Below are positions 1 through 64,000 of a DNA stretch of 64,000 nucleotides, one piece after another; position 1 is the stretch's first letter, and each line of letters opens with the position of its first letter. Origin of the DNA: Cyanophora paradoxa CCMP329 (lineage: Eukaryota > Plantae > Glaucophyta); contig QPMI01000015.1 in NCBI GenBank assembly GCA_004431415.1, positions 545,596 to 609,595 of the forward strand, read 5' to 3'. The position numbers were made by a program, and so were the translations under genes. The notes below the pieces were generated by a model. That model ran no database searches. It was not told the DNA's origin and saw nothing but the letters and a program-made list of their open reading frames with translations.

Positions 1-3000
1 AGGTCGGCGACCGGGAGGCTCTCGCAGCTGGCGCCGCAGCCGGCCCTGTACACGGCGAGCTGGACGACGTCGGATGCGAGGCGCTCGCTGCCACCGTACA
101 GCGCCGCGGGGAGGCGCAGGGCAACGACGTCGAGGGTCCGGTCGTCTGTCGCGTTGCCGAGGACAGAGAGGGCGAAGCTCGAGGGAAGGCCGATGCGGAC
201 GTCGGAGCCGCCGCCGAAGGCGACCACCTGTGCCGGGTAGTCGACGGTCCGAGAGACGCAGAGCTGGAGCGGGAGCAGCTCGGCGTCCTTGCGGGACGCG
301 GACGGCGATGCGTACGCCGCGACGGGCGAGGTCCAGTTGGCGCGCGTGGCCGCGCAAGTGCCGCACTCGAGGGAGCGGCGGCCGAGCTGGGAGAGGAGCT
401 GCCGGAGCGCGAGCGACGCGCCGAGGGTGCGGTTGACGCCGGCCTCGTTGCTGAACAGGTTGAGGGAGCCCCGGACGAGGCTCTCGAGGACGGCGTCCGT
501 GTCCGGTGTGTACGAGTTGCAGTCACGGACGTAGCGGGTAGTGAGGTTAGCCGCAAGGGAGAGCGCGTCGTGGACGACCGATGCGCTGTAGTCGGCAGCG
601 AAGCCGGCGCCGAGGATTGTGGCGAACTGCGACGCCGCTGCGCTCACGGCCATCTTGCTGTACCCGGCGCCCTCGACGGCCTGCATGGAGCTGCGGAGCG
701 CGTCCACCTGGATCTGGAGGAGCGCTGCGTCCGCGGCGCTGAGGCGACGGCGCGCGGGGACGCTGGTGAAAGCCCCGAGGACCTTGCGCCTCCGCGCGTT
801 GACGGCGGCCTGCTGCGCGGCCGACTTTGTTGCCGTCATGATGCTTCCGAACACGCACACGTAGTCCTGGGCACGCCTGCAGGCGCTGACGGCAGCGTCG
901 GTGCTGTTTCTGATGATCTCGGCAGCGTCCGTTGTCGACAAGCCAGCCATCGGGTCGGAAACAGCCACGGGCTCAAGATCATCGAAGACGGTGAATGCGC
1001 CCGTCGAATCACGAACGTATCCACGGAACTTCAATAGGTCTGAAATCCAATGTGTCAGATCAACGAATAGCGGGGATTAATGTATCCACGGAACTCTAAT
1101 AGGGCTGAAATGCAATATATTTCAGATTGACAAGTGGCGGAGATTAATGTATATATCCGCGGAACTCTAACAGGACTGGAATCCAATGTGTCCGATCAAC
1201 GAATGGCAGAGATTAATATAACCGCGGAACTTTAATGGGCCTAAAATCCAATATGTCAGATTAACCGCGTGCAACGATTCTTGATTCAATAACGAGGAAG
1301 GAACCGAGGCAGAAATAAACGAATGAGCCAAATATAACACTTTCGTAAGCGTCGACGGAAGCAAAATCAAAGCAGCGCACCCTTCACGGGGTACGCCTTG
1401 ATCTTCGTGAGCGTGCTGTCCGACGAGTAGCTGCGGAGGGTGGTCCTGGAGCCCGCGCCGACCTCCTCCGCCTCGAAAGCGTACTGGAGCGGCGGGCTCC
1501 CCGTCACCCAGTCGCCGCACGAGAGGCGGTACTCCTTGCTGAGCGCCGTTACGGACTTGGCGCCCTGGATCACGTCCAGCAGGCCGCCGTCGGCGAGGGG
1601 CTCGAGCAGCTTGCAGCTCCCCGAGGCCGGCGGCTGCGTTTTACCTTATTCAGTTACGGATTCGAACGTAATTTCGAATTCGCACGCACCCGGTTGACTT
1701 CCAGCGTGACTTCAGCGGACGCGGTGCGAGTCTTGCCGTCCTTCTCGAGCGTGACCGAGAGGGCGAACGTGTACGCCTGGCCCGGGCGGAGGACGTTCTT
1801 CTTGAGGACGAGGGACGACCCCGTGCTGCTCTCGGTGATCCCCTTGTCCTGCAGGTCCAGCGTGCTCGCGCTCTGCACGGTCCACAGGTACTGCAGCTTG
1901 TAGACCGACTCGCCGTTCGCCTTGAAGTCGGCAGCGTCGATGTCCTTGGGCGCCTCGACGGCGCCGGTGAGCTTCAGCTCTCGGAAAGCGTTCACTGTCC
2001 GCGATCCCTCGAGCTGCGCTCGCACAAGTGAGACGAGCACTATCCAGAACCGAGCAGAAGAGCTGCACCGATATCGAGACAGAGGGCGGGGCGTACTCCG
2101 CGATGACAACGGGGACGGCGGCCATCGCAGCGGCGCGGTCGAGGCCGTCGGTACGAGTAACGTGCACTGCAAACGAGAACCTACATTCGAGAATCGAATC
2201 AACGCATATTGTCATATGTATAAATGAACGGCTTACGGCTTCTGTGGAGACGCTTTGTCTGGCTGGAGAGTACGAGCCGTGATTTGGAGAACGCAGCCAT
2301 TTTTTTCGCTCGGGAGGGCCACACCGGGACCGCTGATTAGAAAGCCGTCCGGGTCCAGCGGGAGCGCGTGCGTCGGAGAGCTGGCGCCCAGGGTCCACTT
2401 GCAAGCGAGCATCGTGTCAAAGCCGGCGACGGCGTCAACGTTGTCAGGGTCGAATGATTTCGTCGCGTCCAGCACAATATTCGAATCGACCCCCACGGTG
2501 CTCGTCAGCTTCAGCTGGCCAGCTGACTCGGAGAACGACCTGGCGTCCGCAACGAGTTTCGCGGCCTTTACTGTGAGTTCGGTCGTGAAACTGTTCCTGA
2601 GGCTGGCGTCCGTCCTCACGTTGCCCTCGACCTCCACCTTGTACGGCGTGGTCCGAGGCTGCACACGAAGGCGGGCGGATCAGCAGCCGATCGTAGACAT
2701 CCTTGTTTAACTTCCGCACCAGCAGCGAGAGTTTGAGCTTTCCGTTTGGTCCGATCGTAAATGTCGAGGACGTCTCTCCGACCTGCTCGACTTCGTCGAT
2801 GAACCACCGGAACTCCATCTCGATCGCTGCGGCAGCATCTCGAATCCTCTTCAAAAGAACGAATACTCATGTTTTCGCACTCGAGCTCGAGGAGCAGGCG
2901 CTGAAGGTCGCCCGCGCGGTGAGCGTCGTGTCGGCCGTCTTTGCCGTCTCGAGCTTCGCCCCCTCCGCGATCACGACGCTCGGGATCTCCGTGTTGGTTT

Positions 3001-6000
3001 TCGCGAGCTGCCGCAAACACATTTCGCTAAGCAATTCAACGCCTCCCATGGCCAGATCTAGACACTCTAGCAGAGCGCACCGCAATGGTCTGCTGCACGC
3101 TCGGCTTGTTGAGGAAGTTCTGTGCCTGGACGGCAACGAGGTAGCTTCCGGTTGGCGCGGACGCGAGGATACGGAGCGCCGTCCCTGAGATTCTGTACAG
3201 GGCGGGATCTGCTGGTACAGAACAATACTGAGTGAATCCGTCTATGGAAGTGCTTGTCAGAGAAGGCACGGACCAACAGCGATTCCGCCCTGAGTGACGG
3301 TCCACTGCAGAGTGAGTGGTCGGCCGCAGCCGCCGCCCTCTACCTTCACAAAGTACTCTGCGGGGTTGCACCTCCCGACCGAGACGTCGCCTGTGAGCTG
3401 GATGACTGGGGTCGGCGGGTTGGCCGGGGCTTGAATGACGATGGCGGGAGCCGAATCAGGGATCGGAGCGGAGTTGCCGATGCTGCTCATGCGCGTATCC
3501 GGACGAGACCACGGTCAGAGATCAACAAGATGAAATAGCTATAACAGAGCGCACGCGTTCAAGATCGGAGCCCCGGAGCTGGCAATCGACACGGCGGAAA
3601 GGAGCTTGGCGAGGCCGCCGATGTTCTGGTCGTTGACTCCGGCGATCGTGACTTCGAGAACACTCGGACGGACGAATGAGCAGTACGATGCTGCGAGCAA
3701 AATGTAAATGTGAAGCACAAATGCCTTCTTGCTAAAAGGACATCGCGCACCAGAACCGAACAGAGTGGCGGCATCGCGGAAAATGGCGCTTGCACGCACA
3801 TTCCTTGCGGAGTCCAGGGCGGCGCCCGGCGTGCCCATATAGCTCTGCCGCGACACGAGAAGAAATGAGAAATCGAAGAGACAGTATACAGCCGCTATAA
3901 GAGGAAAATGTGAAGCACCTGCAGCATATCCGAGTCCTCACTCAGCGTGAACAAAACGGTATTGCCCTTCGCATGAATTAAGTCAGCCGGCGCCGTGCTG
4001 CTCGTGACATCAATCGAACAGTTGTTCGGAGCTCAAGCTCACCACATCAGAGAATTTCGCGGACAGGATCTGAATGGGGTCCTTGGGGGTACGGGCCACA
4101 GCCACCCGCGCCGCCGGCGCGTCAGCGGAAGCCATGCGCGACCCTTCAATGAAGGTCGTCTGCTTCGCGTTGACGAAGAGGTCCAAAGTTCCTGAGCCAG
4201 TCGCATAAAGCTTGTACGCTGCGCGAAAGATTATGCTGTGATCAAGAGTACCTTTATACTTTCGCTTCGAATTCTTTCTTAAAACGCACAGATTGTAACG
4301 ATGCCAGTGGTGCCAGGAACGCGAGCCATCTGCGCAGAGCGCGCAATATTAATAGCAGCAAAGTCAAATCAAGCTTATTCGAAAATAAGATTCAGATCAC
4401 GAACCGCGAGGTCGCGGAAGCACCCAATGACGCCCTGGTAGCGGACGTACGAGCAGAGTGGGGTGGCACCCGCTGCGGTCGTGAAGTCTGCAAAGAACGG
4501 AAGCTTTGCGAAACCGCCCGAAAATGTAAACTCAAACACGTCGTTCGGGGCCCTGACCGATATTTATTATTGTGTAATCAGTTTATCATTAAAGATACGG
4601 GAGAGATCGGAGGAACGCACTGGTCAAAGTCAATCACGTTGCCGCACTGGTCGACGCCTGTGAGGCGAAGCGAGTTGAGAGCCTCCGCGGCCAGCGGGCC
4701 CGCGATGCTCTCCTTGAGTGCAGAGGCGTCTCGAATGCTTGCCAGAATGTTGGGCTTCACCGTGAGAGGGAGCAGCCCTCCGAAGCCGGTACCGCTACGC
4801 GTCGCCTGAATTTGCACAATGCCGGTGGAGCAGGTCGAGAAGGTGACCTGGTAGACCCCGGCGACAGTGCCAGAGCTTGCTGATGACTGCTCGGAGACGT
4901 TCCAACTCCTGGCTGAGCCGCCGAAGCCCGCCACCGCGAGCACAGGGAGCAAACTTATGACATTCGCAGGAGCCGCCAGCGAGAGAGTCTGAGAACGAAG
5001 GCGCAGAATTGGTTAGATATGATTTGATATGCAAGAAGGCTATGAAAATTCAGGAGCACCGAGGCTGCCCACGGCGACGGGATCGCTTCGCTCGCAATCG
5101 AGCAGCTGGAGGCAGCCGCCGCCGCGCCAAATCCAAGCCGCAAGGTCGTCTCGCTGTCGGCAAGGGACTGATACGCAGCCTGTTCCACCAGGTTCCCGAG
5201 TGCGTCGCGGACTGCGACGTACGCGGTTGTCGCCTGGCCCGCAAGCACGTGCGGACTGGAGCTGGCGAGCCACTCAAGCCGGGAGGCGACGTAGGTGGGG
5301 TAGGCTGCATCCGGCGAGGTGGCGGGCTCGCCAGGACTGACGAAGACGGCGACGCTCGATCCTACTCCGGCAGCCTGGCCGTTAATGGCGACAGACAGCT
5401 TGTAGTAGCCCGCCTTGAATGCAGTTATCGACGCCGTATAGGAACCATCGGCATTGACTGAGACTGCCACAGTGGCTGCGGAAGGGAAGCTGTTCGGATT
5501 GACAACGGCCTTGAAGTTGTCCGGCAGGGTGAACACGGTCTCACTGGAACTGCGGTTTTGTTAACATTAATTAACATTAAGTGATGGAGCGCGCGCTCGA
5601 GCTCTGCAAACCTGACAGTGGAAGCGGGGCCGAGGTACGTCGGGGTCACCGTGATGTTGCTGAACGCATCGACCCGCTCGTCCTGCGCGTTGCGGAGCTC
5701 GATACGGAACGTGAAAGGTCTGCCAGCAGTGTACGCCCTGCAAATGTCGCCGAATACGCCCGACTTCGAAATCGCGATGTCTCCAGCGGTCAGCGAGATT
5801 GTGGTGACAGTCGAGACGGATGCACCGACAGTCCCAGTGACCGTGACTGTGGCACTCCCGTCAACAGACGTTTTGCCTGTTAAAACGAACTTGTCGACCC
5901 AGGTGCCGCCAGCCCCGTAGGTGCCCTTGGTCGTCACTATGTCCACTGGGGCCGCGGGGGACGCCGAAATGCTTGCAGCCACAGGCGGGGCGGAAGCTGT

Positions 6001-9000
6001 GCCTGCAGAGGAGCGGAAATCGATGGCGGCGGGGCATGATGACGCAGCCACGCCCGCTGGGACGTTGCCCATATAGTTGTCGTTGCTGCAAGAAAGTATA
6101 GTTGAATACAGATCGAATCCGTCCAAAGGACACAGCATTGCGCACCGGTCGCGGTACACGCCGATGAACGAGACGGGGAAGCCCTTGAGCGCCTTGACGC
6201 TCGAGGAAACGCCCTCGAACGACACCTTCGTCTGCATCGACGGGAGAGCGAAGAACCGGACGGGCGAGCTGGCGATCGCGCCGGAGGTCGCGGGATCGCC
6301 CGTCGCGAGGCTCAGTTGGAGCTCGTACGTGCCGCGTCGCCGTGGGACCTGCACCTCGACGAGGAACGTTCCTGCTCGACGAGCGTTACTTCGTAGAAGG
6401 CAAGACCAAAGGAAAGCTCATGCTCATGCTCGCCGTTCTGATAGTTGATGATACCGATCTGAGGAAGGGCGCTGAACGCAGGGTCGGTCGGGTCGGACGC
6501 CGTCTGAGGGACGAGCTGCGCATGCACGGTCGGAGGTTAGGGTGTTGTCGACGGATCCCGGAGCTTAAGAGGAAAGCTTAAGAGGAAAGCTGATGATAAT
6601 TATGAGTAGGCGCACCTGGACGGACAGAGTGCCTGGGTTGCGCCCCGAAACGATAAGACCGTCTGCATCGAATGCCTGGACGACCAGGGAGGAAGTCCAG
6701 CCGACGATCTGGTATTCACATGCGGCCGGCCCGCTTGCGACGCTCCGTTGGGCTACGACAGGCGCGAGGCCTTTCTTTGTGACGAATGTGCGCGTGTCGG
6801 CGGAGGATGTGCCACCAGCGTTCGTTGTCGTCGCGGTGCACTGGTATCCCGTCAAGGCTTCGAGTGGAACTTGGACGATGATTGAAGTCGGAGAAGAGAG
6901 TATGGAGAGCACTGTCACAGGATCCACAACGATCTGGGTGGCGGTGGAAGTACAGGCGACGGTTGCACTAGACACAGCGTCGATGCCGAGAACGGAGAGC
7001 ACGATGGCGACCATGCCGTCATTTGTCCGCTCCACGTCGACAGCGCCATCGGTACTGGGAGTCACTATCATAGGCGGTGCTGGCCCCGCGAAGGTGGTGA
7101 ATCGCCTCGACGCCTCCAGTGAAGCGCCATCAGCATTCACGGTTGAGACTCGGCACGTGTGCTCTATGCCCGGAGCAAGATCAACCTAGATTTCGAGGAG
7201 TGAGATTAAACTAGATGCCGGCAGGGATAGATATCGATGGCCATGGCCAAGATGCACGAACAGTTACACACGAACCAGCGCAGTGATTGACGTGACTATT
7301 CCAGTGAGCCCGGCGACTCTGACTGGCGCGAGATCCGCGGTTGCTCCAGTCGCTCTGCAAGTCACGGTTGCGCCAGCGACTGAATCAGCTGCCAGGACAC
7401 CGACTGTTATCGAAACTTGGCCATTGGAGTTGCGGGTAACTCCAGCCGCTCCGTCGGTTGCAGGGGAGGTGATGCTAGGAAGGGCCGGGCCAGCACGAGT
7501 GGAAAAGCGTCGCATGGCGAAGTCGGAGTTGCCATTCAAGTTCGTACTCTGGGCGCGGCATTCGTACTCGGTTCCTGCATCGAGAGCCACCTCAACCGCA
7601 ATGGCCGCCAAAGTCGGCCCAACTTGCACGAGGACCGGGGGACGATCCGTGGACCCGACAAGGGTAGACTTGCAGGTAACTCCGACTGAGGTTACTGCGG
7701 ACGGGGCGGAAAAGTCGATATTCAAAGCCAGAGACACTTTCCCAGACGAAACACGGGGGATGTCTCCAAGACCGTCCGATGCTGGGAACGTAATCGAAGG
7801 AGGTGCTGGGCGGAGATCAGGAGTAGGAGAAGGGGTTGGCGACGGCCTCGATGTGGGAGACGGGCTGGGCGACGGGCTCGGGCTGGGCGACGGGCTCGGG
7901 CTGGGCGACGGGCTCGGGCTGGGCGACGGGCTCGGGCTGGGCGACGGGCTCGGGCTGGGCGACGGCTCGGCTGGGCGACGGGCTCGGGCTGGGCGACGGG
8001 CTCGGGCTGGCGACGGGCTCGGGCTGGGCGACGGGCTCGGGCTGGGCGACGGGCTCGGGCTGGGCGACGGGCTCGGGCTGGGCGACGGCTCGCGGGCGAC
8101 GGCTCGGCTGGCGACGGGTGGGCTGGGCGACGGCTCGGCTGGGCGACGGGCTCGGGCTGGGCGACGGGCTCGGCTGGGCGACGGGCTCGGCTGGGCGCGG
8201 GCTCGGGCCTGGGCGAGGGCTCGGCTGGGCGAGCTCGGGCTGGGCGACGGGCTCGGGCTGGGCGACGGGCTCGGGCTGGGCGACGGGCTCGGGCTGGGCG
8301 ACGGTCGGGGGGCGACGGGGCTGGGCGGGCTCGGGCTGGGCGACGGGCTCGGGCTGGGACGGGCTCGGCTGGGACGGCTCGGGCTGGGCGACGGGCTCGG
8401 CTGGGCGACGGGCTCGGGTGGGCGACGGGCTCGGGCTGGGGCGACGGGCTCGGGCTGGGCGACGGGCTCGGGCTGGGCGACGTGGCTGCGACGGCCGCTG
8501 GGCGACGGCGCTGGCGCGGGCTGGGCGACGGGCTCGGGCTGGGCGACGGGTCGGCTGGGCGACGGCTCGTGGCGCTGGGCTGGCGACGGGCTCGGGCTGG
8601 GCGACGGGCTCGGGCTGGGCGACGGGCTCGGGCTGGCGACGGGCTCGGCTGGGCGACGGGCTCGGGCTGGGCGACGGGCTCGGGCTGGGCGACGGGCTTC
8701 GGCTGGGCGACGGGCTCGCGGCGACGGGTCGGGCTGGGCGACGGGCTCGGGCTGGGCGACGGGCTCGGGCTGGGCGACGGGCTCGGGCTGGGCGACGGGC
8801 TCGGGCTGGGCGACGGCTCGGGCTGGGCGAGCTCGGGCTCGGGCGCTGGGCGACGGGCTCGGGCTGGGCGACGGGCTCGGGCTGGGCGACGGGCTCGGGC
8901 TGGGCGACGGGCTCGGGCTGGGCGACGGGCTCGGGCTGGGCGACGGGCTCGGCTGGGCGACGGGCTCGGGCTGGGCGACGGGCTCGGGCTGGGCGACGGG

Positions 9001-12000
9001 CTCGGGCTGGGCGACGGGCTCGGGCTGGCGACGGGCTCGGGCTGGGCGACGGGCTCGGGCTGGGCGACGGGCTCGGGCTGGGCGACGGGCTCGGGCTGGG
9101 CGACGGGCTCGGGCTGGGCGACGGGCTCGGGCTGGGCGACGGGCTCGGGCTGGGCGACGGGCTCGGGCTGGGCGACGGGCTCGGGCTGGGCGACGGGCTC
9201 GGGCTGGGCGACGGGCTCGGGCTGGGCGACGGGCTCGGGCTGGGCGACGGGCTCGGGCTGGGCGACGGGCTCGGGCTGGGCGACGGGCTCGGGCTGGGCG
9301 ACGGCTCGGGCTGGGCGACGGGCTCGGGCTGGGCGACGGGCTCGGCTGGGCGACGGGCTGGCTGGGCGACGGGCTCGCTGGGCGACGGGCTGGCGACGGG
9401 CTCGGGGCGACGGGCTCGGGCTGGGCGACGGGCTCGGGCTGGGCGACGGGCTCGGGCTGGGCGACGGGCTCGGGCTGGGCGACGGGCTCGGGCTGGGCGA
9501 CGGGCTCGGGCTGGGCGACGGGCTCGGGCTGGGCCGACGGGCTTCGGGCTGGGCGACGGGCTCGGGCTGGGCGACGGGCTCGGGCTGGGCGACGGGCTCG
9601 GGCTGGGCGACGGGCTCGGGCTGGCGACGGGCTCGGGCTGGGCGACGGGCTCGGGCTGGGCGACGGGCCGGCTGGGCGACGGGCTCGGGCTGGCGACGGC
9701 TCGGCTGGGCGACGGGCTCGGGCTGGGCGACGGGCTCGGCTGGGCGACGGCTCGGGCTGGGCGACGGGCTCGGCTGGGCGACGGGCTCGGCTGGGCGACG
9801 GGCTCGGGCTGGGCGACGGCTCGGCTGGGCGACGGGCTCGGGCTGGGCGACGGGCTCGGCTGGCGACGGGCTCGGGCTGGGCGACGGGCTCGGGCTGGGC
9901 GACGGGCTCGGCTGGCGACGGGCTCGGGCTGGGCGACGGGCTCGGGCTGGGCGACGGGCTCGGCGGGCGACGGGCTCGGGCTGGGCGACGGCGCTGGCGG
10001 GGCTCGGCGGCACGGGCTGGGCGCGGGCTCGGCTGGCGACGGGCTCGGCTGGCGACGGGCTCGGCGGCGACGGGCTCGGGCTGGGCGACGGGCTCGGGCT
10101 GGGCGACGGGCTCGGGCTGGGCGACGGGCTCGGGCTGGGCGACGGCTCGGGCTGGGCGCGGCTGGGCTGGGCGACGGGCTCGGGCTGGGCGACGGGCTCG
10201 GGCTGGGCGACGGCTCGGCTGGGCGACGGGCTCGGCTGGGCGACGGGCTCGGGCTGGGCGACGGGCTCGGGCTGGGCGACGGGCTCGGGCTGGGCGACGG
10301 GCTCGGGCTGGGCGACGGGCTCGGGCTGGGCGACGGGCTCGGGCTGGGCGACGGGCTCGGGCTGGGCGACGGGCTCGGCTGGCGACGGCGGGCTGCGGGC
10401 CTGGGCGACGGGCTCGGGCTGGGCGACGGGCTCGGGCTGGGCGACGGGCTCGGGCTGGGCGACGGGCTCGGGCTGGGCGACGGGCTCGGGCTGGGCACGG
10501 TCGGCTGGGCGACGGGCTCGGGCTGGGACGGGCTCGGCCGGCTGGGCGACGGGCTCGGGCTGGGCGACGGCTCGGGCTGGGCGACGGGCTCGGGCTGGGC
10601 GACGGGCTCGGGCTGGGCGACGGGCTCGGCTGGGCGACGGGCTCGGCTGGGCGACGGCTCGGGCTGGGCGACGGGCTCGGGCTGGGCGACGGGCTCGGGC
10701 TGGCGACGGCTCGGGCTGGGCGACGGGCTCGGGCTGGCGACGGGCTCGGCTGGGCGACGGGCTCGGCTGGCGCGGCTGGCTGGGCGACGGGCTCGGGCTG
10801 GGCGACGGGCTCGGGCTGGGCGACGGGCTCGGGCTGGGCGACGGGCTCGGCTGGGCGACGGGCTCGCTGGCGACGGGCTGGGCGGGACGGGCTCGGGCTG
10901 GCGACGGCTCGGCTGGGCGACGGCTCGGCTGGGCGACGGCTGGCTGGCGACGGCTCGGCGGGCGACGCTCGGGCTGGGCGACGGCTCGGCTGGGCGACGG
11001 GCTCGGCTGGCACGGGCTCGGGCTGGGCGACGGCTCGGCTGGCGACGGCTCGGGCGGGCGACGGGCTCGGGCGGGCGACGGGCTCGCGGGCGACGGGCTC
11101 GGCTGGGCGACGGGCTCGGGCTGGGGCGGGCTGGGCGACGGGCTCGGGCTGGGCGACGGGCTCGGGCTGGGCGACGGGCTCGGGCTGGGCGACGGGCTCG
11201 GCTGGGCGACGGGCTCGGGCTGGGCGACGGGCTCGGCTGGGCGACGGGCTCGGGCTGGGCGACGGGCTCGGGCTGGGCGACGGGCTCGGGCTGGGCGACG
11301 GGCTCGGGCTGGGCGACGGCTCGGGCTGGCGACGGCTCGGCTGGGCGACGGGCTCGGGCTGGGCGACGGGCTCGGGCTGGGCGACGGGCTCGGGCTGGGC
11401 GACGGGCTCGGGCTGGGCGACGGGCTCGGCTGGGCGACGGGCTCGGGCTGGGCGACGGGCTCGGGCTGGGCGACGGGCTCGGGCTGGGCGACGGGCTCGG
11501 GCTGGGCGACGGGCTCGGGCTGGGCGACGGGCTCGGGCTGGGCGACGGGCTCGCGGGGCTGGGCGACGGGCTCGGGCTGGGCGACGGGCTCGGGCTGGGC
11601 GACGGGCTCGGCTGGCGACGGCTCGGGCTGGGCGACGGGCTCGGGCTGGGCGACGGGCTCGGGCTGGGCGACGGGCTCGGGTGCTGGGCGACGGGCTCGG
11701 GCTGGGCGACGGGCTCGGGCTGGGCGACGGGCTCGGGCTGGGCGACGGGCTCGGGCTGGGCGACGGGCTCGGGCTGGGCGACGGGCTCGGGCTGGGCGAC
11801 GGGCTCGGGCTGGGCGACGGGCTCGGGCTGGGCGACGGGCTCGGGCTGGGCGACGGGCTCGGGCTGGGCGACGGGCTCGGGCTGGGCGACGGGCTCGGGC
11901 TGGCGACGGGCTCGGGCTGGGCGACGGGTCGGCTGGGCGACGGGCTCGGGCTGGGCGACGGGCTCGGGCTGGCGACGGGCTCGGGCTGGGCGACGGGCTC

Positions 12001-15000
12001 GGGCTGGGCGACGGGCTCGGGCGACGCTGGGCGACGGGCTCGGGCTGGGCGACGGGCTCGGGCTGGGCGACGGGCTCGGGCTGGGCGACGGGCTCGGGCT
12101 GGGCGACGGGCTCGGGCTGGGCGACGGCTCGGGCTGGGCGACGGGCTCGGGCTGGGCGACGGGCTCGGGCTGGGCGACGGGCTCGGGCTGGGCGACGGGC
12201 TCGGGCTGGGCGACGGGCTCGCGGCTGTGGGCGACGGGCTCGGGCTGGGCGACGGGCTCGGGCTGGGCGACGGGCTCGGCGGCGACGGGCTCGGCTGGGC
12301 GACGGGCTCGGGCTGGGCGACGGGCTCGGGCTGGGCGACGGGCTCGGGCTGGGCGACGGGCTCGGGCTGGGCGACGGGCTCGGGCTGGCGACGGCTCGGG
12401 CTGGCGACGGGCTCGGGCTGGGCGACGGGCTCGGCTGGGCGACGGGCTCGGGCTGGGCGACGGGCTCGGGCTGGGCGACGGGCTCGGGCTGGGCGACGGG
12501 CTCGGGCTGGGCGACGGCTCGGCTGGGCGACGGGCTCGGGCTGCTGGCGACGGGCTCGGGCTGGGCGACGGGCTCGGGCTGGGCGACGGCTCGGGCTGGG
12601 CGACGGGCTCGGGCTGGGCGACGGGCTCGGGCTGGGCGACGGGCTCGGGCTGGGCGACGGGCTCGGGCTGGGCGACGGGCTCGGGCTGGGCGAGGCTCTG
12701 GACGGCTCGGGCTGGGCGACGGGCTCGGGCTGGGCGACGGTCGGCTGGCGACGGCTCGGGCTGGCGACGGGCTCGGGCTGGGCGACGGGCTCGGGCTGGG
12801 CGACGGGCTCGGCTGGGCGACGGGCTCGGGCTGGGCGAGGCTCGGGCTGGGCGGGCTCGGGCTGGGCGACGGGCTCGGCTGGGCGACGCTCGGTGGGCGA
12901 CGGGCTCGGGCTGGGCGACGGGCTCGGGCTGGGCGACGGGCTCGGGCTGGGCGACGGGCTCGGCTGGGCGACGGGCTCGGGCTGGGCGACGGGCTCGGGC
13001 TGGGCGACGGGCTCGGGCTGGGCGACGGGCTCGGGCTGGCGACGGCTCGGTGGGCGACGGCTCGGCTGGGCGACGGGCTCGGGCTGGGCGACGGTGGCTG
13101 GGCGACGGCTCGGCTGGGCGACGGGCTCGGGCTGGCGACGGGCTCGGGCTGGGCGACGGGCTCGGGCTGGGCGACGGGCTCGGGCTGGGCGACGTGGCTC
13201 GGGGGCTGGGCGACGGGCTCGGGCTGGGCGACGGGCTTCGGGCTGGGCGACGGGCTCGGGCTCGCGGCTCCGGGCGACGGGCTCGGGCTGGGCGTCTCCT
13301 GGCGACGGGCTCGGCTGGGCGACGGGCTCGGGGCTGGGCGACGGGCTCGGGCTGGGCGACGGGCTCGGGCTGGGCGACGGGCTCGGGCTGGGCGACGGGC
13401 TCGGGCTGGGCGACGGGCTCGGGCTGGGCGACGGGCTCGGGCTGGGCGACGGGCTCGGGCTGGGCGACGGGCTCGGGCTGGGCGGACGGGCTCGGGCTGG
13501 GCGACGGGCTCGGGCTGGGCGACGGGCTCGGGCTGGGCGACGGGCTCGGGCTGGGCGACGGGCTCGGGCTGGGCGACGGGCTGGCTCGGCGCTGGGCGAC
13601 GGGCTCGGGCTGGGCGACGGGCTCGGGCTGGGCGACGGGCTCGGGCTGGGCGACGGCTCGGGCTGGGCGACGGGCTCGGCTGGGCGACGGCTGACGGGCG
13701 GCTGCGACGCGCTCGGGCTGGCGCGGCGGGCTGGCGAGGGCTCGGGCGGGCGACGGGCTCGGGCTGGGCGACGGGCTCGGGGGCGCGGCTCGGGCTGGGC
13801 GACGGGCTCGGGCTGGGCGACGGGCTCGGCTGGGCGACGGGCTCGGGCTGGGCGACGGGCTCGGCGGCGACGGGCTCGGGCTGGGCGACGGCTCGGGCTG
13901 GGCGACGGGCTCGCGCGCCGTGGGCGACGGGCTCGGGCTGGGCGACGGGCTCGGGCTGGGCGACGGGCTTCGGGCTGGGCGACGGGCTCGGGCTGGGCGA
14001 CGGGCTCGGGCTGGGCGACGGGCTCGGGCTGGGCGACGGGCTCGGGGCTGGGCGACGGGCTCGGCTCGGCGTCTCCGTCGGCGAGGGGCTCGGGCTGGGC
14101 GTCTCCGTCGGCGAGGGGCTCGGGCTGGGCGACGGGCTCGGGCTGGCGACGGGCTCGGGCTGGGCGACGGCTCGGCTGGGCGACGGGCTCGGGCTGGGCG
14201 ACGGGCTCGGGCTGGGCGACGGGCTCGGGCTGGGCGACGGGCTCGGGCTGGGCGACGGGCTCGGGCTGGGCGACGGGCTCGGGCTGGGCGACGGGCTCGG
14301 GCTCGGCGTCTCCGTCGGCGAGGGGCTCGGGCTGGGCGTCTCCGTCGGCGAGGGGCTCGGGCTGGGTTCTTGTAGCATCGATCGCCGTAATCGTTGGAGC
14401 CGTTGGCTCGCATCATCGTTGGGAATTCCTGGTGCGAAGACGCAGTAGATTGCGACTGCATCGGCCACCTGCACAATGGCTTTAGTGATTACAATAATTT
14501 AACGTATGTTTTCTATCTCGAATCTTTTGTGTCATTTATGGCCCTGACGTGTTATCAACGGGCACCGGACACGACGGCCAGCAATATCAAGGGCTCGCCT
14601 AGGCGGGGGCCGGATTAGGAACTTCGCATGGCCAAGACGCCCGGGACGGGTTCTATCTTACATATTTTCCTGGCAGAAGTTTATATCTCTTGCTGGAAGA
14701 AGAAGGGAATGGGGATGGGAGGGGGGGGGGGGGGAAGGCGTGGCGGAGGGGGGGGAGCGGGGGGGAGGTGGGAGGGGTAGGTCCCTTCCTCAGGAATCGA
14801 TGCTAGGCTTGAATCCTTAGGGCACGCCTAGGGACCGAGCCAGACGGGAAGAGAGAAGGAGGGGCGGGCGGTGGGCGGAGGGGGGTTGGAATGGGGGGGG
14901 GGGGGGGGGGGGGAAGCGGGCCGCACCCGAGTGCCCCCCGAGGCGCGGCACGTGGCCTCCGAGTGGCAGGCCGTGCCGGCTTCGATGGCCTCCCCCGGGG

Positions 15001-16055
15001 AGCAGCGGGCGACCTCGCATCTCCCCGACTGCCTCTGCAGGCCCGCGGCGGTCAGTGAGGATCGGCAATCGGCCCGCAGCGGATGGCAGGCCTCAATGTA
15101 AAGCCGGGCCGGGACGCGAAATGAGATAAAGGCTGCGTAGCTAGAATAGAGGCTGCATGGCCTGGGGTCTAGGCCCAGCTGCAGGCTTCGGCCTGGCCAT
15201 GGGTAGTCCCGGGTGGAGGCCTGGCTAGCGCTCGTGCTGGGGCGGGTTTCGAGGAGGCGTGGCTATGAGGCCCCATCGCGGGCCCAGGCAGGGGCGGGGG
15301 TAGGGTCCCGCGGGTGCGCACCACGGGCACAGTCCCCGGGGTCGCGCACTTTGAGACGCACTTGCCCGCAGCGGCGTCGACCTGCGCCGGACGGTCGACA
15401 TGAGTGCAGTTGCAAGCTCGAGACGAGAAGCTTAAGCGGGGCCGGGGCCAGGGCCGGGCGGGGTGAAGCGGCGCAGGGCGCACGTAAAGGCCGCCCGGGG
15501 CCCTGCAGGCGGGATCCGTGCAGGCGGCCCACGCGGCCACGGAGTCGCCGTCGGCGCAAACCGCGGCCTCGCAGCTCCTCGTCGCGTTCTGATCGAGCCG
15601 CGCCGATCGGTGTCAGCGTCTACGCAGCGAGCAGCAGGCATGGGTGCGGCACAGTCTCAGTCATGTCAAGCTTGGCCTATAGGCTATAGCTAGGAGCTGA
15701 TGGGCCGTCCGGCGAGCAAGCTTAAGCTAATCTGTAAAGCAGCTCATATGCATGATGACGCGCACGCACCACCGGTGTTGTCCCTGGCGTCTCGCATGCT
15801 CGTACACACTTGCCGGCCGCAAGGTCGACCTGCGAATAAACACGAGATTTGAATCGGAGCAGTGCGTCGTGCAGCAGCATGATGTGCGCTCACGTAATAC
15901 TGTTCGTTCTTGCAAGCTGCGGCGGTACACTCGAACCGGCCTGATGCTGCCGATGTCGAAAGAGCCTGGGGAGCGCGGCAACGCTGCGGCTGGGACGAGA
16001 CGCTAACTGCGGCTGTCGCGCAAAGGAGCACATAGAAGACCACTACGAGACGCAT
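1..16055 (-). CDS. Giant multi-exon cell-surface glycoprotein, polycystin-1/REJ-like with hydroxyproline-rich (SP)n shaft; 3' end lies beyond the window
   Basis: ATG 16055 gives signal peptide [22 protein letters not shown]. Cys-rich repeat exons follow ([16 protein letters not shown] / [16 protein letters not shown]), then RRSMLQ and (SP)n 14366-7860. Next come three ~105-aa FN3-like repeats (PAxPxIxxPxxDG...C...C...N.xG...F.T), filamin/Ig-like and possible PA14-like segments, and REJ-type motifs ([53 protein letters not shown]). The exons are joined by GT/GC-AG introns. Confidence 0.8.
1017..1265. repeat. ~65-70 bp AT-rich tandem repeat x4 spanning an intron 3' end and the start of the next exon
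   Basis: Four degenerate copies of TCCRCGGAACTYTAAYRGG.CTRAAATCCAATRTGTCAGAT.AAC... starting at ~1017, 1082, 1153 and 1218. Confidence 0.85.
7860..14366 (-). repeat. Coding minisatellite, 18-bp unit CCGAGCCCGTCGCCCAGC (Pro-Ser-Pro-Ser-Pro-Ser), about 360 units
   Basis: Continuous GGGCTGGGCGACGGGCTC repeats on +. Both flanks are unique protein sequence reading into SPSPSP ([13 protein letters not shown]... and ...[18 protein letters not shown]). There are many 1-nt indels in G runs. Confidence 0.95.
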
Positions 16056-16707
16056 CGTTGAGGAGTGGAATGGCTGGCTGTGGATGTCGGTGCCTCCCGC
16101 CATGCCATCCCGTGCCGCAGTGCTCGGCCCAGCTTCACACCTGCTGCCTGCGACGCTAGTCTGTGCTGGAGCAGGCGACGCGTACGCGAGCGTGCGCGCT
16201 CCAAGGATCCGCAGGCCTAGGCGAGCTGCTCACGCAGCGGGGTACTGCCGCAGTGCACCGGCGACCAGTAGTACGTCGGCGATTCGATATATCGATCATG
16301 AATATTAATGCCATATGCATGAATCCTCGAATTCCAACTAGGTACCGCAAGTACTACGAGCTGCCGCCGCCTGCGGCCTGCCCGGCCGCCCGCCGCCGCC
16401 CGGCCGCCGTCGACGTCGCCTTTCGCGGCCTTTGCGCATGCCCGGGCCCCGGGACGTCGACTGGCAGCGCTAGCTATAGCCTACCGGTTTACGTAGCGCT
16501 GGGCCGGCGGTGGCGGCCACTGGCGGGGCCAACCCGGCGGAATATCGATGAACTTAACGTATAACGCAATACATAACGCGGATCAGCGGGCGACGTACGG
16601 GCATGGAAGGGTGGGGGGCCGGGTTGGGGGGTGGAAAGGGTGGAGAGGGGGGGGGGGAAGGGAAAGTGGGGGGGAAGAGGAAGGGGGGAGGGAAGGTTGC
16701 GAGGCGG

Positions 16708-18815
16708 TCAGGGGTAGGGCCGGCGCCCCACGAGGAGCGCGTCGATCGCGGCCCGCGGCCTCGCGAGCTTTGTCGACGGCAGAGCGCTGCTCACGAGGTC
16801 GACTTTGACAGCGACCTCGGGACCCAGGCGCGCAAGGATCTGAGAGGAAAGAAGCTCAGGGGGGCGGAGGGGGCGGGGCGGGGCGGGGTGGAGCAGGGCC
16901 GGGGCACCTCGTAGGGTCGTAGGGCGGCGCTGGACTCGAGCGGCGGAGGCAACGCGAAGAGAAAAAGGCGGCGGAGGGCCGGGAGGGCCGGGAGGGCGGC
17001 GAGCGCCTCGGCCTCGGCCTCGGAGAACGGCCGGCTGAGGACCAGGTCGAGCCCCGCGAGGGAGCGCCGGGCGCCGGCGCTGGAGAGGAGGGCAGCGACC
17101 TCACCGGGGCCCGTGCTCCGCGCTTTGCGGAAGGGATCAGATCAGATCAGATCTGAGGCCGCGCGGCCCGGGCGGGCGGACGAACCGTGGAGCTCGATGC
17201 GGAGCCTGGAGAGGCAGGGCAGGGCCGCGATGGCCTCACCGAGGGCGCCGAGGGCGGCCGCGCTCGGGGCGCGGCCGTCCTCAAGGCGGAGGAAGAGCTC
17301 GCGCAGGCACGCGGCGCCGCCGAGGGCGCGGATGGCATCCGGTGACACGTCCTCGAGATAGAACTGCGGGCGGGGCGGGGCGGCTCGTGCTCAGCTGAAG
17401 GCGAGGAGAGACGGGGTCGGAGCACGGACCCGCAGCGGCTCGAGGCGCTCGAGCCTCGGCAGGCGCAAGACCGCGCGCGCGGCGGCTTCGGAGAGCTCCG
17501 CTCTAGCGAAGTGGTCCAAGCGGCGGGCGTCGACCTCCGACAGCCGCGGGAAGGCATCCGCCCTGAAGAAGGGCCTGAGGACCGGGGTCGCACCGCCACC
17601 GGCTCCAGTCGCTCCAGCCTCGGCAGGCGCGCCAGCGCGCGGAAGGCGGCCTCGGAGAAGTCTTTCGGCGCGAAGCGGTCCAAGCGGCGGGCGACGACTC
17701 TCGAGAGCCTCAGGAAGGCATCCGACCTGGACGAGGGCTTCAGGAGCGGATAGAACCGGAGTCTGCGAGAGACAGAGCGCACCCTCCGACCGCATCCTCG
17801 TCGAGAAAGAAGAGGCTGCGGAGGCTCCTGCCGGCGGGGCCGTCCGCGATCGTCCCGAAGCCGCCCCCGGAGGCGTCCACTTCGACACAGAGGTCCGAGT
17901 GCTCGTCGTTGAAGAGCAGCGCGAGCCGCTCGAGGTGCGCGAGGGGCGCCAGCGCCGCCAGCGCCGCCGACTCCGAATCGAAGTCGGGGCGGAAGCTGAG
18001 GGAGCGGAGGAGCGGGCAGGCGGCAGCGACGACCGCCGCGGCCTCCGGCGTGACTCCGTTGTGGACCGCTTGGAAGTAGAAGGTCAGGGAGAGCAGCTTG
18101 CCGAAGGGGGAGAGCGCGGTCCGCAGGTCGGAGGCCGGCGGTAGTGACATGTACAGGATCTGCGTGAACTCCCCGTTCCAGAGGCAGAGGTGGAGGCTCT
18201 CGAGGCGGCTGGGCGCGCCCCCCGGCGGCCGCAGCTCCCGCAGCGCTCCGAGCACGAAGCGGCTCAGGAAGTCCTCGCCGTAGCCGTCTTCCTCGTCCCC
18301 GTCTTCGGATCCGAGGACGCGGAAGACCACCTCCCGCGGCTGCGCCGACGCCGCTCCGCTGCCACCGCCGCCGCCGCTGCGGACAAGGGCCGCGAGGAGC
18401 CCGCAGGCCGCCTCCACCTCGCGCCAGCCGGCCCCGAGCGAGACGCTCGCGCCGTCGCCGAGACGCAGCTTCCGCTTCTCCACGAGCGCCGCCGCGGCTC
18501 CGTGTCTCGACGGCGCGGAGCCCGCGCCGGCGCCGCTAGCGCTCTTCTTGAGCTCCGGCTTCTTGTCGTCCGTTCGCAGCTCGAAGCTCGGCCACTCCGT
18601 CTCCTCGATCACCTGCCGCCACCGCCTGCGACCCGGCGGTCTCAGCAACGTTCAAAGAGCCTCGGAGGAGCGCGCGGCCGCGGGCGTTCGCTGGGCCGAA
18701 GTCAAAGGAGCGGATCGAACCTGCACACGCAGCGCAGGGGCCACATCGCCTGCGTTCCGAGCGTCTTGAACACGCTGCTGACCACCGCGTCCGGCAGCGC
18801 ATCAAGAGTGCCCAT
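16708..18815 (-). CDS. F-box/LRR (RNI-like) protein, copy A
   Basis: F-box LDALPDAVVSSVFKTLGTQAMWPLRCVCR|RWRQVIEE; LRR-like units (CPLLRSLSF, LAHLERLAL, LPRLERLE). One LRR exon is duplicated (17430-17730). Stop TGA at 16710-16708. The N-terminal MSSTSRA leader of copies B/C is absent. Confidence 0.75.
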
Positions 18816-19310
18816 GGCCGCGGCAGCCGCTCCGACAGCTGGAAGCGGGGCACGGCCGCTCGTGATCAGCAGCACGAACACCGCCGGCGCCGAGACAGCA
18901 GCGCCGAACCTCAATTGCAAGCGCTGAACCCACGCCGCGAGGCGCCGAGCCCAGCGCTGTCATCCGATGATCTACCCCCCCCCCCCCCCCTCGACGCCGA
19001 CGACGCGCTTTCAAGCCGGGAAGAATTATCATCTACCCCTCCCATTTACAGTATTCACGAACCCCTAGGCCTTCCGCCTCTACCCCCGGGGGTTACTGTG
19101 GCAACCCCCAAGCCTTCCGCACATGTACAGTGAATCGCACTTCGTCGTTCGATATCCCCTTCTGCCATCTGCATCATGATCATGATCACAAAAACAGATC
19201 GAGACGCGAGGGGGAACTCGGAAGCTGCTGGCCATGTGCGCCCCCGCTGAGGGCCGCCGGGCCTCCCTCGCGGTTGGCCGGCCGCGGGCCCGGGGCCGCC
19301 GGGCCCCGCG

Positions 19311-19895
19311 TCAGGCCGCCTCGATGGCCCGGATGCAGTCCACCACACTGCGCGGCGGGGCGCGGGGCGCGGGCGCGGTCAGCGGCCCTCGCGGGGGCGG
19401 GCGCGGGGCGGGGCGGGCCTGTCGCCGCGGAGGACGGCCTCCGTGAGGGCCTCCAGCGCCCCTGCGTTGTTCTTCAGCAGCGCCTGCCCGGCCCGAGGTT
19501 AGGATCGGCGCCGGGGGCCGGGGCCGGGGCCGGGGGGCGCGCACGGCGGCGGCGAAGACGCCCCACCGCGTCCGCTCCATCTGCTCCTTCCGCGCCATCG
19601 GCCTGCCCCCCGCCCCGGGGGCGCTCGTTCAGCAAGGGGAGGAACGACGAGGGCAGGGCGGGGCGGGGCGGGGCGGGGCGGGGGCGGACTGGGGCGCGGC
19701 GTTGAGGATGGCCTGCAGCTCGGCGAGGTCGGCCTGGCCGCCCCGCGCCTCGGGGTACTCCAGCCCCTCCCCCGCTATCCCCCCCACCGCCACCCACCGT
19801 CGAGGGGTGCCGGGGGTGAAGGAAGGAGGGGGTAGGCGCGTGTCGATTTGGTCGAGGGTCGGGCAGCCGTGGCGCCCCGGGGCCGTGGCGCCGCG
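19311..19895 (-). pseudogene. Partial copy (last exons) of the VIR3-like gene
   Basis: GEGLEYPEARGGQADLAELQAILNAAP, KEQMERTRWGVFAAA and SVVDCIRAIEAA* match 26242-26900; no 5' exons and no HExxH. Confidence 0.8.
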
Positions 19896-20160
19896 GCTTC
19901 TTCGAATCCGAACTCAAGTTCTTCTTCCGAAGTTCGAGCTGGAGGATAGGGGGGGGGGGGGGGATGAGAGGGGCGGGGGGGGGGGGGAGGGCGCAACGGG
20001 CGCACACGGGGGGGGGGGGGGGGGGAGGGGAGGGGGGAGGAGTGGGTGAGGCGGCCGCGGCGCACCGGGGGGGGGAGGGAAGGGGATGGGTGGGCGGGGG
20101 GGCGGGGGGGGAGGGGGGCGGGTTTGGGGAAGGGTGGGGAGCAGGGGGGGAGTGAGGCCG

Positions 20161-22325
20161 TCAGGTGTACGGCCGGCGCCCGGCGGCCGCGAGGAGCTCG
20201 TCGATCGCGGCCCGCGACATGTCGAACACGTCGGCGACTTTGATGGCGACCTCGGGACCCAGGCGCCCCAGGATCTGGAAGGAAGCTCAGGGGGGCGGGG
20301 CAGGGCGGGGCGGGTCCGGGGCACCTCGTAGGGTAGAAGGGCGGGGTTCAAAAGGTCGTAGGGTTGAAGGGTGGGGGTTAGTATCTGAGTGGAAGATCAG
20401 GGGGGCGGGGGGGGCGGGGTGGGGCGGGGCGGGGCGGGTGCGGGGCACCTCGTAGGGTCGCAGATTTTTGCTGGATTTGTTGTGGCAGGGGCGCAGGAAG
20501 AGGCGGCGGAGGGCGGGGAGGGCGGCGATGGCCTCGGCCTCGGCCTCGGAGAGCTGTCGCCAGAGGTCGAGCTCGAGCTCCGTAAGGGAGCGCCGGGCGC
20601 CGGCGCTGGAGAGGAAAGCAGCGACCACTTCGGGCCGCGAGTCTTCCGCTATGCAAAGGCGATCAGATCAGATCAGATCTGACCTGAGGCCGCGCGGACG
20701 GGGCGGGCGGGCGCACCGAGGTACTTCATCTTGACCGTGGAGAGGCTGGGCAGGGCCGAAAGCGCCTCGCCGAGGGCGGCGAGGGCGGCCGCGCTCGCGG
20801 CGGAATCGCCGTCCTTGCAGAGGCGGAGGGAGAGCTCGCGCAGGCCCGCGGCCCCACCGAAGACACGGACGGCCTCGAGCGACATGGTCTCGAGAGCGAA
20901 CTGCGGGCGGGGCGGGGCGGCTCAGATGAGGGCGAGGCGAGGCGAGGCGAGACGGGCGCGGGCCCGGCACGCGCACTCCTCCCATGCGCTCCAGCCTCGG
21001 CAGGCGCGCCAGCGCGCAGACGGCGGCCTCGGAGAGCTGTGCGTTCGCGAGGTCGTCCAAGCGGGGGACGTCGATGTCCGACATCCGCGGGAAAGCATCC
21101 GACCTGAAGGAGGGCCTGAGGAGCGAATCGGATCGGAGAGAGTGAGAGCGAGCGCACTCTCCGACCGCATCCTCGTCGAGAAAGAAGAGGCTACGGAGGC
21201 TCCTGCCGGCGGGGCCGTCCGCGATCGCCCCGAAGCCGGCCCCGGAGGCGAGGCCGAAGAGCGCGAGCCGCTCGAGGTGCGCGAGGGGCGCGAGCGCCGC
21301 CAGCGCCGCCGACTCCGAAGCAAAGTCCGGGCGGAAGCTCAGGGAGCGGAGGAGCGGGCAGGCGGCGGCGACGGCGGCCGCGGCCTCCGGCGTGACTCCA
21401 TCGCCCCGGGTGAAGCAGAGCGTGAGGGAACGCAGCTTGCCGAACGGGGAGAGCGCGGCCCGCAGCTCGTCTCCCGGCGGCAGATGCATGTCCATCTTAA
21501 ACAGCGTTCCAAAGAGACAGAGGTGGAGCCCCTCGAGGCGGCTGGGGGCGCCCCCCGGCGGCCGCAGCGCCCCCAGCGCTCCGACCACGAAGCTTCCTCG
21601 TCTTCCTCGTCCTCGGATCCGAGGACGTCTTCCGTAACCGTCTTCCTCGTCCTCGGAGGACGTCTTCTGTAGCCGTCTCAGGAAGTCCTCGCCGTAGCCG
21701 TCTTCCTCGTCCCCTTCCTCGGATCCGCGGACCCGAAAGGCCAACTCCCGCGGCTGCGCCGCCGCCGCTCCGCTGCCGCTGCGGCCGCCGCCGCGGACGA
21801 GGGCCGCGAGGAGCCCGCAGGCCGCCTCCACCTCGCGCCAGCCGGCCCCGAGCGAGACGCTCGCGCCGTCGTCGAGCCGCAGCTTCCGCTTCTCCACGAG
21901 CGCCGTCGCGGCGCCGTGTCTCGACGGTGCGGAGCCAGCGCCTCCCTCCGCGAGGTCGCCGTCGGATCCCTCGTCGGACTCCTCGTGGCCGGGCCTCTTC
22001 TTGTCCGTCCGCAGCTTTAAGCTCGGCCACTCCGTCTCTTCGATCACCCGCCGCCACCGCCTGTGACCCCGCGGCCTCAGCAACGAATTCGAAAAGGAGC
22101 TCGCGGGCGTTCGCGGGGCCGCAGTCAACAGAGCGAAGCGCACCTGCACACGCTGCGCAGGGGCCAGCTCACTCCCGGCCCCAGCGACTTGAACACGCTG
22201 CTCACCACCGCGTCCGGCAGCGCATCGAAAGTGCTCATGGCCGCGGCAGCCGCTCCGACAGCTGGAGGCGCTGCCGCCGGCTCAGCAACGCGGGCCCGCT
22301 TCGCCGCGCGCGAGGTGCTCGACAT
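20161..22325 (-). CDS. F-box/LRR protein, copy B
   Basis: MSSTSRAAKRAR...FDALPDAVVSSVFKSLGPGVSWPLRSVCR; same exon structure as the other copies. It has an internal rearranged duplication (EDEEDGYG, ~21590-21720) and a duplicated last donor/intron. Confidence 0.75.
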
Positions 22326-22817
22326 CGCCCGCTGGTTCTGTTCGATCCGCGGCGCTTGCGGTCAGCAGACATCAACACCGCGGGCTAACGGGAAAGCAGC
22401 GCCGACCTCAAGATCTAGAGCTGAACCCACGCCGAGGCGCGCCGATCGAGCCCAGCGCTAGCGGGCCGACTGAGCCGCTTTCAAGCCGAGCCGCATGCGC
22501 AAGCAGAGACAGATCTAGATCTAGAGCTCGAGACAAGGCTTTGCATGCCGACACGAAATGTCTACCCCCCTAGCCTCCCCTCAACCCCCTGATATCGATC
22601 ATGAGCTTGAAGGGATCTAGATCTCCTCTAGATCTATAGCTACGTATACCCCTGGCCTTCCGCACTTCATCGCTCGATATCCGATGATCCCCTTCCCTTT
22701 CTAGTTCTGCCATCTGCATCACAGATTTTTTTAAAACATCACAAATTTGAAAACACAAAAACCGCATCACATGTACGCCCCCCCGCTGAGGGCCCCCCTC
22801 GGGCTCCGGGCCCCGCC

Positions 22818-23640
22818 TCACGCCGCCTCGATGGCGCGGATGCAGTCCACCACACTGCGCGGCGGGGCCCGGGGCCCGGGGCGCGGTCAGCGGCCCTCGC
22901 GGGGGGGCGGGCGCGGGGCGGGCGGGGGCGGGGGCGGCGGGGCGGGCCTGTCGCCGCGGAGGACGGCCTCCGTGAGGGCCTCCAGCGCCCCCGCGTTGAT
23001 CTTCAGCAGCGCCTGCCCGGCCCGACGCTGGGCTCGGCGCCGGGGGCCGGGGCCGGGGCCGGGGGGCGCGCACGGCGGCGGCGAAGACGCCCCACCGCGT
23101 CCGCTCCATCTGCTCCTTCCGCCCGATCGCCCTGCCGCCCGCCGGGGCGCCCGTTCAGCAAAGGGCGGGGCGGGGCGGGGCGGGGCGGGGCGGGGCGGGG
23201 GCAGACTGGGGCGCGGCGTTGAGGATGGCCTGCAGCTCGGCGAGGTCGGCCTGGCCGCCCCGCGCCTCGGGGTACTCCAGCCCCTCCCCCGCAATCCCGC
23301 TCATCGCCACCACCGTGCACCTGCGGGAGAGAGAATGTCAGCCGGGTTACGATGTTAAGAAAACGAGGAGGGGGGTACGCGCGTGTCGATCTGGTCGAGG
23401 GTGAGGCGGCCGCGGCGCCCCGGGGTCGTCGCCGCCGCCTCGACATCCACGTCCGCAAACTGCACCGCCGTCACCGCCGCCTCCGTCGTGTACCTGTACC
23501 CCGGTTGAGGGGGGAGGGAGGGCGCACGACTTGACGGGGAGGCCGAGGGCGTACCCCGCCAGGACGTGGCTCGCCTCGGCTTCTCTTAGAAAACGAGGAG
23601 TGGGGTAGTGGGGTACGCCCGTGTACATCTCGTGATGCCG
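22818..23640 (-). pseudogene. Partial copy of the VIR3-like gene with disrupted HEASH motif
   Basis: Matches 26242-27040 exon for exon. RHEASHF is interrupted by an insertion resembling the gene's own downstream intron start (TTAGAAAACGAGGAG..GGGGTACG), leaving AEASHV. Confidence 0.8.
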
Positions 23641-23729
23641 CGGCTTCTTCGAATTCGAATTTGAATTCGGGCGCTCCAAGCAGGGGTGTGGGAGAGGGGG
23701 GGGGAGGGGGAGGGGAGGTGGCGAGGCGG

Positions 23730-25768
23730 TCAGGGGTAGGTCCGGCGCCCCGCGAAGAGCGCGTCGATCGCGGCCTGCGGCAGAGTGGCGCGCCCGATGG
23801 TGACTTTGACGGCGACCTCGGGACCCAGGCGCGCCAGAATCTGAGAGGAAGATCAGGGGGTCGGAGCTCGATGGGCGGGGCGGGGAGGGGCGGGGCGGGG
23901 CACCTCGTAGGGTCGAAGGGCAGCGCTGGACTCGAGCGGCGGAGGCAACGCGAAGAGAAAAAGGCGGCGGAGGGCCGGGAGGGAAGCGATCGCCTCGGCC
24001 TCGGCCTCGGAGAGCGGCCGGTAGAAGACCACATCGAGCGCCACGAGGGCCCGCCGGGCCCCGGCGCAGGAGAGGAGAGCAGCGACCTCGCTGGGGCCCG
24101 TGCTCATCGCTGCGCGCAGGCAAATAGGTCAGATCAGATCTGACCTGATCAGGCCAGATCTTCAGCCACGGGAGGCGGCGCGGCCCGGGAAAGCGAGCGC
24201 ACCGTGGAGCTCGACCTTGAGCCTGGAGAGGCTGGGCAGGGCCGAGAGCGCCTCGGCGAGGGCGGCGAGGGCGCTGGCGGCTGCACTCGCGCCGTGTCTG
24301 TCCTCAAGGCGGACGAAGAGCTCGCGCAGGCACGCCGCTCCGCCGAGGGCGCGGACGGTCCCCGGCGACACGTCCTCGAGATCGAACTGCGGGCGGAGCG
24401 GGGTGGCTCAGCTCAAGGCGAGTAAAGACGGAGTCGGAGCACGGACCTGCAGCGGCTCGAGTCGCTCCAGCCTCGGCAGGCGGGCGACCGCGCGGATGGC
24501 GGCCTCGGAGAGCTCAGCGCTCTGGAAGTGGTCCAGGTGGGGGGCATCGACCTCCGAGAGCCTCGGGAAGCTGAAGGCATCCGACCTGCAGGAGGGCCTC
24601 AGAGGGGATCGGGGGATCGGGGAGAGTAAGAGGGCCGCGCACCCTTGGACGGCCCTCTCATCCAAGAAGAAGAGGCTGCGGAGGCTCCTGCCGGCGGGGC
24701 CGTCCGCGATCGCCCCGAAACCGCCACCGGAGGCATCCACCTCGAGGCAGAGGTCCGCGTGCTCGTCGTCGAAGAGCAGCGCGAGCCGCTCGAGGTGCGC
24801 GAGCGGCGCCAGCGCCGCCAGCGCCGACGACGGCGAAGCGAAGTCGGGGCGGAAGCTGAGGCAGCGGAGGAGCGGGCAGGCAGTGACAACAGCCGCCAAG
24901 GCCTTCGCCATGATTCCGTTCTGGACCGCTTGGAAGTAGAGGGTCAGGGAGCGGAGCTTGCCGAACGGAGACAGCGCGGCCCGCAGCTCGTCGCCCGGCG
25001 GCAGCGGCATCCGGCCGTTGTCGTCGTTGCTGAGGCAAAGGTGGAGGCCCTCGAGGCCGCTGGGGGCGCCCCCCGGCGGCCGCAGCGCCCGCAGCGCTCC
25101 GAGCACGAAGCGGCTCAGGAAGTCCTCGCCGTAGTCCTCGCCCCCGTCCTCGGATCCGACAACCTGGAATACCACCTCCCGCGGCTGCGCCGACGCCGCT
25201 CCGCTGCTGCCGCCGCCGCCGCTGCGGACGAGGGCCGCGAGGAGCCCGCAGGCCGCCTCCACCTCGCGCCAGCCGGCCCCGAGCGAGACGCTCGCGCCGT
25301 CGCCGAGCCGCAGCTTCCGCTTCTCCACGAGCGCCGCTGCGGAGCCGTGTCTCGACGGTGCGGAGCCAGCGCCGTCCTCCGCGAGCTCGCCTTCGGATCC
25401 CTCGCCGCTCTCGTCGCGGCCGGGCCTCTTCTCGTCCGTCCGCAGCTCAAAGCTCGGCCACTCGGTCTCCTCGATCACCCGCCGCCACCGCCTGCGACAA
25501 GGCGACCTCAGCAACGAATTCGGAGAGGAGAGCGCGGGGGTTCGCGGGGCCGCAGTCGACAGAGCGAAACGGACCTGCACACGCAGCGCAAAGACCACAT
25601 CGCCCGCGGTCCAAGCGTCTTGAATACGCTGCTCGCCACCGCGTCCGGCAGGGCATCGAACACGCCCGCAAGCTGCGCGGTTGTCGCGGCCGCCGCTCCG
25701 ACAGCTGGAGGCGCTGCCGCCGGCTCAGCAACGCGGGCCCGCTTCTCCGCGCGCGAGGTGCTCGACAT
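23730..25768 (-). CDS. F-box/LRR protein, copy C
   Basis: MSSTSRAEKRAR...FDALPDAVASSVFKTLGPRAMWSLRCVCR|RWRRVIEETEW; LRR units; ends ...DALFAGRRTYP*. Confidence 0.8.
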
Positions 25769-26241
25769 CGCCCGCTGGTTCTGTCACAGTGTTCGATCCG
25801 CGGCGCTTGCGGTCAGCAGACATCAACACCGCGGGCTAACGAGAAAGCAGCGCCGACCTCAAGATCTAGAGCTGAACCCACGCCGAGGCGCGCCGATCGA
25901 GCCCAGCGCTAGCAGGCCGACTGAGCCGCTTTCAAGCCGAGCCGCAAGCAGAGACAGAGCTCGAGCTAGACAAGGCTTTGCATGCCGACACGAAATGTCT
26001 ACCCCCCTAGCCTCCCCTCAACCCCCTGATATCGATCATGAGCTCTAAGGGATCTCCTCTAGATCTATAGCTTCGTATACCCCTGGCCTTCCGCACTTCA
26101 TCGCTCGATATCCGATGATCCCCTTCCCTTTCTAGTTCTGCCATCTGCATCACAAAAATTTTAAAACATCACAAAAACACAAAAACTGCATCACATGTAC
26201 GCCCCCCCGCTGAGGGCCCCCCTCGGGCTCCGAGCCCCGCC

Positions 26242-28085
26242 TCAGGCCGCCTCGATGGCGCGGATGCAGTCCACCACACTGCGCGGCGGGGCCCGGGGCC
26301 CGGGGCGCGGTCAGCGGCCCTCGCGGGGGGGCGGGCGCGGGGCGGGCGGGGGCGGGGGCGGCGGGCGGGCCTGTCGCCGCGGAGGACGGCCTCCGTGAGG
26401 GCCTCCAGCGCCCCCGCGTTGTTCTTCAGCAGCGCCTGCCCGGCCCGAGGTTGGGCTCGGGGCCGGGGGCCGGGGCCGGGGCCGGGGGCGCGCACGGCGG
26501 CGGCGAAGACGCCCCACCGCGTCCGCTCCATCTGCTCCTTCCGCCCGATCGCCCTGCCGCCCGCCGGGGCGCCCGTTCAGCAAAGGGCGGGGCGGGGCGG
26601 GGCGGGGCGGGGCGGGAGGGGCGGGGCGGGGGCGGACTGGGGCGCGGCGTTGAGGATGGCCTGCAGCTCGGCGAGATCGGCCTGGCCGCCCCGCGCCTCG
26701 GGGTACTCCAGCCCCTCCCCCGCGATCCCGCTCATCGCCACAACCGTGCACCTGCCCGCCAACGAATGTCAGGCGGGGTGAGCTGTTAAGAAAACGAGGA
26801 GAGGGGTACGCGCGTGTCGATCTGGTCGAGGGTGAGGCGGCCGCGGCGCCCCGGGGTCGTCGCCGCCGCCTCGACATCCACGTCCGCAAACTGCACCGCC
26901 GTCACCGCCGCCTCCGTCGTGTACCTGTACCCCGGGTAAGGGGGGTACGGGGCGCCGGGCGAGGGGGGGAGGAGGGCGCACGACTTGACGGGGAGGCCGA
27001 GGGCGTACCCGGCCAGGAAGTGGCTCGCCTCGTGCCGCGCGATGCGGCGAACGTAGTCGGGGGACAGGCGGTTGAAGCTGCGAGGGGGAGGGTACGTGAG
27101 ATGTGCCGGGGGAGGAAAGGCGCGGGGGGTACGGGGACGCACAGGTCGATGGGGAGGCGGAGGAGGCCGGGGTTGGTCGAGCCAATGCCGAGGAGGACGA
27201 GAACGGTACTACTGACCAGGTACGGAACGAAGAAGCTGCGGAAGGAGGGATGAGCCGGGTCCGGGTACGGGAATCATGAAGAGAGGGGGGTACCCGAAGT
27301 CGCCGGGAAGGTACGTGAGGAAGACGCTGATGACGGAGATGACGCCGATGTACGCGAAGGTCGCATTGCGCTGGCGGGTCGGAGGTTCAGGGGGGTATGG
27401 GATTTGGGCCAAGCGGGGAGGGGTACGGGCGGACCTCCTCGTCCGGGGTGGAACCGGAGAGCTTCTCGGGGTTTTTGATGCCGATCGTGGACAGGTCTCG
27501 GAGACCGATGTTGGGCCGGAAGACCTGCCTGGGGTAGCTCCCGAACCTGCGCGCCGCAGCGCTCGCTAGCGCCCCCGAGGGCGCGCGGGGCGAGCGGGGC
27601 GCACCGCTTGATGACTCCGGCCTCCTTCATCTCCGCGAGCTTCGAGGAGAGCGCAGCGAAGTCGCCCTGGGCGCGCACGTGCACTGTGAGCTGGGGCCGT
27701 CATAGAGCGCGCGCGGCCGCAGGGGCTCGGCGGGGCGCGGCGGGGTCGGCCGGTTCATTCGCCTCACCTTCTCGACGATAGCGCTCAGCGCGCTCCAGTC
27801 CGCGTCGTCGGCGGCCTTGGCCGGCGTGGACGGGCCCGCCTCGCTGGCCTCGCAGCGTGTGACGTGCGAGGGTCCGGCCTGGAAGCGCACACGGCGTGAA
27901 GCTGTCGCAGGAGCTACCGGAACGAAGCTAAAGTGCCTGCGGGCCGCCAGGCTCGCCGAGGAAGGCCGCACGTGTCCGCCCGCGGGCCCGCGGGCGGAGT
28001 GGACGGCCGAGCTAGAGCCGCCCCGCTGCACTCGCCGGATGGGCGCCGCAGCGACGGGAGAGATGGCGAAGGCGTGCGAGTTCAT
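26242..28085 (-). CDS. Plastid-targeted HExxH (FtsH/M41-like) membrane protein, VIR3/At2g21960 family
   Basis: Ser/Ala/Arg-rich transit peptide MNSHAFAISPVAAAP...VTRCEA; two hydrophobic segments (FAYIGVISVISVFLTYL; FFVPYLVSSTVLVLLGIGS); GSTNPGLL, PDYVRRIARHEASHFLAGYALGLPV, VAMSGIAGEGLEY, GQADL, RWGV...ALLKNN, SVVDCIRAIE. Family assignment is from recalled motifs. Confidence 0.85.
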
Positions 28086-28165
28086 TGCCGATGGGGGGAG
28101 TGAGCTCTGTCAGGGTACAAGCGCTAAAAGAGCAACGGTCCGGCCGCACGGCCCAGCTGGCCGGT
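28086..28165. promoter_or_regulatory. Putative bidirectional promoter/5' UTRs (80 bp between divergent ATGs)
   Basis: ATG at 28085 (-) and ATG at 28166 (+). Confidence 0.55.
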
Positions 28166-30581
28166 ATGGCGATAGCAGAGGATGTTGTGACGAAAGCAAG
28201 GAGGCAGCTCAACGAGGAGCTCTATGCCCTCCGGACCGGCTACGTGTACAAGGTCGAAAGCGCCCCGTAGCGCCGCTCGACCGGGCTAACGGGTTCTCGC
28301 AGCTGGCCGAGGTCGTGTCTCTGGGCAAGATAGATAGGATTCACAAGCGCCACGTGCTGCCTGGGCTAAAGAGCGTCGCGACGTCCTCGCAGTTTGGCGA
28401 GCTCTTCATCGGCCTTGTGCGCGGGGCCTTTCCCCTGTCCGCCCGTGCTGATTCTCATCAACACCCGACTCTTTCAGGAGGAGAAGATCGCGGCAGCGTA
28501 CGCCTCGCTGCCGTACGAGGTGGACGTCATTCAGAAGAGCTTGCTCAAGGCGAAGCCGGCGGTGATGCGGAAGCTCATTGAGGACGAGTCGGAGCCCGTT
28601 CCAGAGCCGCAGGAGCTCCTCGACTGGTTCTCGGCCATCAAGGACCGCCCGAAGCAGATCAAGTCGGTCCTGCAGGCGCGCCGGCGCGGAGCGGCGAGGC
28701 CACACGGCGGGGCCCTGACGCGGGGCCGCAGGGGATGCTGGCGCAGCTGGATAGAGACTTCGATCCGGACACGCACGACATCCTCACGGGCGCGCTCTGC
28801 TCGCTCGAACGCGTCCTCAACAGGATCTCAGCCAGCACGCGGGTCGGCCCCGCTCCGCTTCGCCCCGCCGCCGCCCGCCGCCCTGCGCTCGCCGCCGCCG
28901 ACCAGCCTCGCGCAGGACGCGGAGCGCTTGAAGGTCCTGGGGTACCTCAGGGAGCACATCGACAGCCCGGTGAGCGCTCCTCGGCCTCGACCCGGCGTCG
29001 CCGCGCCGCGCCGCTCACGCGCTGCCGCCCCTCTTCCACCGGGCAGCTGCTTCTGGAGCGGGGCAGCACGATGGTGACCGAGGCGGAGGTGGCGGTGGCG
29101 AAGCGGGGCGGGCGGGAGCACTCGGCGCGCCTCTACCTCCTCTCCAACTGCATGCTCGTCATCCTCGCCCACGACAAGTCCTCGTGCGTCCGCCCCTCCC
29201 TCCCAAAGCTTAATCCTCTCCCGGTGCTGAGCGCCCCGAGGCGCAGGGCGCTCTACACGATGCGGAAGCTGGGGCGGGCGATCACGCGGGCGGTGGGGGG
29301 CGGCGGGGGCGGCTCCTCCCGCGAGGACGGCGCCTCGGAGGGGAGCGCCGCCTCCGCCCGCGAGCTCCCCGACGGCACGACGGCCGGCGGGGCCTCCGGC
29401 GCCCGCAGCCGCCGCGTCTTCCACGACTGCATCTCCCTCCTCCACCTCCGCGTCGAGCCGCCGTACCCCGACGACGAGGAGGCGGTGCCCCTGGCGCACT
29501 GCCCGCCCCGCGGCCCCGAGTTCCCCTTCGACGTCGTCTGCAAGAACGGCGCGGCGGCGCGGCAGCTCCGCGAGAAGATCGCCGCCCAGGTCGCCGTCGT
29601 CCACGCCCAGGAGGCCGAAGCCAGTGCGCTTCCTCGCTCCCTCCGCCTGCCTCCTCTGCCTCTGCGTGCGTCCGACTAACGCGCCGCGCCGCGCCCCGCC
29701 ACCGCAGAGTCGCGGTGCCAGTCGTTTCGCGAGTGGGGCGCCCGCCCGCCCTCGGCGCCGCCCCCGGGGGCGCACGCGTACCCCGGGGCCCCGGGGGGCT
29801 CCCCCTACGCCTCGACGGACGCCCTCTACAGTGGCCTGTCGCCCCGCGGCAGCGGCGGCGGCTCGGGCGGCACGGGCGGCGTGGGCGTGGGGGCGGACAA
29901 GGTGGACGCCGTTGCGCGGCGGCTGGCGGCGGCGGCGGCCTCCGCCTCGTCGTCCACGGCCACCGTCTCCTCCTCCATCTCCTCCTCGGCCGCCAGCTTC
30001 CGCCCCAGCCGGCCCCTCCCGCCCGTCCCGCCCTGCCCTCCGCCCGCCGCCTCGGAGCGCATCACGGCGTACAGCCCCGCCACGATGCTCCCGCCGCGCC
30101 CGCCGGGCGGCGGCCCGGCGACGCCGGCGCCGGCCCCGCGCTACGTCGAGGCGGCGAGCCCGGGGAGCCCCCCGAGTCTTCCGAGGCCGACGGGGGTACG
30201 CCTGCGCGCTCCCGGACGCCCCCGCCGCCCCGCGGGCCCTCCAGCTTCTCCCTCTCCGGCGCCGACTCGACCTCCGCCTGCTGCTCCCCGGCCCGCCCGC
30301 CGGCGCCGCTGCCGGCGACGCCGCCGTACGAGTCGCCGCAGCGGGCGCCCCTGGAGCGGCCCAGCGAGGCGGACCGCGCCGCCGAGTCGATGATGGCCGT
30401 CTGCGGGGCCATCCGCCGCGGCGGCTTCGCGCTCCGCTGCACCCCCAACAAGACCGTCTCCATGTGCCGCCGCGTGCGCCTGCGCCTGCGCCCGCCCCGC
30501 CCGCCCCGCCCCTCTCCCCCGCTCAGCTTCTCCTTGCAGGACGTGGGCCCGCCCTCGGACGACGAGGAGCTCTCTGACTGA
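28166..30581 (+). CDS. Divergent DH-PH (RhoGEF-like) protein with Pro/Ser-rich C-terminal tail
   Basis: Spliced product: RRQLNEELYALRTGYVYK|LAEVV...LLDWFSAIKDRPKQIKSVLQ|GMLAQLDRDFDPDTHDILTGALCSLERVLNRIS (DH-like), then MVTEAEVAV..HSARLYLLSNCMLVI...FDVVCKNGAAARQLREKI (PH-like). Confidence 0.6.
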
Positions 30582-31150
30582 GCCGCCGAGTCGGTGGGCC
30601 GGGCGCCCTGCCCCGCCCTGCCCGCCGCGCCCCCGCGTGGACATGGGGCGGCCTCTTTCTGGCCGTGCCCTCAGATGCATGTCTAGGCCTAGGTAGAGTT
30701 TCTAGATCTTCCGATTATTTAGGTGGTTCCCGCATTCATGCGCTTCAATGTCAACGTCGCAAAGTCGGACTTCGAGAGCTTGCAATTGTTGAATCTTCGG
30801 AAAAGAAGTAACTGCGAAACCAGAATCTAGAACGATCTAATTGCATTTGAAATCGGCTGGGGCTGTATACGTACATGTGCCCAGCGGCCCTCTCGCGGCT
30901 CCTTGGCCACGCGTACGTGCACGGCACCGTCAGGGCCTCTTCCCCCGGCGCCGCCGGGCCGGGCACCGTCCGACGGTCAGAGGTCTGATGCCTGCCCCCG
31001 GCCAAGTACTAGTGGCCAGGTCGGCAAACGCTGTGACAGGGCCCCCGCCCCTCTCAACTCCGCCGGGCCGAGCCCGCGATGCTAGCAGCTCGGCGGATCC
31101 GGAGGCGGCGCGGGCGAAGCCCCGACGACGATCATGATCTTGCACTGCTT

Positions 31151-33139
31151 TCAAGGCGCGCCGGGGGCCGGCGCCGGCCCGGGCGGGGGCGGGGGCGGGG
31201 CCCCGGCGCGGGTGCGGGCGGCGGCGATGTCGCGGAGGAAGTGGAAGGCGGCGAAGCGGTGGTCGAAGGCCATGTCGTACCAGAAGTTCACCGCCACCAC
31301 TGCCCCGGCCCCTCGTCAGGCCCAGGCGGAGAGATATTCGATCCAGGCCTAAGAGGATTGGATCTAGCGGCGGAGATTTGATCTAGGACTGAGATGATTC
31401 GATCCCGGGGCGCGCACCGCGGCCGGCGGCGTCGGCGGTCTGCCCGACCTCGTGGTACCACATGGCGGGGAGGAAGAGCATCTCGCCGGGGGCCAGCGCC
31501 ACGCGCAGGCCCCGCGCGTGCGCCGCCAGCGGGAAGCGCGCCGCCCGCTCCTCGGCGGGCAGCGACGGGTCGAAGGCGATCCAGGGCACCCGCTGCGGCG
31601 GATCGCACGGCACCAGCTCGAAGCCTTTGAATCCGCCTTCGACTCGCGGCCGCCACGCCGCCGACTCGTACTCTCGCTCTGCCGACGGGCGGTCGCGGCG
31701 TGAGAGAAAGAGAGAAAAGGAGGGGGAGGGGGGAATGGGAGGGGCACCGTAGAGGAAGGGGTGTGCCTGCGGGGGGTACAGAGTGAAGTGCTTGCGCCCG
31801 GCGACGACGACGTAGAAGTTCTCGTAGTTGTCCTTGTGGAGCGACGTCTGCGGGGCCTCAAGGCGAGAAAGGAGAGGGGGGGGGGGGGGGGGGGGGGGGG
31901 GGGAAGAAGGGCAGAAGGAGAGAGAGTGGAGCCGGGGGCGGGCGGGCGTCTGGTGTCCCCCTTAGCCCAGCCTTTCCAGAAGGCCCCGGGCGCACTAGCC
32001 GCCCTAGGCGTGGGCGCCGGTGGTCCCCCAGCTGGCCCCTAGCTGATGACCCCCAGCCTCGGCCTCGGCCTCGAGCGGCCCCTCTCGCCCCGGCAGGCGC
32101 GGACCTTGGTGGCGGAGCCGCCCATCCAGAAGTTGACGGCGTCGGGGGGCCGCCCCAGCGCCTCCGTCGCGAACGGCACGTCCGGCGCCACGTCGCCCAG
32201 CAGCGCCCGGTACTCTGCGGGCCGCGTCAGCGTTCCGTTCATGAGTTCCGTTCACGGAACCTAGGGCGCGCGCGCCCTCGGCCCCTAGGGTTTGAGTCTA
32301 GCCTGCAGGCCTAGGGCGCGCGCGCCGATAAGAGTTTTCACGCGCGGGTCAGCGCTCTGTTGTATACTTGTATGTGAATTAGGCTGGAATGAAGCTTTAA
32401 AGAGCGGCGGGCGGGCGGGCGGGCGGGCGGGGGCGCGCCGGTGTTGAGGCAGTCGTTCTGGAGCTGGACGTAGTGCACGCCGCCGGCCGTCGGGTCCGGC
32501 GACTCCAGCACGTCCACGAACTCCGAGAAGCGCATCCGCCTCTGCCGCGCGCGCCGCGTCACTCGCTCGCGCCTGCGGCCGCGGGGGAAGGGCCGGAGCG
32601 CGCTCGCCTCATAGGGCACGGCGAAGTACTCGCGGCCCTCGTACTCAGTGACGGCGTCGGCCCGCCCGTTCGGCGTGACCGCCACGGTGACCTCGCTCTC
32701 GCCCAGCACCCGCCGCAGGTACTCGTTCGTCCACGGCCGCGCCCCGAACGCCGCCCAGTGGCTCACCGCGTCTGCCCGCGGCCGGAGCGCACGTCAGCGC
32801 AGGCGACAGCGAGGCGTAAGCGTGCGGCCGGGCTGCGCACTACGGATGATCACGGGCCTGTTGAGGGCAATGATCCGCGAGAGCTCGAGCGGCGTGGGAG
32901 GCCGATCGAGCACCTCGACCGACTCGCCGACGTAGAGCTCTGCGCAGCGTCTCAGAAAGGGGCCCCGCTGCTCTTGCGAGCGCTGGTGAGGCAATGCACC
33001 GCAGACGCATGCTGATCGAGGGCGGCGCGAGCGGGATGGCGCGATGCGAACCTCGGACTTGCCGGGACAGCCGCACCATGGCACGCAGAACCGGATCGTC
33101 GATCCCCGCCTCCTCTTGATCGCTTTCGCTGCCGCTCAT
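31151..33139 (-). CDS. JMJD7: JmjC-domain 2-oxoglutarate dioxygenase, JMJD7-like
   Basis: PTPLELSRIIALNRPVIIR, VTVAVTPNGRADAV, HYVQLQNDCL, PDAVNFWMG..TSLHKDNYENFYVVVAGRKHFTLYPP, GEMLFLPAMWYHEV, AVNFWYDM; the HxD...H triad is intact. Confidence 0.9.
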
Positions 33140-33353
33140 CGTCCTCGCGCTCCGCGTCTCGCGCTGCCGGCCGAGTTGCGCGGCCGTGGACGAGGCTCGG
33201 GTGGGCGGAGCCCCGCCGGCGCCCAATCAAGTCCGCAGAAACAGCCGCAACTGCCGCAGCTCGCTCCGACTTCAGTGTCAACTCACTGCGTCGGGGGTAC
33301 AAGGACACAAAGGGTACGAAGGGGCACTGCTGGCCACAACGCTTCCGTGAACG
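33140..33353. promoter_or_regulatory. Putative bidirectional promoter (214 bp) between JMJD7 and F-box copy D
   Basis: Divergent ATGs at 33139 and 33354. Confidence 0.45.
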
Positions 33354-35343
33354 ATGTCGTGCACCTCGCGGGTGGAGAAGCGGGCCCGCGTCGATGAGGT
33401 AGCGGCGGCCGCGGCCGGCGACTCGCCTTCGGCCGCGCAGCTTGCGGGCGCGTTCGATGCACTGCCGGACGCGGTGGCAAGCGGCGTGTTCAAGTGGCTC
33501 GGGCCGCGTGCGATGTGGCCCCTGCGCGGCGTGTGCAGGTCCGCTCAGCACTGTAAACTGGGGCGCGGCGCACAATTCGTTGCTGATCATGATGCCGCCG
33601 GGTCGCAGGCGGTGGTGGCGGGTGATCGAGGAGACGGAGTGGCCTGCTTTCGAACTGCGTACGGACGATAAGAAGCCAGAGCTCAAGAAGAGCGGCGCCG
33701 GCTCCGCGGCCGCACCGTCGAGACACGACGCCGCGACGGCGCTCGTGGAGAAGCGGAAGCTGCGGCTCAGCGACGGCGCGAGCGTCTCGCTCGGGGCCGG
33801 ATGGCGCGAGGTGGAGGCGGCCTGCGGGCTCCTCGCGGCCCTCGTCAGCGACGGCGGCCGCGGCGGCAGCGGCAGCGGAGCGGCGCAAGCGCAGCCGCGG
33901 GAGGTGGCCTTCCGGTCCCTCAGATCCAAGGACGGGGCCGAGGAAGACGGCTACGAATACGGCGAGGACTTCCTGAGCCGCTTCGTGCTCGGAGCGCTGC
34001 GGGCGCTGCGGCCGCCGGCGGGCGCGCCCAGCCGCCTCGAGGGCCTCCACCTTGCTGTCTACGGGACGCGGAATCGGATCCCTCGGAAGAAACCGCCGGG
34101 CGAAGAGCTGCGGGCCGCTCTCTCCCCGTTCGGCAAGCTCCGCTCCCTGACCCTCTACTTCAATGCCCGCGACAGTGGAGTCACGGCGGAGGCCGCGGCG
34201 GCCATTGTCGCCGCCTGCCCGCTCCTCCGCTCCCTCAGCTTCCGCCCCGACTTCGCCTCGGAGTCGGCGGCGCTGGCGGCGCTGGCGCCGCTCGCGCACC
34301 TCGAGCGGCTCGTGCTTGTCCTCCAGCGGGAGGAATTGGACGCCTCCGGGGGCGGCTTCGGGGCGATCGCGGACGGCCCCGCCGGCAGGAGCCTCCGCAC
34401 CCTCTTCTTCCTCGATGATGATGAGGTCGGAGAGTGCGCTCTCACTCTCATTCTCTCCAAATCTATCCGCCTCTTCTCAGGCCCTCCTGCAGGTCGGATG
34501 CCTTCCCGAGGCTCGCGGAAGTCGATGCTCCGCGAAAGGGTGACTCCGCGAGCGCTCGGCTCTCCGCGGCCGCCGTGCGCGCGCTGGCGCGCCTTACGAG
34601 GCTGGAGCGCCTTGAGCCGATGGGGGTGCGACCCCGGCCCGCGCCCTTTTCCCTTTGAGTCAATCGATCCGCCCCGCCCGCAGTTCTATTTCTCGAACGA
34701 GTCGCTGGATGCCATCCGCGCCCTCGTCGGGGTCGTCAGTCTGCGGCAGCTCGTCCTCTGCTCCAGAGGCAGCGATGTCGGCGCGAACAAAGCCTTCCTC
34801 GGCGTCCTCGCCGAGACGCTTTCGGCCCTGCCCGGCCTCTCCAGGCTTTGCTTGTCGCTCCACAGTGCGCTCCCTCGCTCGGGCCGCGCGGCCTCCGGTC
34901 AGATCTGATCTGATCCGATCCCCTTCGCGCAGTGGAGAACGCGAGCCCCAAAGACGTCGCCGCTTTCCTCTCCTGCGCCGGCGCCCGGCGCTCCCTCGTG
35001 GAGCTCGATTTCATCCTCCTGCGGCCGCCCTCCAAGGCCGAGGCCGAGGCCGTCGCCGCCCTCCCCGCCCTCCGCCGCCTCTTCCTGTGCCCTGCCCTCG
35101 AGTCGACGTCCAGCGCTGCCCTCCGACCCTACGAGGTGCCCCGGGCCCGCGACCCGCCCCGCCCCGCCACGCCCCTCCCGCCCTGATGAGCTCCCTTCCT
35201 CACAGATCCTGGCGCGCCTGGGTCCCGATGTCGCCATCGAAGTCTACCTCACGAGCAGCACTCTGACGAATGCAGAGGTCGAGGGGCCGCGGGCCGCGAT
35301 CGACGCGCTGCTCGCGGCCGGGGGGCGCCGGCCCTACCCCTGA
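33354..35343 (+). CDS. F-box/LRR protein, copy D (inverted relative to A-C)
   Basis: MSCTSRVEKRAR...FDALPDAVASGVFKWLGPRAMWPLRGVCR; same intron positions and LRR scaffold as A-C; ends ...GRRPYP*. Confidence 0.8.
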
Positions 35344-35730
35344 CCGCCCCGCCACCTCTCTCTTCCCGCTCGCCACCTCTCCGCCCCGTCGCAACCCCCC
35401 TCCCCCCCCTCCCCCCTCGAGCTCGCTACGTATACCCCCCCCCTTCGCGCTACCTTCCCCTCGCTACCGCCCCCGCTCCCCGCACCCGCCCCTTCCCCCC
35501 CCCGCCCCCCCCTACACCTCCGGATCCCATGACAAGTGCACAGGGCGCATCGATGCATCGCTTTCTCCCCCCCTTTTGCGCCCCCCCCTCCTCCCCCCCC
35601 CCCCTTTGCCCCCCTCCCCTCTCCCTCTCCTTGGGCGCATCGATATCGATTGGTTTCCTTTCTTTCCAACGCGCCGCGGCACATGTGCACACACGCACGC
35701 GCGGGCGGGGCCGGCCCCGCCCGGCGGCCC

Positions 35731-38700
35731 TCACGGGTTGGCGTACCACGGGGAGTCCACGCTGCGGGCGGCCGGGGCGGCGTCAGGCGGGGGGCCGGGG
35801 GGCCGGGCCGAGGCAGCCTCTCTTCTGGGGGCGGGGGCGGGGCGCCTGTAGGCGATGGCGTCGGGGGCGGTGGCGTGCATCGCGTCGAAGGCGAGGCGCC
35901 CGAAGCACGAGGAGAGGGTCCCCACGAAGTGCTGCCCCCGCGAGAGCAGGTACATGCTCGCCAGCGCCCCCAGCGCGTTCACCTGCCGCCACGCCCGCCC
36001 GCTCGGCGACCGGCCGGCACGGGCCAAGAGGAGCCGAGTCGGGCAGCGGGCGCTCTAGAGGAGAGGGAAGGGCGCCTCTGGCGGCCCCGCGTCGCCCGCC
36101 CCCCGCCCCCTAGCCCGGCGCCTGCCCCACAAGCCGCCGCGCGGGGTCGGACCTCGAACTTGAGGAGATCGAGGCCGCGCCGCTCGGAGCGGTCGTACAT
36201 GAAGCGTACCCCGGGGAGCTCCCCCGCGGCCCCCGCCAGCTCCTCCGCCACGTCAGCGTCCGACGATACAAAGACCGCCGCCGCGCCCGTCCGCCGCACC
36301 AGCGCCCGCAGCGCCTGCCGCGCGCGCGCGCCGCGTCGGTGCGAACGAAGGCGCGGGGGGTACGCGCAGCGGCACCTTGAGGTAAGCGGAGAGGGGGGGG
36401 AGGAAGTCGTGCTTGTGGAGGTGGGGGTCCCAGAGCGGTCCCACCGCCTCCAGCAGGTTCGGCCGGTCGTAGACCGCCTGGGCGGGGGCGTCAGGACGGG
36501 CAAGGGAAGCGTGAGCGCTGTATCTTCAGCGTAAGCGTTGTAGGACGCTCAAGCGGACCTTGTCGAGCTGCTTGCGGAGGTGGAGCGAAACGACGGGTCC
36601 CGTCTCCTGCCGTGCCGGGCGCCCCCGCCCGGTCGGAATGGGGCGGAGGGCTCGCTCGTCCAAGGGCGCGGAGGGGGCGCGCGCGAACCGCCGTCCAGTT
36701 CAAGGCGGCCTTGACGCGCTCGACGTGCTCCAGGATCTCCCGCCGCGGCCGGAACAGGAAGCTGGGATACCGAGGCTCAGAACGAGAGAGCAGAGGGGAC
36801 GAGAGAGGGGTACGGGCGCGCTTGACGAGGCGTGACTTGTAGAAGCGGAAGCCGAGGCGGCGGACCTGAAGAACCATATGTTAGCAGACGTCAAGATATC
36901 TAGACGATAGATAGTTAGATCTAGAAGATCTATTCTCTTGATTCAAACAAGAAGGCGGGGCTTGTAGACGCTTAAGCGGAAGCCGAGGCGGCGGATGCGG
37001 ACCTCGGGCCCGGCCGCCTCGGGCACCGCGTTGCGGAAGCGCGTCACCGCGCTGTGCGGGCCCGCGTGCAGCAGCATCTGCGAGCGAAGGGGGCGGGAGC
37101 GTGAGGCAGAGGCAACGGGAGCTGAGACAGCGGCGGGGGCCGCCCGCCCTGTCCCGCCGCTCCCTCAACGGCGGGGGCCGCCCGCCTCCCCGCCGGGGAG
37201 CGTAAGGCAGCGGCGTTGAGGGGTGTACTGTACCCCGCCCTCGCCCGCCCCCGCCCCCGCCCCCCTCACCTGGCTGGAGCGCCAGTGCTGCATGACGCGG
37301 CCGTCCTCGGGGCGGCAGCTCGAGGCCGGCTCGAAGAGGCACGTGAAGCCCTCCGTGCACGGCCGCCAGTAGTACCTGAGGCCAGCTTAGAGGTCAGCTA
37401 AGACTAAGCTAAGACTTCGTCCTTAAGACGATATCTAAGACTTAAGGAGGGGAGGGGAGGGCCGGGGGCACCAGTCGTTGGGGGAGGCGGTGACGAGGGT
37501 CCAGTTGCGCTCGTGCGCCACGCGCAGCGCCACGCTCATCCAGTAGATGTGCGCCCCTGCGAACGAAGCTGAGCTGAGCGGGGCCAAACAATGCTGAGCT
37601 TTACACAGCTAGAGAAGCTCTTAAGACCCAGCAAGCAAGCAGGGCTACGCTGAGCTTAGAAGCGAAGCTAGATAAGCTCTTCTCGAGGTGCGGGGCGGGC
37701 GGACCGAGGCCGAAGCCCTTCTCGAACTCGAAGAGGATGAACTGGCGGCCGGCGCACGAGGCCGGGAACTGCATCGCCCGCAGCTGCGCGGCGCGGGGCC
37801 GGCGCTCAGCCGGTCAAGGACAGGCCGATCCCTAAGGGGCTTCTGGTTCGGCAGGCCGGGATCGAGGCCCAGAGGTCTATGCTAGACCTCGGCCGCGGCT
37901 CTTATCTTAGCGCTAAGCGAAAATGTTAGCTTAGAGGCAGGGCGCAAGGTCAAGGCTTAAGGTGCGCTTTAGGCTTGAGGCTGGGTCGAGCGCCGCGCTG
38001 AGACTTCGTCGTTCGCGCCTGGGCGTCGAGGTCGGCGGCGGCGGCCTCGGAGACGAGGCGGGCGTCGGTGCCGGGGAAGCCCCAGCCCCCCGCCACCACG
38101 AACGCCTCCTGCCCGGGAGGAGGGATCAGAGAGGGGGCGGAGGAGGGGTAGGGGTAGGGGCGGGCGGGGCGGACGGTGGCGCGCTCGTAGATGACGGCGG
38201 AGCCCGGGGCGAGGAGGCCGCGGGACTCGAAGGGGGGGCGGCCCCGGGCCCCCCACTCCCACGCGTCCGCCATCGCCTCCTTCCGCGCCGACTCCTCGCC
38301 CCCGACCTGCAGCAAAGAAAGGAAATCAGAGCGAGCTTAAACGTAAGCTTAGCTTAAGTAAGATTAAGTTTAGTTTAGGACCTGGGCGAAGGGGTTGCCC
38401 TTGTAGTCCATGGCGAAGGCCCCCGAGGTGCGCGAGGCGGCGCGCCCGCGGGAGACAACCACGTCCTCGAAGTCCCGCGGCGGGCCCGAGGGCTCGCAGA
38501 GCAGCTGGTACCCCCCGCCGGACTCCTCCGGCAGCGCCCGCGCGCGGTAGGGCGCGCACTCGCGCTCGCCGACGAGGGCGGCGAGGGCGGGCGGGGGCGG
38601 CGGGGGGCGGCCCCAGGGGGCGAGGTGGCTCGCGCGGATCGCCACGAGGCCCTCCTCCGAGCGCGCCTCGAAGACCGTCGGCTCGAAGAGCAGCGGCGAG

Positions 38701-39874
38701 AGGACCAGCCGCCCCGCCCCGGCCCCTGCCCCGGCCCCGGCCCGGGGGCGGCCGCCTCAGCCACGAGCACGTCGCCAGGGCACCAGCCGCCGCCGGGGGT
38801 ACACTCCTCAAGCGTCAGCACGGCCGCCTCGCCGCAGCCGACGGAGGGCCCCGCCGCCCCGCCCAGCGAGACGCGCAGGCCGGAGCCGGCCGGGCACTCC
38901 AGCCGCGCGTACACGGCCGCGTGGACGGCGGGGCCGAGGGCGAGGGCCCAGCCCGGCTCCGCGGAATGCTCCTGGGCGGTCTCGAACCGGGCGTCGTACT
39001 CGACGCGGAGGGGCGGGGCGCCGGGGGCGCCGGCGTGCTCGACGAGGAGCACGGGGAAGTCGGCGTCGTGCGCCGGGTCCCACAGGCCGTGCCGCGCCTC
39101 CGCGACCGCCACGCCCTCGCCGGCGTGCGACCGCGCCGCGTCGTACCCCGCCACCCGCCCCAGCTGCCCGCCGCTCGGCGTGGGCGGGCGCGGGCGGGCG
39201 CGGGGGCTACAGCTACAGCTACGGCTGCGGGGGCGGGGGCGGGGGCGCACGGTTGGGATGCTTTCGAAGGCGAGGACGCCCATGAGGTAGTACCGGAAGC
39301 GCTGCTCGTTCATCGAGCGCACCCGGTACCTGCGCGCCGGCCAAAGCGTCGGCGTCGGCCGCCGCGGAGCGGGGGCGCGGGGCGCCGGAGCGGGGCGCAC
39401 GAGTACATGCAGGGGCAGCGCTCGTTGCGGAGCGGGGCCAGCGCCGCGAACTCCGGCTGCGCCATCGCGATCTGCGTCCCGCTGTGCCGCGCCAGGTTCA
39501 CCTTGTTGCGCCCGCCCGACACGACCCGCACCACCGAGTCTGCCGGCGCCCGCCCGCTGCGAGTCAGCTCCGGTGGCGGCGGTGCGACCACGCGGGATCA
39601 TCGGCGCTCAGGCTACAGCTCGGCTACGCGCGGCCGGTCTGACGGGTCGGCGCGTGCTCTCCGGCACCGCAGCGGTGCGACCGAGCGGGATCATCGGAGC
39701 TTAGGCTCGTGCATCGATGCTAGGCGCGTGCGGCTCGGCCGATCGGCGGGCGCCGTGCTCACCCGCGCGGACTTCGTGCGCTGCGATGCACAGGAGCAGC
39801 AGCTGCAGAACATATCCTCGTATCCGCAGTCGCCGCTCTGCCGCCCACGCGGGCCCGCGCCCGCTGTGTCTCAT
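35731..39874 (-). CDS. GT23/FUT8(NodZ)-like alpha-1,6-fucosyltransferase with long N-terminal luminal region
   Basis: N-terminal hydrophobic GYVLQLLLLCIAA. C-terminal exons KGFG..GAHIYWMSVAL, FTCLFEPASSC, SFLFRPR, VVSLHLRKQLDK, VFVSSD, LASMYLLSRGQHFVGTLSSCFGRLAF, SVDSPW. The 5' exon structure is uncertain. Confidence 0.65.
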
Positions 39875-39980
39875 CTTTCGACCCGGGAGTGACCTGGGGC
39901 GGGGTACACATCGAGCGAGATGGCCGGGTCCTCGAGCGGGCAGCCGGCGCTGCCGATAACGCCGCCCGAAGCGTTCAGAC
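39875..39980. promoter_or_regulatory. Putative bidirectional promoter (~106 bp)
   Basis: Divergent ATGs at 39874 (-) and 39981 (+). Confidence 0.4.
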
Positions 39981-42900
39981 ATGGAGAAGAAGGTGCGTGG
40001 GGGCGCTATGGGCGCGCCTGTTTTGAGCCAAGCCGACGACCGCGTTCTCGCAGGCGGGCATGAACCCAACGAAGGCGATCTCTTTCTGAGAACTGGAAAG
40101 ACTGTCGCGCGCTCGCATCGCGGCGGGCCTGCGGGGAGTGCTGTTGCAGCCGCTCGACGCAAGCTGTTCCGCTCCCCGCGCGCCAGCGCGGGCGGCGCGG
40201 AAGCGGAAGCGGGCGCGCAGCGCTCGCTTCTCACCGCAGCGAGCGACTGGTTCGTCGGCATGTGGCCCGCCATCGCGCTGATTATCATCTCGTACGCAAC
40301 CCTTCCCTTCCTTTCGGGCCTAAGCGCGCCTGACAGGGCCGCCGCAGGCTCTCATCCGTGTTCCTAATCGTTTCGATTGTGCGCTCGTGCCTGGACGACG
40401 CGCGTACGCGCACCGCGCGTCTTCCAGGCGCGGGGCTGGGCGCGCGCGTACTAGTACTGAGGGATCGTTGTCGACGTCGCAGCTGCGGACGCCGAGCGAG
40501 GAGCAGCGCGACGCGACATGGAAGGCTGGCTCGGCTCCCTTCTCGGACGCTTGGCTGAAGGACAAGCGACTCTACAGTGCGCCGCCGCCGGCCGCCGCGG
40601 GCGCGTCAGCCCGCCGCCCGCGCGGCCGACGCGCGCGGCCGGCCGCAGAGCGGTGGCACGAGGACGTGGCGCGCTGGACGCGCACGACGGAGGACGAGGC
40701 TGAGGGCGGGCCGGCGATCGAGAGCGAGGAGCGGGCGCGCGTTCTCGAGCGCCGGATCGAGGATGCGCTCGGGGCGGTGGCCGGCGCGCTCCGGACGGAC
40801 ACGCCCGTGCGCGAAGCGATGGAGCGGGCCGATGGCGAGCTGGGGGCAGGCCTACGGTCCGACACCCGTTCCTCCGACTTTTCTCCGGGCCCGCTAATGC
40901 TGCGGCAGGGCGATCCGCGAGCTGGAAGGGGCCTTGCGGGAGGCCGGCTCGGCGCGCGCCGGGCTCCGCGCCCTGAACGCGACCCTCGCGGCCTCGCTCG
41001 CCAACCTCCGGGGCGCGCTCTGCAAGGCGGACGCATGCCGCGCGTCCGTCCGCAGCGCCGGTGCGCGCAATCGATCATTCAGTCGAATTCAAGCAAATCG
41101 AATCGGGGCGCAGCGGATCAAGGGCGGCGCTGGCTTCGCGAGATCGAAGAGCTGGAGGCGGGCCTCGAGAACAGCGAGCGCAACGCCGCGCATCTCTTCT
41201 CGCGCCGCGACACGCTCCTGTGCGCCCGGTTCGGTTTAAGCTCGAAATCCCGCTGGATCAAATTCCCGCGCGCGTGCAGGGCGCACCTGGGCGATGCGGA
41301 GGGGCGCGCGCGGTCCGCTGCGGCGGAGCGCACGCGGATCGACGAGCGCCGGCGCGAGCACGAAGCGTGCGCGCGCGGCCCCGGCCCTCGGACCGCGCGC
41401 CCGGATCAAATCCGAATTTGATCTCGCGCGCGCTCGGCCGGGCAGGGCGCTCGGGGGCCGGCGGCAGGCGCTGCACGACCTCCGGGGCGGCTTCGAGGCC
41501 GAGGCCGCGCGCCTCGCATCCCTGACGGGCGCCGGCCACCGCCTCGCGCGCCCTCTCCTTCGAATTTGAATTTGAATTCCGTCTTTCTTCCCTTGACGCC
41601 GGCGGCGGGGTACAGGTCGACGAGATGGGCGAGGTGGCGGGGAAGGCGCGCGGCCCGCCGCTTCAAGCCCCGCCCGCCGTCCTTCTCACCGCCGTTGCTC
41701 AGGTCGCCGGGGCGCGGGAAGGGGGCGAGGACCTTCGGGCCGAGCTGCAGGCTGCCGAGCGCCTCCTGGCACACCTCGAGGCCCGCCCTCCTTTCCTTCC
41801 TTTCCTTTTTGACCTGAGTCTGAGTTTGGGGCGCAGCGGGCGGATCGGGACCTCGACGCGCTGCCGCCGCCGCCCGCCTGCGGACCCGACCTCGACTGCG
41901 CTCGCGGTTCGATTCTCCCCGGCTCCCATTCCGGCCCTAGGCGCGATAGAGGAAGGGGCCGGCGCAGACGCCCGGGCCGCGGCCGCCGTCCCTAGAATCG
42001 CGGTACCCCTCGACGGGGCCAACCTCCCCTCCGTCCAGTACCGAGGCGGGGCCCCTACCCCGGCCCCCCCCCCGCCCCCCGCCGCCGCCCCTCCTCCTCC
42101 TCCGTTGCTGACCTCTCGTCTCAGAGTGGGCGGAGGGCCCGCCGGCGTCGGGGCGGCTGCGGGAGGACATGCGGGGCGCGGCGGGGGCGGCCCCCGCCGC
42201 CGCCGACCCCGAGGTCCCCCCACCCCACTCCACCCCCCTGCCCCTCTTTTAGGCCCTTGGGCCTCTTCCCCCCCGCCCCGTCTCCCCGCCGCCTCGCCGG
42301 CCACGTCGCGCTGACGCGGGCCCCGCGGCGGCAGACGGCGCGGCTGCTGCTGGGGCTGGAGCGGCGCTTCGGGAGGGAGCTCGCCGCCGCCGAGCAGCGC
42401 GCCGCCGACATCGAGCGGGTGCGCGCCTTCGAAGAGCTCTTCACTTCGTTAGAGATTGCTTCAGTAGTCGCTTCCTTGTAGATCTAGAGCTCCTTAAATT
42501 ACTATTAGAAGACTTTTCATAAGAGCCCCCTCCTCCTTCCTCTTCGTGTCCCCGGAGCCTGACTGCGGGCAGCTGGAGGCGGCGCTGCGGCGGGCGGCGG
42601 AGCGCCCCGCCGAGGACCGCGACGCCATGCGCGCCGCCATCGCTGACGCCAAGGGCGCGCCCCCTTCCTTCCTTTCCCTTCCTTTCCCTTCCTTTTTGAT
42701 GGGGGCGGGCCGAGCAGCGCGGGCGGCGGGGCGGGCGGCCGAGCTCCGCCTCCGCCTGGACTCCGGCCTGGACGCCGCGGTGCCTTCTCCGAATCTTCTC
42801 TCTCTAAGGCGCTGCTCTCTCTCTAAGGCGCTCTAAGGCGCTTCTCTCTCTAATCTTCCCAAAAGTACTCCCACGCGCTGCTTCTCCGAATCTTCTCTCT

Positions 42901-45900
42901 CTAAGGCGGCGGCAGCGGGCGGACGAGCTGGCTCGGCGCGTCGAGGCGCAGACGGCCCGCGTCGCCGCCGAGGCCCAGGCGAGCCCCGCGCCGCGCGCCG
43001 CGCGCCCCGCCGGGCCGCAGGCTGTACATCGGAGCCGGGGCGGAGCGTGAGAGATCTCTCTCTCGAGCTCCCCGGATCAGAGAGCCGGGGCTGTACATCT
43101 AGGGCTCTCTCATGCTCCGCCCCGGCCCGCCTTGATCCGGCCCGCAGCGTGCGCGTAGCGCCCTGGAACCGGCCGAGGTCCGTATCCGGATCGGCGCCCA
43201 GCCCCTTCGTCCTCCTCAGCTCCGCCCCGCCTGACTTCCGCCGCAGCGGGAGCTGGAGGAGGAGCTGCGGGCGGCCCAGGAGCGCCTGCGGGGGGCCTCT
43301 GACAAGGCAGCCCGCGCCCCAGCCTTCCCCGCGAGTCTAGTAGATCTAGAGCTAGTCTAGATCGCAGGCGCCGCCCCGCTCACTCGGCCCGGCCCGCGCG
43401 CAGCTCCCCGAGGTGGACGCGGCGGTGGCGGAGGCGGAGGGGGCGGCCCGTGGCATCCGAGTGCGCGGCTGCTGCGAGCCGCAGCCCCGCCCCGCCCTTC
43501 GCGATCGTGTGCCTTATCGTTTGCGCGCAGGGCCAGCTGAGCGACGTGTACGAGAAGGTGGGCGTCTAGCGCCGCTCAAGCTTCTAGCTTGTGCTCGCTC
43601 TGCGGCGCCCGGTCTAGCTGTGTCTGGGTCTAGATCTGGATAGCTATAGCCCATAGCCGCGTACGGTCTGGTTGCAGATCTAGCCAGCACTAGCTAGTCA
43701 AGCCCCGCGCGCGCGCGCGCGCGCGCGGGGGGCGCGGCCTGCAGCCGATCGCGATGCGCGGATCCCCGGCAGCTGAACCGGACGAGCCGTGACCGCTACC
43801 TGCTCGCCTCGACGCTCGCCAACTACCGCAGCCGCTTCGGTGCGGCCGGATTCGATGCGAGATCTAGAGCTCGAGGCTAGCGCGTGATGCTAGCGCTGCT
43901 AGTGGTCGAGATTTGATCCGCGGCTGGGCGCAGCGGACTCGATGGCGCAGGCGGGCCTCTGCAAGCGGCAGCTGCGCGCCGCCGACGCCGAGCTCGCCAA
44001 AACGTGCGCGCGTGGACGGGGCCCGCGCCCGGCAAAAAGTGGGCGCCCGCGGAATAGAGGCGGGCCCGCCGAAAAACTGGTCTGTGCAGGGATCGAACCT
44101 GCGACCGTGGCGTTATTAGCACCACGCTCTACCGACTGAGCTAACAGACCGATGCGAGATGTGATTTCTTTGGGAGGCTGGTTTCCCGGCAGCTTTGCTC
44201 CGCCGTGTGACCTCCACTATGCTCCAGTCGCTCGGGGGGCGGCGGAGCGCGGAGGCGGCGGCGGGGCCCGAGGCCGCCCTGGTCGCCGAGCGGCGGGCCG
44301 AAGAGCGCCTCGAGGAGGTGCACGCGCCGCGCTGCTCAGCGCTCTCTCAACGCTGACGCGAAGCCGAACGCGTACGCAGGCCATGCGGGGACTCCGCGCA
44401 GCCGGCCTGGGCCTGGGAGGCGGGCCCGTCGCTCCGGGGGCGCCAAGTAGCGCGTGCGCTGCGCACGCGCGCGCCCCGCCGCGCCGCGCGCACCGCTCCA
44501 GTCTCGAGCCAGCGCGGCAGGCCGGCTCGGGAGGGCGCGCAGCCGCCGCCGCCGCTGGGCGAGATCGAGCGCGAGAACGCGGCGCTGCTCGCCCAGGCGC
44601 GACGCGCTCGGCTCCGCTCTGGAGACAGGCCTGCTCCGCTGACATTCCGCGCCTGTCTGCGCGCATGCGCAGGTCCAGGAGATGCGGCGGCGCCTGGAGG
44701 GACGCCCCGCGGTCCCGGGCCCCGCCGCTCCGCCTCCGCCTCCGCCGCCTGCGGGCGAGCCACGGCCGAGCGAGTGGGAAGCTTTGGAGGAGCGGCTCCG
44801 CTGCGAGGCGCCGGCCGCGGGCCAGCCCGAGGCGCGCGCCTCTCCTCGCCCCTCTCCTCCTCCTCCTCCTCTCTGACCTGGGCCCCCGCAGCGATCGCTC
44901 CTGGGGCGCGCCTCCGATGTCCTCCTGTGGCCCGCCCGCGCGGCCGGGCGCGCCGCCTCCCGCGGTGCCCGCTCGCCTCCCCGTTCGCCTCCCCGTTCGC
45001 CTGATCCCCCCTCCTTCTCAGGCGCCTCGGCGATTGCGGGGGCGTTCAACGCGGCGGACGCGCGCGTGCGCTCCGCCGCCGATACCGCCGTCCACGCCGT
45101 CGCCGGCGGTCCGTCTTCGTCTTCGCTCCTTGCTCCCGTTCCCCTCAATTCTACTTCTCCTCCTCTCAGGGGCCCACAAGGCAGCCGACGCGGCCCGCTC
45201 CGCCGAGCACGGGGCCGAGGACGCCGTCCGCGGTCCGCCCGATTGCGCCCTCCGGCCCGCCCCGCAGCGCAGCTCCTCCCCGCCCGTTTGTCTTACTTGC
45301 AGGCGCGGTCTTCGCAGGCGCTGCCCGGGCCGTGAAGCACGGCGCGCGCGCGTCCCCTCTCCGCCTGGGTTGCGCTCCCTTGCCTGAGACGGCGCCGCCG
45401 GCGCCGCGCGCAGGCGGTGAGGCCGTCGTGGACGCCGCGGAGGACGCGGCGGTCTCTGCCGCCTCCGCCGCCGGCCGCGCCGCCCGTGCAGTCGCCCACG
45501 GCCCGCCCCGCCCTTCTACCCTCTCCTGCTCTTGGCGCCGCGCCCGTCTCAGGCTGCCGCCGCAGGGGGAGAAGTGGTGGTGGACGGGGCGGGCCGCGCG
45601 GTGCACGGCGCCGAGGACGCCGCCGCCGCCGCCGCGCGCGCCGCAAAGCGACGTGCGCCCCTCCGCGCCCCTTCGCTCTCCTCCCACTCACTCCGGCGCA
45701 GGCGCCGGCGCCATCGTCCACGGGGCCGAGGAGGCCATCGCCCGCGGTGCGCCGCTCAGCTCACTCTGCGGCCCCCGCCCCGCCCCGCCCACTCCTCCGG
45801 GGCAGGCGCCGAGGCCGTCGGGAGCGCTGCCTACGCCGCCGGCGACGCCGCCCTCCGCGGTGCGCGTCCTGAGGTTCGACAGAGGCCGCCGGACCTGACT

Positions 45901-47316
45901 CGGACGCGCGCAGGGGGCGAGGTCATCGTAGGGGCGGCGGAGGACGCCGCCGAGTCCGCCGCCGCGACCGCCGGCCGCGCCGCCCGCGCCGTCGCCCGCG
46001 GTCCGTCCCGTCCGACTTTGGCGTCGCCCGGCCCCTCCCGCTTCTGCTCACTCACTGTGCTCGGCGAAGGTGGCGAGGCTGTTGTGGACGGGGCGGGCCG
46101 CGCGGTGCACGGCGCCGAGGAGGCCGCCGCCGCCGCCTCGCGCCGTGCGCCTCGCGCCCCGCCGGGCCCCGCCCTCATCCGCCCATCATCGATCCACTCT
46201 ACAGGAGCCGAGGAGGCGGCGGCGGCCGCGGCGCGCGGCGTGAAGCGCGGTGCGCGCCCCGCCTTCTCTGATTCCGCGCCGCTCGTCTTACTTTCTTTTG
46301 CCCAGGGGCCGAGTCGGCCGTGCACGGGGCCGAGGACGCCGCGATCGCCGCCGCGCGCCGCGCCCACGACGGTGCGACCCCGCCAACCCGCCACCCCGTT
46401 TTTCCGAACCCCCGCCCCACCTTCAAACCCGCCAACCCGCCCGACCCCACCCGCCCTTCGAACCGATTTATGTCGCCTCTCTGACATTGCTTGGCCGTCG
46501 CGCAGCCGCCGTACAAGCGCGAGAGGTCGTCGTCGACGCCGCTGGCCGCGGTGCGGCGCCGCCTCCCGCCCGCCCCGCCTCGCCCGCCCGCGTCGCCCCT
46601 AGCCGAGCGCTGACCGCCTCTACAGTGATCCGCGCCGGCGACGCGGCTGCTGACACTGCCGAGCGCCGTGCGGCCGCGCCCGCCCGCCGCCCGCCCGCCC
46701 GCCCGCCCGCCCGCCCGCCCGCCCGCCGCCCTCGCGCGCGCGCCGCCGACGCCGCCGCCGCCGCCCGGCTCACCGCAGGCCTCCACGACGCGAAGGAATC
46801 CGCCAAGGAAGGTCCGCCTGCTCCGCTCTGTCCCACGCCGCCGCCGACGACGACGACGCTGACACCGGCGCGGCCGGCGCGCGCCCCGCAGTCGCCTGGC
46901 GGGCGGAGGGCGCCCTGGAGGACCAGGCCCGACGCGTCGCGGACGCGGCCCGCCGCGGTGCCCGCCCCGCGCCGCGCCGCCCGCGCGCCCGCCCGCCCTC
47001 GTCCGCTCTTACGAGCGGCCTCAGCCAAGGAGGTGGTGATCGAGGGGCCGCGGGAGGCGGCGCGGCGCGGGCGGAGGCGGCCGGGGGCGGCGCCGGCCGC
47101 TGGGGCGGGGCCGGGGGCGAAGAAGAGGAGGCGGAGGTGGAGGTGGTGCTGGACGAGTGGGAGCGGCGGCGCGGCGGGCGCGGCGGGGAGCAGCAGCGGC
47201 ACGTGCACGTCGAGGAGCGGGCCTGGAGCTCGGGCGACCGGGAGCGGGACCGGCGCCCCCCAGAGGAGGGCGTCCGGGAGGCCCTCCGGCGCGCCGCCGG
47301 CCGCCACGAGATCTAA
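39981..47316 (+). CDS. Single-TM, coiled-coil protein with C-terminal Ala-rich amphipathic (LEA/apolipoprotein-like) repeats; highly intron-rich
   Basis: Spliced TM MWPAIALIIIS|LSSVFLIVSIV; E/R/A-rich heptad exons 40480-44830; array of small exons 45022-46957. The last exon ends GRHEI* at 47316 (needs one indel) or at 47383. Whether this is one gene or two is uncertain. Confidence 0.55.
42781..42910. repeat. Intronic tandem repeat (CTTCTCCGAATCTTCTCTCTCTAAGGCG-like)
   Basis: Repeated CTCTCTAAGGCG units, with two long copies at the two ends of the intron. Confidence 0.7.
43706..43727. repeat. (CG)11 dinucleotide run
   Basis: CGCGCGCGCGCGCGCGCGCGCG seen directly. Confidence 0.9.
44072..44076 (-). 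terminator. RNA polymerase III terminator (T5) of tRNA-Ile
   Basis: TTTTT one base after the discriminator on the minus strand. Confidence 0.8.
44078..44150 (-). tRNA. tRNA-Ile(AAT): tRNA-Ile (anticodon AAT), eukaryotic type, no encoded CCA
   Basis: GGTCTGTTAGCTCAGTCGGTAGAGCGTGGTGCTAATAACGCCACGGTCGCAGGTTCGATCCCTGCACAGACCA folds as a cloverleaf with A and B boxes. Confidence 0.97.
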
Positions 47317-47439
47317 TCTGTGGGGAGGGGACCCTAGCGCTAGCCTAGTTGCTGCACGTGCGCCGGCGCCGCAGCCCCTATAGGTAGACGTAGTGTGGTT
47401 CGATTTGCAACTGTAAATTGTATACGCAATTCATTGCCA

Positions 47440-47560
47440 TGGCCATGGCCAGTAGTTCGTCTCGTTGTCTGCTGTATCTTTGATTTGTGACTTATTATCC
47501 TTAATATCGCTACCTATATATAGCTACGGGGGGATCCCCACCGTAGTCTCTCAAAAAAAA
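47440..47560 (+). mobile_element. Degenerate copy of the hairpin-poly(A) retroposon
   Basis: GTGACTT..TATCCT...CTACGGGGGGATCCCCACCGTAG-TCTCTC-A8 resembles the 3' end of 51504-51657; possible decayed TSD (AATTCATTGCCA / AAATCGTTGCCA). Confidence 0.55.
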
Positions 47561-48444
47561 TCGTTGCCAAGTTGCGAGCCGCTGAGCTCGAGCTGTGCGG
47601 AATCGTTTGAATTCGAACTTCAGCGCTAGGAAGCTCTAGCCGCTGCCATGCAGCAGGCTGAGCTCGAGCGGCCGGCGGCTTATAATTACATTTTCTGGGG
47701 CCGCGCGCGGCAGGTAGCATATATAGCTAGCATGCGCACTGCCATGTCCATGGCCATGGCCAGGCGCCGGCGCCGCGGGCCGGACCGGCGCCGCGTATAC
47801 GTACGTTTAAATATTTTAAATATTCGATCATTTGACGCTCATGATCATATTTGCATCAGCACGTATACGTATACGTATACTAGTGCACGTGACTGTTTGA
47901 GCCCGAGTTCTCGGCCGAGGCATGCGCGTGCAAGCCCCGCGGCCGAGGATCGGGCCAAGACTGCGTTATTGCCTTGTCATTTTCACACATATCACTCGCA
48001 GCTGCGTCTGCAGCAAGCAGTCAAAATGTTCACTAATACTGTATCAACTACGATGCTCGGAAAAATATAAGCGACCGAGGAATATGTTACATAACATGAT
48101 GATCTGATCGCCTCTCGCTAGTAAGTTTAAAATTTACTGCCTGGGTGCCTCACGTGGGCCGGGTGTCGAAACGCGCCTGCTGAGCGTTCTAAGCTAGGAT
48201 CGAGCTAAAAGCATTCACATTGACGATGAGGTAAGCATTTCGAGCTAACAAACGTAGACGTTGCCTCGAGGGTGGGGGAAAATGGTATTTACTGAGCGAG
48301 TGGGGGTCGGACTGACAGACGTCGGGCTAGGATGTAGAAACAATATAATACAGGGCGACCATATTAATGATGAAAGGGGGAAAGGGGGTCCGCTGTGGGC
48401 CTGCTCTGCCTGCCGAGGCCCAACCAGGCCCGGGCCTACGGCGA

Positions 48445-50534
48445 CTACTGCTGGAGGATGCCGGGGGGCACCGGGGAGAGGCGGGGCCGGCGGGCGGCGG
48501 CCAGGGGGTCCCGGGCTAGGTCCGGGTGCTGCCGCTCGAACTCCTCCCGGAGCCGGTCCGCCATGTCCTCGTACTTGCGCTTCTTCTCCGCCGGCAGCGC
48601 CGCCCACAGGTCCCCCAGCTGCCGGGGCGTCAGGGGGGGGGAGAGGGGGGGGTAGATAGATTCGACGGGGTACACGCACGAGCTTGGAGATCTGGGCGTT
48701 GGTGAGGTGCGGCCACTTCTCCTTCAGCTTCGGGCGGGCCTCCTTCATGAACTGCCGAAAGATAAGGAAAAGAAAGGAAGGGAAAGGAAAAAGGAAAGGA
48801 GGGCGGACCAGGATGAAGCAGTTGTGGGGGCGGGCCACCTTCTTCTCCCGCATGGGGCACTTGGAGGACGACGAGGAGGAGCCGGAGGCGACGGGGCCGC
48901 GGGCGGGGATGGGGAGCGGGGAGGAGGCGAGGGAGGGGCCGGCGCTCGAGGGGAGCGAGCCGAGGGACTCGAGCCCGAGGCCGCCGAGGTCGGCGTGGGG
49001 CCAGGGCGCGAGGCCGGCGAGGCCGCCGAGGCTCAGCGGGAGCGAGGCCAGGGCCGCCTCGTCTATGAGCGAGCCGCACGAGGAGATGCCCGACGAGACG
49101 CCGCAGTCCGGCGAGTCGGGCGGCGAGAGCATGGGCGAGCTGTACCCCGACGAGGGCGAGAAGCAGCCGCCGCTGCCGTCGACGTAGAGCGACGCCGCCT
49201 GCACGCGCGCGATGGCCGGCTGCAGCGGCTGCGCGTTCAGGCACATCGGCTCGACCTTGACCGCCGCGAGCTGCTGCTGCGCCGCCGCCGCCGAGGCGGC
49301 CGCCGTCGAGCCCCACTGCAGCTGCTGGTGCCGGCCGCCGACGCCGATGGGGACGCTGTCGGCGCCCGGGACCCAGGCCTCGGGGGGGAGGGCCACCCTG
49401 GCCATGGGCGAGACGGTGCGGGAGGCGGCGCGGGAGGCGGAGCGCGAGGCGGGGCGGGAGGGGCGGAGCTCGTCGTACGACATGGGGCGCGCGGCGGGGG
49501 ACTCCTCGTGGTGCGGGGACGGTGCGGGGGGGGCGACGGAGATGTTGAGCGGGAGCGGCGCGTCCAGGCTGTGCATCGAGGCCGGCCGCGCGCTGGACGA
49601 CGGGAGGAGCGCGGAGAGCGATCCCTCGATCTCTCGCACGCACTCGCGCTGGCTCTGCGCGAGCCGCGCGAGGAGCGCCTTCTGCCCGACGGCCCGCGGA
49701 CCGAACTGGACGGCCGCCGGCAGCTTCGGCGACTTCGTCAGCGGCGACGCGGCGGCGCCCTCGCCGCTCAGCTCGTGCGGGCGCTGCGCCGGCTGCCCGT
49801 CGGCGGAGGACGGCAGCCCCGGCGTCGCCGGGTCCTCCTCCGTGGCCGACAGCGATGGCGTGCTCACGGAAAGGTCCGGGCTGCCGGGCTGCAGGTCCGG
49901 CAGGCTCCCGGCGTCGGCAGCATGGAACGTCCGCTCCGCGGCGGGCGCGGGCAGAGCGGAGAGATCTTCCTGCGCTTCCGACGCCGCGACTGCCGCTGGA
50001 GGCTCCGTTGGCGCCGAGCCCTTCGCCGGCTGCTCGGTGACCCAGTCCTGTTTCCCGAAGGCGTCGGCGAGGGACTAAAACGGACGAGAGGGGTTGGTGC
50101 GAACCAGAATGTCCGACAGAGCCTGCCAGCGTTCCAAAGGGGAAAGCTCCCGCTGCAATGTGGTCTCCAGGTTCTTGATCACTGCGTAACGGATGCTCGA
50201 TGGGGGAAAGACGGGAGCGCGCGTGAAAGAGCTGACCTGGAAAGCACACAGAAGCGTTCTTGCACGTGTCGCAGCCTTGATTGGGATTGCAGCTGCCCCT
50301 GCCCTCCGACGAGCAACTCCCCTTCCGACGAATCGCCATCTTCTCCGGCTCGCAGTCCGCCTTGGTCGACGTCTTGCAGCAGTTGTCCGTCACACACGAG
50401 CCAGCATCTTTCGGCTGCAGCTGCAGGCCCTTCTCCTCGTGCTGCTCGCTCGGGCGGAAGTCCGAGAAGATCTCATCGAGATCAATCTCGTCGTCCAGGC
50501 TGTAGATGGTTGGGACGAAGCCAAGTGCATCCAT
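48445..50534 (-). CDS. SOX/MATA_HMG-type HMG-box transcription factor (C-terminal HMG box)
   Basis: Spliced KKVARPHNCFIL|FMKEARPKLKEKWPHLTNAQISKL|LGDLWAALPAEKKRKYEDMADRLREEFERQHPD, preceded by a long Ser/Pro-rich low-complexity region. Confidence 0.85.
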
Positions 50535-51487
50535 CTGAGGCGATCCCCCGGTCAGCGTCCATTGTTGGTACTACCGGCCCGACATCGATGACAGCCGCCG
50601 TGGTGCCGCGGCTCTGTGCGCTAAACAGCTTCCAATGCGAACCTCTGGATGACTTCGCGCCGAACGGCGCGTGGAACGCCCGTAGTGGACAGCAGAACGA
50701 GCTAAGCGAGCAAGAGCTGCCACGAACGCTCGCCCCCGTGAGCGTGTGAGAGAAGGCGAAGCAACTGTCCTCCCTCTTACGCCAGACTGCAGAAGCTGGT
50801 TCCTCGCTCAAGCCGCAAGATCAACTTCACGCGTTGGACCGCGAGCTAGCTAGCCAGCCGCTGCAATTGTAGGCCCGCTACCCGCGCAGCGCCGCAGCTG
50901 TGACCGGCAAACGGCAGAGCTATGCGAAGCAAAGCTGAAGCTTGAAGGAGCGACTGGGCGAGGCGCCTGCGCCGCCTGCAAAGCTGCACCCGGGCGCCCG
51001 GCCGGGGAGATGGGGCCAGCACCGTGGCAGCACGGCGCGCGCTCCCACAGAGACGCGATATCGATCGCGATGGGCGGCCGCGGACAGAGCGAGTGTCGGC
51101 GGGGGGGGGGAAGGAAGCTCAGAAAAAAGATGTCGTTGTTGTGGTACCTTGTAGCATACGTGTAGGATTCACTAATGATTTGATGTGAAGGCTCCGAGCA
51201 ACTTGCAAATTGCAATCATTAATGATGTGAATTGGTGCCAATTGGCAATTGCGAATGCGGAATGCGCTGCTCATCCATGATGCGCATGTACATGTACATC
51301 ATATGTACATGTGCGGTTCGCTTGCAAAGGGCCCCAACTATTGGTCTAATTATAATCTGAAAAAAACTCTCACCGAACATCGGCGAACAAAGGCTGCGGA
51401 CGTCATTCAGACCGTTTTCAGCCAATCGCCGTACACCAAGTACTTGCTTATACGTAATATTTTAATGGACGTAATCACAAGACTCAC

Positions 51488-51671
51488 AACGCGCCGAATT
51501 TTAAGGTCGTGCTACGACCTCCCGGATTCCCGGGTTCGGTTCCTGCTGTTTCCGCTACGTTGTACTTCGAATCCTTGTGATTCCCGATACCGTGACTTGT
51601 ATCCTCGTTGTGTACTACGAGTGGGCACGCCCACCGTAGATCTTTAAAAAAAAAAAACGCGCCGAATTTTA
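51488..51671 (+). mobile_element. Short non-LTR retroposon (SINE or 5'-truncated LINE) with poly(A) and 16-bp TSD
   Basis: AACGCGCCGAATTTTA at 51488-51503 and 51656-51671 flanks a ~150-bp insert ending in a stem-loop and A12. Confidence 0.85.
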
Positions 51672-51950
51672 TTATGAACGAACTTCGGAAGGCATACGTA
51701 ACGGCCGCAAATCCGGATCTGATATCGATATCCATGATTTGATCGATTTAAACGGCCGCGGGCCGGATCCGGATTAATTTTCCGGATCCGGCGCGGACAC
51801 GCGAAAAGTCAATTTTTTTGCGCGATATCGATCCTCATGTTCATGATTAAATTGCGTCATACGTATACCGATATCGATCGCGAAGTGACGCCGAATTTCG
51901 AATTCGAAGTCTCGAACCGATCGAGAATCTGTTGAATCTTCAAATTGAAC

Positions 51951-52585
51951 TGTTCACTCGGCAACGTTAACCGGCGCGCGACGGTCCGGCGGGGTAGCCG
52001 GCCACGGCACTGCGGGGGCTGCACAAAGAAACAAAATTACGAAGACAAGAGCACGAAAGAAAGAATCGACAATAAATTTAAGGGAAAACACAGAGACAGA
52101 TCGCCGAATTCGAAGAAACGACAAGCGAACGAGACCGCCGGGCCGAGCAGATATAGCGACAGATCTAGAGGATGACAGACACGAAGAAGAGCTAGAGCTA
52201 GAGCTAGAGATACCATCAACAACTGAGGGAACCACATCACTAATTATAACGTTAACAAGCGGAGGACAGAATTGAGAAAGATAAATCACAGGAAGCAGCC
52301 TGGCAGACAGGTAAGCGGAACAACAAGACGACGTGGAGGCTGATCGAGGCGAGGCAGGACGATGCGAAAGGGCAGAGCTACGGCACGAGAAGGACACAGA
52401 AGGCGGATCAGGCGGATCAAGAGCAGGCAAAAGGACAGTCAAAGGAATCACTAAATCCGGCCGGGGTCGAGGCGGGCAGTCGGGCGGAGCCTCGGAGAAT
52501 GGAAGTCTTGACATAACTATAATCACATCGATACCAACATAAACATGCACAACGTTAACATCATGGCACGCGCATGCGCGTGTCA
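51951..52585. mobile_element. Possible solo LTR or other inserted element
   Basis: Compositionally distinct purine-rich block bounded by TGTTCAC...GTGTCA, with AATAAA and three AACGTTAAC motifs; no TSD found. Confidence 0.25.
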
Positions 52586-52837
52586 AGCCTACAGACCCAG
52601 ATTTAGAGGCCAGATTTAATACGCTCAGCTGGGCGCGAGAGACTGATCATGATCATGATCATGATGCGGTACCGCGGCCGGTATACGTACGTATACGTAT
52701 ACTGCACGCTGAGCACAGGACTGCAGTATATATCACTGAGTCATATACGTGTACATTAAACCGTGGTACTATGGTACAAAGTACATTCTGCACTTCATTA
52801 TTTACAGTACTGCAAACGACAGTACTACCCGCGGGCT

Positions 52838-55609
52838 CTAATTTCGGCTGCTCGGAGGCCGCTCGAGGGGCGGCAGGCGGACGCTCTGGCCCCCGCGGCT
52901 GGGGGCGCCCCTGCCCCCCACCGCTCCCCCCGCCTCTGCCCCGGAGTCGCCCTCCTCCTCGGCCCTCCGGGAGGGGGACGGGAGGCCCGGCGTCGGGCCG
53001 CCCGGGCCCGCCGTCGCCAGCGCCCGCAGCTCCTCCGCGTTGCCCCGCGACGAGAGGCTCACCATACGCATCTCCGGATCCGAGCCGCCGCTGCGGGCGC
53101 CCGGCAGCAGCGCCGGAGCCGCCCCGCCCTCGCCGCCGCTCTCGCCCTCGGCCTCGGCCTCTGGATCCCTGGACCCGGGGTCCAGGACAGCGATCCGGGG
53201 CAGCTCGGCCCTCGCGCGAGCCCCGCCCGCCTCCGCCGCCTCTTCCGCGGCCTTTTCCCTCTTCTTCTTCTTCTTTTTCGCCGCGTTGCCGTCGTCGCCC
53301 TCATCCTCCTCGATGCCGACTTTCGCTGCCCCGCGGTCCTGCGCGGCGCCTCGCCGAGTCAGAGGAAATGAGGGAGGGGGGATGGGAAGGGGGCTAGGGT
53401 GCCTTCGCCGCGTCCACGACGGCCTCCTTCCCGGCCTGCGCGCACGCGCCCGAGGCGGCTCGATTCTCGAGCTTGTTTTTGAAAGAGGGGGGTACGGCAC
53501 CTCGGCGAAGGCGCCCCCCGCGGCGTCGCCGGCGCGGGCGACGCGGGCGGCGGCGAGGAGCTGCTGGCCCGAGGGGAGGGCCATCGGGCCGAGGTCGAGG
53601 TGCAGGCCGGGGTCCAGCCGGCCCAGCTCCGCCGCGTGCACCCTGCGCCCGGCCGAGTGAGCGAGGTTGAGGAGACTGTCTATTCGTGTTCGCGTTTCTC
53701 TGCCAACGATCGTGTGCTTTGCTTTTCGTTCGCGGCGTGGCGGGCGGGGGTGTGGGGAGGGGGGGGTGGAGGCGGGGGGGCGAGGGGGTACCGGGCTCCC
53801 GACTTGGCAGCAGCGGCGGCGCGCGCCGCGAACCGCGCCACAGCGGCGACCGCCACCGCCACTTGCTGCCGAGTGGAGGAAAAGAGGCGTTGAGGGGTAC
53901 GGTTCCGCGCCGACTGGGGTGTACGCGCACCGAGAGGGCCGGGATCATGAAGCGGAGCTGGTCGGCAAACAGCGCCACCGCCCAGCCGAAGTTGATCCCG
54001 TTCATCAGGAGGGAGACCTGCTCGGGGGTACGTGAAACTCTCGCTTAAAAACCAGGGGTACGCCTAGCGGGGTGCCGCACGCGGGGGAGGGAGAGGTTGA
54101 TGGGGAGAACGGGTAGGGACGGCGCGGAGGGGGAGGGCACGAAGTTGAGCATGAGGACGAGCACTGCGCGCGAGAACGAAGGGAAGCGAATTCAGAAAAG
54201 CGAACGAAGGAAAGGGGGCGCCCGGGATTCGAACCGGCGGTCTGGGAGGCGAGGGAGCCGGCCTCCATGAGGTTCTCGATGCGGTCGCGAAAGGGCCGCA
54301 CGGCGAGGACGAAGAGCAGGTGTACCCCGTGGATCCCGATCAGCGCGCAGATCTGCCGGCCCGCCTCCAATTCTCAGCCACGCTTGGAGTACGGGCGGGG
54401 CTGGGAGGCGGCTGCCTGGGCGAGGGCGACGCCTGGCGACGTGCCCGAGGGCAGCAGCGTGGATCCCGCCGCGCCGCCGTCGGGCAGGGCAGAGGACGCG
54501 GACGAAGCGGCGGAGGAGGCGGCGGAGGAGGCGGAGTGGATGGCGGAGGCGGAGGAGGCGGCGCCGCCGACGAGGAGCCCCAGCACCGCCGCCGTCGCCA
54601 GGCGGTTCAGCATCGACACCACCATGTACAGGTACCTGGGGGGGGGAAAGGAGTCAAGGGGGGTACAGGGTTACGGTACGGTACGGCCGCACGCGAGGCG
54701 GTCGGGGCCGTAGGCGTCGAAGGTGGGCGAGAAGGCGTCGAACCACCACTGGCCCAGCTCCCGCGTCCGCTTCTTCCCCTGCAAGGAAAAGTCAGATCAG
54801 AGCCCGCGGGGGTAAGCGGCCGAGTTCCAAATGGGGAGGGGGGTACCAATATTCGGTCGCGGGCGGAGGGCTTGGGGTCGCCGGGGTCCCCGGAGGCCGC
54901 CTCGGGTACCAGGTACGGGTTCAGCGTCCACTCCCCCGTGTTCCGGAACAGCTTGTAGATCTGGATCAAATTTAAAAGCAAATAAGCTTAGTTCGAAACT
55001 CAGATCCGATTTTAGGCTAAGATTGGTAAGCTGCGCACCCCCGCGGCGCGCTTGACGTGGAGCTTGAAGCGGCGGAAGGCGCGGCGGAGGGCGGCGAGGC
55101 AGCCGCGGCGCTTGCCGCGGCCCCGCGCGGCCCCGGGCTGCGGCGTCTCCCGCTCCGGCTTCTCCTCCTCCCCGCCGCTCTCCGCCCCGTCCTCCTGCGA
55201 AGATGAAAGACAGGAACGATGAGAAAGAGAAGAATACATAGTTGACAGATAGGAGCTGAAGCGTGCAGGCTGCAAGGGCAGGGGGGAGGGCGCGCCTTGG
55301 CGCCCTGCGTGGCGAGGAATGCGCGGTACTCGCGCCACGCCGCCCTGGCCTCCGCGAGCGTCCAGCGGCGGTAGGCGACCAGCTCGAGCCGCTTGATGCG
55401 CGTCTGCAGCGGGGCGGGGCGGCGGTCAAGCCTGGATGGAGCGGCCGCGCGCGGCAGAAGAGAGCAAGCATCGGGGGCGCGACCCCGATCTAGATCTAGA
55501 GCGGAGCGGAGGGGAGCGGAGGGGAGGGAGGGAGGGAGGGAGGGAGGGGAGGAAAAAAGGAGAGGAGCGGGGCGGAGGGGCGGATCCGGACCTGCAGGGG
55601 CGAGGAGGG

Positions 55610-55643
<34 letters not shown>

Positions 55644-58600
55644 AGGGGGAGGGGCGGAGGGGACGGACCTGCAGGAGGACGGCCATCGCGACGGCGAAGG
55701 CGAAGGGCACCAGCACCTGCGGGGATCGCGGAGGAGGAGGAGCTTGAGCTTAGCTTCAGAACTGAAGGACTCGTCTCGAAGCCTGAGCGTGAGACTTGTC
55801 TATAAACGTGACTCGACTCGCTAACTTGGACTTTATGACTCGCTATATGTGACCTAACCGGCTGTTCGAAGGGGCCGGCCCGGCGGGGGCGCACGAGGAA
55901 GACGGCGGCGACGGCGGTCCAGGCGGTGATGCCGGCGCGGAGCACCGAGCACGCCGAGATGCACATCCCCTGGATTGTGTGCGTCAGTTCGAAGCCGGGC
56001 GCCAGTTCGAATTGTCGGATTGTTTCGCATAGCTTATTTGATTCGTCGTTCTCTTGATAGCTTAGATTGGCTTAAAGTTCGAGAGGGGGCGGACCGAGTA
56101 GGCGAAGTCGACGACGGCGAGCTCCCAGCGGGGGAAGGCCAGCGCCCCGCCCAGCCGCCGCCGCCTGCGTGAGAGGGCGCGTGAGACGCGGTTCGATTTT
56201 ACGTGTGGAAGGAAGAGGCGTGCGGGGGCCGCCCGGCCCGCTTTGGGCGGGGGGCGAAGAAGAGCGAATCGCTACATCCTCTTCTAAGGCCCAGATCTAA
56301 GGTCTTCTAAGGTCTTCTTTTTCTAAGAGAGAACTCAGTAAGGAGAAGCCGGCCTCCTAATGGCGCACTTGAGCCTGCGTGCGAAGTAGAGGTGGACGGC
56401 GCCGTGGGCGAGGAGGACGGCCGCGAAGAGGAGCGTCGAGTAGAAGAGGAAGGAGGAGAAAATGTCCCCCACGCCTGCCGCGCGGCGCGATGAGCTCAAG
56501 GAGTTCATGTTAAAACGGTGAGCTAATGCTTTATTTAAACATGATACGGAAAGGAAAGGAGTTCATGCTTTTTTTAAACAAGCTAATGCTTAAAACGGAA
56601 AGGAGTTCATGCTTTATTTAAACAAGATAAGCTAAATAGAGCGAGAAACGCGCACTGCAGCGGGCGGTGTTGGAGGCGAACTCCCCGATCGAGTGGAGCC
56701 TCCGCGCCGCGGCGGCGGAGGTCGCGGCGGAGGTCGCGGGGGCGGCGACCGAGACAGCGACGGGCTTGGAGCACCACGGCACGTCGAACTGCGCGAGGGA
56801 GGGTCGCGCTCATGATCAGATGAATATTAGGTTGAGATAAGACTCAAGTTTAGGCGAAGTCCAGTACGAAGTAGTTTGAAGCTCAAAAGAAGTGTTATGG
56901 CTCTAATGACAAGCCCACGGCGGGGGCGGCGGGCCTGGAGGAGGGTCCAGCGGAGGGCGCTGGTCATGCCGGTGTACTCCTCCGGCAGCGAGACCGCCAG
57001 GAAGCTCGTCGCCGCCACGAACTGGGGCGAAGAAGATAGAAAGCTCAGCGAAGACAAGCATCAAGGAGCAGCGATGATGGCCATGCTATAGCTATCTTCA
57101 CGCTCCAGTTTGGAGCTCAGAAAGCGCACTTGGACGTGGGTGATGATGCCCATGGAATTGGCGCCCCCGCGGGGCGCCTTGGCCATGGCGTTGGCGCCGC
57201 CGCCGGCCCCCGCGTTGGCCCCCGCCGCCCCGCCCCCCACCGCCCCCGCGTTCGTCGGGACGCCCCCGACGCGCCCCGCGCCGGCCGCGAGGCCTGGCCC
57301 CGCCGGCCGCCGCCGCCGGCGCCACCGCCGCCGTGCCCGTCATGCCGCCTGCGCCGGCCGCAGGTAAGAAAGAGTTGCAAGGGGCGCGCGCATGTACTAA
57401 GCACCCATGGCGTCGATGGTGCCGGCGGCGCCGCCGCTGGCGACCGCGCTGCTGTTCGCCATCGCCGACGAGACCACTGACGAGAGAATTACTGCAGATC
57501 AACGCAAGTTCGACGCATCGGATCGGACCGAGGGTGGAGGTGGGGAGGGAGCTGGCGGCGACGGTCGCGGCGGTGGCGGCGCCGCCGACGACGCTCGCGA
57601 CGGCGCTGACGACCGTCGCGGCGACGACGACGGCGACGGGCGCCGCGACGATGGCCGCCGTCAGCGCCGAGGCGGCGTTGCCGAGCCCCGCCGAGCGCTC
57701 GGCCGCCGCCGGGTCCTTCTCCACGACGCTGAACTCGAAGACCGCCTCCGAGGACGCCAGCGCGTTGTCGAAGGCCTGCGGCGTCTCTGATCATGAGCAT
57801 AGGAACGAGCTCCTTGTTCGGTTGGGCCTCTTTTTAATTTTATGTTCTTGTTTGTTTTTCAAGAACGAGCTCCTCTTTTTTAATGTTGGGATGGGCAGAG
57901 TTAGCTCAAGAAACTGTTGTTCAGTTGGGACTCTTTTTTAATCTTCTTGCTTGCTAAGAGATGTTAATAGGATCTCTTGTTCCGTTAATATAGGGCGCAC
58001 GCGGAGCGTGAAGGCGTAGAGGCCGGCGGCGGCGAAGGCGGGGAGGACCAGCGTCGAGCCCGCGAGATCGGCCGCCCCGAGGGCGAGGGCGGGGCCCTTG
58101 GTCTGCGCCCACCGCACGCTCGCCACGTACCCGTCCGCGTCGTACGACGACTCCGAGCTGAGCGCCACGCGCGCGTCGATCTGCGAGGAAATTTAGCAGG
58201 AGAGGGGGGTGAGAGATAGATGAGGGGGTACTGCCGCACCGGGAAGATGGCTCCCAGGAGGTTCACGGAGATGACGGCGACGGGGGCGAGGTTCGATCCC
58301 GAGAAGGGCAGAAGCGAGGCCGAAATGGAGGTGACGGGGTACCCCAGCACGCCCGACGCGGCCCCGCTCTGTAGGGCGTTCACGCGGGCCAGGACCGCCG
58401 CCGCCGAGTCGGAGGCGGAGGCGGCCACTCGGAACGTGTACGCCGTCGAGGAGCCGGCCGCCTGCTGCTGCTGCTGCAGGCTACGTGCACGGCGGGCGGT
58501 GCCCGCCGAGAAGGTGACGCCGAAGATGCGCTCCTTCTGCACTGAGAGGAGGATTCCCGTGTTGTTGAGGAGGCGGAGCCGGTCGGGGGCGCTCGAGGCG

Positions 58601-61600
58601 GGCGGGAACTGCCCGAGGGGCACCCCGAACGTGATCGTCACCCGCACGTCTGCGTCCAAGCCGGGCGGGCGGGCAGGGGGCCGTCAGCTCCCGCTCAGCT
58701 CCACGACTAGACCAAACGAGGGCGTACCCGGGCTCTCGCGGACAGAGACGAGGTAGGAGGCGGCGGCGAAGGGCGACCCCGAGGCCGCGATGGCGAGGTC
58801 CACCTGCGATTTCGAAGCGGGGGCGGGCGGCGAGGCTAGGCTCAGCTAGGCACTAGGAGGGAGGGGGGTGCACGCGCCTGCCAGTCGCCGGAGCGGAGGC
58901 TGGAGAGGCGCGCCGTTTCGCCGATCCCGAGCGGCGCGAGGGACGGCAGGGAAGCGGCGCCCGGCCGGGGCGCCAGGCTCCACGAGAAGGCCAGCGGCGA
59001 CCCCGCGGGGGGGAAGAAGCCTTCCGCCGCCCTGGGCGCCGTCAGGTTCACCTGAGGAGAATTCAGGGACGGGGGAAGGGGGGGAAAGAGCCTCCGGGGT
59101 ACGCAATGCACCTCGGTGGCGGGGAGGAGTACGGTGATATTGAAGGAGAAGGAGGTGGCGGATGGGAGGGTACCATTCGGCGCAGTTGTTTCGTTCGCGG
59201 TCGCGAGGACGAGGACGAGGAAGGGGGCGGGTACGGAGATGCCGCCCTCGTTGTCGGTTACGGTCAGGTTGAAGGTGTAGTTGCCGGGGGTAGGGATGCC
59301 GGGGACAGTGGGGGCCAGGCCGGCGAAGCGTACCCCGCCCCGCGCCCACGACCCGCCGGCGACGGCGCCGTCGGCGTCGAAGGAGCGCGAGCCGTTGAGG
59401 ACGAAGGACGCGTTGACGGGTACGACGAGGGGCGCGGGGGGTACGACGGCGATCGGGAGGAGGTTCGCGGCGATCGCGAGGGCGACGCGCGCGGGGGAGG
59501 CGTCGAACGCGGTACCCCCCGCGGAGAGGGCGAAGAAGGAAAGGGAGTACGAGGCGTTGGAGCCGCCGAGGCCGCGCGGGGCGACCAGAGTGACGTTGGC
59601 GACGGCGCGGACGGACGTCGCGTTGCGGCCCTGCGAGGCCTGCAGCGGCGCCGCAGCCAGCTCGAACGAGGCGGGGAGGGGTACGGGGCCGAAGGAGGGG
59701 CCGGGGGACACGAGGACGGCGGGGAGGGGCGCGGGGGAGGGGCCGGCGAGGGGCGAGGCGAGGGCCGTGAGGTTGGCCGAGAGGGGGGCGGCGGCGGTGT
59801 GCGAGAGCGTGACGAGGAGCCAGGACGTAGCGCCCTCCCTAAGGGAGAGGGCGGAGAGGGAAGAGGCCAGGTCAAGGCGGGGGCGGGAGACATTGAAGGG
59901 CGCGAGGGCGAGGGCCGGGTTCGGGAGGAGCGTCCGGAGCCGAAGCGTCCCCTGCGACACGCTCTGGTTCGCCGCGAGAGCCGCAGGCGCGGTGGGGTAC
60001 ACCGTCCGGTTCTCGTTCGGCAGCTGCGTGGGGGGAGGGGTCAGGCGGGGGCGAGGGGCGCGGGGGTACGGGGCACGCACGAATGCGCCGGTGCCGAAGG
60101 AGTACACGTCGGGGGAGGAGGAGACGGAGAGGGAGGGGTACGCGAGCGCGCCGGCGCCGACGGCGATGGGGCGCGCCTCGGCGATCCGCACGACCGGCGA
60201 GGGGGGTACGAGGGCCTCGCTGGAGGGTAGCCAGAGGGCGGCGACGGGCCAGGAGGGGTACGACTTGCTGTACAGGGGGGAGGAGACGGTTGGAGATGTG
60301 TCCGACTGGGCCGTCATGTTCACAGCCGCGTCGGTACCCCCCACAACGAAGAGAACGCCCCCAGCGGCGGCCATCGAGGCCCCAAAGAGGGGTGCCGTCA
60401 CGTTCGCCTGCGAGGGGGGTACGGGTTAGAACATCTGGGGGTACGGTGATCACAGGGGGTACGGTACCTCCTTGACGGCGTCGTCGAGGGAGAGGGGGAA
60501 GCTCTGGAGGAGGGCGGCGGTAGCCCCCGGGAGGCCCGACACGGTCAGCCGGGACCAGACGGCTGTACCCCCCTGGCTCCGCAGCACCCAGGCGTCCGAG
60601 AGCGGCGCCGAGGGCGACGCCGGATCGTAGCCTGTCGAGAAGCGTAAGCGGCCGAGGAAGAAGAGGGAGGGGGGGGGAAGTTGCGGGGGGTACCGCCGTA
60701 GATGAAGACGTCGGTTCCGCGGGCGGCGATCCCGAAGAAGGCGCGGGCGGGGGGGCCCTGCGCCGGCCCCGCCGCCCACGCCCCCGCCCCCGCCGTGTAC
60801 AGCGCCGTGAGCGCGAGCGCCGGCCCCTTCAGCGGCGTCGCGATCGCCGGGTCCTTTGCCATACCCCCGAAGAGCACGAGGCTGTACCCCGCGTCGGCCT
60901 CGACGGCGACCATGCGGTGGCCGAAGAGGCCCTGCGCGTAGTACCCCGAGGGCAGCGCGGGGCCCTGCGCCCACCGCTTCGTCGCAAGGTCGTACACGAG
61001 TGTGTCTGACGAAGGAAAGTCACGGAAACTAAAAAGAAGCGCCGCATGCGCAAATTAATGTTGCTGGGGCCGCACCGGCGTACGGGATTACGGTGTCAGA
61101 GTACCCCACCTCGGAAAAGACGCGCACGATGCCACCCGTCACGTACAGCTTACCCCCCAGGGCCGCCATCGCCGCCTGGCGGCCGATGGCATCAGAGCGC
61201 GTCTCTGCAGACGGGAACGGATCCCGAGCGGACCAGGCAGCGCTGGATTGTAATAACACAGCGCGACCTCATTATCCTATAGATTTTTCGGAGTTAAAGA
61301 ATCCTAAGTTCATAGAGTTGGAGTGTTTATATTAAACCGCGGTCTTATGATTCTATACATCTCATATGGTTTAAGTTCAACCCAAGGATCTGATCATGAG
61401 CGGAGCCATCACGGACCAGGCGGCGCTGGCGGAACGGGTTGGGGGCGACGGCCGCGTCCGTGTCGTTGGCGGCCTCCTCGGCCCACTTCCACGTCGTCGT
61501 GTCGAGGGCGCTGAGGAGTTCCGTGCCCACGCCGTTCTCCTTGAGCCCCCCGAAGACGTACACTCTGCGCCGCCGGCGCCGCTCCCCCGTCAGGGTCGAG

Positions 61601-64000
61601 CGGGATCGATCGGCTTCGAACGCGCTGCGCACTTCTCGCCAACGGCGGCGGCGGCGGCGTGCGAGCGCTGGTCGGTGAGGCCCGAGTGGCTGGCCATGCT
61701 CACGTGCACGCCGGTCTGCGGGCGGGTGGGGCCGGTTTGAGTCAGCCAGCGTGGATCCGAATCGCTTCGAGGGGGCGCACCGCGGGGTCCCACATGGCCG
61801 TCCGGTCGCTCGCGATTAGCCAGAGCTTGTCCCCGACGGCCTGCGAACCCGCTAAGAACGACGAAAACGCAAAGCGTAGCGTAGCCGGGGCGCACGAGGA
61901 GGGCGTCGTGGGGGGCGAGGGTCAGTGAGGCCGTCCAGTTCGCCCGGTGCGCCTCCGCCTCGGCGGCCGGCAGGTACGACTGCACCGCCCCGCGCGCGAG
62001 GGCCCCGGCCGGCGCCGCCGGCAGCACGGAGAGAACCAGCGGCTCAGTGAGGGTGGAGGTGCCGCCGGCCTCCGTCAGGAGCAGAGAGACGTTGAGGCCG
62101 CCGTGGAAGCCGGCGGGGGCGGCCGCCTGCGTGGCCGGGCACTGCACTTTGTAGAGGACGGCGCCGCCCGTCAGGTTGCCCGAGCCGGCGATCGTGGCGG
62201 CCGCGTCCGAGAGGCCCACGCGGCAGCGGAGCGTCGTGTCTAAGGGCAGCGCTTTGCCGCTCATGAGCGCGACCTGCGGAGGGTACGAGATGATGAGAGG
62301 CGGGACGCTCAAATCAAACCAAAGCATTAGAGGTCGGCCGCGGGCCTCGAGGGTGAGGGAGCCCGTGGCGGGGAGGGCGGCGGCGCTGGGCGTGAGGGAG
62401 AGCAGCGTCGGGCCGCTCTCGAGCGTCGCGTTGCGGGCGACGCGGCTGAAGGCGCGCGCCGGCCACGCCGAGGACGTGAAGGCGACCAGCAGGCCCGCCT
62501 CGACGGAGAGCGGGCCCGGCCAGCGCGGCGCGCGGCAGTCGAAGGCCGACGCGTTGCCGGGCACGGCCGCCGCGACCAGGGCGAAGGGCACGCCGGAGAG
62601 GATGCAGGAGCGCGCGGCAGAGGCCGGCGGCGCGGGGTTGCCGGCCGGCACCACGCGGAAGCGGCCGCCCTCGGCCCGCGTCACCGCGCGCGGCGCCACC
62701 TCGCTCTGCGTGTCCGAGACCTCTGCGGGCTACGCGTGGGCCGGGGCAAAGGGGGGAGGAAGCCGCGGGAAAACGGGTACCGTAGAACTCGAGGGGGGTG
62801 GAGATGGACGCCCAGTAGGAGGCGGGCTGGACGATGGCGGGCGGTGCGGAGAGGGCGAGCGCCTGCACCCCCCGTCCCGCGAAGCCCTCCGGCGTCGCCA
62901 GCGTCAGCTGCAGCGACGGCGGGTCGGCCACCGTCGAGCCGGCCTTCTGCACGATAGTGCCCCGCGAGGTGTTAAACCCGGGGCCGAAGGAGACCACGAC
63001 GGGCCCCGAGAGCATGAAGGGCGTCGCCGCCGTCGCCTGGAGCAGCGCCCGACGGAAGCTCGCCGTCGCAATGTTGAGCCCGTTGCCGGCCGCTGGAATC
63101 GTGTAGAGGCCCGGAAAGGTGGGGAAGCCGGGGGACGGGCCCAGGGCGAGTCCCAGAGCGGCGTCGGCCGCGTACGGCGCGAACTTCTCGTCGAAGAGGG
63201 GCGAGCCGCGGGAGGGGAGGCGGGCCTCGGGGGCGGCGAGGGCGAGGGAGGCGAGGCCGGCGTCGCAGGCGCCGGCGGCGATGCCGACGTCGTCCACGCT
63301 GAAGTACACGTTCGCCGCTGCAGGCGGGAGCGCAGGAGCCCGTCAGAGACTCTTTCCATCGCTAAGGCCAAACCAAACTGCACCCGCACCGGAGGGGAGG
63401 GGCTCGTTGCCCCCGCTTTCGCCGCCGCTGAACGAGTCGCTGAAGTCCGCCACGATGTAGATCCGCACGTACGGCGACCACCTGCGCGGGGCTGAGGGGG
63501 GTAGAGGGAGGGGAAAGGCAGGACAAGCGTACCCCTGGAAGGTGACGTAGTGCGTCTGCCAGGTCCCCCAGGCCGCGAGGTCCAGCCTGGGGGGAGCGGA
63601 GTGGCTCATATGACAAGTGCGATCAGATGGGAGGGAGTCGGAGAACGCGGCGCGCACGGCTTGAGGAGCATGCAGGAGGAATCGGCGAAGTCCGTTCCGA
63701 CGAAGTGCGTGTTCTGCGAGTTGGAGGGGCCCCAGACCACCACGGGGCAGGCCGCCGTGGGGGTTCCGATCCCCCGCACGATGTCCCAGGGCCTGTACCC
63801 CGGCGAGTCGACGTCCCACGAGAACTTTAAGCCCACGAAGAACTTCGCCTTCGTCTCGTTGAACGCCCCGTACTGAATTGAAATGGAAGAGGCGTGATTT
63901 AGGGGGGGGGTACAGGAGAAAAAGGTGAGGGGGGTAGGAGGTAGGGCACCTTGACGCGGGCGGCGAGGCAGGAGGGACCCGTGATGGGCACGTGGATCGG
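52838..64000 (-). CDS. Large surface protein: IPT/TIG-like + Kelch repeats + PKD-like + SEA-like ectodomain, then multi-TM region (fungal TRP-like/FLC type); 5' end beyond the window
   Basis: Kelch motifs (VYVFGG, LYVTGG, LVLFGG, VFIYGG, LFVVGG); PKD-like LNGSRSFDADG..PGNYTFNLTVTDNEG and SSESSYDADG..VRWAQTKGP; TM region (IITHV|QFVAATSFLAVSLP, YLVVSMLNRLATAAVLG, LLFVLAVRPFRDRIENLME, GINFGWAVALF); charged tail; stop at 52838. Confidence 0.75.
56500..56640. repeat. Intronic AT-rich tandem repeat (AAGGAGTTCATGCTTTATTTAAACAAGCTAATGCTT-like, ~3 copies)
   Basis: Repeated GGAGTTCATG, GCTAATGCTT and TTTAAACA blocks. Confidence 0.75.

Follow-up and report, generated by a model that had tools for sequence, protein, structure and literature searches.

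What crowds one short word, GGGTAC or its complement GTACCC, into parts of a nuclear gene of the GC-rich glaucophyte Cyanophora paradoxa, and leaves none of it in another part of the same gene? The window analysed here, a stretch of 64,000 nucleotides, holds 82 such sites, against 16.4 ± 3.7 in 100 dinucleotide shuffles (largest count 27). Between 58,220 and 61,110 there are 26, 17 of them GGGTAC on the forward strand and nine GTACCC, where base composition predicts 1.8 (1 per 1.6 kb). An earlier note on this DNA had given about 25 sites here and an expectation of about 1 per 1.5 kb. Its figures for other regions (about 10, 9, 3 and 2) were also close: we find 11 sites at 26.70–27.43 kb, nine at 53.48–54.91 kb, and three in each of the sparse regions at 1–7.8 kb and 39.9–47.3 kb. 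The full GGGGTACCCC palindrome that it had placed at 58336 is present (58336..58345, unstranded); it is the sole one in the window and is exonic, in a Gly-Tyr-Pro context.

A two-state HMM on G-runs and TAC, blind to the borders drawn earlier, recovers five segments, in which TAC follows 15.2% of G-run (≥3) ends against 1.4% elsewhere in the window; none is assigned a strand. The main patch (58094..61162) has 27 sites. A second patch (53490..54933, nine sites, HMM start 53,612) shares its gene with the main patch and lies toward the 3′ end; a third (26632..27471) has 11 sites and falls in a predicted gene that carries a HEASH motif and may be peptidase M41-like. A small patch at 23201..23686 (five sites) mostly duplicates 26.7–27.0 kb and is thus not independent, while the segment at the window end (63763..63988; 2 sites per 15 G-run ends) is weak. 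Site density in the patches is about 9 per kb, and a weaker background of the word is present across the whole window. A motif-free stretch of the main-patch gene (54911..58093, likewise unstranded) provides an internal control; its introns are longer and AT-richer (mean 148 nt and 46% AT vs 65 nt and 34%).

Could composition or amino-acid content, or else errors in gene models or sequencing, produce this pattern artefactually? The patch borders were originally picked by eye, the region is rich in Pro, Gly and Val, and the gene models are home-made. The controls say otherwise. Of the G≥3 run ends, 26 of 161 are followed by TAC in 58,220–61,110, 20 of 1137 at 27.4–53.4 kb, and none of 102 at 54.9–58.1 kb, a stretch of the main-patch gene. 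No run-length-stratified permutation out of 5000 put 26 TACs in any 3-kb window (maximum 19), so the patchiness of GGGTAC survives G-run control. In a conservative patchiness scan of all 5- and 6-base words, GGGTA ranks 1st of 512 and GGGTAC 3rd of 1335, with p marginal after multiple testing. Short-read DNA contigs (three runs) and RNA-like contigs (two runs, which carry no RNA record; we took them as RNA, and they gave spliced pieces) cover the main patch with the same letters, and this agreement of independent contigs rules out sequencing error as the source of the motif. Against a second, partial genomic copy, 36 substitutions are listed over 58,900–61,150; none falls in motif bases (about 2.5 expected), and that copy has one motif site absent from the window. 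One gene model agrees with the deposited protein P0004 over nearly its full length. The G-run test, the contig agreement and this match, together with the codon controls below, the HMM and the dinucleotide shuffles, refute the artefact explanation within the 64-kb window; we give it next to no chance.

The host gene (52943..63997, reverse strand; own splice parser) spans more than 11 kb, with about 40 introns and a 5′ end outside the window. Its exon pieces match RNA-like contigs; membrane segments are predicted, and its Pfam matches, Kelch and PKD-like, are weak and all under the cut-offs. A 912-nt exon (59112..60023, reverse strand), covered by RNA-like contigs at 59,109–59,689 and 59,791–60,023, contains eight sites, seven of them from rare codons (GTA CCC four times, GGT ACC twice, GGG GTA C once). 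Protein searches yielded two distant PKD proteins with the long exon and no match with the cupin exon. A metagenome scan with the long exon found 13 loci at 26–42% identity, PKD-like relatives only, and no related locus. A triple-GGGGTAC pattern occurs at at least 121 loci in a viral collection and at least 121 in a prokaryote collection; 161 were long enough to score, and of the best eight by dispersion the densest are tandem or peptide repeats.

Within exons the word prevails over codon preference. The 26 sites between 58,220 and 61,110 comprise 18 exonic and 8 intronic ones, the exonic count standing against 4.1 under local codon shuffles (maximum 11 in 3000). The earlier note had built the exonic sites from A/T-ending codons: the codons that it quoted are correct, but only 10 of the 18 sites use such a rare codon, the other eight resting on the ordinary Tyr codon TAC. 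At synonymous positions that permit the motif, it is realised in 18 of 29 cases in patches vs 15 of 125 outside, a set that includes paralogous genes; for rare-codon classes alone the figures are 10 of 21 and 3 of 102. GTA precedes CC in 6 of 10 cases inside patches vs 1 of 28 outside, a difference that had been anticipated. With five redundant paralogue models left out, GGGTAC is the top 6-mer of patch exons (23 vs 5.8 expected), both orientations being enriched alike (sense GTACCC 12 vs 3.3, sense GGGTAC 11 vs 2.6); outside patches the top exon 6-mer is GGGGTA (16 vs 4.9). Of the 24 codons ahead of TAC in patches, 22 end in G, vs 30 of 141 ahead of other T codons; this runs against the local C skew and holds in 13 of 15 patch cases even where no 6-mer is formed. 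Dipeptides that permit the motif are mildly in excess (30 vs 19.6, p 0.016). Among the other 4-base palindromes, TGCA alone shows an excess in patch exons, a mild one (8 vs 4.1), which excludes, for exons, template-switch completion of palindromes in general. The earlier note's central claim, a regional, strand-symmetric force at the DNA level that overrides codon preference, is borne out by the G-run, codon and orientation tests, and the excess outlasts the G-run and amino-acid controls that it had set in advance.

The true target is GTAC, reinforced by a flanking G-tract: strength is graded from GTAC through GGGTAC to GGGGTAC, resembling a binding preference, and the commonest form in the window is CGTAC. 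The word occurs in both orientations, across exons, introns and splice donors, GTAC donors numbering 6 of 20 vs 8 of 140. It is asymmetric, its palindromic core being 4 bases only, with GGGTACCC found twice among the 82 sites. We saw no head-to-tail array among 33 rows at 52–64 kb, and site flanks show no kinship beyond 40 bp. Phasing at 10 bp (p 0.036) appears in a band picked post hoc and is absent from other site sets; gaps of 50–90 bp are in excess (11 of 21, p 0.003, post hoc) and, judged by eye from positions, are not so in other patches. In a literature search of incomplete coverage we found nothing on this motif in Cyanophora.

Introns invite a reading at the RNA level, with GUAC words serving splicing as donor-like sequences or with GGGUAC and GUACCC pairing inside the transcript. 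On the sense strand the 20 intronic patch sites are without exception GTACCC, many of them lying within 12 nt of the donor, and patch introns are short. The sense orientation follows from the C-richness of introns, however, exonic enrichment is equal for both orientations, and inverted neighbours show no extra complementarity, so that we regard RNA-level selection as highly doubtful. Four of the 20 coincide with the 5′ splice site, which corrects the earlier note. Only slightly less doubtful is a self-templated process, whereby slippage, template switching or templated insertion spreads a seed word into regional dialects. Tandem copies do occur in introns (60,408–60,467 and 54,636–54,692), the first being a reverse-strand intron of 60 nt whose donor is GTAC and which holds CCGTACCCCC three times in tandem; introns separated by less than 400 bp have about double the number of 8-mers in common that distant introns have, and at a duplication junction (23,580–23,625) the word is part of a templated copy. 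Yet flanks of sites 41–300 bp apart are no closer than distant ones, direct or inverted; with the motif removed, exons share words with near and far introns alike (1.13 vs 1.08); and the identical word returns in patches 26 kb apart. Templated mutation as a general local process, which the earlier note had entertained, is thus unsupported. Patches of the intron words CTAG, CTTA and TAAA do not enter exons in the 64-kb window, where the intron–exon word correlation is small overall (r 0.08), an observation that also supports the selective explanation given below.

Deamination of methylated cytosine, in GCAC/GTGC or in CpG beside G-runs, would also yield GTAC. The accessible text of PMC12344493 reports 32% mCG in C. 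paradoxa, climbing toward the ends of expressed genes; GTG>GTA and GGC>GGT are C>T changes on one strand, and nGC|AC is somewhat low in patches (4 vs 8.6). But GCAC/GTGC as a whole is undepleted (26 vs 29.0), CpG observed/expected is 1.03–1.07 in patches, and the TpG/CpA proxies are nearly equal, which leaves the C>T route without support. Above all, G ahead of TAC requires a C>G change that deamination is unable to produce; by this requirement the reading is largely refuted, and we consider it scarcely credible. Double deamination of CG to TA is likewise out, with one such doublet in paralogue alignments and CpG undepleted. No direction of base change was obtained from window paralogues. The word is reached by opposite changes, through rare GTA and GGT codons and through G ahead of TAC; with undepleted precursors, this argues that the finished word is favoured and is not a deamination product.

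The main rival is a neutral ratchet of repair or conversion, the Elhai model for HIP1 as set out in the available part of PMC4390886: the GTAC-bearing strand would be marked by a site-specific enzyme or protein, then fixed, and the word would accumulate where heteroduplex DNA is frequent, the enzyme being possibly historical or from an integrated virus. We judge it somewhat unlikely, although under it the word would be gained from each of its neighbours and would enter splice donors, and it also accounts for the excess of dipeptides, the kb scale of the domains and the weak background. Of the duplication ends in the window, two (27,032 and ~59,903) fall within patches, yet many others lie outside. 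To our knowledge, eukaryotic mismatch repair is not methyl-directed, which also counts against the model. GTAC accounts for 9.1% of ApC dinucleotides in the window (GGGTAC 1.7%), while 6mA at ApC in C. paradoxa is given as 0.006, lower than in two other AMT1-lacking species (PMC12695648); a present-day GTAC adenine methylase is therefore unsupported. PMC12344493 places non-CpG 5mC near background and lists neither a PF01555 enzyme nor an orphan DNMT; if the GGGTAC subset (~0.2% of C) carried 4mC or 5mC, such bulk numbers would not reveal it. In the accessible text of PMC4390886 the ratchet levels off near 1 site per kb, against about 9 here. A methylase-independent, eukaryotic form, whose site-specific factor would act in repair or conversion and write GGGGTAC into glaucophyte domains of kb size, is in our view unlikely. 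If true, it would override codon bias, splice-donor consensus and sometimes amino-acid choice, and the patches would map the factor's places of action, recombination tracts or origins.

We tentatively prefer, at rather less than even chances, weak selection that maintains clustered GTAC/GGGGTAC sites for a putative DNA-binding factor. GTAC, chiefly with its G-tract as GGGGTAC, is favoured as a finished word in gene-body domains of 1–3 kb and would be read by a putative protein. Fixation would probably come from selection and not from biased repair, with an odds ratio of 30 at rare codons and a scaled strength near 3; the dipeptide excess fits fixation bias equally well. An ordinary enhancer does not look like this, with about 9 sites per kb distributed evenly through 3 kb of mid-gene exons. 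What the clusters would determine is a domain-wide property, of chromatin or of replication, and not the regulation of a promoter. HIP1 offers a precedent, its conservation exceeding codon effects in the text available of PMC5861425. Against a binding factor weighs the count of SBP proteins, known GTAC readers, given as 0 for the 2012 Cyanophora proteome in the accessible part of PMC5737466.

How does the word compare with known systems? Repeat-induced point mutation and CpG decay bring a regional gain of TpA, as in these patches; here, however, precursors are undepleted, C>G changes contribute, and we find neither CpA/TpG or CpG depletion nor a gain by C>T only. Nor do we find the head-to-tail copies with shared flanks of tandem repeats or microsatellites. 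DNA uptake sequences are explained by a drive model, and we know of no uptake system in Cyanophora. As partially available sources describe them for Pasteurellaceae and Neisseriaceae, they too are non-palindromic words favoured as finished products within genes, but genome-wide where ours is patchy. Sites of SBP/SPL proteins (GTAC, GTACGG) share the GTAC core of the SBP/CuRE type and a flank preference (10.1101/2024.09.13.612952, available text); in the window the flank is a C-tract (GTACCCC) and the sites lie within gene bodies. HIP1 (GCGATCGC) and alternative HIPs, in the accessible portions of PMC4390886 and PMC5861425, are short words built on a palindromic core that exceed expectation in coding as well as non-coding DNA and, beyond codon preference, in every reading frame; the question of selection or repair ratchet is common to both. 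In this one window we likewise find a strong excess, both inside coding sequences and between them, that does not depend on codon use. The differences are that our word lies in eukaryotic nuclear genes, has a 4-base core in place of a full 6–8-base palindrome (one full palindrome in 82 sites), is limited to 1–3 kb patches in a two-state pattern instead of spreading genome-wide near 1 per kb, and has no matching methylation in the published C. paradoxa bulk data available.

HIP1 and uptake sequences are short words driven through bacterial genes, and selection versus biased repair is still debated for them. A nuclear genome where HIP1-like behaviour toggles every few kb inside one gene comes with built-in controls, and a public C. 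paradoxa assembly, EM-seq and Nanopore data exist for the GGGTAC patches. Codon bias and splice-donor statistics of this genome should be read with caution, as shaped by a DNA-level word. Altogether, we appear to be dealing with a eukaryotic look-alike of cyanobacterial HIP1, in which clustered GGGTAC likely marks the sites of a candidate DNA-reading protein; the patches point to a candidate factor able to read sequence, in the lineage that branched first among plastid-bearing algae.

The main patch (58,220-61,110) contains 26 copies of GGGTAC, counting its complement GTACCC (17 on the plus strand, 9 on the minus), where base composition predicts 1.8. The earlier note's counts by eye are thus correct, including that of a lone GGGGTACCCC at 58,336. 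The excess also withstood Markov nulls, which the note had proposed on a genome-wide scale: trained on 58,220-61,110 itself, models of orders 0-3 gave 1.6, 2.0, 7.6 and 13.0 sites, respectively, and 26 was reached in 0/300 runs at each order. Two other patches hold 11 sites (26.70-27.43 kb) and 9 sites (53.48-54.91 kb); sparse regions have 3 in 1-7.8 kb and 3 in 39.9-47.3 kb. The whole window contains 82 sites; dinucleotide shuffles give 16.4. All counts mask an error-rich tandem array in a REJ-domain gene (7,850-14,350, ~6.5 kb), whose 12-bp unit would encode Pro-Ser repeats.

TAC follows the end of a G-run in 26/161 cases in the main patch and in 11/42 and 9/76 in the other two; the figures are 0/102 at 54.9-58.1 kb and 3/171, 7/560 and 20/1137 elsewhere in the window. 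A two-state HMM delimits five segments (23.2-23.7, 26.6-27.5, 53.6-54.9, 58.1-61.2 and 63.8-64.0 kb), of which 23.2-23.7 kb mostly duplicates 26.6-27.5 kb; its log-likelihood gain is 30.4, compared with at most 0.7 in 20 shuffles. The gene at 35,700-39,900 is of intermediate density (8 sites; 3 exonic, with 0.7-0.9 expected) and receives no HMM patch call. These motif statistics are strong within the window, their scope being 64 kb of one genome.

The window has a GC content of 70%, and its GT/GC-AG introns are short. Gene models come from a simple splice parser, with one missed in-frame intron corrected; their exon ends are consistent with RNA-like contigs, and one of them corresponds to a deposited protein (source name tig00000076_g2455). 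The style of this name, together with GC content and intron length, is consistent with the Cyanophora paradoxa assembly (PMC6704402). One minus-strand gene of >11 kb, whose Kelch and PKD-like matches are weak, contains both the main patch and that at 53.5-54.9 kb; between the two patches lies a motif-free stretch whose introns are longer and AT-richer. A tRNA-3'-end-like piece is found at ~54,215-54,245, and a minus-strand tRNA-Ile(AAT) gene (44,078-44,150) lies within a plus-strand gene region.

Eighteen of the 26 main-patch sites are exonic and eight intronic. As the earlier note had claimed, codon preference is overridden: synonymous shuffles of the 803 codons give 4.1 exonic sites with the local codon pool and 2.8 with the outside pool. 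Places permitted by the protein are realised in 18/29 cases in the main patch, 5/10 in the other patches and 15/125 outside, and classes needing a rare GTA or NGT codon in 10/21 versus 3/102 outside (the outside set includes paralogues). Without five redundant paralogue models, the 6-mer most enriched in patch exons is GGGTAC, with both orientations alike (sense GTACCC 12 vs 3.3, sense GGGTAC 11 vs 2.6). Outside patches, with redundant models likewise dropped, the top exon 6-mer is GGGGTA (16 vs 4.9), which indicates that a weaker form of the preference acts window-wide. Main-patch introns carry 6 internal sites in a total of 464 nt (0.33 in shuffles), and GTAC serves as splice donor in 6/20 patch introns versus 8/140. 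At 16,700-35,350, four copies of an F-box/LRR-like gene alternate with two 3' fragments of the gene at 26.2-28.1 kb, and these genes mostly avoid GTAC before Tyr (2/17).

The actual target is GTAC, strengthened by a G-tract. In patches, G occupies the fourfold third position ahead of TAC in 22/24 cases, compared with 30/141 ahead of other T-starting codons; outside, the values are 35/67 and 132/531. From 61,979 to 59,552, 15 consecutive third bases before TAC are all G, and where no 6-mer is possible it is still G in 13/15. Density increases with the G flank: without additional G it is 2.7 per kb in patches and 1.6 outside, and with at least three it is 6.9 and 0.6. Repeated A-tract and GGGGTACCCC palindromes occur in a short stretch (1,270-1,560) of a viral contig, L056.

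The motif letters are genuine and no sequencing artefact: short-read contigs agree with the window throughout the main patch, for example over 55,664-60,131 (X2) and 60,388-61,370 (X1) without a differing letter, and exon pieces in contigs from two presumed RNA runs have identical letters. Contig bubbles in three runs reveal a second genomic copy of 59,903-61,370, ~5-8% divergent and beginning within a long exon. None of its 36 listed substitutions falls in the 84 motif bases, with ~2.5 expected, the list being incomplete where copies collapsed. At 60,225-60,230 it reads GTA CCC in place of the window's rare CTA CCC; motif sites therefore turn over. By hand count, 20/30 differences in exons alter the amino acid; one of the two copies is therefore under weak constraint.

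A single mutation type was rejected as the source, since the rare codons require G>A, C>A, C>T or G>T and G before TAC requires C>G, a change opposing the local bias towards C. The C>T precursors GCAC/GTGC show no depletion (26 vs 29.0), with one frame, nGC|AC, depleted (4 vs 8.6). CpG is not depleted in patches (o/e 1.03-1.07), and among the other 4-base palindromes only TGCA shows an excess in patch exons, a mild one. Local copying does occur in introns: tandem copies are present, and neighbouring introns have twice as many 8-mers in common as distant ones. Motif pairs 41-300 bp apart, however, have flanks no more similar than those of distant pairs, and other intron word patches are absent from exons (the 58-60 kb bin, with too few intron bases, was omitted). 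Introns and spacers at 36-38, 42-44, 47.4-48.0, 51-52.8 and 55.8-58.0 kb have local word dialects of short self-complementary repeats (TCTAGA, GATCAT, TACGTA, TTCGAA, CTAAG) and 40-nt imperfect repeats. A 1.9-kb duplication (21.7-23.6 vs 25.1-27.0 kb, 90% identical) has at its junction (23,580-23,625) a copy templated by 23,355-23,390, with two occurrences of GGGGTA. A 10 bp phasing of sites did not hold up.

Of the regional DNA-level process proposed in the earlier note, the preference itself stands: it is shown to be an orientation-free, DNA-level preference that favours the completed word, varies in degree with the flanks and is ~tenfold stronger in 1-3 kb domains. An origin through a present-day adenine methylase is not supported. 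According to PMC12695648, C. paradoxa is without AMT1 and has 6mA at ApC of 0.006 (taken as percent, per the supplement caption); as GTAC makes up 9.1% of window ApC (GGGTAC 1.7%), no GTAC adenine methylase is active in cultured cells. For the same species PMC12344493 gives 32% mCG, with 5mC outside CpG close to background, and two DNMT1, one DNMT3, no orphan DNMT and no methylase of the PF01555 family; cytosine modification of the small GGGTAC subset may be compatible with these bulk numbers. SBP proteins are the known GTAC readers (10.1101/2024.09.13.612952), with a count of 0 for Cyanophora in PMC5737466, and the family is treated as green-lineage in PMC4827209. Widespread exonic small RNAs are described for C. 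paradoxa in PMC3700990.

HIP1 and uptake-sequence drive work similarly, as word drives; however, the present motif is a member of neither, being asymmetric and patchy, lying in a eukaryotic genome and having no known methylase. We found no prior report of it in Cyanophora in the literature searched. Of two routes that remain, a neutral ratchet, in which site-directed repair or conversion builds up the word as in Elhai's HIP1 model (PMC4390886), is the less likely: the methylase of that model is missing, and the density is ~ninefold above the saturation it gives. The other is protein-binding selection, also part of the earlier proposal and a reading we infer. Its precedent is HIP1, whose codons show conservation that codon effects do not account for (PMC5861425); against it, no such factor is known, sites lie mid-gene and motif-permitting dipeptides are mildly in excess (30 vs 19.6, p 0.016). 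On the selective reading, which we hold tentatively, the word would be read by a protein, and weak selection may favour clusters of its candidate binding sites.
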